A DNA stretch of 64,000 bases from Balanoglossus misakiensis (taxonomy: Eukaryota; Animalia; Hemichordata). A program made the position numbers and the translations under genes. Of the stretch, positions 1 to 64,000 are shown piece by piece. Location: positions 2,138,902 to 2,202,901 of the forward strand of contig CM082585.2 in assembly GCA_040954595.2 (NCBI GenBank), given 5' to 3'. Under the pieces are notes generated by a model. That model did no database searches. It had not been told where the DNA came from and was given only the letters and a program-made list of their open reading frames with translations. Position 1 is the stretch's first letter; each line of letters opens with the position of its first letter.

Positions 1-2
1 AC

Positions 3-2591
3 TGTCGTGAAAAATTGTTGCTGTACATGCCATGGAGAAATGAAAGCTCTGACCTTCTAAACAGTTGTGCCACCTTTCAAGAATCTTATAATCATAACAA
101 ACACATTATTGCACAAACCATAGATAAGTATGAACATAATTCAGAGTTGATAGATCAAGCCACTACAGCTGCAGAGCAACTTGATAATGATGATTTAAAT
201 GCATTTGATCAGATTGCTCCAAATACGCAACATGCTGAGAGAGATGATCTAGAAGAAGGAACTACTACACCAAATGATCATTTCATATACTTTCAACCTG
301 ATGACCAACCAGAACATACCACTTATGATATAGGTGTTGACATTGGTATGAATACGACTGTCACCACTGATGACACCAGCAACGTCCCAGGACGTATCCC
401 TGATGAACAATATCACAAACTTGTGAGATCTCTCAATGTAAAACAAAGGGAAATATTTCATCATGTTTTGAAATCAGTCAAGACAAATCATGATCCAATG
501 CATATATTTATCACAGGGGGTGCTGGTACAGGAAAGTCAGTTGTAATCCGAGCAATATATCAGGCATTACATCGCTATCTGTGTTCAATTGCTGGTGAAT
601 CACCACTCGACTGTCGTTTATTGTTATGTGCGCCAACTGGTAAAGCAGCCTATCATATCAATGGTAGTACTATTCATGCAGCTTTCAAAGTACCTGCAAG
701 TCAAGGTTATAAATACAAACCACTGGATAGCGATAAACTTAATACTTTGCGAAGTAAATATCAACATTTATCAGTTGTAATCATTGATGAAATCAGCATG
801 GTAGGCCATGAGCTTTTAAATTTCATAAATCTCCGACTTCAACAAATAAAAGGTAACAATCAAGTATTTGGTGGTGTTTCAATGATAACTGTTGGTGATT
901 TATTTCAACTCAAACCAGTAATGGATGGCTGGATATTCAAAGACCTAACAAAAGAGTATGGCCCATTAGCAACTAATCTGTGGAAAGAACATTTCACCAT
1001 GCATGAACTAACACAGATCATGAGACAGAAAGATGATGAAGACTTTGCTCAACTATTGAATAGATTGAGAGAAGGGAGGCACACAGATGAAGATATTTCT
1101 GAATTGCAAAACTATGTAATATCTCATGATCAACCACTCAACGAGTCCATTCCTCATTTATACACCACCAATGCAATGGTAGAGTCACATAATGATAAAG
1201 TTTACCAAAATGCTACATCCCATAAACTTGTTGTACCAGCACTGGACACAGTTATTGGTGATGTCTCACAACAAGTGAAAGCACAGCTTTTGAAGACCAT
1301 TCCAAAAGATCCATCCAAAACATGCGGTTTATTATCACAAGCACCTATAGCTGTTGGACTGCGATATGATCTCACTGCCAATGTTGATGTTGAGGATGGT
1401 ATGACAAATGGTGCCAGTTGTGTAGTGCAACAAATAGACCACAGAATGACAGGAACATCAAACAACCGCCCCAGTATAATTTGGGTTCAATTTGATGATA
1501 AAAATGTTGGTCTATTAAGAAGACATAAATACAAACATTTGCATCAACCAGAAATTGGTAAACAATTGACTCCAATATTTGACATTAAACGCCAGTTTCC
1601 TACCAGTAAATATTACAAACATGTATCTGTCATGAGAATTCAATTTCCACTTAGACCGTCTGCTGCAAAAACTATTCACAAATCTCAGGGTGATACACTT
1701 GATAAGGTAATAATCCATATGGGTACAAGAAAAATTGACCATATACATTATGTCGCAATAAGTAGAGTGCGTACAATAAGTGGACTTCAGATACTGGAGT
1801 TGAATAAAAATAAAATCGCAATATCTGAAGCAGTTCACAATGAAATGAAAAGACTCCGTGATGACAGCCAACTTCAATTATGCTTCAAACCATTATATGC
1901 CCTCCCTCATGACCACTGCAAAGTAGTATATCAAAACGCTAGATCACTCCATAAACATTTTGCAGATTTATGCAGTGACCACAATATAATTGCTGCTGAT
2001 GTTATCGGAATTGCTGAATCCAGATTAACAACTAATGATACCAATGAAGCCTACAATCTCCCAAATTATCTACTATTCAGGAATGACCAAGATGTGCATA
2101 TTGACAACACTGCTGTAAATTTCACAAGACCCTATCATGGTCTTGTATTGTATGTCAAAGATTCATATCAAGTGATTCATATCAAGTGCCATTCAACAAA
2201 AGTGTTCGAATTTATAAAAGCCAACATCCTAATTCAAAATAAACTACTTCAAATCATTATGATCTATAAATCCCCTCAGTGCACAATCCACACATTCAAA
2301 CAACAATTTCAACAGTATCTCCTGCCACTACTAGATTTGACAAAACCAATATTAATAATGGGTGACTTTAATTTTGACATTCTACTACCTAATACCAGTA
2401 CTGCTTTCCTCCACTTTATGACATCAATTTGTAACTGTCGGCAACTAATAAAGGAAGAAACAACTGATCAGCATTCTGCTCTGGACTTAATTTTTCTTAA
2501 CTTCTTCACAACTACCTATGACACAATAGAAAACTCATGGTCTGATCACAAGGCCGTGTATGCAGCCATTCACCCCAGCCAATTCACTTGA
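3..2591 (+). CDS. Helentron RepHel C-terminal part: PIF1-family SF1B helicase fused to an AP (EEP-family) endonuclease
   Basis: Frame is open from position 3 (CREKLLLYMPWRNE). Helicase motifs: GGAGTGKS, CAPTGKAA, IIDEISMV, GDLFQLKPV, QIMRQ, QFPL, TIHKSQG, YVAISR. EEP motifs: YQNARSL, IAESRL, GDFN, LDLIF, SDH. The Rep (HUH) domain would lie upstream of the window. Confidence 0.93.
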   Translation, partial: CREKLLLYMPWRNESSDLLNSCATFQESYNHNKHIIAQTIDKYEHNSELIDQATTAAEQLDNDDLNAFDQIAPNTQHAERDDLEEGTTTPNDHFIYFQPDDQPEHTTYDIGVDIGMNTTVTTDDTSNVPGRIPDEQYHKLVRSLNVKQREIFHHVLKSVKTNHDPMHIFITGGAGTGKSVVIRAIYQALHRYLCSIAGESPLDCRLLLCAPTGKAAYHINGSTIHAAFKVPASQGYKYKPLDSDKLNTLRSKYQHLSVVIIDEISMVGHELLNFINLRLQQIKGNNQVFGGVSMITVGDLFQLKPVMDGWIFKDLTKEYGPLATNLWKEHFTMHELTQIMRQKDDEDFAQLLNRLREGRHTDEDISELQNYVISHDQPLNESIPHLYTTNAMVESHNDKVYQNATSHKLVVPALDTVIGDVSQQVKAQLLKTIPKDPSKTCGLLSQAPIAVGLRYDLTANVDVEDGMTNGASCVVQQIDHRMTGTSNNRPSIIWVQFDDKNVGLLRRHKYKHLHQPEIGKQLTPIFDIKRQFPTSKYYKHVSVMRIQFPLRPSAAKTIHKSQGDTLDKVIIHMGTRKIDHIHYVAISRVRTISGLQILELNKNKIAISEAVHNEMKRLRDDSQLQLCFKPLYALPHDHCKVVYQNARSLHKHFADLCSDHNIIAADVIGIAESRLTTNDTNEAYNLPNYLLFRNDQDVHIDNTAVNFTRPYHGLVLYVKDSYQVIHIKCHSTKVFEFIKANILIQNKLLQIIMIYKSPQCTIHTFKQQFQQYLLPLLDLTKPILIMGDFNFDILLPNTSTAFLHFMTSICNCRQLIKEETTDQHSALDLIFLNFFTTTYDTIENSWSDHKAVYAAIHPSQFT

Positions 2592-2739
2592 AATTAATCA
2601 GTGTTAGATTATAGACATAATCATAAAAGACAACACATAAGAATTAAATGACAACAGCAGATTTCAAATACACTTATTTCCCATATAACATACATGTATG
2701 AGTCAATATGTGCAATTATTGCTACACCACAAACCATTA

Positions 2740-3025
2740 TTACCAAGTGTCAGTACCAACATGCCAACGTACAACATTCACAAAGGACAGTACACCACTG
2801 CTAGATTTCATCTATGTCAATAAACCAGTGTTCATTATCGGGGACTTCAATGGTGACATATCTTTGCCCACCCACAGCAATGGGTACTTTGAAATGTCAA
2901 CAACTTAATGAAGAAACAACAGACTACCATTTTGCATTAGTTCTTATACTTGCCAATATACCACATATCAAAAGTGGCACCTTGAAAAACATTTGGTCAA
3001 AACTATACATGCTGCTGTCACACTT
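2740..3025 (+). pseudogene. Decayed duplicate of the endonuclease C-terminus
   Basis: PLLDFIYVNKPVFIIGDFNGDISLP parallels PLLDLTKPILIMGDFNFDILLP. In another frame CQQLNEETTDYHFALVLIL..KNIWS parallels CRQLIKEETTDQHSALDLIF..ENSWS. Frameshifted, and the SDH motif is lost. Confidence 0.8.
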
Positions 3026-4353
3026 AATGAAAACAACCTGACAACAACATTACTGTGTCCATCATTGCAATGACAACTGCCCTGTCACATTACCAGTTTA
3101 TTTACATAATCGGTATCTCCCCCTATACACCAAAACGGCACCATTTTATTGCTAACATGTGGTACACATCTCATCACATTGACAGATTACGAACAAACAT
3201 CCTGTCGGTCATGCACAAGCGGAAATGTTTTTCAGAACCCTGGAGCAATCGACTTCCTTGGCTTTGAACATGTAAACACGTTCTGTTTTCATCTGCACGC
3301 TGGCGGTTACGTCATATTTGTAAACAATACAACAATACCTTTGCGAAACTGTCTTTGTCGGCAATTTCTGTGTATTACTATTGGTGCAAATCCATTGTGT
3401 CCGTCAATTATTAAATTTTTCACGCGTCGTCTTCGGAAAGTCCACTCATACACTTCTGCGAGCTCACCGCATTCGCTCCCTGACTCCTGAAACTACAACA
3501 TCGCGTCGCTTTCAACTTTCCAGCGCACATCGGTCATCGTACCACACTTTCCCACCTTTTTCATCCAGAACAACAAGCCGCACAGACTATATCCACACAG
3601 TCTAGTTCACCGCAAGTACCACACTCACACAGTAAGTTATACTTTATTTTTTATTTCCTTGCTTTGGTTCATTATGCCACACTGTGTACGAAAAATTCAC
3701 GGGTGCTTAATCTACAGTGAAAGCCAACTCCATTGGTCAAATACCGCGGGACATTTCAAAGCCCCACCATTTGACCTACCACCCCACTGTCGTTTCGTTC
3801 AACGTCAACAAAATATCGGTACGCCAATTGGCTCTCTTTGGAATATTCATAACCAGACAATTACGTCTGCAAAGCTCGGCCCATGCACTGCTCTCCGTAC
3901 ATTACAAAATCTGTCGTTCAGTTTTCCCCCCAAAAAGCTGTACACACATTCGCAACTGTTAACTGACGCAACACACGAACAAGTTTTGCCAATTGGCGCA
4001 AACATCCGCCGTGTCTCATTTTCAACAATACGCTTGTACTACTGTTCTCCAGTTAACAGCACTCATTGCGCCCATTTCAAAGTTTTTGGTGACCCGTGTG
4101 AATTCTTCGATACATTACAATTGGTAATTTCATTTGAACATCAACTACCAGAGACTCTTCATTCTGAAACTTTCAATGCAAACCTGATCGCTGATGAGAC
4201 CCTCACGTCTGATTTGTGGCAACTACATGCCAATCTATTAATCCTTTCGTTTGGCGTTTTCCCCTTGATGATATAGTTTCCACCATCATGTACATTCAAC
4301 CACTGATCGTGAAACCACAGTCTTATAATTTCACCTTTGTTTCTTCCGTACAG

Positions 4354-6807
4354 ATGCCAAAATCAACACTAAAAGAATTAAGCCAGAAAGAGACCAACGC
4401 CTACCACGATGTTACCACTCAAGTTAAACTAATCTACTATGAAAATACCTCGACCAACGAAAAATTTAAACGGGCTGTGGTGGCAGACCACACCGCTGCC
4501 ACCACTCTGTATATCTGGTCAACCAGAGAAGACACGTTGTCTTTATTGAGAGCAAATGAAGGAAGTACACTATTTCTTGGTCCGAAAATTTACGTGCGTT
4601 CCAACGGGATTTCCATCAACCAAGGCTCCACCTTGGCTGTTAATAGGGTGGACCTCAACATTCCTGAAAGTGTCGCAACCGAGGCTCACGGACTTCGCTG
4701 TCGCATGACAGAGCAAGCACCCACTGCTGCTGTTGTCACTATGGCCGCAGCAATTGCCGACAACACCAATTATCACAACATATCAGGAACTGTAGTAAGG
4801 GTAAGTTTACACTTAAAATGCTCACTCATTTCACAATTCACCCATTTTCGCCCTAGATATTTCGCGGCCAACAACAATCTCACGTAATCGGATTAACCGC
4901 CCACTTCCATTGTCACGAATAAACTCTGCCACAAATCAACACCAACACGTTACTTTAATTGACGTAGTCGTGTTTTCCACAAGATCACGAACATTTCGCT
5001 TACGTTTTATTGACTTCATTCACTCCTCTGTTACCCATATATACAATGACCGTCTTCGTTTTCCCGACGTTACACGACCTTCACCACAGCTGGTCACGTA
5101 CCGTACACCGAACAACCGCGTATGCAATGCTATTCCACGTCGTGAAGATCCCTCGATGGACAGGAGAGGGGTCCGTTCCCAATCGACCTCGAAGGGTAGA
5201 AAGGTCCGTTTCCTATTGACTTCTACCCCCACCTCACCTTTTCCCGACCGTTCATCTCACAAACCTCATGGTACACTCTTTACCGTTTTCCATTTGTTTA
5301 TTACTTCTTCTGTCTTTTAGGTTCAAAACACCAAAGCCACCCACACCCGGTACGGCAAATTACCACGCAGAACTATTGGACTTGGAGACAGCTCAGGGGT
5401 GTACAAACTAACCGTATGGGGAGATCTTACGAAGTGTGAGCTCACCACTGGTGATGTTATAACTATTACCAATGTGAAGAAAGCTGCCTCGTTCAACAAC
5501 CGCCTCACATCCAGGCAATCCACCACAATATCAGTATCGGTAAGTACTTCACTGATCAGTCAATACAATACACTATACAGTGTATACCAACAGGAAATTG
5601 TCCTGGTACCACCCCTTTCGTTTTCAGGTATTATGTTCACTACAAACAACTTGACTATACTGAAACTGTCCACTGTTTTTCCTGTATTCCCTGCTCAAAC
5701 AATTCATTACAATATTCACATTTCTTTTTCTTTGCCCATGACAACATATAGTGAATCCACAAGTAACATTTCAATACTATTCCAAACTTTCGTTTCCACT
5801 TTTCCAAATGCGTTCAGTACTTTGTTTTGCAATCAAAGCTTCTTCCTCAGAGCTACATTATTCAACATAATAGTAGACAACATATATTATCCGCTGTTGT
5901 CATTATTCAGTTCTTCAAACATCCAATTCAGCATATACATTTCCAGACACACGAACCACAGCTTCATTTATCAAAAACACACGCAGGTAATCTAATCTTT
6001 CCCTAATTCTATTTCAGGCTCATGAAACCCTATCACACCAAAACACTACAGACACCTTATCGGCGGATTCCGATGACAGCTCAAACTGGACAACCGGGAC
6101 ATTACAAGGGCTCTCCAATCTACAGAGAGTTCTCTTATGTGCAGATGCGCCTCGGTGCAATGGATTTCTCAATGACAGCAACAGGTAATCCAAAATTCCT
6201 CTTCATCCGCACTTACCACCAGCCCCTCAATACCTTGTGTGCAGACACCAGCTGAGCTATACATAGCAGTTTTTTCATGCAATGTCCCATTTTCAGACAT
6301 AAGCCATTCCGCTGGAAAAATTTACCAGTGCACAGCCACTCAATAACATCTCTTCCTTATATCCCAACAATCCAATTGGCTTCCTTACAACTAAATATTC
6401 ACATGACATCCGTAACATCCCTTATTCAACTTTACTTCAATACTTATATTCTTCCACATTACTGCATGTTACACCCTTTCCACATCAGCCAGCAATCAAC
6501 ATATTTATTCCACCAACTTCAACATTGCCTATTTCTCATTTCTTTCAGATGTCGTTTCTGCAGAAAGAATAAAAGCCCATCCTGCAGACCAGGCACAATA
6601 CTTTCCCTCTTAATACAAACCGGTGATGACCTTGACACATACAAGATCTACCCAAAGGAGACCAAGTATTTACTCAGAAAATTCTCCATTAACCCCGTCA
6701 ACACCACCCAGAAACAACTGCAGGACGCCGTCACCGACATCTGCGATGGACGCGAGCTCCAATTTAAGGCCAACTCTGCCAACACCATCACCACTTTCAA
6801 AAACTAG
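4354..6807 (+). CDS. Spliced RPA70-like ssDNA-binding protein (tandem OB folds + C4 zinc ribbon), about 363 aa; exons 4354-4800, 5321-5539, 6018-6184, 6549-6807
   Basis: Donors are GTAAGT (4801, 5540) and GTAATC (6185). Pyrimidine-rich acceptors end at 5320, 6017 and 6548. Phases 0,0,2 join into 1092 nt with no internal stop. OB-like strands: NISGTVVRV..RRTIGLGDSSGVYKLTVWGD..GDVITITNV. The motif LCADAPRCNGFLNDSNRCRFC is assembled across intron 3. Confidence 0.8.
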
Positions 6808-7513
6808 TGTTTTTCAACGTACTGCCTTCATTTGCTCTCCATTCCACAACCCTTTCCCGATTACACACTTTACCAGCGCTCCCTCCATTCATTCATTATA
6901 ACATTTCCTTCCCTGCTTTTTTTATTACACTTGAAGACATTTTTTAGTGACACATTCTTTTTATTTCACATGCTTTTAGTTATTTGTTCAGTTTGTCATT
7001 TTCTTTCTTGCCTTTTTTTTATGTGACATTCACATTTCTCTACTTGATTTGACATTTTTCACTGTTTTTTTCCCCTAGGTTAGACAATTTTTGACTGCTT
7101 CATTTAATTAGACATTTTTTCCAATGATTTTTTTATTTCAGTTTACACGTTCTTCAGTGATACATTTTATATTTAACATTTCTTTAGTATTTTGTACCAT
7201 TCAACATAATTTATACTTGTTACTGTTCTCTTTATTTACTTTGACATTTTTTACTGCTTCCATTACATTTTTTATTGCGTCATTCAATTTCATTTCTTTA
7301 AAACAATTTATATGCAACACAACTCATTCCCATTGTTATATTTATTACTTTACATGATTTATAATTAAACTACAGAAAACGTACACTGCCTGCTCCCTTC
7401 TTTCGTGCTTAAACATTGAATTTCAGTATGCTGCCCAATTCAGCAAAATAGACACTGGATGCCTTACCTACCTCTGCTACTGTGGCACCCCTCATCTCCG
7501 TACTCCACTGTTT

Positions 7514-7541
7514 AAATGGGACCACAGTGTCCTTGACGCTA
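7514..7541 (+). other. Helentron 3' terminus: subTIR + short palindrome
   Basis: AAATGGGACCACAGTGTCCTTGACGCTA is identical to 30745-30772. AATGGGACC is the reverse complement of the HINE 5' GGTCCCATT. Confidence 0.85.
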
Positions 7542-10086
7542 TTTTTGATGATTTTCACCCATATTATTTTTCAAAAACCGACGAAATTTTGAAATTTTGC
7601 AGTCGAAAATTTGTCATTTTTTGATGATTTTCACCCATGTTTTTTTTTTAAAATGGACGAAATTTTGAGATTTTGCAAAGACGAAAATTTGTCATTTTTT
7701 GATGATTTTAACCCATGATTTTTTTTCAAAAATGGACGAAATTTTGAGATTTTGCAAAGTCGAAAATTTGTCATTTTTTGATGATTTTCACCCATGATTT
7801 TTTTCAAAAATCGACGAAATGTTGAGATTTTGCAAAGTCGAAAATTTGTCATTTTTTGATGATTTTCACCCATGATTTTTTTCAAAAATCGACGAAATTG
7901 TGAGATTTTGCAAAGTCGATAATTTGTCATTTTTTGTTGATTTTCCCCCAATGGTTTTTTTCAAAATCGACGAAATTTTGAGAATTTGCAAAGTCGAAAA
8001 TTTGTCATTTTTTGATGATTTTCCCCAATGTTTTTTTTTTAAAATGGACGAAATTTTGAGATTTTGCAAAGTCGAAAATTTGTCATTTTTTGATTATTTT
8101 CACCCATGATTTTTTTCAAAAATCGACGAAATGTTGAGATTTTGCAAAGTCGAAAATTTGTAATTTTTTGATGATTTTCACCCATGATTTTTTTCAAAAA
8201 TCGACGAAATTGTGAGATTTTGCAAAGTCGATAATTTGTCATTATTTGATTATTTTCACCCATGATTTTTTTAAAAAATCGACGAAATTGTGAGATTTTG
8301 CAAAGTCAAAAATTTGTCATTTTTTGATGATTTTCACCCATGTTTTTTTTTTAAAAAAACGACGAACCTATGATTTTTTTCAAAATCGACGAAATTTTGA
8401 GATTTTGCAAAGTCGAAAATTTGTCATTTTTTGATGATTTTCCCCAATGATTTTTTTCAAAAATCGACGAAATGTTGAGATTTTGCAAAGTCGAAAATTT
8501 GTCATTTTTTGATGATTTTCTCCCATGATTTTTTTCAAAAATCGACGAAATTGTGAGATTTTGCAAAGTCGAAAATTTGTCATTTTTTGATGATTTTCAC
8601 CCATGTTTTTTTTTAAATCGACGAACCTATGATTTTTTTTTAAATCGACGAAATTTTGAGATTTTGCAAAGTCGAAAATTTGTCATTTTTTGATGATTTT
8701 CACCCATGATTTTTTTCAAAAATCGACGAAATTGTGAGATTTTGCAAAGTCGATAATTTTGTCATTTTTTGATGATTTTCAACCATATTATTTTTCAAAA
8801 ACCGACGAAATTTTGAGATTTTGCATAGACGAAAATTTGTCATTTTTTGATGATTTTTACCCATGATTTTTTTTCAAAAATGGACGAAATTTTGAGATTT
8901 TGCAAAGTCGAAAATTTGTCATTTTTTGATGATTTTCACCCATGATTTTTTTCAAAAATCGACGAAATGTTGAGATTTTGCAAAGTCGAAAATTTGTCAT
9001 TTTTTGATGATTTTCACCCATGATTTTTTTCAAAAATCGACGAAATTGTGAGATTTTGCAAAGTCGATAATTTGTCATTTTTTGATGATTTTCCCCCATG
9101 TTTTTTTTTAAAATCGACGAAATTTTGAGAATTTGCAAAGTCGAAAATTTGTCATTTTTTGATGATTTTCACCCATGATTTTTTTCAAAAATCGACGAAA
9201 TTTTGAGATTTTGCAAAGTCAAAAATTTGTCATTTTTTGATGATTTTCATCCATGTTTTTTTTTTAAAAAAAAGACGAACCTATGATTTTTTTCAAAATC
9301 GACGAAATTTTGAGATTTTGCAAAGTCGAAAATTTTGTCATTTTTTGATGATTTTCACCCATGATTTTTTCAAAAATTGACGAAATTTTGAGATTTTGCA
9401 AAGTCGAAAATTTGTCATTTTTTGATGATTTTCACCCATGATTTTTTTCAAAAATCGACGAAATGTTGAGATTTTGCAAAGTCGAAAATTTGTCATTTTT
9501 TGATGATTTTCACCCAAGATTTTTTTCAAAAATCGACGAAATGTTGAGATTTTGCAAAGTCGAAAATTTGTCATTTTTTGATGATTTTCATCCATGATTT
9601 TTTTCAAAAATCGACGAAATGTTGAGATTTTGCAGTCAAAAATTTGTCATTTTTTGATGATTTTCACCTATGATTTTTTTCAAAAATCGACGAAATGTTG
9701 AGATTTTGCAAAGTCGAAAATTTGTCATTTTTTGATGATTTTCTCCCATGATTTTTTTCAAAAATCGACGAAATTGTGAGATTTTGCAAAGTCGAAAATT
9801 TGTCATTTTTTGATGATTTTCACCCATGTTTTTTTTTTTAAATCGACGAACCTATGATTTTTTTCAAAATCGACGAAATTTTGAGATTTTGCAAAGTCGA
9901 AAATTTGTCATTTTTTGATGATTTTCACCCATGATTTTTTTCAAAAATCGACGAAATGTTGAGATTTTGCAAAGTCGATAATTTGTCATTTTTTGATGAT
10001 TTTCCCCCAATGGTTTTTTTCAAAAATCGACGAAATTGTGAGATTTTGCAAAGTCGATAATTTGTCATTTTTTAATGATTTTCCCC
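7542..10086 (+). repeat. 78-bp tandem satellite, block 1
   Basis: Consensus CATGATTTTTTTCAAAAATCGACGAAATTTTGAGATTTTGCAAAGTCGAAAATTTGTCATTTTTTGATGATTTTCACC. The 26-aa periodicity of the spurious ORFs confirms the 78-bp unit. Some ~104-bp variants carry an extra ~26-bp subunit. Confidence 0.97.
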
Positions 10087-10192
10087 AATTATTTGAGATC
10101 TCTCTAACACACAAAACAAGGACACAGGTTTGGCAGCTGAAGGCAAGAGCCATTATTTATTTACGTGAACTGGGTGCTCTTGCAGGCCCAAC
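10087..10192 (-). repeat. Split direct repeat B (106 bp), terminal copy B2; other copies at 10505-10610, 16161-16266, 21084-21189
   Basis: AATTA(T/C)TTGAGATCTCTCTAACAC...GCAGGCCCAAC occurs four times. It contains AATAAA on the minus strand, a candidate polyA signal. Confidence 0.92.
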
Positions 10193-10340
10193 ACAACTGG
10201 GAATAACAACTCGCAATGATGAAAGGACCATTGCAAAATACATGGATGAAAAAGGTTACAATCGTGAAGTACAGTATTGACCAGAGAACCACTGTAAATC
10301 TGCAAATACACATCTTATTTGTTGAGGGCGGGCGGGTGGG

Positions 10341-10504
10341 GAAATTGGGGCAGAGAGAGCGAGCATTGCAGGACACGCTCAGAACCCTTGAAGTGGTCGT
10401 GAGTGATGGATTATGGGATTTTTGAGGCTCGTTTGAGGTTGAGGGCGCCCCTTTTCGAGTTGCTTAATTGGGTAACATTATGCCGTTGATCGCAATGTTA
10501 CCTA
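10341..10504 (-). repeat. Split direct repeat A (164 bp), copy A2; other copies at 15997-16160, 20920-21083, 25836-25999
   Basis: GAAATTG(G/A)GGCAGAGAGAGC...AATGTTACCTA occurs four times. It abuts B at 10504/10505, 16160/16161 and 21083/21084. Confidence 0.92.
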
Positions 10505-10654
10505 AATTACTTGAGATCTCTCTAACACACAAACCAAGGACACAGGTTTGGCAGCTGAAGGCAAGAGCCATTATTTATTTACGTGAACTGGGGGCTCTTG
10601 CAGGCCCAACCACTGCCAAACCCGGTCCGCCTCTCTGCTAGTGCCACAGTAAAA

Positions 10655-11680
10655 TCAGTGTGACGCGGAGATGTCTTTAAGATGCTGACCCATTTGAAAG
10701 GACACCAGATAACGAGTCTGAAATGGAATGTTAAGATAACGGAGATACGCGCTGGATTGCCAATCCCCTTGGAGTTTGATAAGCTCCCCAGGGACCCCAC
10801 TTTCGAATGCAAAGGTTGCACCCCCACGACGGAGGCTGTGACCTGAGTACATGTCAGCAGGAAAGCCTGCCCTCTGAACTAAACATTTGATACTTTTCAC
10901 CAGCCCTGAATGGGTCAAGGGGACCAATTTGCCACATTTGGGAAAAACAAATGCTGGGCTAGAGGGTGGGGCTGGGATGATCTCACACATGTGATTGTAT
11001 GCCTGTAAAGGGCACAACACCGAACCTGGAATGTGGGCAAGTGGAATAGTCAAACAGCGTTCGCGAAACTGAATGGTTTTTGACCAAGTCACGCCGATTA
11101 TAAGGCCAGAATCTGAGGAAATGACTTTACCCCTACAGAGGTGTTTAGCCGGATCAAAGTCGGTTGCAGACTTCGGAACAAGATTTGACTTGCGAAAAAA
11201 GGAGAAAAACCCTATCAAAAGGCATGCCCACAAAGTAACATCGAATGGAACAGCCACATCTAGAAGCCCGAAAAACTGTAGCAACAACTGGGGGGTGATG
11301 GGTAATTTCTGCCTCACTGGCTGGAAAGTGCTACGGGAAAGACATTTCAAAAGTAATTTGACAACATACTGATCAGCGGCCAATGGCGTGAAGCCATGGA
11401 TTCTATGCAAGGTACGAATTGCGTACAAATAATTCTGAATGGTGCCAGTAGCAGTTACTGATCTTGCAAGAAACTGGATAAATCTACACACTGTAAGAAC
11501 AGATGCTGGAACAGGAGTAAAATTGAAAAACTGACAAAACAGGAAGTAACTCTTCAACTGTGACGACAAATTCCGACGAGTTCCTTCCGCTAATGCTGAC
11601 CTCATTGAGATAGCGATTTGAGCGTCTAAGGCTTGGATAGTTTGGCAGTGATCTGAAATAAAAATAAAATCAGTCACCAC
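10655..11680 (-). CDS. Tyrosine recombinase, copy 1 (intact frame)
   Basis: FFRKSNL, WSKT, GHSLRRGGA and GDWQSSAYLRY supply the R-K-H-R-W-Y catalytic set. Confidence 0.93.
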   Translation of the reverse strand: MVTDFIFISDHCQTIQALDAQIAISMRSALAEGTRRNLSSQLKSYFLFCQFFNFTPVPASVLTVCRFIQFLARSVTATGTIQNYLYAIRTLHRIHGFTPLAADQYVVKLLLKCLSRSTFQPVRQKLPITPQLLLQFFGLLDVAVPFDVTLWACLLIGFFSFFRKSNLVPKSATDFDPAKHLCRGKVISSDSGLIIGVTWSKTIQFRERCLTIPLAHIPGSVLCPLQAYNHMCEIIPAPPSSPAFVFPKCGKLVPLTHSGLVKSIKCLVQRAGFPADMYSGHSLRRGGATFAFESGVPGELIKLQGDWQSSAYLRYLNIPFQTRYLVSFQMGQHLKDISASH

Positions 11681-14600
11681 TCATTGAGAAAGCGAATGTC
11701 ATCCTCGGCGACTGGGTGCTCGGTCATTTGAGAAATATTAACAGATGATTTGAAGAGTTGCTCATAACTTGGGTCAAGATGCCAGCGACTGAGCGCATCA
11801 GCCAGCCGGTTCTCGGTGCCTGCGATGTGCACAGCACGTAGCTCAAACTCGTGAATCGCTGCTACCAGCCATAATTCCCTCAAGCAAGACAGCATTAGTT
11901 TATCCCTAGCTCTACCGGTATTAATGACCCAAACTGTTGCCTGGTTGTCGCAAGAGACCTGTATTTTCTTTCCAGACCATCTATCACCCCAAATTTTTGC
12001 CGCTATAGTAATAGTGAGTAATTCGAGGGCATTAATGTGAGGGTCCCCAACCTTTACAAAGTCAGGGAACTCCACGTGGAAATACTCGTTGTCGCAAAGC
12101 CCCCCTCCCCCTTTTGGGCATGCATCCGAAGAAAATATTTCATCTGGCGGGCACCAACCTGACTCTTTAATGAGAGACACCCCATTATAAACCCTAATGA
12201 AATTAATCCACCACCGTAGATCTGCCTTGAAATCACTGTTTAGATAGATATGGTAGTGATTGCGGGTGACGGTACGCAACACATCTAGCATTCTCGCCAG
12301 GAATAGCCTACCAGGCTTGACACATTTGGCAATAAAGGAAAGCTTGCCTATGAGTGATTGCAGCTCGCGCTTAGTTGCTTTTGTTTTAGTGACCCATACA
12401 CCCAGCTCTTGCTCTATTTCATTAAGCCGGTCAGGAGTAACTTCCATAGTCATTGTAAGGGAGTTCAACTGGATTCCAAGAAAAGTCATGATTGATGACG
12501 GGGGCACCGCTTTGTGTTTGGCTTCTTGCAAACCCAGTCTATCCAGCGTGTCACCTAGCTCCGCAAATGCCTTGTGGGCTTTGTTGGAGGTCTCTGCACC
12601 ACCGAAGTCGTCAAGGTAATTAACACAGTCATACCCTTTCGTGGAATAGATATAAGAAACCGCATTAGTGGTGCGCTGGCAGGCTAGCGCTGCGGTTCGC
12701 AAGCCAAATGGCAATGTAAGGTCAAAGAACAATAAATTACGCCACGTGTAGCCCAGCAAATGGTAGTCCGCTGGATCGACTGGTATTTGCCGATAAGCTC
12801 TGCTTAAATCGCGCTTAAATAGGAGGCATCCCCTGCCCTTACGGGTCATCATTGCAGTGAAATCATCAATGGAAGGATATTGAAGCTGAAAACTCTCCCC
12901 AAGATATTCCCCTTTGGGGATACCGTCATTTACTGAATGGTGGATTGGGGAACTAAGATCAAAGACTATACGCCGATTAACACTATCTTTTTTTCGACAG
13001 TCTGAATGGGGGAAGTACTGAGTGGTGTGGCAAGGGGGTTAGTTAAGAACGGACCCGCTGTAGCCCCGGCTGCGACTTCGTTAATGATCCAGTTGTCGAC
13101 ATGCGCCGAGTAATTTATAGCTGATGGGTGGTTTTTCACTGTAGAGTATGGCAATTCTGAGGCTGTATAGTAGACGGGCCAACCATATTGTAGGTAATCG
13201 CAGATGATTTTGTCATCATATTGCTGCAATTCGGCTCGCCAAATTGGGATTTGAAGATTTGATGAAACGGGTATTCTGCAAAATTGAGAATTTGGTAAAC
13301 CTGATTCAACAACTATGTCATGAACGGTTATAACTTCTGTTAAATCAGGGGGTGACGCTTGTGGCCATGACGACGGGGGACAGACATCCCCGCCCACGGG
13401 AGTATCTGATAACTCAGAATACTGCATATCATTGCCCAGTGGATAAGTGTCTGGAACACTGTGATCAACAAGGGTGGGGTTGGGAGGCCCCATATTTGGA
13501 ACATTTTCCACAGTAAACATATCACTAACAAAGACATCGTGGTCATCACTGATCATACCGTCAGATGAACCATGAGCGCTAATCTCACATGCAAATTCAG
13601 TGGTATCACCGACGGTATGGGCTAGTGATTCAATAGGGATTTGCTTGTCAAGATCAGTCTCAATATCAGGTTCTATCAAATCAACTGTATGAGTTTTACA
13701 AAGGTATTTGTCAACATTATCCCTGCTAACAGAGGTATCAAAACAACCTGTGTGTTCAGAGGCAACATTGGCAATGGTACATGTTACTGGCTCGTCAATC
13801 GAAAGCACTGGTTCAGAAATACTACTAGGGTTAACAATAGCATCCCGCAAAACCTCCGGGTTGCACATTGACAGGCTTCTTGAAATATCAATCTCCATGT
13901 CAGTTTGTACAGAGCGATCACACTTGTGCACTGCCTGATCTGTGATGCCCATCAATGTATAAAAGTCATTGATATTACACTCCGTGCCTGCACTTTTGAC
14001 TCTATGGTTCAATTTAGGAATTAAATTGCTGTCACAGTCATGAGAGTCTTGTTTAGACTTATCTACCTCTGCTTTAAATCAAGGGGTGACGCTTGTGGCC
14101 ATGACGACGGGGGACAGACATCCCCGCCCACGGGAGTATCTGATAACTCAGAATACTGCATATCATTGCCCAGTGGATAAGTGTCTGGAACACTGTGATC
14201 AACAAGGGTGGGGTTGGGAGGCCCCATATTTGGAACATTTTCCACAGTAAACATATCACTAACAAAGACATCGTGGTCATCACTGATCATACCGTCAGAT
14301 GAACCATGAGCGCTAATCTCACATGCAAATTCAGTGGTATCACCGACGGTATGGGCTAGTGATTCAATAGGGATTTGCTTGACAAGATCAGTCTCAATAT
14401 CAGGTTCTATCAAATCAACTGTATGAGTTTTACAAAGGTATTTGTCAACATTATCCCTGCTAACAGAGGTATCAAAACAACCTGTGTGTTCAGAGGCAAC
14501 ATTGGCAATGGTACATGTTACTGGCTCGTCAATCGAAAGCACTGGTTCAGAAATACTACTAGGGTTAACAATAGCATCCCGCAAAACCTCCGGGTTGCAC

Positions 14601-15979
14601 ATTGACAGGCTTCTTGAAATATCAATCTCCATGTCAGTTTGTACAGAGCGATCACACTTGTGCACTGCCTGATCTGTGATGCCCATCAATGTATAAAAGT
14701 CATTGATATTACACTCCGTGCCTGCACTTTTGACTCTATGGTTCAATTTAGGAATTAAATTGCTGTCACAGTCATGAGAGTCTTGTTTAGACTTATCTAC
14801 CTCTGCTTTGCCAGAACTATCGGTCAACTTGTTGCTCTCTTGCTCTCTAAAGGCCTTATCCTTCCAGGGGCTGGCAATCTTGGGATGCTTGGCCAGGTTG
14901 TTACGCAACTTCATGCAGGCTTCACATATGTGTTTGAATGCGCAATCCTCCTTCTCGCACTTGTTACTTTGGTATTTGAAACATACATTAATCTGATCCT
15001 TCTTTTTGGATTTGTCCGCTGTTTTATCCCGTCTGATCTCGCCGATACGCGGCAGCAAATATAGCTCTCTCAGATCTGCGGTGTCATTTGCCCATGTTCT
15101 GAGTCCTGACTCCATGTCAGAGAGGAGCGCGCCCTCGAACTTCAAGATGGCGTCCCAGGGGAACAAATTGGCGTCTTTCATAAGCGACTGTAAGTGTTGT
15201 AATCGCTGCTGTTTCTCTGTGTCACTCAAAGTAGGAAGTTGCACTATCGCGAGATTACCTTCCACAAATTCCGCCATTGACATATCATCGAATTTTGGTG
15301 GGGCGCCCGAGAATGTCCGAGCCCTGACGAACATGTGCGGCCATAGGACGTGCTGTCGCACACGATCGGTTCTGGTGTTGAACCGCATCGATTTCATTGG
15401 TACGTTACCTGCTTTGCTCTGCGCTGCTGTGTATAAACCGGACTGTGCCAGGAGTTGGTTCGGTTGGAGGTCTTCACCGCCGCCAGCGGCCCCTGTCGCT
15501 GGTAGCCACGGACTGCCTGATGGTAACGACCACTGCAATTGTGAGTCTTCTTTCGCCATCCTCTTGAGATCGGGTAGCGTGAGTTGACTCAGGTCGTGAC
15601 TTCTGGGACTTCCGCTCGAAGCAGCTGGCGGGCTGCGTCGTTCCTTCTCCAGTTTCATTTCTTTTAGTTGTTTTCTTAAATTGTCTACTTCAGATTGCTC
15701 CTGCAGTCTCGCTATCTCCGCCTGCAACTTCTCTTTCTCTGACCTCACATCTTCCCCGTCAGATGAAGTGTCTTCTTCCTTGACAGGTTTGCTACATTTC
15801 CCGCCTTTCGAACGAGCTGACGCCATTGGTACTTTGGAAAGTTTGGTGGGGGGGACCACGCGAACTTTTCGACCGGTCGATGCTCTTGTCGTAGTCTTAC
15901 TGCGAGTTGCAGGTCCCTTTTTGGCGACTGGACTGGGCTCTATTCCCAAATCCAGCAGCTGTTGTTCAGCGTTCTCCAT
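11674..15979 (-). pseudogene. Gag-RT-RNaseH, copy 1, disrupted
   Basis: Near-identical to copy 2. It is broken by a 734-bp tandem duplication (junction about 14075) and a 1-bp shorter T-run at 12988-12994, which split it into ORFs 14063-15979, 12966-14012 and 11674-12852. Confidence 0.9.
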
Positions 15980-16310
15980 AATAACGGTGAGAAATTGAAA
16001 TTGAGGCAGAGAGAGCGTGCACTGCAGGACACGCTCCGAACCCTTGAAGTGGCCGTGAGTGATGGATTATGGGATTTTTGAGGCTCGTTTGAGGTTGAGG
16101 GCGCCCCTTTTCGAGTTGCTTAATTGGGTAACATTATGCCGTTGATCGCAATGTTACCTAAATTACTTGAGATCTCTCTAACACACAAACCAAGGACACA
16201 GGTTTGGCAGCTGAAGGCAAGAGCCATTATTTATTTACGTGAACTGGGGGCTCTTGCAGGCCCAACCACTGCCAAACCCGGTCCGCCTCTCTGCTAGTGC
16301 CACAGTAAAA

Positions 16311-17336
16311 TCAGTGTGACGCGGAGATGTCTTTAATATGCTGACCCATTTGAAAGGACACCAGATAACGAGTCTGAAATGGAATGTTAAGATAACGGAG
16401 ATACGCGCTGGATTGCCAATCCCCTTGGAGTTTGATAAGCTCCCCAGGGACCCCACTTTCGAATGCAAAGGTTGCACCCCCACGACGGAGGCTGTGACCC
16501 GAGTACATGTCAGCAGGAAAGCCTGCCCTCTGAACTAAACATTTGATACTTTTCACCAGCCCTGAATGGGTCAAGGGGACCAATTTGCCACATTTGGGAA
16601 AAACAAATGCTGGGCTAGAGGGTGGGGCTGGGATGATCTCACACATGTGATTGTATGCCTGTAAAGGGCACAACACCGAACCTGGAATGCGGGCAAGTGG
16701 AATAGTCAAACAGCGTTCGCGAAACTGAATGGTTTTTGACCAAGTCACGCCGATTATAAGGCCAGAATCTGAGGAAATGACTTTACCCCTACAGAGGTGT
16801 TTAGCCGGATCAAAGTCGGTTGCAGACTTCGGAACAAGATTTGACTTGCGAAAAAAGGAGAAAAACCCTATCAAAAGGCATGCCCACAAAGTAACATCGA
16901 ATGGAACAGCCACATCTAGAAGCCCGAAAAACTGTAGCAACAACTGGGGGGTGATGGGTAATTTCTGCCTCACCGGCTGGAAAGTGCTACGGGAAAGACA
17001 TTTCAAAAGTAATTTGACAACATACTGATCAGCGGCCAATGGCGTGAAGCCATGGATTCTATGCAAGGTACGAATTGCGTACAAATAATTCTGAATGGTG
17101 CCAGTAGCAGTTACTGATCTTGCAAGAAACTGGATAAATCTACACACTGTAAGAACAGATGCTGGAACAGGAGTAAAATTGAAAAACTGACAAAACAGGA
17201 AGTAACTCTTCAACTGTGACGACAAATTCCGACGAGTTCCTTCCGCTAATGCTGACCTCATTGAGATAGCGATTTGAGCGTCTAAGGCTTGGATAGTTTG
17301 GCAGTGATCTGAAATAAAAATAAAATCAGTCACCAC
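16311..17336 (-). CDS. Tyrosine recombinase, copy 2 (intact frame)
   Basis: Same catalytic motifs as copy 1. The frame starts right after a TGA with GTG and contains a splice-acceptor-like tract ending at 17309. Confidence 0.93.
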   Translation of the reverse strand: MVTDFIFISDHCQTIQALDAQIAISMRSALAEGTRRNLSSQLKSYFLFCQFFNFTPVPASVLTVCRFIQFLARSVTATGTIQNYLYAIRTLHRIHGFTPLAADQYVVKLLLKCLSRSTFQPVRQKLPITPQLLLQFFGLLDVAVPFDVTLWACLLIGFFSFFRKSNLVPKSATDFDPAKHLCRGKVISSDSGLIIGVTWSKTIQFRERCLTIPLARIPGSVLCPLQAYNHMCEIIPAPPSSPAFVFPKCGKLVPLTHSGLVKSIKCLVQRAGFPADMYSGHSLRRGGATFAFESGVPGELIKLQGDWQSSAYLRYLNIPFQTRYLVSFQMGQHIKDISASH

Positions 17337-20300
17337 TCATTGAGAAAGCGAATGTCATCCTCGGCGACTGGGTGCTCGGTCATTTGAGAAATATTAACAG
17401 ATGATTTGAAGAGTTGCTCATAACTTGGGTCAAGATGCCAGCGACTGAGCGCATCAGCCAGCCGGTTCTCGGTGCCTGCGATGTGCACAGCACGTAGCTC
17501 AAACTCGTGAATCGCTGCTACCAGCCATAATTCCCTCAAGCAAGACAGCATTAGTTTATCCCTAGCTCTACCGGTATTAATGACCCAAACTGTTGCCTGG
17601 TTGTCGCAAGAGACCTGTATTTTCTTTCCAGACCATCTATCACCCCAAATTTTTGCCGCTATAGTAATAGTGAGTAATTCGAGGGCATTAATGTGAGGGT
17701 CCCCAACCTTTACAAAGTCAGGGAACTCCACGTGGAAATACTCGTTGTCGCAAAGCCCCCCTCCCCCTGTTGGGCATGCATCCGAAGAAAATATTTCATC
17801 TGGCGGGCACCAACCTGACTCTTTAATGAGAGACACCCCATTATAAACCCTAATGAAATTAATCCACCACCGTAGATCTGCCTTGAAATCACTGTTTAGA
17901 TAGATATGGTAGTGATTGCGGGTGACGGTACGCAACACATCTAGCATTCTCGCCAGGAATAGCCTACCAGGCTTGACACATTTGGCAATAAAGGAAAGCT
18001 TGCCTATGAGTGATTGCAGCTCGCGCTTAGTTGCTTTTGTTTTAGTGACCCATACACCCAGCTCTTGCTCTATTTCATTAAGCCGGTCAGGAGTAACTTC
18101 CATAGTCATTGTAAGGGAGTTCAACTGGATTCCAAGAAAAGTCATGATTGATGACGGGGGCACCGCTTTGTGTTTGGCTTCTTGCAAACCCAGTCTATCC
18201 AGCGTGTCACCTAGCTCCGCAAATGCCTTGTGGGCTTTGTTGGAGGTCTCTGCACCACCGAAGTCGTCAAGGTAACTAACACAGTCATACCCTTTCGTGG
18301 AATAGATATAAGAAACCGCATTAGTGGTGCGCTGGCAGGCTAGCGCTGCGGTTCGCAAGCCAAATGGCAATGTAAGGTCAAAGAACAATAAATTACGCCA
18401 CGTGTAGCCCAGCAAATGGTAGTCCGCTGGATCGACTGGTATTTGCCGATAAGCTCTGCTTAAATCGCGCTTAAATAGGAGGCATCCCCTGCCCTTACGG
18501 GTCATCATTGCAGTGAAATCATCAATGGAAGGATATTGAAGCTGAAAACTCTCCCCAAGATATTCCCCTTTGGGGATACCGTCATTTACTGAATGGTGGA
18601 TTGGGGAACTAAGATCAAAGACTATACGCCGATTAACACTATCTTTTTTTTCGACAGTCTGAATGGGGGAAGTACTGAGTGGTGTGGCAAGGGGGTTAGT
18701 TAAGAACGGACCCGCTGTAGCCCCGGCTGCGACTTCGTTAATGATCCAGTTGTCGACATGCGCCGAGTAATTTATAGCTGATGGGTGGTTTTTCACTGTA
18801 GAGTATGGCAATTCTGAGGCTGTATAGTAGACGGGCCAACCATATTGTAGGTAATCGCAGATGATTTTGTCATCATATTGCTGCAATTCGGCTCGCCAAG
18901 TTGGGATTTGAAGATTTGATGAAACGGGTATTCTGCAAAATTGAGAATTTGGTAAACCTGATTCAACAACTATGTCATGAACGGTTATAACTTCTGTTAA
19001 ATCAGGGGGTGACGCTTGTGGCCATGACGACGGGGGACAGACATCCCCGCCCACGGGAGTATCTGATAACTCAGAATACTGCATATCATTGCCCAGTGGA
19101 TAAGTGTCTGGAACACTGTGATCAACAAGGGTGGGGTTGGGAGGCCCCATATTTGGAACATTTTCCACAGTAAACATATCACTAACAAAGACATCGTGGT
19201 CATCACTGATCATACCGTCAGATGAACCATGAGCGCTAATCTCACATGCAAATTCAGTGGTATCACCGACGGTATGGGCTAGTGATTCAATAGGGATTTG
19301 CTTGTCAAGATCAGTCTCAATATCAGGTTCTATCAAATCAACTGTATGAGTTTTACAAAGGTATTTGTCAACATTATCCCTGCTAACAGAGGTATCAAAA
19401 CAACCTGTATATTCAGAGGCAACATTGGCAATGGTACATGTTACTGGCTCGTCAATCGAAAGCACTGGTTCAGAAATACTACTAGGGTTAACAATAGCAT
19501 CCCGCAAAACCTCCGGGTTGCACATTGACAGGCTTCTTGAAATATCAATCTCCATGTCAGTTTGTACAGAGCGATCACACTTGTGCACTGCCTGATCTGT
19601 GATGCCCATCAATGTATAAAAGTCATTGATATTACACTCCGTGCCTGCACTTTTGACTCTATGGTTCAATTTAGGAATTAAATTGCTGTCACAGTCATGA
19701 GAGTCTTGTTTAGACTTATCTACCTCTGCTTTGCCAGAACTATCGGTCAACTTGTTGCTCTCTTGCTCTCTAAAGGCCTTATCCTTCCAGGGGCTGGCAA
19801 TCTTGGGATGCTTGGCCAGGTTGTTACGCAACTTCATGCAGGCTTCACATATGTGTTTGAATGCGCAATCCTCCTTCTCGCACTTGTTACTTTGGTATTT
19901 GAAACATACATTAATCTGATCCTTCTTTTTGGATTTGTCCGCTGTTTTATCCCGTCTGATCTCGCCGATACGCGGCAGCAAATATAGCTCTCTCAGATCT
20001 GCGGTGTCATTTGCCCATGTTCTGAGTCCTGACTCCATGTCAGAGAGGAGCGCGCCCTCGAACTTCAAGATGGCGTCCCAGGGAAACAAATTGGCGTCTT
20101 TCATAAGCGACTGTAAGTGTTGTAATCGCTGCTGTTTCTCTGTGTCACTCAAAGTAGGAAGTTGCACTATCGCGAGATTACCTTCCACAAATTCCGCCAT
20201 TGACATATCATCGAATTTTGGTGGGGCGCCCGAGAATGTCCGAGCCCTGACGAACATGTGCGGCCATAGGACGTGCTGTCGCACACGATCGGTTCTGGTG

Positions 20301-20902
20301 TTGAACCGCATCGATTTCATTGGTACGTTACCTGCTTTGCTCTGCGCTGCTGTGTATAAACCGGACTGTGCCAGGAGTTGGTTCGGTTGGAGGTCTTCAC
20401 CGCCGCCAGCGGCCCCTGTCGCTGGTAGCCACGGACTGCCTGATGGTAACGACCACTGCAATTGTGAGTCTTCTTTCGCCATCCTCTTGAGATCGGGTAG
20501 CGTGAGTTGACTCAGGTCGTGACTTCTGGGACTTCCGCTCGAAGCGGCTGGCGGGCTGCGTCGTTCCTTCTCCAGTTTCATTTCTTTTAGTTGTTTTCTT
20601 AAATTGTCTACTTCAGATTGCTCCTGCAGTCTCGCTATCTCCGCCTGCAACTTCTCTTTCTCTGACCTCACATCTTCCCCGTCAGATGAAGTGTCTTCTT
20701 CCTTGACAGGTTTGCTACATTTCCCGCCTTTCGAACGAGCTGACGCCATTGGTACTTTGGAAAGTTTGGTGGGGGGGACCACGCGAACTTTTCGACCGGT
20801 CGATGCTCTTGTCGTAGTCTTACTGCGAGTTGCAGGTCCCTTTTTGGCGACTGGACTGGGCTCTATTCCCAAATCCAGCAGCTGTTGTTCAGCGTTCTCC
20901 AT
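17330..20902 (-). CDS. Fused Gag-RT-RNaseH polyprotein, copy 2 (1190 aa)
   Basis: Coiled-coil-like EKEKLQAEIARLQEQSEVDNLRKQLKEMK. Cys/His finger CFKYQSNKCEKEDCAFKHICEAC..H. RT motifs: KRDLSRAYRQIP, LPFG, YLDDF, FLG. RNase H motifs: SSDAC, HINALELL, CDNQA, HIAGTENRLADALSR. Confidence 0.94.
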   Translation of the reverse strand: MENAEQQLLDLGIEPSPVAKKGPATRSKTTTRASTGRKVRVVPPTKLSKVPMASARSKGGKCSKPVKEEDTSSDGEDVRSEKEKLQAEIARLQEQSEVDNLRKQLKEMKLEKERRSPPAASSGSPRSHDLSQLTLPDLKRMAKEDSQLQWSLPSGSPWLPATGAAGGGEDLQPNQLLAQSGLYTAAQSKAGNVPMKSMRFNTRTDRVRQHVLWPHMFVRARTFSGAPPKFDDMSMAEFVEGNLAIVQLPTLSDTEKQQRLQHLQSLMKDANLFPWDAILKFEGALLSDMESGLRTWANDTADLRELYLLPRIGEIRRDKTADKSKKKDQINVCFKYQSNKCEKEDCAFKHICEACMKLRNNLAKHPKIASPWKDKAFREQESNKLTDSSGKAEVDKSKQDSHDCDSNLIPKLNHRVKSAGTECNINDFYTLMGITDQAVHKCDRSVQTDMEIDISRSLSMCNPEVLRDAIVNPSSISEPVLSIDEPVTCTIANVASEYTGCFDTSVSRDNVDKYLCKTHTVDLIEPDIETDLDKQIPIESLAHTVGDTTEFACEISAHGSSDGMISDDHDVFVSDMFTVENVPNMGPPNPTLVDHSVPDTYPLGNDMQYSELSDTPVGGDVCPPSSWPQASPPDLTEVITVHDIVVESGLPNSQFCRIPVSSNLQIPTWRAELQQYDDKIICDYLQYGWPVYYTASELPYSTVKNHPSAINYSAHVDNWIINEVAAGATAGPFLTNPLATPLSTSPIQTVEKKDSVNRRIVFDLSSPIHHSVNDGIPKGEYLGESFQLQYPSIDDFTAMMTRKGRGCLLFKRDLSRAYRQIPVDPADYHLLGYTWRNLLFFDLTLPFGLRTAALACQRTTNAVSYIYSTKGYDCVSYLDDFGGAETSNKAHKAFAELGDTLDRLGLQEAKHKAVPPSSIMTFLGIQLNSLTMTMEVTPDRLNEIEQELGVWVTKTKATKRELQSLIGKLSFIAKCVKPGRLFLARMLDVLRTVTRNHYHIYLNSDFKADLRWWINFIRVYNGVSLIKESGWCPPDEIFSSDACPTGGGGLCDNEYFHVEFPDFVKVGDPHINALELLTITIAAKIWGDRWSGKKIQVSCDNQATVWVINTGRARDKLMLSCLRELWLVAAIHEFELRAVHIAGTENRLADALSRWHLDPSYEQLFKSSVNISQMTEHPVAEDDIRFLNEW

Positions 20903-21233
20903 AATAACGGTGAGAAATTGAAATTGAGGCAGAGAGAGCGTGCACTGCAGGACACGCTCCGAACCCTTGAAGTGGCCGTGAGTGATGGATTATGGGATTT
21001 TTGAGGCTCGTTTGAGGTTGAGGGCGCCCCTTTTCGAGTTGCTTAATTGGGTAACATTATGCCGTTGATCGCAATGTTACCTAAATTACTTGAGATCTCT
21101 CTAACACACAAACCAAGGACACAGGTTTGGCAGCTGAAGGCAAGAGCCATTATTTATTTACGTGAACTGGGGGCTCTTGCAGGCCCAACCACTGCCAAAC
21201 CCGGTCCGCCTCTCTGCTAGTGCCACAGTAAAA

Positions 21234-22258
21234 TCAGTGTGACGCGGAGATGTCTTTAATATGCTGACCCATTTGAAAGGACACCAGATAACGAGTCTGA
21301 AATGGAATGTTAAGATAACGGAGATACGCGCTGGATTGCCAATCCCCTTGGAGTTTGATAAGCTCCCCAGGGACCCCACTTTCGAATGCAAAGGTTGCAC
21401 CCCCACGACGGAGGCTGTGACCCGAGTACATGTCAGCAGGAAAGCCTGCCCTCTGAACTAAACATTTGATACTTTTCACCAGCCCTGAATGGGTCAAGGG
21501 GACCAATTTGCCACATTTGGGAAAATGAATGCTGGGCTAGAGGGTGGGGCTGGGATGATCTCACACATGTGATTGTATGCCTGTAAAGGGCACAACACCG
21601 AACCTGGAATGCGGGCAAGTGGAATAGTCAAACAGCGTTCGCGAAACTGAATGGTTTTTGACCAAGTCACGCCGATTATAAGGCCAGAATCTGAGGAAAT
21701 GACTTTACCCCTACAGAGGTGTTTAGCCGGATCAAAGTCGGTTGCAGACTTCGGAACAAGATTTGACTTGCGAAAAAAGGAGAAAAACCCTATCAAAAGG
21801 CATGCCCACAAAGTAACATCGAATGGAACAGCCACATCTAGAAGCCCGAAAAACTGTAGCAACAACTGGGGGGTGATGGGTAATTTCTGCCTCACTGGCT
21901 GGAAAGTGCTACGGGAAAGACATTTCAAAAGTAATTTGACAACATACTGATCAGCGGCCAATGGCGTGAAGCCATGGATTCTATGCAAGGTACGAATTGC
22001 GTACAAATAATTCTGAATGGTGCCAGTAGCAGTTACTGATCTTGCAAGAAACTGGATAAATCTACACACTGTAAGAACAGATGCTGGAACAGGAGTAAAA
22101 TTGAAAAACTGACAAAACAGGAAGTAACTCTTCAACTGTGACGACAAATTCCGACGAGTTCCTTCCGCTAATGCTGACCTCATTGAGATAGCGATTTGAG
22201 CGTCTAAGGCTTGGATAGTTTGGCAGTGATCTGAAATAAAAATAAAATCAGTCACCAC
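21234..22258 (-). pseudogene. Tyrosine recombinase, copy 3, frameshifted
   Basis: GGGAAAATGAATG at about 21519-21531 replaces GGGAAAAACAAATG of copies 1 and 2 (net -1 nt). This separates HSLRRGG and the catalytic Tyr from the N-terminal part. Confidence 0.88.
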
Positions 22259-25200
22259 TCATTGAGAAAGCGAATGTCATCCTCGGCGACTGGGTGCTCG
22301 GTCATTTGAGAAATATTAACAGATGATTTGAAGAGTTGCTCATAACTTGGGTCAAGATGCCAGCGACTGAGCGCATCAGCCAGCCGGTTCTCGGTGCCTG
22401 CGATGTGCACAGCACGTAGCTCAAACTCGTGAATCGCTGCTACCAGCCATAATTCCCTCAAGCAAGACAGCATTAGTTTATCCCTAGCTCTACCGGTATT
22501 AATGACCCAAACTGTTGCCTGGTTGTCGCAAGAGACCTGTATTTTCTTTCCAGACCATCTATCACCCCAAATTTTTGCCGCTATAGTAATAGTGAGTAAT
22601 TCGAGGGCATTAATGTGAGGGTCCCCAACCTTTACAAAGTCAGGGAACTCCACGTGGAAATACTCGTTGTCGCAAAGCCCCCCTCCCCCTGTTGGGCATG
22701 CATCCGAAGAAAATATTTCATCTGGCGGGCACCAACCTGACTCTTTAATGAGAGACACCCCATTATAAACCCTAATGAAATTAATCCACCACCGTAGATC
22801 TGCCTTGAAATCACTGTTTAGATGGTAGTGATTGCGGGTGACGGTACGCAACACATCTAGCATTCTCGCCAGGAATAGCCTACCAGGCTTGACACATTTG
22901 GCAATAAAGGAAAGCTTGCCTATGAGTGATTGCAGCTCGCGCTTAGTTGCTTTTGTTTTAGTGACCCATACACCCAGCTCTTGCTCTATTTCATTAAGCC
23001 GGTCAGGAGTAACTTCCATAGTCATTGTAAGGGAGTTCAACTGGATTCCAAGAAAAGTCATGATTGATGACGGGGGCACCGCTTTGTGTTTGGCTTCTTG
23101 CAAACCCAGTCTATCCAGCGTGTCACCTAGCTCCGCAAATGCCTTGTGGGCTTTGTTGGAGGTCTCTGCACCACCGAAGTCGTCAAGGTAATTAACACAG
23201 TCATACCCTTTCGTGGAATAGATATAAGAAACCGCATTAGTGGTGCGCTGGCAGGCTAGCGCTGCGGTTCGCAAGCCAAATGGCAATGTAAGGTCAAAGA
23301 ACAATAAATTACGCCACGTGTAGCCCAGCAAATGGTAGTCCGCTGGATCGACTGGTATTTGCCGATAAGCTCTGCTTAAATCGCGCTTAAATAGGAGGCA
23401 TCCCCTGCCCTTACGGGTCATCATTGCAGTGAAATCATCAATGGAAGGATATTGAAGCTGAAAACTCTCCCCAAGATATTCCCCTTTGGGGATACCGTCA
23501 TTTACTGAATGGTGGATTGGGGAACTAAGATCAAATACTATACGCCGATTAACACTATCTTTTTTTTCGACAGTCTGAATGGGGGAAGTACTGAGTGGTG
23601 TGGCAAGGGGGTTAGTTAAGAACGGACCCGCTGTAGCCCCGGCTGCGACTTCGTTAATGATCCAGTTGTCGACATGCGCCGAGTAATTTATAGCTGATGG
23701 GTGGTTTTTCACTGTAGAGTATGGCAATTCTGAGGCTGTATAGTAGACGGGCCAACCATATTGTAGGTTATCGCAGATGATTTTGTCATCATATTGCTGC
23801 AATTCGGCTCGCCAAATTGGGATTTGAAGATTTGATGAAACGGGTATTCTGCAAAATTGAGAATTTGGTAAACCTGATTCAACAACTATGTCATGAACGG
23901 TTATAACTTCTGTTAAATCAAGGGGTGACGCTTGTGGCCATGACGACGGGGGACAGACATCCCCGCCCACGGGAGTATCTGATAACTCAGAATACTGCAT
24001 ATCATTGCCCAGTGGATAAGTGTCTGGAACACTGTGATCAACAAGGGTGGGGTTGGGAGGCCCCATATTTGGAACATTTTCCACAGTAAACATATCACTA
24101 ACAAAGACATCGTGGTCATCACTGATCATACCGTCAGAGGAACCATGAGCGCTAATCTCACATGCAAATTCAGTGGTATCACCGACGGTATGGGCTAGTG
24201 ATTCAATAGGGATTTGCTTGTCAAGATCAGTCTCAATATCAGGTTCTATCAAATCAACTGTATGAGTTTTACAAAGGTATTTGTCAACATTATCCCTGCT
24301 AACAGAGGTATCAAAACAACCTGTGTGTTCAGAGGCAACATTGGCAATGGTACATGTTACTGGCTCGTCAATCGAAAGCACTGGTTCAGAAATACTACTA
24401 GGGTTAACAATAGCATCCCGCAAAACCTCCGGGTTGCACATTGACAGGCTTCTTGAAATATCAATCTCCATGTCAGTTTGTACAGAGCGATCACACTTGT
24501 GCACTGCCTGATCTGTGATGCCCATCAATGTATAAAAGTCATTGATATTACACTCCGTGCCTGCACTTTTGACTCTATGGTTCAATTTAGGAATTAAATT
24601 GCTGTCACAGTCATGAGAGTCTTGTTTAGACTTATCTACCTCTGCTTTGCCAGAACTATCGGTCAACTTGTTGCTCTCTTGCTCTCTAAAGGCCTTATCC
24701 TTCCAGGGGCAGGCAATCTTGGGATGCTTGGCCAGGTTGTTACGCAACTTCATGCAGGCTTCACATATGTGTTTGAATGCGCAATCCTCCTTCTCGCACT
24801 TGTTACTTTGGTATTTGAAACATACATTAATCTGATCCTTCTTTTTGGATTTGTCCGCTGTTTTATCCCGTCTGATCTTGCCGATACGCGGCAGCAAATA
24901 TAGCTCTCTCAGATCTGCGGTGTCATTTGCCCATGTTCTGAGTCCTGACTCCATGTCAGAGAGGAGCGCGCCCTCGAACTTCAAGATGGCGTCCCAGGGG
25001 AACAAATTGGCGTCTTTCATAAGCGACTGTAAGTGTTGTAATCGCTGCTGTTTCTCTGTGTCACTCAAAGTAGGAAGTTGCACTATCGCGAGATTACCTT
25101 CCACAAATTCCGCCATTGACATATCATCGAATTTTGGTGGGGCGCCCGAGAATGTCCGAGCCCTGACGAACATGTGCGGCCATAGGACGTGCTGTCGCAC

Positions 25201-25818
25201 ACGATCGGTTCTGGTGTTGAACCGCATCGATTTCATTGGTACGTTACCTGCTTTGCTCTGCGCTGCTGTGTATAAACCGGACTGTGCCAGGAGTTGGTTC
25301 GGTTGGAGGTCTTCACCGCCGCCAGCGGCCCCTGTCGCTGGTAGCCACGGACTGCCTGATGGTAACGACCACTGCAATTGTGAGTCTTCTTTCGCCATCC
25401 TCTTGAGATCGGGTAGCGTGAGTTGACTCAGGTCGTGACTTCTGGGACTTCCGCTCGAAGCGGCTGGCGGGCTGCGTCGTTCCTTCTCCAGTTTCATTTC
25501 TTTTAGTTGTTTTCTTAAATTGTCTACTTCAGATTGCTCCTGCAGTCTCGCTATCTCCGCCTGCAACTTCTCTTTCTCTGACCTCACATCTTCCCCGTCA
25601 GATGAAGTGTCTTCTTCCTTGACAGGTTTGCTACATTTCCCGCCTTTCGAACGAGCTGACGCCATTGGTACTTTGGAAAGTTTGGTGGGGGGGACCACGC
25701 GAACTTTTCGACCGGTCGATGCTCTTGTCGTAGTCTTACTGCGAGTTGCAGGTCCCTTTTTGGCGACTGGACTGGGCTCTATTCCCAAATCCAGCAGCTG
25801 TTGTTCAGCGTTCTCCAT
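22252..25818 (-). CDS. Fused Gag-RT-RNaseH polyprotein, copy 3 (1188 aa)
   Basis: Same motifs as copy 2. It has an in-frame 6-bp deletion (HYHIYLN to HYHLN) and retains the final finger Cys (KIACP). Confidence 0.93.
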   Translation of the reverse strand: MENAEQQLLDLGIEPSPVAKKGPATRSKTTTRASTGRKVRVVPPTKLSKVPMASARSKGGKCSKPVKEEDTSSDGEDVRSEKEKLQAEIARLQEQSEVDNLRKQLKEMKLEKERRSPPAASSGSPRSHDLSQLTLPDLKRMAKEDSQLQWSLPSGSPWLPATGAAGGGEDLQPNQLLAQSGLYTAAQSKAGNVPMKSMRFNTRTDRVRQHVLWPHMFVRARTFSGAPPKFDDMSMAEFVEGNLAIVQLPTLSDTEKQQRLQHLQSLMKDANLFPWDAILKFEGALLSDMESGLRTWANDTADLRELYLLPRIGKIRRDKTADKSKKKDQINVCFKYQSNKCEKEDCAFKHICEACMKLRNNLAKHPKIACPWKDKAFREQESNKLTDSSGKAEVDKSKQDSHDCDSNLIPKLNHRVKSAGTECNINDFYTLMGITDQAVHKCDRSVQTDMEIDISRSLSMCNPEVLRDAIVNPSSISEPVLSIDEPVTCTIANVASEHTGCFDTSVSRDNVDKYLCKTHTVDLIEPDIETDLDKQIPIESLAHTVGDTTEFACEISAHGSSDGMISDDHDVFVSDMFTVENVPNMGPPNPTLVDHSVPDTYPLGNDMQYSELSDTPVGGDVCPPSSWPQASPLDLTEVITVHDIVVESGLPNSQFCRIPVSSNLQIPIWRAELQQYDDKIICDNLQYGWPVYYTASELPYSTVKNHPSAINYSAHVDNWIINEVAAGATAGPFLTNPLATPLSTSPIQTVEKKDSVNRRIVFDLSSPIHHSVNDGIPKGEYLGESFQLQYPSIDDFTAMMTRKGRGCLLFKRDLSRAYRQIPVDPADYHLLGYTWRNLLFFDLTLPFGLRTAALACQRTTNAVSYIYSTKGYDCVNYLDDFGGAETSNKAHKAFAELGDTLDRLGLQEAKHKAVPPSSIMTFLGIQLNSLTMTMEVTPDRLNEIEQELGVWVTKTKATKRELQSLIGKLSFIAKCVKPGRLFLARMLDVLRTVTRNHYHLNSDFKADLRWWINFIRVYNGVSLIKESGWCPPDEIFSSDACPTGGGGLCDNEYFHVEFPDFVKVGDPHINALELLTITIAAKIWGDRWSGKKIQVSCDNQATVWVINTGRARDKLMLSCLRELWLVAAIHEFELRAVHIAGTENRLADALSRWHLDPSYEQLFKSSVNISQMTEHPVAEDDIRFLNEW

Positions 25819-25999
25819 AATAACGGTGAGAAATTGAAATTGAGGCAGAGAGAGCGAGCACTGCAGGACACGCTCCGAACCCTTGAAGTGGCCGTGAGTG
25901 ATGGATTATGGGATTTTTGAGGCTCGTTTGAGGTTGAGGGCGCCCCTTTTCGAGTTGCTTAATTGGGTAACATTATGCCGTTGATCGCAATGTTACCTA

Positions 26000-28900
26000 C
26001 ATGATTTTTTTTTTAAATGGACGAAAATCGACGAAATTGTGAGATTTTGCAAAGTCAAAAATTTGTCATTTTTTGATGATTTTCACCCATGTTTTTTTTT
26101 AAAAAATCGACGAACCTATGATTTTTTTCAAAATCGACGAAATTTTGAGATTTTGCAAAGTCGAAAATTTTGTCATTTTTTGATGATTTTCACCCATGAT
26201 TTTTTCAAAAATCGACGAAATGTTGAGACTTTGCAAAGTCGAAAATTTGTCATTTTTTGATGATTTTCACCCATGATTTTTTTCAAAAATCGACGAAATG
26301 TTGAGATTTTGCAAAGTCGAAAATTTGTCATTTTTTGATGATTTTCACCCATGATTTTTTTCAAAAATCGACGAAATGTTGAGATTTTGCAAAGTCGAAA
26401 ATTTGTCATTTTTTGATGATTTTCTCCCATGATTTTTTTTCAAAAATCGACGAAAATTTGTCATTTTTGATTATTTTTACCCATGATTTTTATTCAAAAA
26501 TGGACGAAATTTTGAGATTTTGCAAAGACGAAAATTTGTCATTTTTTGATGATTTTCACCCATGATTTTTTTTCAAAAATCGACGAAATTTTGAGATTTT
26601 GCAAAGTCGAAAATTTGTCATTTTTTGATGATTTTCCCCCATGTTTTTTTTTTAAAATGGACGAAATTTTGAGATTTTGCAAAGACGAAAATTTGTCATT
26701 TTTTGATGATTTTTACCCATGATTTTTTTTCAAAAATGGACGAAATTTTGAGATTTTGCAAAGTCGAAAATTTGTCATTTTTTGATGATTTTCACCCATA
26801 TTATTTTTCAAATATTGACGAAATTTTGAGATTTTGCAAAGTCGAAAATTTGTCATTTTTGGATGATTTTTTTCAAAAATCGACGAAATTTTAAGATTTT
26901 GCAAAGTCGAAAATTTGTCATTTTTTGATGATTTTCACCCATATTATTTTTCAAAAACCGACGAAATTTTGAGATATAGCAAAGACGAAAATTTGTCATT
27001 TTTGATGATTTTTACCCATGATTTTTATTCAAAAATGGACGAAATTTTGAGATTTTGCAAAGACGAAAATTTGTCATTTTTTGATGATTTTCACCCATGA
27101 TTTTTTTTCAAAAATCGACGAAATTTTGAGATTTTGCAAAGTCGAAAATTTGTCATTTTTTGATGATTTTGCCCCGTTTTTTTTTTAAAATGGACGAAAT
27201 TTTGAGATTTTGCAAAGACGAAAATTTGTCATTTTTTGATGATTTTCACCCATGATTTTTTTTCAAAAATCGACGAAATTTTGAGATTTTGCAAAGTCGA
27301 AAATTTGTCATTTTTTGATGATTTTCCCCCATGTTTTTTTTTTTTAAATGGACGAAATTTTGAGATTTTGCAAAGTCGAAAATTTGCCATTTTTTGATGA
27401 TTTTCACTCATATTATTTTTCAAAAATCGACGAAATTTTTAGATTTTGCAAAGTCGAAAATGTGTCATTTTTTGATGATTTTCACCCATGATTTGTTTCA
27501 AAAATCGACGAAATTTTAAGATTTTGCAAAGACGAAAATTTGTCATTTTTTGATGATTTTTACCCATGATTTTTTTTCAAAAATCGACGAAATTTTGAGA
27601 TTTTGCATAATCGAAAATGTGTCATTTTTTGATGATTTTCACCCATGATTTTTTTTCAAAAATCGACGAAATTTTGAGATTTTGCAAAGTCGAAAATTTG
27701 TCATTTTTTGATGATTTTCACCCATGTTTTTTTTTTAAAAAATCGACGAACCTATGATTTTTTTCAAAATCGACGAAATTTTGTGATTTTACAAAGTCGA
27801 AAATTTTGTCATTTTTTGATGATTTTCAACCATGATTTTTTTTCAAAAATCGACGAAAATTTGAGATTTTGCAAAGACGAAAATTTGTCATTTTTGATGA
27901 TTTTTACCCATGATTTTTATTCAAAAATGGACGAAATTTTGAGATTTTGCAAAGACGAAAATTTGTCTTTTTTTGATGATTTTCACCCATGATTTTTTTT
28001 CAAAAATCGACGAAATTTTGAGATTTTGCAAAGTCGAAAATTTGTCATTTTTTGATGATTTTGCCCCATGTTTTTTTTTTAAAATGGACGAAATTTTGAG
28101 ATTTTGCAAAGACGAAAATTTGTCATTTTTTGATGATTTTCACCCATGATTTTTTTTCAAAAATCGACGAAATTTTGAGATTTTGCAAAGTCGAAAATTT
28201 GTCATTTTTTGATGATTTTCACCCATGTTTTTTTTTTTAAATGGACGAAATTTTGAGATTTTGCAAAGACGAAAATTTGTCATTTTTTGATGATTTTCCC
28301 CCATGTTTTTTTTTTAAATGGACGAAATTTTGAGATTTTGCAAAGACGAAAATTTGTCATTTTTTGATGATTTTCACTTATGATTTTTTTCAAAAATCGA
28401 CAAAATTTTGAGATTTTGCAAAGTCGAAAATTTGTCATTTTTTGATGATTTTCACCCATGATTTTTTTCAAAAATCGACGAAATTTTGAGATTTTGCAAA
28501 GTCGAAAATTTGTCATTTTTTGATGATTTTCACCCATGATTTTTCTCAAAAATCGACGAAATTTTAAGATTTTGCAAAGTCGAAAATGTGTCATTTTTTG
28601 ATGATTTTCACCCATGATTTTTTTTAAAAAATCGACGAAATTTTAAGATTTTGCAAAGTCGAAAATTTGTCATTTTTTGATGATTTTCACCCATGTTTTT
28701 TTTTAAAAATCGACGAACCTATGATTTTTTTCAAAATCGACGAAATTGTGTGATTTTGCAAAGTCGAAAATTTTGTCATTTTTTGATGATTTTCAACCAT
28801 GATTTTTTTTCAAAAATCGACGAAATTTTGAGATTTTGCACAGTCGAAAATTTGTCATTTTTTGATGATTTTCACCCATGATTTTTTTCAAAAATCGACG

Positions 28901-29277
28901 AAATGTTGAGATTTTGCAAAGTCGAAAATTTGTCATTTTTTGATGATTTTCTCCCATGATTTTTTTCAAAAATCGACGAAATTGTGAGATTTTGCAAAGT
29001 CGAAAATTTGTCATTTTTTGATGATTTTCACCCGTTTTTTTTTTTAAATCGACGAACCTATGATTTTTTTCAAAATCGACGAAATTTTGAGATTTTGCAA
29101 AGTCGAAAATTTGTCATTTTTTGATGATTTTCACCCATGATTTTTTTCAAAAATCGACGAAATGTTGAGATTTTGCAAATTCGAAAATTTGTCATTTTTT
29201 GATGATTTTCACCCATGATTTTTTTCAAAAATCGACGAAATTGTGAGATTTTGCAAAGTCGATAATTTGTCATTTTT
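26000..29277 (+). repeat. 78-bp tandem satellite, block 2
   Basis: Same monomer and orientation as block 1. Confidence 0.97.
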
Positions 29278-30772
29278 AGGTCCCATTGGTATAGGCCTAT
29301 ATACCATAGGACCTTATGGGATGGGTTGCGTCTGTATGGATGTATGTATGGATGTATGTATGTCTGTATGTCCGTCCACATCAAAAACTTGAAAACCGCT
29401 GCGCGTAACACCTCAATATTTGGTGTGTAGGTGCAGGCTGGGCTGTAGATGGGAGTTTGTCCAAACGAAGTTGCCAGGCCCAAAAATATGCAAATTAGCC
29501 AGTAAAATGTGAAATTTATCAAAACTCTGAAAGTCAACAACTACTGGTCAGATTGCTTTGAAAATTGGTATGCATGTACCTTATGTCAACCTCACATCGA
29601 CCTGTAAGTGTTAAGTTAATATCATGGATGTTTTATTTTTTATGAATTTTTTAGTCTTTTTATTAAATTTATAACTTTACTTATACCTCTATGGTTAAGC
29701 TATGTCCACGTCTTATTGTGGAATTCTGGTCTGTGCAATAGTCCTGTACAGTGACTGTCTATTGGTCCGTGAGCACAATGGGGCCAAAATAAAAGGCAAA
29801 TTTTTGGGCTTACCTGTAACACCTGCTTAACACATTAATTATGTGCATACCTAATTCCGGGCTAACTAATAGGGCTAGAGGTTTCGTTCTTGTGGGACAT
29901 GGACCAGTATAGGGTCAAAATTTCTTGCCCAAATTTTGGGTGACCTCAGGTGACCTTTGACCTACTTTGCTATATCTCGGCATCCAGAGCAGGTACAGAC
30001 TTGGCGTTTGGAGGGTTGGGACTAAAATTGAAAAGCCAAAATATGGGTCACCTGTGACACCTGCATATCTCATTAATTATGTGCATACCTAATTCCAGGC
30101 TAACCAATAGGGCTATACTTTTGGTTTTTGTTGAGCATGGACCAGTATAGGGTCAAAATTTCTTACCCAAATTTTGCATGACCTCAGGTGACCTTTGACC
30201 TACTTTTCCATATCTTGGCATCCAGAGCAGGTACAGACTTGGCGTTTGGAGGGTTGGGACTAAAATTGAAAAGCCAAAATTGGGGGTCACCTGTGACACC
30301 TGCATATCTCATTAATTTTGTGCATACCTAATTCCAGGCTAACCAATAGGGCTATAGGTTTGCTTTTTGTTGAACATGGACCAGTATAGGGTCAAAATTT
30401 CTTGCCCAAATTTTGCATGATCTCAGGTGACCTTTGACCTACTTTTCCATATCTTGGCATCCAGAGCAGGTACAGACTTCGCGTTTGGAGGGTTGGGACT
30501 AAAATTGAAAAGCCAAAATTGAAGGTCACCTGTGACACCTGCATATCTCATTAATTATGTGCATACCTAATTCCAGGCTAACCAATAGGGCTATAGGTTT
30601 TGTTTTGTTGAACATGGACCAGTATAGGGTCAAAATGTCTTGCCCAAATTTTGCATGACCTCAGGTGACCTTTGACCTACTTTTCCATATCTTGGCATCC
30701 AGAGTAGATATGCTTATTGCTATGTTGCTATGAGCTATGTCCTCAAATGGGACCACAGTGTCCTTGACGCTA
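29278..30772 (+). mobile_element. Non-autonomous Helentron-associated element (HINE / DINE-1-like), about 1.5 kb
   Basis: T-runs on both sides. 5' subTIR GGTCCCATT (29279-29287) sits in an inverted repeat (29278-29313). TGTA/TGGA/TCCG microsatellite at 29330-29377, then central tandem repeats. 3' subTIR AATGGGACC (30746-30754) followed by a short hairpin. No credible ORF. Confidence 0.9.
29806..30705 (+). repeat. Internal tandem repeat of the HINE, about 239 bp x 3.8
   Basis: TGACCTTTGACCT recurs at 29951, 30189, 30428 and 30666. CACCTGTGACACCTGCATATCTC recurs with the same period. Confidence 0.93.
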
Positions 30773-33700
30773 TTTTTTGATGATTTTCACCCATATTATT
30801 TTTCAAAAACCGACGAAATTTTGAGATTTAGCAAAGACGAAAATTTGTCATTTTTTGATGATTTTTACCCCTGATTTTTTCAAAAATTGACGAAATTTTG
30901 AGATTTTGCGAAGTCGAAAATTTGTCATTTTTTGATGATTTTCACCTATGATTTTTTTCAAAAATCGACAAAATTTTGAGATTTTGCAAAGTCGTAAATT
31001 TGTCATTTTTTGATGATTTTCACCCATGATTTTTTTCAAAAATTGACGAAATTTTGAGATTTTGCAAAGTTGAAAATTTGTCATTTTTTGATGATTTTCA
31101 CCCATGATTTTTCTCAAAAATCGACGAAATTTTAAGATTTTGCAAAGTCGAAAATGTGTCATTTTTTGATGATTTTCACCCATGATTTTTTTTAAAAAAT
31201 TGACGAAATTTTGAGATTTTGCGAAGTCGAAAATTTGTCATTTTTTGATGATTTTCACCTATGATTTTTTTCAAAAATCGACGAAATTTTAAGATTTTGC
31301 AAAGTCGAAAATTTGTCATTTTTTGATGATTTTCACCCATGTTTTTTTTTTTAAAAATCGACGAACCTATGATTTTTTTAAAAATCGACGAAATTGTGTG
31401 ATTTTGCAAAGTCGAAAATTTTGTCATTTTTTGATGATTTTCAACCATGATTTTTTTTCAAAAATCGACGAAATTTTGAGATTTTGCAAAGTCGAAAATT
31501 TGTAATTTTTTGATGATTTTCCCCCAATGGTTTTTTTTCAAAATCGACGAAATTTTGAGATTTTGCAAAGTCGAAAATTTGTCATTTTTTGATGATTTTC
31601 ACCCATGTTTTTTTTTTAAAATCGACGAACCTATGATTTTTTTCAAAATCGACGAAATTTTGAGATTTTGCAAAGTCGAAAATTTGTCATTTTTTGATGA
31701 TTTTCACCCATGATTTTTTTCAAAAATCGACGAAATGTTGAGATTTTGCAAAGTCGAAAATTTGTAATTTTTTGATGATTTTCCCCCAATGGTTTTTTTT
31801 CAAAATCGACGAAATTTTGAGATTTTGCAAAGTCGAAAATTTGTCATTTTTTGATGATTTTCCCCCAATGGTTTTTTTCAAAATCGACGAAATTTTGAGA
31901 TTTTGCAAAGTCGAAAATTTGTCATTTTTTGATGATTTTCCCCCATGTTTTTTTTTTAAAATGGACGAAATTTTGAGATTTTGCAAAGTCGAAAATTTGT
32001 CATTTTTTGATGATTTTCACCCATGATTTTTTTCAAAAATCGACGAAATTGTGAGATTTTGCAAAGTCAAAAATTTGTCATTTTTTGATGATTTTCACCC
32101 ATGTTTTTTTTTAAAAAAAACGACGAACCTATGATTTTTTTCAAAATCGACGAAATTTTGAGATTTTGCAAAGTCGAAAATTTGTCATTTTTTGATGATT
32201 TTCACCCATGATTTTTTTCAAAAATCGACGAAATGTTGAGATTTTGCAAAGTCGAAAATTTGTCATTTTTTGATGATTTTCACCCATGATTTTTTTCAAA
32301 AATCGACGAAATGTTGAGATTTTGCAAAGTCGAAAATTTGTCATTTTTTGATGATTTTCTCCCATGATTTTTTTCAAAAATCGACGAAATTGTGAGATTT
32401 TGCAAAGTCGAAAATTTGTCATTTTTTGATGATTTTCACCCATGTTTTTTTTTTTTAAATCGACGAACCTATGATTTTTTTCAAAATCGACGAAATTTTG
32501 AGATTTTGCAAAGTCGAAAATTTGTCATTTTTTGATGATTTTCTCCCATGATTTTTTTCAAAAATCGACAAAATTGTGAGATTTTGCAAAGTCGAAAATT
32601 TGTCATTTTTTGATGATTTTCACCCATGTTTTTTTTTTAAAATCGACGAACCTATGATTTTTTTCAAAATCGACGAAATTTTGAGATTTTGCAAAGTCGA
32701 AAATTTGTCATTTTTTGATTATTTTCACCCATGATTTTTTTCAAAAATCGACGAAATGTTGAGATTTTGCAAAGTCGAAAATTTGTAATTTTTTGATGAT
32801 TTTCCCCCAATGGTTTTTTTTCAAAATCGACGAAATGTTGAGATTTTGCAAAGTCGAAAATTTGTAATTTTTTGATGATTTTCCCCCAATGGTTTTTTTT
32901 CAAAATCGACGAAATTTTGAGATTTTGCAATGTCGAAAATTTGTCATTTTTTGATGATTTTCCCCCAATGGTTTTTTTCAAAATCGACGAAATTTTGAGA
33001 TTTTGCAAAGTCGAAAATTTGTCATTTTTTGATGATTTTCCCCCATGTTTTTTTTTTTAAATGGACGAAATTTTGAGATTTTGCAAAGTCGAAAATTTGT
33101 CATTTTTTGATGATTTTCACCCATGATTTTTTTCAAAAATCGACGAAATTGTGAGATTTTGCAAAGTCAAAAATTTGTCATTTTTTGATGATTTTCACCC
33201 ATGTTTTTTTTTTAAAAAAACGACGAACCTATGATTTTTTTCAAAATCGACGAAATTTTGAGATTTTGCAAAGTCGAAAATTTGTCATTTTTTGATGATT
33301 TTCACCCATGATTTTTTTCAAAAATCGACGAAATGTTGAGATTTTGCAAAGTCGAAAATTTGTCATTTTTTGATGATTTTCACCCATGATTTTTTTCAAA
33401 AATCGACGAAATGTTGAGATTTTGCAAAGTCGAAAATTTGTCATTTTTTGATGATTTTCTCCCATGATTTTTTTCAAAAATCGACGAAATTGTGAGATTT
33501 TGCAAAGTCTCATTTTTTGATGATTTTCACCCATGTTTTTTTTTTTTAAATCGACGAACCTATGATTTTTTTTGAAAATCGACGAAATTTTGAGATTTTG
33601 CAAAGTCGAAAATTTGTCATTTTTTGATGATTTTCACCCATGATTTTTTTCAAAAATCGACGAAATGTTGAGATTTTGCAAAGTCGATAATTTTGTCATT

Positions 33701-36700
33701 TTTTGATGATTTTCAACCATATTATTTTTCAAAAACCGACGAAATTTTGAGATTTTGCATAGACGAAAATTTGTAATTTTTTGATGATTTTCACCCATGA
33801 TTTTTTCAAAAATTGACGAAATTTTGAGATTTTGCAAAGTCGAAAATTTGTCATTTTTTGATGATTTTCCCCCAATGGTTTTTTTCAAAATCGACGAAAT
33901 TTTGAGATTTTGCAAAGTCGAAAATTTGTCATTTTTTGATGATTTTCCCCCATGTTTTTTTTTTAAAATGGACGAAATTTTGAGATTTTGCAAAGTCGAA
34001 AATTTGTCATTTTTTGATGATTTTCACCCATGATTTTTTTCAAAAATCGACGAAATTGTGAGATTTTGCAAAGTCAAAAATTTGTCATTTTTTGATGATT
34101 TTCACCCATGTTTTTTTTTAAAAAAAACGACGAACCTATGATTTTTTTCAAAATCGACGAAATTTTGAGATTTTGCAAAGTCGAAAATTTGTCATTTTTT
34201 GATGATTTTCACCCATGATTTTTTTCAAAAATCGACGAAATGTTGAGATTTTGCAAAGTCGAAAATTTGTCATTTTTTGATGATTTTCACCCATGATTTT
34301 TTTCAAAAATCGACGAAATGTTGAGATTTTGCAAAGTCGAAAATTTGTCATTTTTTGATGATTTTCTCCCATGATTTTTTTCAAAAATCGACGAAATTGT
34401 GAGATTTTGCAAAGTCGAAAATTTGTCATTTTTTGATGATTTTCACCCATGTTTTTTTTTTTTAAATCGACGAACCTATGATTTTTTTCAAAATCGACGA
34501 AATTTTGAGATTTTGCAAAGTCGAAAATTTGTCATTTTTTGATGATTTTCACCCATGATTTTTTTCAAAAATCGACGAAATGTTGAGATTTTGCAAAGTC
34601 GATAATTTTGTCATTTTTTGATGATTTTCAACCATATTATTTTTCAAAAACCGACGAAATTTTGAGATTTTGCATAGACGAAAATTTGTCATTTTTTGAT
34701 GATTTTCACCCATGATTTTTTTCAAAAATCGACGAAATTTTGAGATTTAGCAAAGACGAAAATTTGTCATTTTTTGATGATTTTTACCCCTGATTTTTTC
34801 AAAAATTGACGAAATTTTGAGATTTTGCGAAGTCGAAAATTTGTCATTTTTTGATGATTTTCACCCATGATTTTTTTCAAAAATCGACGAAATTTTGAGA
34901 TTTTGCAAATTCGAAAATTTGTCATTTTTTGATGATTTTCACCCATGTTTTTTTTTAGAAATCGACGAACCTATGATTTTTTTCAAAATCGACGAAATTT
35001 TGTGATTTTACAAAGTCGAAAATTTTGTCATTTTTTGATGATTTTCACCCATGATTTTTTTCAAAAATCGACGAAATGTTGAGATTTTGCAAAGTCGAAA
35101 ATTTGTCATTTTTTGATGATTTTCTCCCATGATTTTTTTCAAAAATCGACGAAATTGTGAGATTTTGCAAAGTCGAAAATTTGTCATTTTTTGATGATTT
35201 TCACCCATGTTTTTTTTTTAAATCGACGAACCTATGATTTTTTTCAAAATCGACGAAATTTTGAGATTTTGCAAAGTCGAAAATTTTCTCATTTTTTGAT
35301 GATTTTCCCCCATGTTTTTTTTTTAAAATGGACGAAATTTTGAGATTTTGCAAAGTCGAAAATTTGTCATTTTTTGATGATTTTCACCCATGATTTTTTT
35401 TCAAAAATCGACGAAATTGTGAGATTTTGCAAAGTCGATAATTTTGTCATTTTTTGATGATTTTCAACCATATTATTTTTCAAAAACCGACGAAATTTTG
35501 AGATTTTGCAAAGACGAAAATTTGTCATTTTTTGATGATTTTCACCCATGATTTTTTCAAAAATTGACGAAATGTTGAGATTTTGCAAAGTCGAAAATTT
35601 GTAATTTTTTGATGATTTTCACCCATGATTTTTTTCAAAAATCGACGAAATTGTGAGATTTTGCAAAGTCGAAAATTTGTCATTTTTTGATGATTTTCAC
35701 CCATGATTTTTTTCAAAAATCGACGAAATGTTGAGATTTTGCAAAGTCGAAAATTTGTCATTTTTTGATGATTTTCTCCCATGATTTTTTTCAAAAATCG
35801 ACGAAATTGTGAGATTTTGCAAAGTCGAAAATTTGTCATTTTTTGATGATTTTCACCCATGTTTTTTTTTTTAAATCGACGAACCTATGATTTTTTTCAA
35901 AATCGACGAAATTTTGAGATTTTGCAAAGTCGAAAATTTTCTCATTTTTTGATGATTTTCCCCCATGTTTTTTTTTTAAAATGGACGAAATTTTGAGATT
36001 TTGCAAAGTCGAAAATTTGTCATTTTTTGATGATTTTCACCCATGATTTTTTTCAAAAATCGACGAAATGTTGAGATTTTGCAAAGTCGAAAATTTGTCA
36101 TTTTTTGATGATTTTCACCCATATTATTTTTCAAAAACCGACGAAATTTTGAGATTTAGCAAAGACGAAAATTTGTCATTTTTTGATGATTTTTACCCCT
36201 GATTTTTTCAAAAATTGACGAAATTTTGAGATTTTGCGAAGTCGAAAATTTGTCATTTTTTGATGATTTTCACCCATGATTTTTTTCAAAAATCGACGAA
36301 ATTTTGAGATTTTGCAAAGTCGAAAATTTGTCATTTTTTGATGATTTTCACCAATGTTTTTTTTTAGAAATCGACGAACCTATGATTTTTTTCAAAATCG
36401 ACGAAATTTTGTGATTTTACAAAGTCGAAAATTTTGTCATTTTTTGATGATTTTCAACCATGATTTTTTTCAAAAATCGACGAAATTTTTAGATTTTGCA
36501 AAGTCGAAAATGTGTCATTTTTTGATGATTTTCACCCATGATTTTTATTCAAAAATGGACGAAATTTTGAGATTTTGCAAAGACGAAAATTTGTCATTTT
36601 TTGATGATTTACACCCATGATTTTTTTTCAAAAATCGACGAAATTTTGAGATTTTGCAAAGTCGAAAATTTGTCATTTTTTGATGATTTTCACCCATGAT

Positions 36701-39700
36701 TTTTTTCAAAAATCGACGAAATGTTGAGATTTTGCAAAGTCGAAAATTTGTCATTTTTTGATGATTTTCTCCCATGATTTTTTTCAAAAATCGACGAAAT
36801 TGTGAGATTTTGCAAAGTCGAAAATTTGTCATTTTTTGATGATTTTCACCCATGTTTTTTTTTTAAATCGACGAACCTATGATTTTTTTCAAAATCGACG
36901 AAATTTTGAGATTTTGCAAAGTCGAAAATATTCTCATTTTTTGATGATTTTCCCCCATGTTTTTATTTTAAAATGGACGAAATTTTGAGATTTTGCAAAG
37001 TCGAAAATTTGTCATTTTTTGATGATTTTCACCCATGATTTTTTTCAAAAATCGACGAAATGTTGAGATTTTGCAAAGTCGAAAATTTGTAATTTTTTGA
37101 TGATTTTCACCCATGATTTTTTTTCAAAAATCGACGAAATTGTGAGATTTTGCAAAGTCGATAATTTTGTCATTTTTTGATGATTTTCAACCATATTATT
37201 TTTCAAAAACTGACGAAATTTTGAGATTTTGCAAAGACGAAAATTTGTCATTTTTTGATGATTTTCACCCATGATTTTTTCAAAAATTGACGAAATTTTG
37301 AGATTTTGCAAAGTCGAAAATTTGTCATTTTTTGATGATTTTCACCCATGATTTTTTTCAAAAATCGACGAAATGTTGAGATTTTGCAAAGTCGAAAATT
37401 TGTAATTTTTTGATGATTTTCACCCATGATTTTTTTCAAAAATCGACGAAATTGTGAGATTTTGCAAAGTCGAAAATTTGTCATTTTTTGATGATTTTCA
37501 CCCATGATTTTTTTCAAAAATCGACGAAATGTTGAGATTTTGCAAAGTCGAAAATTTGTAATTTTTTGATGATTTTCACCCATGATTTTTTTCAAAAATC
37601 GACGAAATTGTGAGATTGTGCAAAGTCGATAATTTGTCATTTTTTGATGATTTTCCCCCAATGTTTTTTTTCAAAATCGACGAAATTTTGAGATTTTGCA
37701 AAGTCGAAAATTTGTCATTTTTTGATGATTTTCCCCCATGTTTTTTTTTTAAAATGGACGAAATTTTGAGATTTTGCAAAGTCGATAATTTGTCATTTTT
37801 TGATGATTTTCCCCCAATGGTTTTTTTCAAAATCGACGAAATTTTGAGATTTTGCAAAGTCGATAATTTGTCATTTTTTGATGATTTTCACCCATGATTT
37901 TTTTCAAAAATCGACGAAATTGTGAGATTTTGCAAAGTCGAAAATTTGTCATTTTTTGATGATTTTCACCCATATTATTTTTCAAAAACCGACGAAATAT
38001 TGAGATTTAGCAAAGACGAAAATTTGTCATTTTTTGATGATTTTTACCCCTGATTTTTTCAAAAATTGACGAAATTTTGAGATTTTGCGAAGTCGAAAAT
38101 TTGTCATTTTTTGATGATTTTCACCCATGATTTTTTTCAAAAATCGACGAAATTTTGAGATTTTGCAAAGTCGAAAATTTGTCATTTTTTGATGATTTTC
38201 ACCCATGTTTTTTTTTAGAAATCGACGAACCTATGATTTTTTTCAAAATCGACGAAATTTTGTGATTTTACAATGTCGAAAATTTTGTCATTTTTTGATG
38301 ATTTTCAACCATGATTTTTTTCAAAAATCGACGAAATTTTTAGATTTTGCAAAGTCGAAAATGTGTCATTTTTTGATGATTTTCACCCATGATTTTTATT
38401 CAAAAATGGACGAAATTTTGAGATTTTGCAAAGACGAAAATTTGTCATTTTTTGATGATTTTCACCCATGATTTTTTTCAAAAATCGACAAAATTTTTAG
38501 ATTTTGCAAAGTCGAAAATTTGTAATTTTTTGATGATTTTTACCCATGATTTTTTTTTTCAAAAATCGACGAAATTTTGAGATTTTGCAAAGACGAAAAT
38601 TTGTAATTTTTTGATGATTTTCACCCATGACTTTTTTTCAAAAATTTACGAAATTTTGAGATTTTGCAAAGTCGAAAATTTGTAATTTTTTGATGATTTT
38701 CACCCATGTTTTTTTTTTTCAAAAATCGACGAAATTTTGTGATTTTGCAAATTCGAAAATTTGTAATTTTTTGATGATTTTCACCCATGTTTTTTTTCAA
38801 AAATCAACGAACCCATGATTTTTTTTCAAAAATCGACAAAATTTTGAGATTTTGCAAAGTCGAAAATTTGTAATTTTTTGATGATTTTCACCCATGATTT
38901 TTTTTCAAAAATCGACGAAATTTTGAGATTTTGCAAAGTCGAAAATTTGTCATTTTTTGATGATTTTTACCCATGATTTTTTTTCAAAAATCGACGAAAT
39001 TTTTAGATTTTGCAAAGTCGAAAATGTGTCATTTTTTGATGATTTTCACCCATGATTTTTTTTCAAAAATCGACGAAATTTTAAGATTTTGCAAAGTCGA
39101 AAATTTGTCATTTTTTGATGATTTTCACCCATGTTTTTTTTTTAAAAATCGACGAACCTATGATTTTTTTCAAAATCGACGAAATTGTGTGATTTTGCAA
39201 AGTCGAAAATTTTGTCATTTTTTGATGATTTTCAACCATGATTTTTTTTCAAAAATCGACGAAATTTTGAGATTTTGCACAGTCGAAAATTTGTCATTTT
39301 TTGATGATTTTCACCCATGATTTTTTTCAAAAATCGACGAAATGTTGAGATTTTGCAAAGTCGAAAATTTGTCATTTTTTGATGATTTTCTCCCATGATT
39401 TTTTTCAAAAATCGACAAAATTGTGAGATTTTGCAAAGTCGAAAATTTGTCATTTTTTGATGATTTTCACCCATGTTTTTTTTTTAAAATCGACGAACCT
39501 ATGATTTTTTTCAAAATCGACGAAATTTTGAGATTTTGCAAAGTCGAAAATTTGTCATTTTTTGATGATTTTCACCCATGATTTTTTTCAAAAATCGACG
39601 AAATGTTGAGATTTTGCAAAGTCGAAAATTTGTAATTTTTTGATGATTTTCCCCCAATGGTTTTTTTTCAAAATCGACGAAATTTTGAGATTTTGCAAAG

Positions 39701-42700
39701 TCGAAAATTTGTCATTTTTTGATGATTTTCCCCCAATGGTTTTTTTCAAAATCGACGAAATTTTGAGATTTTGCAAAGTCGAAAATTTGTCATTTTTTGA
39801 TGATTTTCCCCCATGTTTTTTTTTTAAAATGGACGAAATTTTGAGATTTTGCAAAGTCGAAAATTTGTCATTTTTTGATGATTTTCACCCATGATTTTTT
39901 TCAAAAATCGACGAAATTGTGAGATTTTGCAAAGTCAAAAATTTGTCATTTTTTGATGATTTTCACCCATGTTTTTTTTTAAAAAAAACGACGAACCTAT
40001 GATTTTTTTCAAAATCGACGAAATTTTGAGATTTTGCAAAGTCGAAAATTTGTCATTTTTTGATGATTTTCACCCATGATTTTTTTCAAAAATCGACGAA
40101 ATGTTGAGATTTTGCAAAGTCGAAAATTTGTCATTTTTTGATGATTTTCACCCATGATTTTTTTCAAAAATCGACGAAATGTTGAGATTTTGCAAAGTCG
40201 AAAATTTGTCATTTTTTGATGATTTTCTCCCATGATTTTTTTCAAAAATCGACGAAATTGTGAGATTTTGCAAAGTCGAAAATTTGTCATTTTTTGATGA
40301 TTTTCACCCATGTTTTTTTTTTTTAAATCGACGAACCTATGATTTTTTTCAAAATCGACGAAATTTTGAGATTTTGCAAAGTCGAAAATTTGTCATTTTT
40401 TGATGATTTTCTCCCATGATTTTTTTCAAAAATCGACAAAATTGTGAGATTTTGCAAAGTCGAAAATTTGTCATTTTTTGATGATTTTCACCCATGTTTT
40501 TTTTTTAAAATCGACGAACCTATGATTTTTTTCAAAATCGACGAAATTTTGAGATTTTGCAAAGTCGAAAATTTGTCATTTTTTGATTATTTTCACCCAT
40601 GATTTTTTTCAAAAATCGACGAAATGTTGAGATTTTGCAAAGTCGAAAATTTGTAATTTTTTGATGATTTTCCCCCAATGGTTTTTTTTCAAAATCGACG
40701 AAATGTTGAGATTTTGCAAAGTCGAAAATTTGTAATTTTTTGATGATTTTCCCCCAATGGTTTTTTTTCAAAATCGACGAAATTTTGAGATTTTGCAATG
40801 TCGAAAATTTGTCATTTTTTGATGATTTTCCCCCAATGGTTTTTTTCAAAATCGACGAAATTTTGAGATTTTGCAAAGTCGAAAATTTGTCATTTTTTGA
40901 TGATTTTCCCCCATGTTTTTTTTTTTAAATGGACGAAATTTTGAGATTTTGCAAAGTCGAAAATTTGTCATTTTTTGATGATTTTCACCCATGATTTTTT
41001 TCAAAAATCGACGAAATTGTGAGATTTTGCAAAGTCAAAAATTTGTCATTTTTTGATGATTTTCACCCATGTTTTTTTTTTAAAAAAACGACGAACCTAT
41101 GATTTTTTTCAAAATCGACGAAATTTTGAGATTTTGCAAAGTCGAAAATTTGTCATTTTTTGATGATTTTCACCCATGATTTTTTTCAAAAATCGACGAA
41201 ATGTTGAGATTTTGCAAAGTCGAAAATTTGTCATTTTTTGATGATTTTCACCCATGATTTTTTTCAAAAATCGACGAAATGTTGAGATTTTGCAAAGTCG
41301 AAAATTTGTCATTTTTTGATGATTTTCTCCCATGATTTTTTTCAAAAATCGACGAAATTGTGAGATTTTGCAAAGTCTCATTTTTTGATGATTTTCACCC
41401 ATGTTTTTTTTTTTTTAAATCGACGAACCTATGATTTTTTTCAAAATCGACGAAATTTTGAGATTTTGCAAAGTCGAAAATTTGTCATTTTTTGATGATT
41501 TTCACCCATGATTTTTTTCAAAAATCGACGAAATGTTGAGATTTTGCAAAGTCGATAATTTTGTCATTTTTTGATGATTTTCAACCATATTATTTTTCAA
41601 AAACCGACGAAATTTTGAGATTTTGCATAGACGAAAATTTGTAATTTTTTGATGATTTTCACCCATGATTTTTTCAAAAATTGACGAAATTTTGAGATTT
41701 TGCAAAGTCGAAAATTTGTCATTTTTTGATGATTTTCCCCCAATGGTTTTTTTCAAAATCGACGAAATTTTGAGATTTTGCAAAGTCGAAAATTTGTCAT
41801 TTTTTGATGATTTTCCCCCATGTTTTTTTTTTAAAATGGACGAAATTTTGAGATTTTGCAAAGTCGAAAATTTGTCATTTTTTGATGATTTTCACCCATG
41901 ATTTTTTTCAAAAATCGACGAAATTGTGAGATTTTGCAAAGTCAAAAATTTGTCATTTTTTGATGATTTTCACCCATGTTTTTTTTTTAAAAAAACGACG
42001 AACCTATGATTTTTTTCAAAATCGACGAAATTTTGAGATTTTGCAAAGTCGAAAATTTGTCATTTTTTGATGATTTTCACCCATGATTTTTTTCAAAAAT
42101 CGACGAAATGTTGAGATTTTGCAAAGTCGAAAATTTGTCATTTTTTGATGATTTTCACCCATGATTTTTTTCAAAAATCGACGAAATGTTGAGATTTTGC
42201 AAAGTCGAAAATTTGTCATTTTTTGATGATTTTCTCCCATGATTTTTTTCAAAAATCGACGAAATTGTGAGATTTTGCAAAGTCGAAAATTTGTCATTTT
42301 TTGATGATTTTCACCCATGTTTTTTTTTTTTAAATCGACGAACCTATGATTTTTTTCAAAATCGACGAAATTTTGAGATTTTGCAAAGTCGAAAATTTGT
42401 CATTTTTTGATGATTTTCACCCATGATTTTTTTCAAAAATCGACGAAATGTTGAGATTTTGCAAAGTCGATAATTTTGTCATTTTTTGATGATTTTCAAC
42501 CATATTATTTTTCAAAAACCGACGAAATTTTGAGATTTTGCATAGACGAAAATTTGTCATTTTTTGATGATTTTCACCCATGATTTTTTCAAAAATTGAC
42601 GAAATTTTGAGATTTTGCAAAGTCGAAAATTTGTCATTTTTTGATGATTTTCACCCATGATTTTTTTCAAAAATCGACGAAATGTTGAGATTTTGCAAAG

Positions 42701-45700
42701 TCGAAAATTTGTCAATTTTTGATGATTTTCACCCATGATTTTTTTCAAAAATCGACGAAATTTTGAGATTTTGCAAAGTCGAAAATTTGTCATTTTTTGA
42801 TTATTTTCACCCATGATTTTTTTCAAAAATCGACAAAATTTTTAGATTTTGCAAAGTCGACAATTTGTCATTTTTTGATGATTTTCACCATGATTTTTTT
42901 TTAAAAAACGACGAAATTTTGAGATTTTGCAAAGACGAAAATTTGTCATTTTTTGATGATTTTCACCCATGATTTTTTTTCAAAAATGTACGAAATTTTT
43001 AGATTTTGCAAAGTCGAAAATTTGTAATTTTTTGATGATTTTCACCAATGTTTTTTTTTAAAAATCAACGAACCCATGATTTTTTTCAAAAATTGACACC
43101 AATGTTTTTTTTTAAAAATCAACGAACTCATGATTTTTTTTAAAAATTGACAACATTTTGAGATTTTGCAAAGTCGAAAATTTGTCATTTTTTGATGATT
43201 TTCACCATGATTGTTTTTTTCAAAAATCGGCGAAATTTTGAGATTTTGCAAAGACGAAAATTTGTCATTTTTTGATGAATTTCACCCATGATTTTTTTTT
43301 AAAAATGTACGAAATTTTGAGATTTTGCAAAGTCGAAAATTTGTCATTTTTTGATGATTTTCACCCATGATTTTTTTCAAAAATCGACGAAATTTTGAGA
43401 TTTAGCAAAGACGAAAATTTGTCATTTTTTGATGATTTTCACCCGTGATTTTTTTCAAAAATCGACGAAATTTTGAGATTTTGCAAAGTCGAAAATTTGT
43501 CATTTTTTGATGATTTTCACCCATGATTTTTTTTCAAAAATGTACGAAATTTTGAGATTTTGCAAAGTCGAAAATTTGTAATTTTTTGATGATTTTCACC
43601 AATGTTTTTTTTTAAAAATCAACGAACCCATGATTTTTTTCAAAAATTGACACCAATGTTTTTTTTAAAAAATCAACGAACTCATGAATTTTTTAAAAAA
43701 TTGACAACATTTTGAGATTTTACAAAGTCGAAAATTTGTCATTTTTTGATGATTTTCACCATGATTGTTTTTTTCAAAAATCGACAAAATTTTTAGATTT
43801 TGCAAAGTCGAAAATTTGTAATTTTTTGATGATTTTTACCCATGATTTTTTTTTTCAAAAATCGACGAAATTTTGAGATTTTGCAAAGACGAAAATTTGT
43901 AATTTTTTGATGATTTTCACCCATGACTTTTTTTCAAAAATTTACGAAATTTTGGGATTTTGCAAAGACGAAAATTTGTCATTTTTTGATGATTTTCACC
44001 CATGATTTTTTTCAAAAATCGACGAAATTTGAGATTTTGCAAAGTCGAAAATTTGTCATTTTTTGATGATTTTCACCCATGTTTTTTTTCAAAAATCTAC
44101 GAAATTTTGAGATTTTGCAAAGTCGAAAATTTGTCATTTTTTGATGATTTTCACCCATGATTTTTTTTCAAAAATGTACGAAATTTTGAGATTTTGCAAA
44201 GTCGAAAATTTGTAATTTTTTGATGATTTTCACCAATGTTTTTTTTTAAAAATCAACGAACCCATGATTTTTTTCAAAAATTGACACCAATGTTTTTTTT
44301 AAAAAATCAACGAACTCATGAATTTTTTAAAAAATTGACAACATTTTGAGATTTTGCAAAGTCGAAAATTTGTCATTTTTTGATGATTTTCACCATGATT
44401 GTTTTTTTCAAAAATCGACAAAATTTTTAGATTTTGCAAAGTCGAAAATTTGTAATTTTTTGATGATTTTTACCCATGATTTTTTTTTTCAAAAATCGAC
44501 GAAATTTTGAGATTTTGCAAAGACGAAAATTTGTAATTTTTTGATGATTTTCACCCATGACTTTTTTTCAAAAATTTACGAAATTTTGGGATTTTGCAAA
44601 GACGAAAATTTGTCATTTTTTGATGATTTTCACCCATGATTTTTTTCAAAAATCGACGAAATTTGAGATTTTGCAAAGTCGAAAATTTGTCATTTTTTGA
44701 TGATTTTCACCCATGTTTTTTTTCAAAAATCTACGAAATTTTGAGATTTTGCAAAGTCGAAAATTTGTCATTTTTTGATGATTTTCACCCATGATTTTTT
44801 TCAAAAATCGACAAAATTTTTAGATTTTGCAAAGTCGAAAATTTGTAATTTTTTGATGATTTTTACCCATGATTTTTTTTTTTCAAAAATCGACGAAATT
44901 TTGAGATTTTGCAAAGACGAAAATTTGTAATTTTTTGATGATTTTCACCCATGACTTTTTTTCAAAAATTTACGAAATTTTGAGATTTTGCAAAGTCGAA
45001 AATTTGTCATTTTTTGATGATTTTCACCCATGATTTTTCTCAAAAATCGACGAAATTTTGAGATTTTGCAAAGTCGAAAATTTGTAATTTTTTGATGATT
45101 TTCACCCATGATTTTTTTTCAAAAATCAACGAACCCATGATTTTTTTTCAAAAATCGACAAAATTTTGAGATTTTGCAAAGTCGAAAATTTGTCATTTTT
45201 TGATGATTTTCACCCATGATTTTTCTCAAAAATCGACGAAATTTTGAGATTTTGCAAAGTCGAAAATTTGTAATTTTTTGATGATTTTCACCCATGATTT
45301 TTTTTTCAAAAATCGACGAAATTTTGAGATTTTGCAATGTCGAAAATTTGTCATTTATTAATGATTTTCACCCATGATTTTTTTTCAAAAATCGACAAAT
45401 TTTTGAGATTTTGCAAAGTCGAAAATTTGTAATTTTTTGATGATTTTCACCCATGTTTTTTTTCAAAATTGAACGAACCCATGTTTTTTTTAAAAATCGA
45501 CGAAATTTTGAGATTTTGCAAAGTCGAAAATTTGTCATTTTTTGATGATTTTCACCCATGATTTTTTTCAAAAATCGACGAAATTTTGAGATTTTGCAAA
45601 GTCGAAAATGTGTCATTTTTTGATGATTTTCACCCATGATTTTTTTCAAAAATCGACAAAATTTTGAGATTTTGCAAATTCGAAAATTTGTTATTTTTTG

Positions 45701-48700
45701 ATGATTTTCACCCATGTTTTTTTTCAAAAATCAACGAACCCATGATTTTTTTTCAAAAATCGACAAAATTTTGAGATTTTGCAAAGTCGAAAATTTGTCA
45801 TTTTTTGATGATTTTCACCCATGATTTTTCTCAAAAATCGACGAAATTTTGAGATTTTGCAAAGTCGAAAATTTGTAATTTTTTGATGATTTTCACCCAT
45901 GATTTTTTTTCAAAAATCGACGAAATTTTGAGATTTTGCAAAGTCGAAAATTTGTCATTTATTAATGATTTTCACCCATGATTTTTTTTCAAAAATCGAC
46001 AAAATTTTGAGATTTTGCAAAGTCGAAAATTTGTAATTTTTTGATGATTTTCACCCATGTTTTTTTTCAAAATTGAACGAACCCATGATTTTTTTCAAAA
46101 ATCGACGAAATTTTGAGATTTTGCAAAGTCGAAAATTTGTCATTTTTTGATGATTTTCACCCATGTTTTTTTTTTCAAAAATCGACGAAATTTTGAGATT
46201 TTGCAAAGTCGAAAATTTGTCATTTTTTGATGATTTTCACCCATGATTTTTTTCAAAAATCGACAAAATTTTTAGATTTTGCAAAGTCGAAAATTTGTAA
46301 TTTTTTGATGATTTTCACCCATGATTTTTTTTCAAAAATCAACGAACCCATGATTTTTTTTCAAAAATCGACAAAATTTTGAGATTTTGCAAAGTCGAAA
46401 ATTTGTCATTTTTTGATGATTTTCACCCATGATTTTTCTCAAAAATCGACGAAATTTTGAGATTTTGCAAAGTCGAAAATTTGTAATTTTTTGATGATTT
46501 TCACCCATGATTTTTTTTTCAAAAATCGACGAAATTTTGAGATTTTGCAATGTCGAAAATTTGTCATTTATTAATGATTTTCACCCATGATTTTTTTTCA
46601 AAAATCGACAAATTTTTGAGATTTTGCAAAGTCGAAAATTTGTAATTTTTTGATGATTTTCACCCATGTTTTTTTTCAAAATTGAACGAACCCATGATTT
46701 TTTTCAAAAATCGACGAAATTTTGAGATTTTGCAAAGTCGAAAATTTGTCATTTTTTGATGATTTTCACCCATGATTTTTTTCAAAAATCGACGAAATTT
46801 TGAGATTTTGCAAAGTCGAAAATGTGTCATTTTTTGATGATTTTCACCCATGATTTTTTTCAAAAATCGACAAAATTTTGAGATTTTGCAAATTCGAAAA
46901 TTTGTAATTTTTTGATGATTTTCACCCATGTTTTTTTTCAAAAATCAACGAACCCATGATTTTTTTTCAAAAATCAGCAAAATTTTGAGATTTTGCAAAG
47001 TCGAAAATTTGTCATTTTTTGATGATTTTCACCCATGATTTTTCTCAAAAATCGACGAAATTTTGAGATTTTGCAAAGTCGAAAATTTGTAATTTTTTGA
47101 TGATTTTCACCCATGATTTTTTTTCAAAAATCGACGAAATTTTGAGATTTTGCAAAGTCGAAAATTTGTCATTTATTAATGATTTTCACCCATGATTTTT
47201 TTTCAAAAATCGACAAAATTTTGAGATTTTGCAAAGTCGAAAATTTGTAATTTTTTGATGATTTTCACCCATGTTTTTTTTCAAAATTGAACGAACCCAT
47301 GATTTTTTTCAAAAATCGACGAAATTTTGAGATTTTGCAAAGTCGAAAATTTGTCATTTTTTGATGATTTTCACCCATGTTTTTTTTTTCAAAAATCGAC
47401 GAAATTTTGAGATTTTGCAAAGTCGAAAATTTGTCATTTATTAATGATTTTCACCCATGATTTTTTTTCAAAAATCGACAAATTTTTGAGATTTTGCAAA
47501 GTCGAAAATTTGTAATTTTTTGATGATTTTCACCCATGTTTTTTTTCAAAATTGAACGAACCCATGATTTTTTTCAAAAATCGACGAAATTTTGAGATTT
47601 TGCAAAGTCGAAAATTTGTCATTTTTTGATGATTTTCACCCATGATTTTTTTCAAAAATCGACAAAATTTTGAGATTTTGCAAAGTCGAAAATTTGTAAT
47701 TTTTTGATGATTTTTACCCATGATTTTTTTTTTCAAAAATCGACGAAATTTTGAGATTTTGCAAAGACGAAAATTTGTAATTTTTTGATGATTTTCACCC
47801 ATATTTTTTTTCAAAATTGAACGAACCCATGATTTTTTTCAAAAATCGACGAAATTTTGAGATTTTGCAAAGTCGAAAATTTGTCATTTTTTGATGATTT
47901 TCACCCATGATTTTTTTCAAAAATCGACGAAATTTTGAGATTTTGCAAAGTCGAAAATGTGTCATTTTTTGATGATTTTCACCCATGATTTTTTTCAAAA
48001 ATCGACAAAATTTTGAGATTTTGCAAATTCGAAAATTTGTAATTTTTTGATGATTTTCACCCATGTTTTTTTTCAAAAATCAACGAACCCATGATTTTTT
48101 TTGAAAAATCGACAAAATTTTGAGATTTTGCAAAGTCGAAAATTTGTCATTTTTTGATGATTTTCACCCATGATTTTTCTCAAAAATCGACGAAATTTTG
48201 AGATTTTGCAAAGTCGAAAATTTGTAATTTTTTGATGATTTTCACCCATGATTTTTTTTTCAAAAATCGACGAATTTTGAGATTTTGCAAAGTCGAAAAT
48301 TTGTCATTTATTAATGATTTTCACCCATGATTTTTTTTCAAAAATCGACAAAATTTTGAGATTTTGCAAAGTCGAAAATTTGTAATTTTTTGATGATTTT
48401 CACCCATGTTTTTTTTCAAAATTGAACGAACCCATGATTTTTTTCAAAAATCGACGAAATTTTGAGATTTTGCAAATTCGAAAATTTGTCATTTTTTGAT
48501 GATTTTCACCCATGTTTTTTTTTCCAAAATCGACGAAATTTTGAGATTTTGCAAAGTCGAAAATTTGTCATTTTTTGATGATTTTTTCCCATGATTTTGT
48601 TTTTCAAAAATCGACCAAATTTTGAGATTTTGCAAAGACAAATAATTGTCATTTTTTGATGATTTTCACCCATGATTTTTTTCAAAAATCGACGAAATTT

Positions 48701-51700
48701 TGAGATTTTGCAAAGACGAAAATTTGTCGTTTTTTGATGATTTTCACCCATGATTTTTCTCAAAAATCGACGAAATTTTGAGATTTTGCAAAGTCGAAAA
48801 TTTGTCATTTTTTGATGATTTTCACCCATGATTCTTTTCAAAAATCGACGAAATTTGAGATTTTGCAAAGTCGAAAATCTGTCATTTTTTGATGATTTTT
48901 ACCCATGATTTTTTTTTTCAAAAATCGACCAAATTTTGAGATTTTGCAAAGACGAAAATTTGTCATTTTTTGATGATTTTCACTCATGATTTTTCTCAAA
49001 AATCGACGAAATTTTGAGATTTTGCAAAGTCAAAAATTTGTCATTTTTTGATGATTTTCACCCATGATTTTTTTCAAAAATCGACGAAATTTAAGATTTT
49101 GCAAAGTCGAAAATTTGTCATTTTTTGATGATTTTCACCCATGATTTTTTTCAAAAATCGACGAAATTTTGAGATTTTGCAAAGTCGAAAATTTGTAATT
49201 TTTTGATGATTTTCACCCATGTTTTTTTTCAAAATTGAACGAACCCATGATTTTTTTCAAAAATCGACGAAATTTTGAGATTTTGCAAAGTCGAAAATTT
49301 GTCATTTTTTGATGATTTTCACCCATGTTTTTTTTTTCAAAAATCGACGAAATTTTGAGATTTTGCAAAGTCGAAAATTTGTCATTTTTTGATGATTTTC
49401 ACCCATGATTTTTTTCAAAAATCGACAAAATTTTTAGATTTTGCAAAGTCGAAAATTTGTAATTTTTTGATGATTTTCACCCATGATTTTTTTTCAAAAA
49501 TCAACGAACCCATGATTTTTTTTCAAAAATCGACAAAATTTTGAGATTTTGCAAAGTCGAAAATTTGTCATTTTTTGATGATTTTCACCCATGATTTTTC
49601 TCAAAAATCGACGAAATTTTGAGATTTTGCAAAGTCGAAAATTTGTAATTTTTTGATGATTTTCACCCATGATTTTTTTTTCAAAAATCGACGAAATTTT
49701 GAGATTTTGCAATGTCGAAAATTTGTCATTTATTAATGATTTTCACCCATGATTTTTTTTCAAAAATCGACAAATTTTTGAGATTTTGCAAAGTCGAAAA
49801 TTTGTAATTTTTTGATGATTTTCACCCATGTTTTTTTTCAAAATTGAACGAACCCATGATTTTTTTCAAAAATCGACGAAATTTTGAGATTTTGCAAAGT
49901 CGAAAATTTGTCATTTTTTGATGATTTTCACCCATGATTTTTTTCAAAAATCGACGAAATTTTGAGATTTTGCAAAGTCGAAAATTTGTCATTTTTTGAT
50001 GATTTTCACCCATGATTTTTTTCAAAAATCGACAAAATTTTGAGATTTTGCAAATTCGAAAATTTGTAATTTTTTGATGATTTTCACCCATGTTTTTTTT
50101 CAAAAATCAACGAACCCATGATTTTTTTTCAAAAATCAGCAAAATTTTGAGATTTTCCAAAGTCGAAAATTTGTCATTTTTTGATGATTTTCACCCATGA
50201 TTTTTCTCAAAAATCGACGAAATTTTGAGATTTTGCAAAGTCGAAAATTTGTAATTTTATGATGATTTTCACCCATGATTTTTTTTCAAAAATCGACGAA
50301 ATTTTGAGATTTTGCAAAGTCGAAAATTTGTCATTTATTAATGATTTTCACCCATGATTTTTTTTCAAAAATCGACAAAATTTTGAGATTTTGCAAAGTC
50401 GAAAATTTGTAATTTTTTGATGATTTTCACCCATGTTTTTTTTCAAAATTGAACGAACCCATGATTTTTTTCAAAAATCGACGAAATTTTGAGATTTTGC
50501 AAAGTCGAAAATTTGTCATTTTTTGATGATTTTCACCCATGTTTTTTTTTTCAAAAATCGACGAAATTTTGAGATTTTGCAAAGTCGAAAATTTGTCATT
50601 TATTAATGATTTTCACCCATGATTTTTTTTCAAAAATCGACAAATTTTTGAGATTTTGCAAAGTCGAAAATTTGTAATTTTTTGATGATTTTCACCCATG
50701 TTTTTTTTCAAAATTGAACGAACCCATGATTTTTTTCAAAAATCGACGAAATTTTGAGATTTTGCAAAGTCGAAAATTTGTCATTTTTTGATGATTTTCA
50801 CCCATGATTTTTTTCAAAAATCGACAAAATTTTGAGATTTTGCAAAGTCGAAAATTTGTCATTTTTTGATGATTTTCACCCATGATTTTTTTTTTCAAAA
50901 ATCGACGAAATTTTGAGATTTTGCAAAGACGAAAATTTGTAATTTTTTGATGATTTTCACCCATGTTTTTTTTCAAAAATCAACGAACCCATGATTTTTT
51001 TTCAAAAATCAGCAAAATTTTGAGATTTTCCAAAGTCGAAAATTTGTCATTTTTTGATGATTTTCACCCATGATTTTTCTCAAAAATCGACGAAATTTTG
51101 AGATTTTGCAAAGTCGAAAATTTGTAATTTTTTGATGATTTTCACCCATGATTTTTTTTCAAAAATCGACGAAATTTTGAGATTTTGCAAAGTCGAAAAT
51201 TTGTCATTTATTAATGATTTTCACCCATGATTTTTTTTCAAAAATCGACAAAATTTTGAGATTTTGCAAAGTCGAAAATTTGTAATTTTTTGATGATTTT
51301 CACCCATGTTTTTTTTCAAAATTGAACGAACCCATGATTTTTTTCAAAAATCGACGAAATTTTGAGATTTTGCAAAGTCGAAAATTTGTCATTTTTTGAT
51401 GATTTTCACCCATGTTTTTTTTTTCAAAAATCGACGAAATTTTGAGATTTTGCAAAGTCGAAAATTTGTCATTTATTAATGATTTTCACCCATGATTTTT
51501 TTTCAAAAATCGACAAATTTTTGAGATTTTGCAAAGTCGAAAATTTGTAATTTTTTGATGATTTTCACCCATGTTTTTTTTCAAAATTGAACGAACCCAT
51601 GATTTTTTTCAAAAATCGACGAAATTTTGAGATTTTGCAAAGTCGAAAATTTGTCATTTTTTGATGATTTTCACCCATGATTTTTTTCAAAAATCGACAA

Positions 51701-54700
51701 AATTTTGAGATTTTGCAAAGTCGAAAATTTGTAATTTTTTGATGATTTTTACCCATGATTTTTTTTTTCAAAAATCGACGAAATTTTGAGATTTTGCAAA
51801 GACGAAAATTTGTAATTTTTTGATGATTTTCACCCATATTTTTTTTCAAAATTGAACGAACCCATGATTTTTTTCAAAAATCGACGAAATTTTGAGATTT
51901 TGCAAAGTCGAAAATTTGTCATTTTTTGATGATTTTCACCCATGATTTTTTTCAAAAATCGACGAAATTTTGAGATTTTGCAAAGTCGAAAATGTGTCAT
52001 TTTTTGATGATTTTCACCCATGATTTTTTTCAAAAATCGACAAAATTTTGAGATTTTGCAAATTCGAAAATTTGTAATTTTTTGATGATTTTCACCCATG
52101 TTTTTTTTCAAAAATCAACGAACCCATGATTTTTTTTCAAAAATCGACAAAATTTTGAGATTTTGCAAAGTCGAAAATTTGTCATTTTTTGATGATTTTC
52201 ACCCATGATTTTTCTCAAAAATCGACGAAATTTTGAGATTTTGCAAAGTCGAAAATTTGTAATTTTTTGATGATTTTCACCCATGATTTTTTTTCAAAAA
52301 TCGACGAATTTTGAGATTTTGCAAAGTCGAAAATTTGTCATTTATTAATGATTTTCACCCATGATTTTTTTTCAAAAATCGACAAAATTTTGAGATTTTG
52401 CAAAGTCGAAAATTTGTAATTTTTTGATGATTTTCACCCATGTTTTTTTTCAAAATTGAACGAACCCATGATTTTTTTCAAAAATCGACGAAATTTTGAG
52501 ATTTTGCAAATTCGAAAATTTGTCATTTTTTGATGATTTTCACCCATGTTTTTTTTTCCAAAATCGACGAAATTTTGAGATTTTGCAAAGTCGAAAATTT
52601 GTCATTTTTTGATGATTTTTTCCCATGATTTTGTTTTTCAAAAATCGACCAAATTTTGAGATTTTGCAAAGACAAATAATTGTCATTTTTTGATGATTTT
52701 CACCCATGATTTTTTTCAAAAATCGACGAAATTTTGAGATTTTGCAAAGACGAAAATTTGTCGTTTTTTGATGATTTTCACCCATGATTTTTCTCAAAAA
52801 TCGACGAAATTTTGAGATTTTGCAAAGTCGAAAATTTGTCATTTTTTGATGATTTTCACCCATGATTCTTTTCAAAAATCGACGAAATTTGAGATTTTGC
52901 AAAGTCGAAAATCTGTCATTTTTTGATGATTTTTACCCATGATTTTTTTTTTCAAAAATCGACCAAATTTTGAGATTTTGCAAAGACGAAAATTTGTCAT
53001 TTTTTGATGATTTTCACTCATGATTTTTCTCAAAAATCGACGAAATTTTGAGATTTTGCAAAGTCAAAAATTTGTCATTTTTTGATGATTTTCACCCATG
53101 ATTTTTTTCAAAAATCGACGAAATTTAAGATTTTGCAAAGTCGAAAATTTGTCATTTTTTGATGATTTTCACCCATGATTTTTTTCAAAAATCGACGAAA
53201 TTTTGAGATTTTGCAAAGTCGAAAATTTGTCATTTTTTGATAATTTTTTCCTATGATTTTTCTCAAAAATCGACGAAATTTTGAGATTTTGCAAAGTCAA
53301 AAATTTGTCATTTTTTGATGATTTTCACCCATGATTTTTTTCAAAAATCGACGAAATTTAAGATTTTGCAAAGTCGAAAATTTGTCATTTTTTGATGATT
53401 TTCACCCATGATTTTTTTCAAAAATCGACGAAATTTTGAGATTTTGCAAAGTCGAAAATTTGTCATTTTTTGATGATTTTCACCCATGATTTTTTTCAAA
53501 AATCGACAAAATTTTTAGATTTTGCAAAGTCGAAAATTTGTAATTTTTTGATGATTTTTACCCATGATTTTTTTTTCAAAAATCGACGAAATTTTGAGAT
53601 TTTGCAAAGACGAAACTTTTTAATTTTTTGATGATTTTCACCCATGACTTTTTTTCAAAAATTTACGAAATTTTGAGATTTTGCAAAGTCGAAAATTTGT
53701 AATTTTTTGATGATTTTCACCCATGTTTTTTTTTCCAAAATCGACGAAATTTTGAGATTTTGCAAATTCGAAAATTTGTAATTTTTTGATGATTTTCACC
53801 CATGTTTTTTTTCAAAAATCAACGAACCCATGATTTTTTTTCAAAAATCGACAAAATTTTGAGATTTTGCAAAGTCGAAAATTTGTCATTTTTTGATGAT
53901 TTTCACCCATGATTTTTCTCAAAAATCGACGAAATTTTGAGATTTTGCAAAGTCGAAAATTTGTAATTTTTTGATGATTTTCACCCATGATTTTTTTTCA
54001 AAAATCGACGAAATTTTGAGATTTTGCAAAGTCGAAAATTTGTCATTTATTAATGATTTTCACCCATGATTTTTTTTCAAAAATCGACAAAATTTTGAGA
54101 TTTTGCAAAGTCGAAAATTTGTAATTTTTTGATGATTTTCACCCATGTTTTTTTTTCAAAATTGAACGAACCCATGATTTTTTTCAAAAATCGACGAAAT
54201 TTTGAGATTTTGCAAAGTCGAAAATTTGTCATTTTTTGATTTTCACCCATGATTTTTTTCAAAAATCGACAAAATTTTTAGATTTTGCAAAGTCGAAAAT
54301 TTGTAATTTTTTGATGATTTTTACCCATGATTTTTTTTTTCAAAAATCGACGAAATTTTGAGATTTTGCAAAGACGAAAATTTGTAATTTTTTTATGATT
54401 TTCACCCATGACTTTTTTTCAAAAATTTACGAAATTTTGAGATTTTGCAAAGTCGAAAATTTGTCATTTTTTGATGATTTTCACCCATGTTTTTTTTTCA
54501 AAAATCGACGAAATTTTGAGATTTTGCAAATTCGAAAATTTGTAATTTTTTGATGATTTTCACCCATGTTTTTTTTTCAAAAATCAACGAACCCATGATT
54601 TTTTTTCAAAAATCTACGAAATTTTGAGATTTTGCAAAGTCGAAAATTTGTCATTTTTTGATGATTTTCACCCATGATTTTTTTCAAAAATCGACAAAAT

Positions 54701-57700
54701 TTTTAGATTTTGCAAAGTTGAAAATTTGTATTTTTTTGATGATTTTCACCCATGTTTTTTTTTTCAAAAATCGACGAAATTTTGAGATTTTGCAAATTCG
54801 AAAATTTGTAATTTTTTGATGATTTTCACCCATGTTTTTTTTCAAAAATCAACGAACCCATGATTTTTTTTCAAAAATCGACAAAATTTTGAGATTTTGC
54901 AAAGTCGAAAATTTGTCATTTTTTGATGATTTTCACCCATGATTTTTTTTCAAAAATCGACGAAATTTTGAGATTTTGCAAAGTCGAAAATTTGTCATTT
55001 TTTGATTATTTTCACCCATGATTTTTTTCAAAAATCGACAAAATTTTTAGATTTTGCAAAGTCGACAATTTGTCATTTTTTGATGATTTTCACCATGATT
55101 TTTTTTTAAAAAATGACGAAATTTTAAGATTTTGCAAAGACGAAAATTTGTCATTTTTTGATGATTTTCACCCATGATTTTTTTTCAAAAATGTACGAAA
55201 TTTTGAGATTTTGCAAAGTCGAAAATTTGTAATTTTTTGATGATTTTCACCAATGTTTTTTTTAAAAAATCAACGAACCCATGATTTTTTTAAAAAATTG
55301 ACACAAATGTTTTTTTTTAAAAATCAACGAACTCATGATTTTTTTAAAAAATTGACATTTTGAGATTTTGCAAAGTCGAAAATTTGTCATTTTTTGATGA
55401 TTTTCACCATGATTGTTTTTTTCAAAAATCGACAAAATTTTTAGATTTTGCAAAGTCGAAAATTTGTAATTTTTTGATGATTTTTACCCATGATTTTTTT
55501 TTTCAAAAATCGACGAAATTTTGAGATTTTGCAAAGACGAAAATTTGTAATTTTTTGATGATTTTCACCCATGACTTTTTTTCAAAAATTTACGAAATTT
55601 TGAGATTTTGCAAAGTCGAAAATTTGTCATTTTTTGATGATTTTTTCCCATGATTTAGTTTTTCAAAAATCGACCAAATTTTGGGATTTTGCAAAGACGA
55701 AAATTTGTCATTTTTTGATGATTTTCACCCATGATTTTTTTCAAAAATCGACGAACCCATGATTTTTTTTTCCAAAATCTACGAAATTTTGAGATTTTGC
55801 AAAGTCGAAAATTTGTAATTTTTTGATGATTTTCACCCATGTTTTTTTTTCCAAAATCGACGAAATTTTGAGATTTTGCAAATTCGAAAATTTGTAATTT
55901 TTTGATGATTTTCACCCATGTTTTTTTTCAAAAATCAACGAACCCATGATTTTTTTTCAAAAATCGACAAAATTTTGAGATTTTGCAAAGTCGAAAATTT
56001 GTCATTTTTTGATGATTTTCACCCATGATTTTTCTCAAAAATCGACGAAATTTTGAGATTTTGCAAAGTCGAAAATTTGTAATTTTTTGATGATTTTCAC
56101 CCATGATTTTTTTTCAAAAATCGACGAAATTTTGAGATTTTGCAAAGTCGAAAATTTGTCATTTATTAATGATTTTCACCCATGATTTTTTTTCAAAAAT
56201 CGACAAAATTTTGAGATTTTGCAAAGTCGAAAATTTGTAATTTTTTGATGATTTTCACCCATGTTTTTTTTTCAAAATTGAACGAACCCATGATTTTTTT
56301 CAAAAATCGACGAAATTTTGAGATTTTGCAAAGTCGAAAATTTGTCATTTTTTGATGATTTTCACCCATGATTTTTTTCAAAAATCGACAAAATTTTTAG
56401 ATTTTGCAAAGTCGAAAATTTGTAATTTTTTGATGATTTTTACCCATGATTTTTTTTTTCAAAAATCGACGAAATTTTGAGATTTTGCAAAGACGAAAAT
56501 TTGTAATTTTTTTATGATTTTCACCCATGACTTTTTTTCAAAAATTTACGAAATTTTGAGATTTTGCAAAGTCGAAAATTTGTCATTTTTTGATGATTTT
56601 CACCCATGTTTTTTTTTCAAAAATCGACGAAATTTTGAGATTTTGCAAATTCGAAAATTTGTAATTTTTTGATGATTTTCACCCATGTTTTTTTTTCAAA
56701 AATCAACGAACCCATGATTTTTTTTCAAAAATCTACGAAATTTTGAGATTTTGCAAAGTCGAAAATTTGTCATTTTTTGATGATTTTCACCCATGATTTT
56801 TTTCAAAAATCGACAAAATTTTTAGATTTTGCAAAGTTGAAAATTTGTATTTTTTTGATGATTTTTACCCATGATTTTATTTTTCAAAAATCGACGAAAT
56901 TTTGAGATTTTGCAAAGACGAAAATTTGTAATTTTTTGATGATTTTCACCCGTTTTTTTTTCAAAAATCAACGAACCCATGATTTTTTTTCAAAAATCGA
57001 CAATATTTTGAGATTTTGCAAAGTTGAACATTTGTCATTTGTTGATGATTTTCACCCATGTTTTTTTTTTCAAAAATGGACGAACCCATGTTTTTTTTTT
57101 TCAAAAATCGACGAATTTTTGAAAATTTTGTTAAGTCGAAAATTTGTAATTTTTTTGATGATTTCCCCCCCCCCACGATTTTTTTTTTCAAAAATCGACG
57201 AAATTTTGAGATTTTGCAAAGTTGAACATTTGTCATTTGTTGATGATTTTCACCCATGTTTTTTTTTTCAAAAATGGACGAACCCATGTTTTTTTTTTAA
57301 AATCGACGAATTTTTCAAAATTTTGCAAAGTCGAAAATTTGTCATTTTTTTGATGATTTCCCCCCCCCCCCACGATTTTTTTTTCAAAAATTGACGAAAT
57401 TTTGAGATTTTGCAAAGTCGAAAATTTGTCATTTTTTGATGATTTTTACCCATGATTTTTTTTCAAAAATTGACGAAATTTTAAGATTTTGCAGTCGAAA
57501 ATTTGTCATTTTTTGATGATTTTCCCCTATGATTTTTTTCAGAAATCGATGAAATTTTGAGATTTTGCAAAGTCGAAACTTTGTCATTTTTGATGATTTT
57601 CACCCATTTTTTTTCAAGAATCATTTTTTGAAGATTTTCACCCATGTTTTTTTTCAAAATCGACGGACTTTTGAGATTTTGCAAATTCGAAAATTTGTCA

Positions 57701-59054
57701 TTTTTTGATGATTTTCACCCGTTTTTTTTTCGACGAACCCATGTTTTTTTTTTTCCAAAATCGACGATATATTGAGATTTTGCAAAGTCGAAAATTTGTC
57801 ATTTTTTTATGATTTCCCCCCCCCCCACGATTTTTTTTTTCAAAAATCGACGAAAATCTCGAAGTTCTTGCAAAGTCGAAAATTTGTCATTTTTTGATGA
57901 TTTTCAGCCATGATTTTTTTTAAAAATCGACGAACCCATACTTTTTTCAAAATCGACAAAATTTTGAGATTTTGCAGTCGAAAATTTGTCATTTTTTGAT
58001 GATTTTCATCCATGTTTTTTTTTCAAAAATCGACGAAATTTTGAGATTTTGCAGTCAAAAATTTGTCATTTGTTGATGATTTTCATCAGCTATAACCCAT
58101 TTTTTTTTCAAAAATCGACCAATTTTTGAAAATTTTGCAAAGTCGAAAATTTGTCATTTTTTGATGATTTTCACCCATGATTTTTTTCAAAAATCGACGA
58201 AATTTTGAGATTTTGCAAAGTCGAACATTTTTCATTTATTGATGATTTTTACCCATGATTTTTTTTCAAAAATTGACGAAATTTTAAGATTGTGCAGTCG
58301 AAAATTTGTCATTTTTTGATGATTTTCACCCATTTTTTTTCAAAAATCGACGAAATTTTGAGTTTTTGCAAAGTCGAAAATTTGTCATTTTTTGAAGATT
58401 TTCACCCATGTTTTTTTTTTAAATCGACGGACTTTTGAGATTTTGCAAAGTCGAAAATTTGTCATTTTTTGATGATTTTCACCCATGTTTTTTTTTCGAC
58501 GAACCCATGTTTTTTTTTCCAAAATCGACGATATTTTGAGATTTTGCAAAGTCGAAAATTTGTCATTTTTTTATGATTTCCCCCCCCACCCCACGATTTT
58601 TTTTTCAAAAATCGACGAAAATCTCGAAGTTCTTGCAAAGTCGAAAATTTGTCATTTTTTGATGATTTTCACCCATGATTTTTTTTAAAAATCGACGAAC
58701 CCATACTTTTTTCAAAATCGACAAAATTTTGAGATTTTGCAGTCGAAAATTTGTCATTTTTCGATGATTTTCATCCATGTTTTTTTTCAAAAATCGACGA
58801 AATTTTGAGATTTTGCAAAGTCGAAAATTTGTCATTTTTTGATGATTTTCACCCATGATTTTTCTCAAAAATCGACGAAATTTTGAGATTTTGCAAAGTC
58901 GAAAATTTGTCATTTTTTGATGATTTTCACCCATGATTTTTTTTTTCAAAAATCGACAAAATTCCCATTTTTTGAAGATTTTCTCCCATGTTTTTTTTCA
59001 AAAATCGACGAACCCATGATTTTTTTTCAAAATCGACGAAATTTTGAGATTTTG
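30773..59054 (+). repeat. 78-bp tandem satellite, main block with higher-order duplications
   Basis: Continuous array. Identical ORF-track translations recur at offsets of 7868, 4034-4035, 3162 and 1213 bp. Monomers become more degenerate after about 56900. Confidence 0.97.
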
Positions 59055-59984
59055 CAAAATCTCAATATTTCGTCGATTTTGAAAAAAATCATGGGTTCTT
59101 GCAAAATCTCAAAATTTCGTCGATTTTGAAAAAAATCATGGGTTCGTTGAATTTTGAAAAAAATCATGGGTGAAAATCATCAAAAAATGACAAATTTTCG
59201 ACTTTGCAAAATCTCAAAATTTCGTCGATTTTGGAAAAAAATCATGGGTTCGTCGATTTTTGCAAAAAATCATGGGTGAAAATCATCAAAAAATGACAAA
59301 TTTTCGACTTTGCAAAATCTCAAAATTTCGTCGAATTTGAAAAAAATCATGGGTTCTTGCAAAATCTCAAAATTTCGTCGATTTTGAAAACAATCATGGG
59401 TTCGTTGAATTGTGAAAAAAAACATGGATGAAAATCATCAAAAAATGACAAATTTTCGACTTTGCAAAATCTCAAAATTTCGTCGATTTTGAAAAAAAAT
59501 TATGGGTTCGTCGATTTTTGAAAAAAAAAATGGGTGAAAATCATCAAAATGACCAATGTTCGACTTTGCAAATCTCAAAATTTCGTCGATTTTTGAAATA
59601 AAAAATCATGGGCTATAGCTCATGAAAATCATCAACAAATGTCAAATTTTCAACTTTGCGAAATCTCAAAATATCGTCGATTTTTGAAAAAAAAAACATG
59701 GGTTCGTCGATTTTGAAAAAAAAATCATGGGCTATAGCTCATGAAAATCATCAACAAATGTCAAATTTTCAACTTTGCGAAATCTCAAAATTTCGTCGAT
59801 TTTGAAAAAAATTATGGGTTCGTCGATTTTTGAAAAAAATCATGGGTGAAAATCATCAAAAAATGACAAATTTTCGACTGCAAAATCTCAAAATTTCGTC
59901 GATTTCGAAAAAAATCATGGGTTCGTCGATTTTTGAAAAAAAAAACATGGATGAAAATCATCAAAAAATTACAAATTTTCGACT
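59055..59984 (-). repeat. Same satellite in inverted orientation
   Basis: CATGGGTGAAAATCATCAAAAAATGACAAATTTTCGACTTTGCAAAATCTCAAAATTTCGTCG is the reverse complement of the monomer. Confidence 0.96.
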
Positions 59985-60860
59985 TAGTGTGGTATGATGT
60001 GTATTCCCGTAGGATTTTTGTGCTAAAATTGATTTTTTTGCTGTTTTGGCTTCTACGGGGACCCAACTACCCGAAAATGATGGGGTGCAATTTTAAGGGC
60101 CCCTCCATCATATTTTTCTGGGGGGGGGGGTACTTCCGTTTTGTGGTATGATGTGTATTCCCGTAGGATTTTTCTGCTAAAATTGATTTTTTTTGCTGTT
60201 TGGCTTCAATGGGGACCCAACTACCCAAAAATCATGGGGTGCAATTTTTAGGGCCCCTCCATCAATTTTTTTCGGGGGGTCTCTTCTGTTTTGGTCACTC
60301 GAGGATATTTGTTCACCTATTTACTCTATCATCATGGGAATTTGGGCTACAATTAATTTGTTTTTGTTGTGTTTGCTTTGGAGGAGACCAACCTGGCCAA
60401 AAATAATCGGGTGCAAATTATAGGGCCCCTCCATCATTTTTTATTTGGGGGGGGGGGCACTTCCATTTTGGCCACTCCGAAGTTGTTTGTTGGCCTATTT
60501 ACTCCCTTCTCATAGAATATTTTGCTAAAAATATTATTTTTCTTTGATGTTTTGGTTTCAATGGGGCTCCACCAGAACTAAAATGATGGGGTTCAAATTT
60601 TTGGAACCTTCCATCATGTCTTGGGGGGGGGAGGGTAATCATTTCTGTTTTGGCCACCCTGAAGATACTTATTCACCTATTTACTATACGGTTAGTATTG
60701 TCGTGGTATTTCTTGCAATTTGGTTTGCTCCTTTGGCTTGAATGCAGACTGACTGCCGAAAAGTGATGGTGTGCAAAATGTTGGACCCCTTTACCACATT
60801 TTTTGGTGGGGGGGGGGGGGGGGGTCTCTATATTTGTTTTCGCCAACCCGTTGTAACAGT
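59985..60860. repeat. Left TIR built of ~155-180-bp tandem subunits; mirrored at about 62330-63137
   Basis: GTGGTATGATGTGTATTCCCGTAGG occurs at 59988 and 60143. GGGCCCCTCCATCAT plus a G-run recurs, with reverse-complement copies at the right end. Similarity decays inward, so inner boundaries are approximate. Confidence 0.85.
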
Positions 60861-61168
60861 AGTTTTTTTTTATCTTAGATTTTTTCGTTTATTCTAAATT
60901 TAGTATACTAAGGTAAATTAAAACTCCTTTATATATAATAAAGTACATAATGTGTATTTTAGTTTATTTTCCGAGCTACAGTCCCATCTCATAAAATGGA
61001 CCCTTGAGGCACCCTCCCTACCACGGACGGTGCAATAAACAACCCAAGAAGCATAACGATTCTTTTCTGATATCTTGGTATTCTCAATCATCATTTTCAC
61101 GAAACCCAGTTCTGTTTGATCTACTCATCGCCAGTGTCGTTATCTTCAAGAACATTTCCCCCTGGTTT

Positions 61169-61402
61169 TCAGTCTCCACCATAGCATTTGCAGAGGGGAG
61201 TACATAGTAAATCATTCTTTGAGCAACTGCAACGTCCCCTACAACCTGCTTTGCAGCCACATTTGATAAGCTCTAGTACTGCCTTTGGTGCAGGGAGAGC
61301 AAGACATTTTACTGGATAAAACACGCCATTCTCCGATTTCCACCCATTCTTTTTGATTGGGGGAAGTTCAGGACAATTTGTTGCGTATGATTTATCTCTC
61401 AT
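61169..61402 (-). pseudogene. C-terminal remnant of a transposase with a Cys8 (CXC-like) zinc finger
   Basis: LPPIKKNGW..PAPKAVLELIKCGCKAGCRGRCSCSKNDLLCTPLCKC has eight clustered Cys. No upstream catalytic region is present. Confidence 0.78.
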
Positions 61403-63137
61403 TGTGATGAAGGGGTGGCACCCTTTTCACAGATCACGCAAATCTTATTTTTATCTACATATTAATTCTGTAGTTTATTGCAAAATGTCCTAATAGCTAT
61501 CGAACTGGAACGTAAAACGCTGCTTACGGTGCTAAGAAAATAGCCAATATGTATTTAGTAATAAAACTGAGATGTAGTTCACAGACTTGTTTTATTTTCA
61601 GTAGTATTGAGCTACAAAATGAGCCAAATTTGATATTGTTAATGTTTACCAAAACAAGTTTTAGAAGTAAGACATAGTTCAAGGGCTTTTTACAGCACTA
61701 TTTTGCTATTGGCATGAAAATTTTGAAAATACTACTTTAAAATAGACAATACTTCAACTGATATGGCTTTATTTACGACAGTATTTAACTGTGAAATGAG
61801 TTCAACTGAATATCGTTTTAATACCCCAAAAAACAAGTGTTGATTAAAACGTACTTCAGAGTTTATGCACAGACTTATATCGATGAGAATTTTAGTACAA
61901 TGGTAAATATCTCAGACATTGATTGTGCTACGAAAGAATAAACAACTCTTAACGAAAAAGTTACCAGAATCATATGCATATGATTCTGGTAACTCACGGC
62001 CCCTCGGGTGTAATAAACGGCTGCTATGGCCCTCATGGCCAGGCAATAGGTGTTCACTATTTGGTATAGCCTAGTATACTATATTTTTGTAAACCATAGA
62101 AAACATGAGTGTGGTGATGAGTTGGGTGGCGGTCCAAGGTGAGGGGAGGTATATTATGCTAAGTCCAAACCAGAGAGATATTTGTGGTTGATTTGTTAGT
62201 GTCAAAATTCAACTAAGTATATTTATAAAAATAAGATAGCGCTGTAGTATATATGACAACTGATACAAATGTAGGTAACTGATATGTTTACCCATAAACC
62301 GTCTAATATTTAAGATTCCCAATATGTGGAGAGGCCCTAAAATTTGACCTCATTTTTGAGCAGTTAGGTCCCCATAGAAGTTAAAAAAAAAGAAATTGGA
62401 AGAAATCCTTTACAAATACACATGTCACACTATGAACAAATATCTCCAGGGCTGCTAAAACTAAAGTGACCCCCCCCCCCCCTGCAAGAAAATGTGATGG
62501 AGGGGTCCAACAAATTGATTTCCATCATTTTGGGGATGTTTATTCATCATTGAAACCAAAACAGCAAACAAAACAAATAACTATTAGCAAAAACTCCTAC
62601 GAGAATACACGGTATAGGTGAACAAATACTGTTAAGATTGTCGGAATGTAAGTGCCCCCCCCCCCCACAAATGTAATAGAGGGGCCCTAAAATTTGCATG
62701 TGATCTTTTGTGACCAGGTGTCAAAACAGCAAAAAAAAAATTCTTTAGCAGAAAATTCTACGAAAATGGAGTAGATAGGTGAATAAATATCTTCGGGGAG
62801 GCCAAAACAGGAGTGACGACCCCCCCCCCCCCCGAAAAAATATGATGGAGGGGCCCTAAAAATTGCACCCCATCATTTTCGGGTAGTTGGGTCCCCATAG
62901 AAGCCAAAACAGCAAAAAAATCAATTTTAGCACAAAAATCCTACGGGAATACACATCATACCACAAAACGGAAGTACCCCCCCCCCCCCCGAGAAAAATA
63001 TGATGGAGGGGCCCTTAAAATTGCACCCCATCATTTTCGGGTAGTTGGGTCCCAATAGAAGCCAAAACAGCAAAAAAATCAATTTTAGCACAACAATCCT
63101 ACGGGAGCTGTTTTTCATGACATACCATACCGCACTA

Positions 63138-64000
63138 ACTGCAAAATCTCAAAATTTGGTCGATTTTTGAAAAAAATCATGGTGAAAATCATCAAAAAAT
63201 GACAAATTTTTGATTTTGCAAAATCTCAAAATTTCGTCGATTTTGAAAAAAATTATGGGTTCGTCGATTTTTGAAAAAAACATGGGTGAATTTTCGACTT
63301 TGCAAAATCTCAAAATTTCATCGATTTTGAAAAAAATCATGGGTTCGTTGATTTTTTAAAAAAACATGGGTGAATTTTCGACTTTGCAAAATCTCAAAAT
63401 TTCGTCGATTTGGAAAAAAAATCATGGGTTCGTTGATTTTTAAAAAAAAACATGGGTGAAAATCATCAAAAAATGAAAAATTTTCGACTTTGCAAAACCT
63501 CAAAATTTCGTCGATTTTGAAAAAAATCATGGGTTCGTCGATTTTTGTAAAAAAATCATGGGTGAAAATCATCAAAAAATGACAAATTTTCGATTTTCCA
63601 AATCTCAAAAGTTCGCCGATTTTGAAAAAAAATCATGGGTTCGTCGATTGTTTAAAAAAAACATGGGTGAAAATCAACAAAATGACAAATTTTCGACTGC
63701 AAAATCTCAAAATTTCGTCGATTTTTGAAAAAAAAATCATTGGCTGTAGCTCATGAAAATCATCAACAAATGTCAAATTTTCAACTTTGCGAAATCTCAA
63801 AATATCGTCGATTTTTGAAAAAAAACCATGGGTTCGTCGATTTTTGAAAAAAAACATGGGTGAAAATCATCAAAAAATGACAAATTTTCGACTTTGCAAA
63901 ATGTCAAAATTTCGTCGATTTTGAAAAAAATTATGGGTTCGTCGATTTTTGAAAAAAATCATGGGTGAAAATCTTCAAAAAATGACAAATTTTCGACTGC
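63138..64000 (-). repeat. Inverted-orientation satellite continuing to the window end
   Basis: Reverse-complement monomers, moderately degenerate, many with the extra 26-bp subunit. Confidence 0.96.

Follow-up and report, generated by a model that had tools for sequence, protein, structure and literature searches.

Organization of the Locus

The window, i.e., the whole 64,000-nucleotide stretch of Balanoglossus misakiensis DNA analyzed here, carries on its minus strand three tandem units of one retrotransposon (10087–25999), embedded in 78-bp satellite DNA (Table 1). The satellite array is long, occupying positions 7486–10090 and 26000–64000, with an inverted stretch near 59100–63900. On the plus strand, several stop-to-stop frames of 126–261 aa lie at 3110–6807, and the four that were scanned had no Pfam match. 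The A and B repeats that delimit the units are 97–98% identical between the ends of the array, and an AATAAA is located at 16235, inside repeat B. Neighboring units have a single B-A junction in common, and the array is bounded by one A at the 5' end and by B-A-B at the 3' end; such an array could have arisen from a multimeric circle or by unequal exchange between A repeats. At the junctions of this one insertion with its satellite flanks, no duplicated word that would represent a target-site duplication was found.

In copy 2, the open reading frames are all co-oriented on the minus strand in the order Gag, RT, RNase H, and finally a tyrosine recombinase (YR). Gag, RT, and RNase H occupy a single frame (ORF1), which extends from an ATG at 20902 to a TGA at 17332–17330, and its RT domain is recognized by Pfam (RVT_1, E-value 1.1e-07). 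The 36 residues past the last RNase H motif contain no D/N/S-P-P-aromatic motif, and no methyltransferase match was obtained with Pfam. The element resembles neither the PAT-like nor the DIRS-like elements, as it lacks a methyltransferase as well as inverted termini and an ICR. According to passages in several papers, Ngaro elements are defined by A1-ORFs-B1-A2-B2 repeats, by gag, RT/RNase H, and YR genes, and by the lack of a methyltransferase; the same passages describe the ORFs of Ngaro-like elements as overlapping or frameshifted and mention no intron (PMC8547959; PMC9210276; PMC13465315; PMC3783388). The element is therefore a Ngaro-like YR retrotransposon, an assignment based on structure (repeats, gene order, and no methyltransferase) rather than on RT phylogeny. 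It shares with Ngaro-like elements (order DIRS) the split direct repeats, the order and orientation of the genes, the missing methyltransferase, and a YR frame that starts at the end of RT. On the other hand, it differs from those described in having Gag and RT in one ORF, no SGNH ORF, a spacer of 148 bp between A2 and B2, and three tandem units.

Table 1. Coordinates of the retrotransposon array and of the predicted splice signals in the window (copy 2 unless stated otherwise).
Feature	Position	Strand	Remarks
Tandem array	10087..25999	-	Order A-ORFs-B-A-ORFs-B-A-ORFs-B-A-spacer-B
Split direct repeat A, 164 bp	20920..21083; also 25836..25999, 15997..16160, 10341..10504	-	
Split direct repeat B, 106 bp	16161..16266; also 21084..21189, 10505..10610, 10087..10192	-	
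ORF1 (Gag-RT-RNase H), 1190 aa	17330..20902	-	No internal stop; would be read from unspliced RNA
Predicted exon 1, coding part, 571 nt	20332..20902	-	Gag codons 1–190 plus one base
Phase-1 splice donor	20326..20334	-	Intron start 20331, 65 nt upstream of Gag WP motif
Conserved Gag core (approximate bounds)	19943..20326	-	Removed by predicted splice
Gag Cys/His zinc-finger-like region	19808..19906	-	Removed by predicted splice
Predicted GT-AG intron, 3023 nt	17309..20331	-	Gag core, zinc finger, RT, RNase H
Branch-like pentamer, T-rich tract, and phase-1 AG acceptor	17309..17329	-	Directly 3' of RT stop
Predicted exon 2, tyrosine recombinase, 998 nt	16311..17308	-	
Copy 1, same predicted intron, 3756 nt	11653..15408	-	Join still 522 aa
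Copy 3, same predicted intron, 3017 nt	22231..25247	-	Join 435 aa

The Tyrosine Recombinase and its Predicted Intron

The YR retains the full set of catalytic residues (Arg154, Lys192, His272, Arg275, Trp298, and Tyr306, numbered from the acceptor codon). Like Cre, which has the same residue set, it is predicted to adopt a two-domain fold (Z 22.7, rmsd 2.8, 273 aligned residues); unlike Cre, to which it is approximately 20% identical, it is carried by an RNA-based element and has a predicted Gag-derived N-terminal extension. The Pfam Phage_integrase match has an E-value of 0.0059, below the family cut-off. The closest named YR is that of another acorn worm, Glandiceps talaboti (70% identity), and a search of a viral collection returned no relatives. 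The first predicted helix of the YR comprises residues 2–19 (pLDDT about 92), and the alignment with Cre begins at residue 10. As the earlier note had observed, the YR frame follows a stop (17339–17337) and has no ATG for 25 codons, its first methionine being codon 26 (17261). This methionine is residue 17 in the numbering from the acceptor and lies near the end of the first predicted helix, most of which precedes it.

The YR is likely made by a phase-1 splice that joins Gag codon 190 to an acceptor directly behind RT, yielding a 522-aa Gag-N/YR fusion. The earlier note proposed this join from the letters of copy 2, where it is borne out: the donor at 20331 and the acceptor at 17309 are both phase 1, and the predicted exons form an open frame of 522 aa plus stop. 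Sites were ranked with a generic splice matrix that had not been fitted to the present data. The acceptor ranks first among the 324 AG sites of the repeat unit and the donor second among 274 GT sites, the single higher-scoring site being located downstream, inside YR. The interval has features of a U2-type intron, namely GT...AG ends, a consensus donor, a pyrimidine tract, and a phase that is kept across relatives. Two contig sets from one sample (X1 and X2; the kind of contigs was not recorded) cover the unit without exon joints. Six RNA runs chosen by species label yielded no reads when sampled at about 1%, a depth too low to bear on splicing.

The same sites occur in the other two copies (15408/11653 in copy 1 and 25247/22231 in copy 3), as the earlier note stated. 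The frame it described does not extend to copy 3, in which a 1-bp deletion near 21529 breaks YR and shortens the join to 435 aa. In copy 1, it is ORF1 that is broken (638 aa), by a direct duplication of about 734–736 bp (13340–14809) and a 1-bp deletion near 12994, and the predicted spliced frame is intact. However, copies 1–3 are 99.4–99.7% identical to each other, so their agreement is uninformative on conservation and they count as one.

Conservation of the Acceptor

Relatives were obtained by a scan of a limited set of metagenomes. It confirmed 301 loci, of which the best 80 were retained. Three of these were dropped for want of a YR anchor and two for having less than 150 nt upstream, and the remaining 75 were collapsed to 59 families below 70% YR identity (median pairwise YR identity 39%). 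An RT match is present in 56 of the families and a Gag-core anchor in 20. When the 100 nt ahead of the conserved YR anchor are scanned, the top-scoring acceptor proves to be phase 1 in 53/59 families, at a distance of 17–27 codons (mostly 21–22) from the anchor. Control windows display no such bias, as phase 1 is found in 158/470 windows inside YR and in 171/502 on the RT side. The result is similar without clustering (67/75 loci), with single-linkage clusters at 50% identity (22/25) or 45% identity (8/10), and in wider windows of 300 nt (49/57) or 600 nt (35/49). A matrix-free count of YYNYAG gives 54/59 families, vs. 6–16 in three control windows. Against splicing, no copy lacking the intron occurs among the representatives of the 59 families.

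The phase-1 acceptors also share a base pattern that is not singled out by the matrix: T is present at -6 in 45/53 and at -5 in 45/53, and position -4 is free. A TRAY word lies upstream of the acceptor in 41/53 (shuffle mean 25.8, reached in 0/1000 shuffles) and often overlaps the RT stop codon. The stricter branch motif YTRAY is not enriched (21/53 vs. 16.9; 140/1000 shuffles). Scores of individual acceptors are moderate; in only 29/59 families does the site outscore every control window taken from the same locus. In the window (17330–17332) and in the relatives, RT ends mostly in Trp-stop, with the stop often forming part of the TRAY word; the RT terminator and the splice signal may thus share bases.

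These data bear on the only printed proposal found for the expression of YR. As cited in PMC13003380, Poulter and Butler (2015) place the YR gene in a -1 overlap with RT and regard frameshifting as its probable mode of expression. Programmed -1 ribosomal frameshifting from RT/RNase H would fit the 4-nt -1 overlap of RT and YR in the window, the -1 overlap in 17/56 relatives, and the presence of RT upstream of YR in 29 of 55 gene-model YR proteins of at least 390 aa, although these RT-YR models are gene predictions. However, the other 39/56 relatives have no -1 overlap: in 5 the frames are -1 and non-overlapping, in 18 the relation is +1, and in 16 RT and YR are in the same frame. The window has no slippery heptamer, and one is present in only 2 of the 17 relatives with a -1 overlap, 16 of which also carry the phase-1 acceptor. 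Across the relatives with an RT match, the phase-1 acceptor is present in 51/56 and spans all six RT/YR frame classes. The AG thus keeps its register with YR even though the RT/YR frame relation varies, as predicted by splicing and not by recoding, and frameshifting is very improbable as the route to YR.

Translation of YR from its own RNA or by reinitiation, with either an internal ATG or some other codon as the start, would leave the T-rich stretch as a spacer or a promoter element. The methionine at codon 26 in the window could serve such a start, as could the in-frame ATG found at least 12 codons before the YR anchor in 17/59 families. These 17 are nevertheless fewer than the 20.8 expected by chance, and in 38/59 families the stretch ahead of the anchor is entirely free of in-frame ATGs, which makes a separate YR start unlikely. 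Furthermore, initiation at the window's methionine would remove most of the first predicted YR helix, and a spacer explains neither an AG restricted to a single phase nor the donor. An independent start for YR is accordingly considered extremely improbable.

Conservation of the Donor

In the 20 families that reach the Gag core, the search for donors covered the 150 nt immediately upstream of the WP motif of Gag. The best donor is phase 1 in 20/20 families and lies 50–113 nt upstream of this motif. The earlier note had staked splicing on the conservation of donor and acceptor phase in relatives, and both are conserved. The phase of the donor is partly explained by amino-acid content, as the baseline is above one third: phase 1 is best in 56/99 other Gag windows (Fisher p 4e-5 vs. 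20/20), and synonymous shuffles yield a mean of 14.3/20 phase-1 donors, with 20 reached by 2/1000. Donor strength is the better signal. The summed donor score is 114.9 vs. 42.6 ± 10.5 in synonymous shuffles, 0/1000 of which reach it, and individually only 4/20 families fall below p 0.05. Joining donor and acceptor leaves a frame that runs uninterrupted as far as the YR stop in 16/20 families; three of the misses are cases in which the scan picked a different AG, and the remaining one has a broken Gag. It was also considered whether the donor serves a further acceptor, located ahead of RT. The best such site is in phase in only 8/20 relatives, and in the window it is out of phase; a second acceptor is thus unsupported for this group.

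Gene Models and the Choice of Donor

Several public gene models have the predicted arrangement. For instance, XP_077986280.1 (P0001), a 502-aa NCBI model from G. talaboti, consists of Gag-N plus YR; it matches Gag 1–155 of the window at 44% (159 aligned residues) and carries the closest YR named above. Several Branchiostoma NCBI models are built likewise. In three amphioxus pairs (P0173/P0174, P0164/P0133, and P0149/P0134), the fusion follows a full Gag model with 98–99% identity as far as a glycine 22 codons before the WP motif, beyond which it continues as YR; this glycine is at the position of the window's donor. Among the 55 long YR proteins, 22 carry an extended N-terminus in which neither RT nor the Gag core is present; some of these are redundant and some are not Gag. 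Gene models are predictions and may read the same signals as the present scan; they support the quality of the sites and are not proof of RNA. A physical join was also sought with a profile search and with two protein searches that allowed for a shift in length, and among the 17 proteins examined no Gag-N/YR fusion was found outside NCBI gene models. One of them, P0012 (JGI, 544 aa, from a contig of 3737 bp), has an RNase H-like segment in place of Gag, fused to YR exactly at the codon of the acceptor. Either splicing from a cryptic donor or an error of gene prediction could account for it.

The acceptor could be real and yet be served mainly by another donor, in the 5' leader, at 20181, or in RT, in which case the Gag-N fusion would not be the main product. 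The evidence for the donor is weaker than that for the acceptor, and a second phase-1 donor-like site does exist at 20181 on the minus strand, inside the Gag core, with counterparts in relatives L006, L013, and L063. In addition, two isoform models of Ptychodera flava (P0297 and P0228, isoforms X1 and X3) have the same N-terminus and YR and differ by a 99-aa block, so that different upstream pieces lead to the same YR start, which suggests two donors to one acceptor. Against this, the site at 20181 and its counterparts sit on an invariant glycine, are explicable by the protein, and may be incidental. The donor in the linker before the WP motif, on the other hand, is the top site of the whole Gag frame in 16/19 relatives with an open Gag frame and exceeds the synonymous shuffles, and it is at this codon that the three amphioxus pairs leave Gag. 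A different principal donor is thus highly unlikely, and the linker donor is preferred as the source of the fusion.

Retained and Removed Parts of Gag

The retained residues 1–190 of Gag comprise a basic N-terminus, a helix with spaced leucines, and a short helical motif common to the fusion models. The helix is a putative coiled coil, called by eye from its leucine spacing. The earlier note described a fusion that lacks the zinc finger, and the predicted splice does remove it; what that description left out is that the conserved Gag core is removed as well. The predicted structure of this core is helical and confident (pLDDT 85–97 over residues 1–120). A capsid fold was considered for it, but the model has no clear counterpart: there is no Foldseek match at an E-value of 0.001 (best Z among solved structures 4.6), and no Pfam family is common to two or more members.

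In the window's family there is no stop between Gag and RT, and the proposal of the earlier note that unspliced RNA yields Gag-RT-RNase H as one protein is consistent with this single frame. It does not carry over as such to the relatives, where Gag ends in TGA-C in 18/20 and an RT-covering frame follows directly after the stop, in frame, in 15/20. The approximate positions of such ends are 904–907 in L006, 2080–2083 in L007, and 2060–2063 in L012. UGA-C is a leaky stop context. The TGA-C at the end of Gag in the relatives, together with the lack of a conserved acceptor ahead of RT, points to a candidate for stop readthrough.

A Proposed Route to the Recombinase

In the proposed mechanism, the spliceosome would use the donor at 20331 and the acceptor at 17309 on a fraction of the transcripts. 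Unspliced RNA would serve both as genome and as mRNA for Gag-RT-RNase H, the spliced fraction would encode Gag(1–190)-YR, and the efficiency of splicing would set the dose of recombinase. The retained N-terminal helix might then dock YR onto Gag particles, a plausible idea that is the least certain step of the mechanism and is put forward tentatively from the predicted sequence features. The packaging idea loses a little of its weight in that the best-conserved domain of Gag is absent from the fusion, and co-assembly would have to rest on the region of the N-terminal helix. Alternatively, the Gag N-terminus may only supply a start codon, or it may act in nuclear targeting.

Precedents for parts of this route exist in other retroelements. 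According to passages in PMC7828637, foamy viruses express their pol gene from a subgenomic RNA generated by splicing and do not rely on recoding, as is predicted here for YR; their Pol is made apart from Gag, as a protein of its own, and is packaged through RNA. Unlike foamy pol, only the integrating enzyme would be spliced in the present element, and it would keep 190 residues of Gag and skip RT. The spliced short Gag RNA of plant Ty1/Copia elements, as described in PMC5580714, is likewise a case of conserved retrotransposon splicing that sets protein ratios. In Ty1/Copia, however, splicing and early termination lead to an excess of Gag (PMC5580714), whereas the splice predicted here would take out RT entirely, along with the greater part of Gag, and so reach an enzyme encoded downstream.

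In the literature searched, which consisted mostly of open-access passages and had the primary Ngaro papers and Repbase outside its scope, no account of a Gag-N/YR splice was found; it is likewise absent from passages of PMC7192593, PMC6681497, PMC4157794, PMC9341512, PMC3266345, PMC12477816, and PMC9940879. Splicing as a conserved route to YR expression is thus probably undescribed, in an element of a known kind.

A conserved intron, if true, would replace the frameshift proposal for the expression of the recombinase in YR retrotransposons. The predicted enzyme would shift from a protein of about 330 aa to a Gag fusion of about 500–650 aa, which matters for the biochemistry of Cre-like enzymes. 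It is also suggested that some amphioxus and acorn worm gene models named "xerD homolog" or "uncharacterized" are spliced transposon products. As a possible scheme, held with some reserve, a single start codon in animal Ngaro elements would give rise to Gag (through termination), to Gag-RT (through readthrough of UGA-C or, as in the window, through an open frame), and to Gag-N-YR (through a conserved intron), with the helix common to all three acting as a docking tag that would bring YR into the particle without the Gag core.
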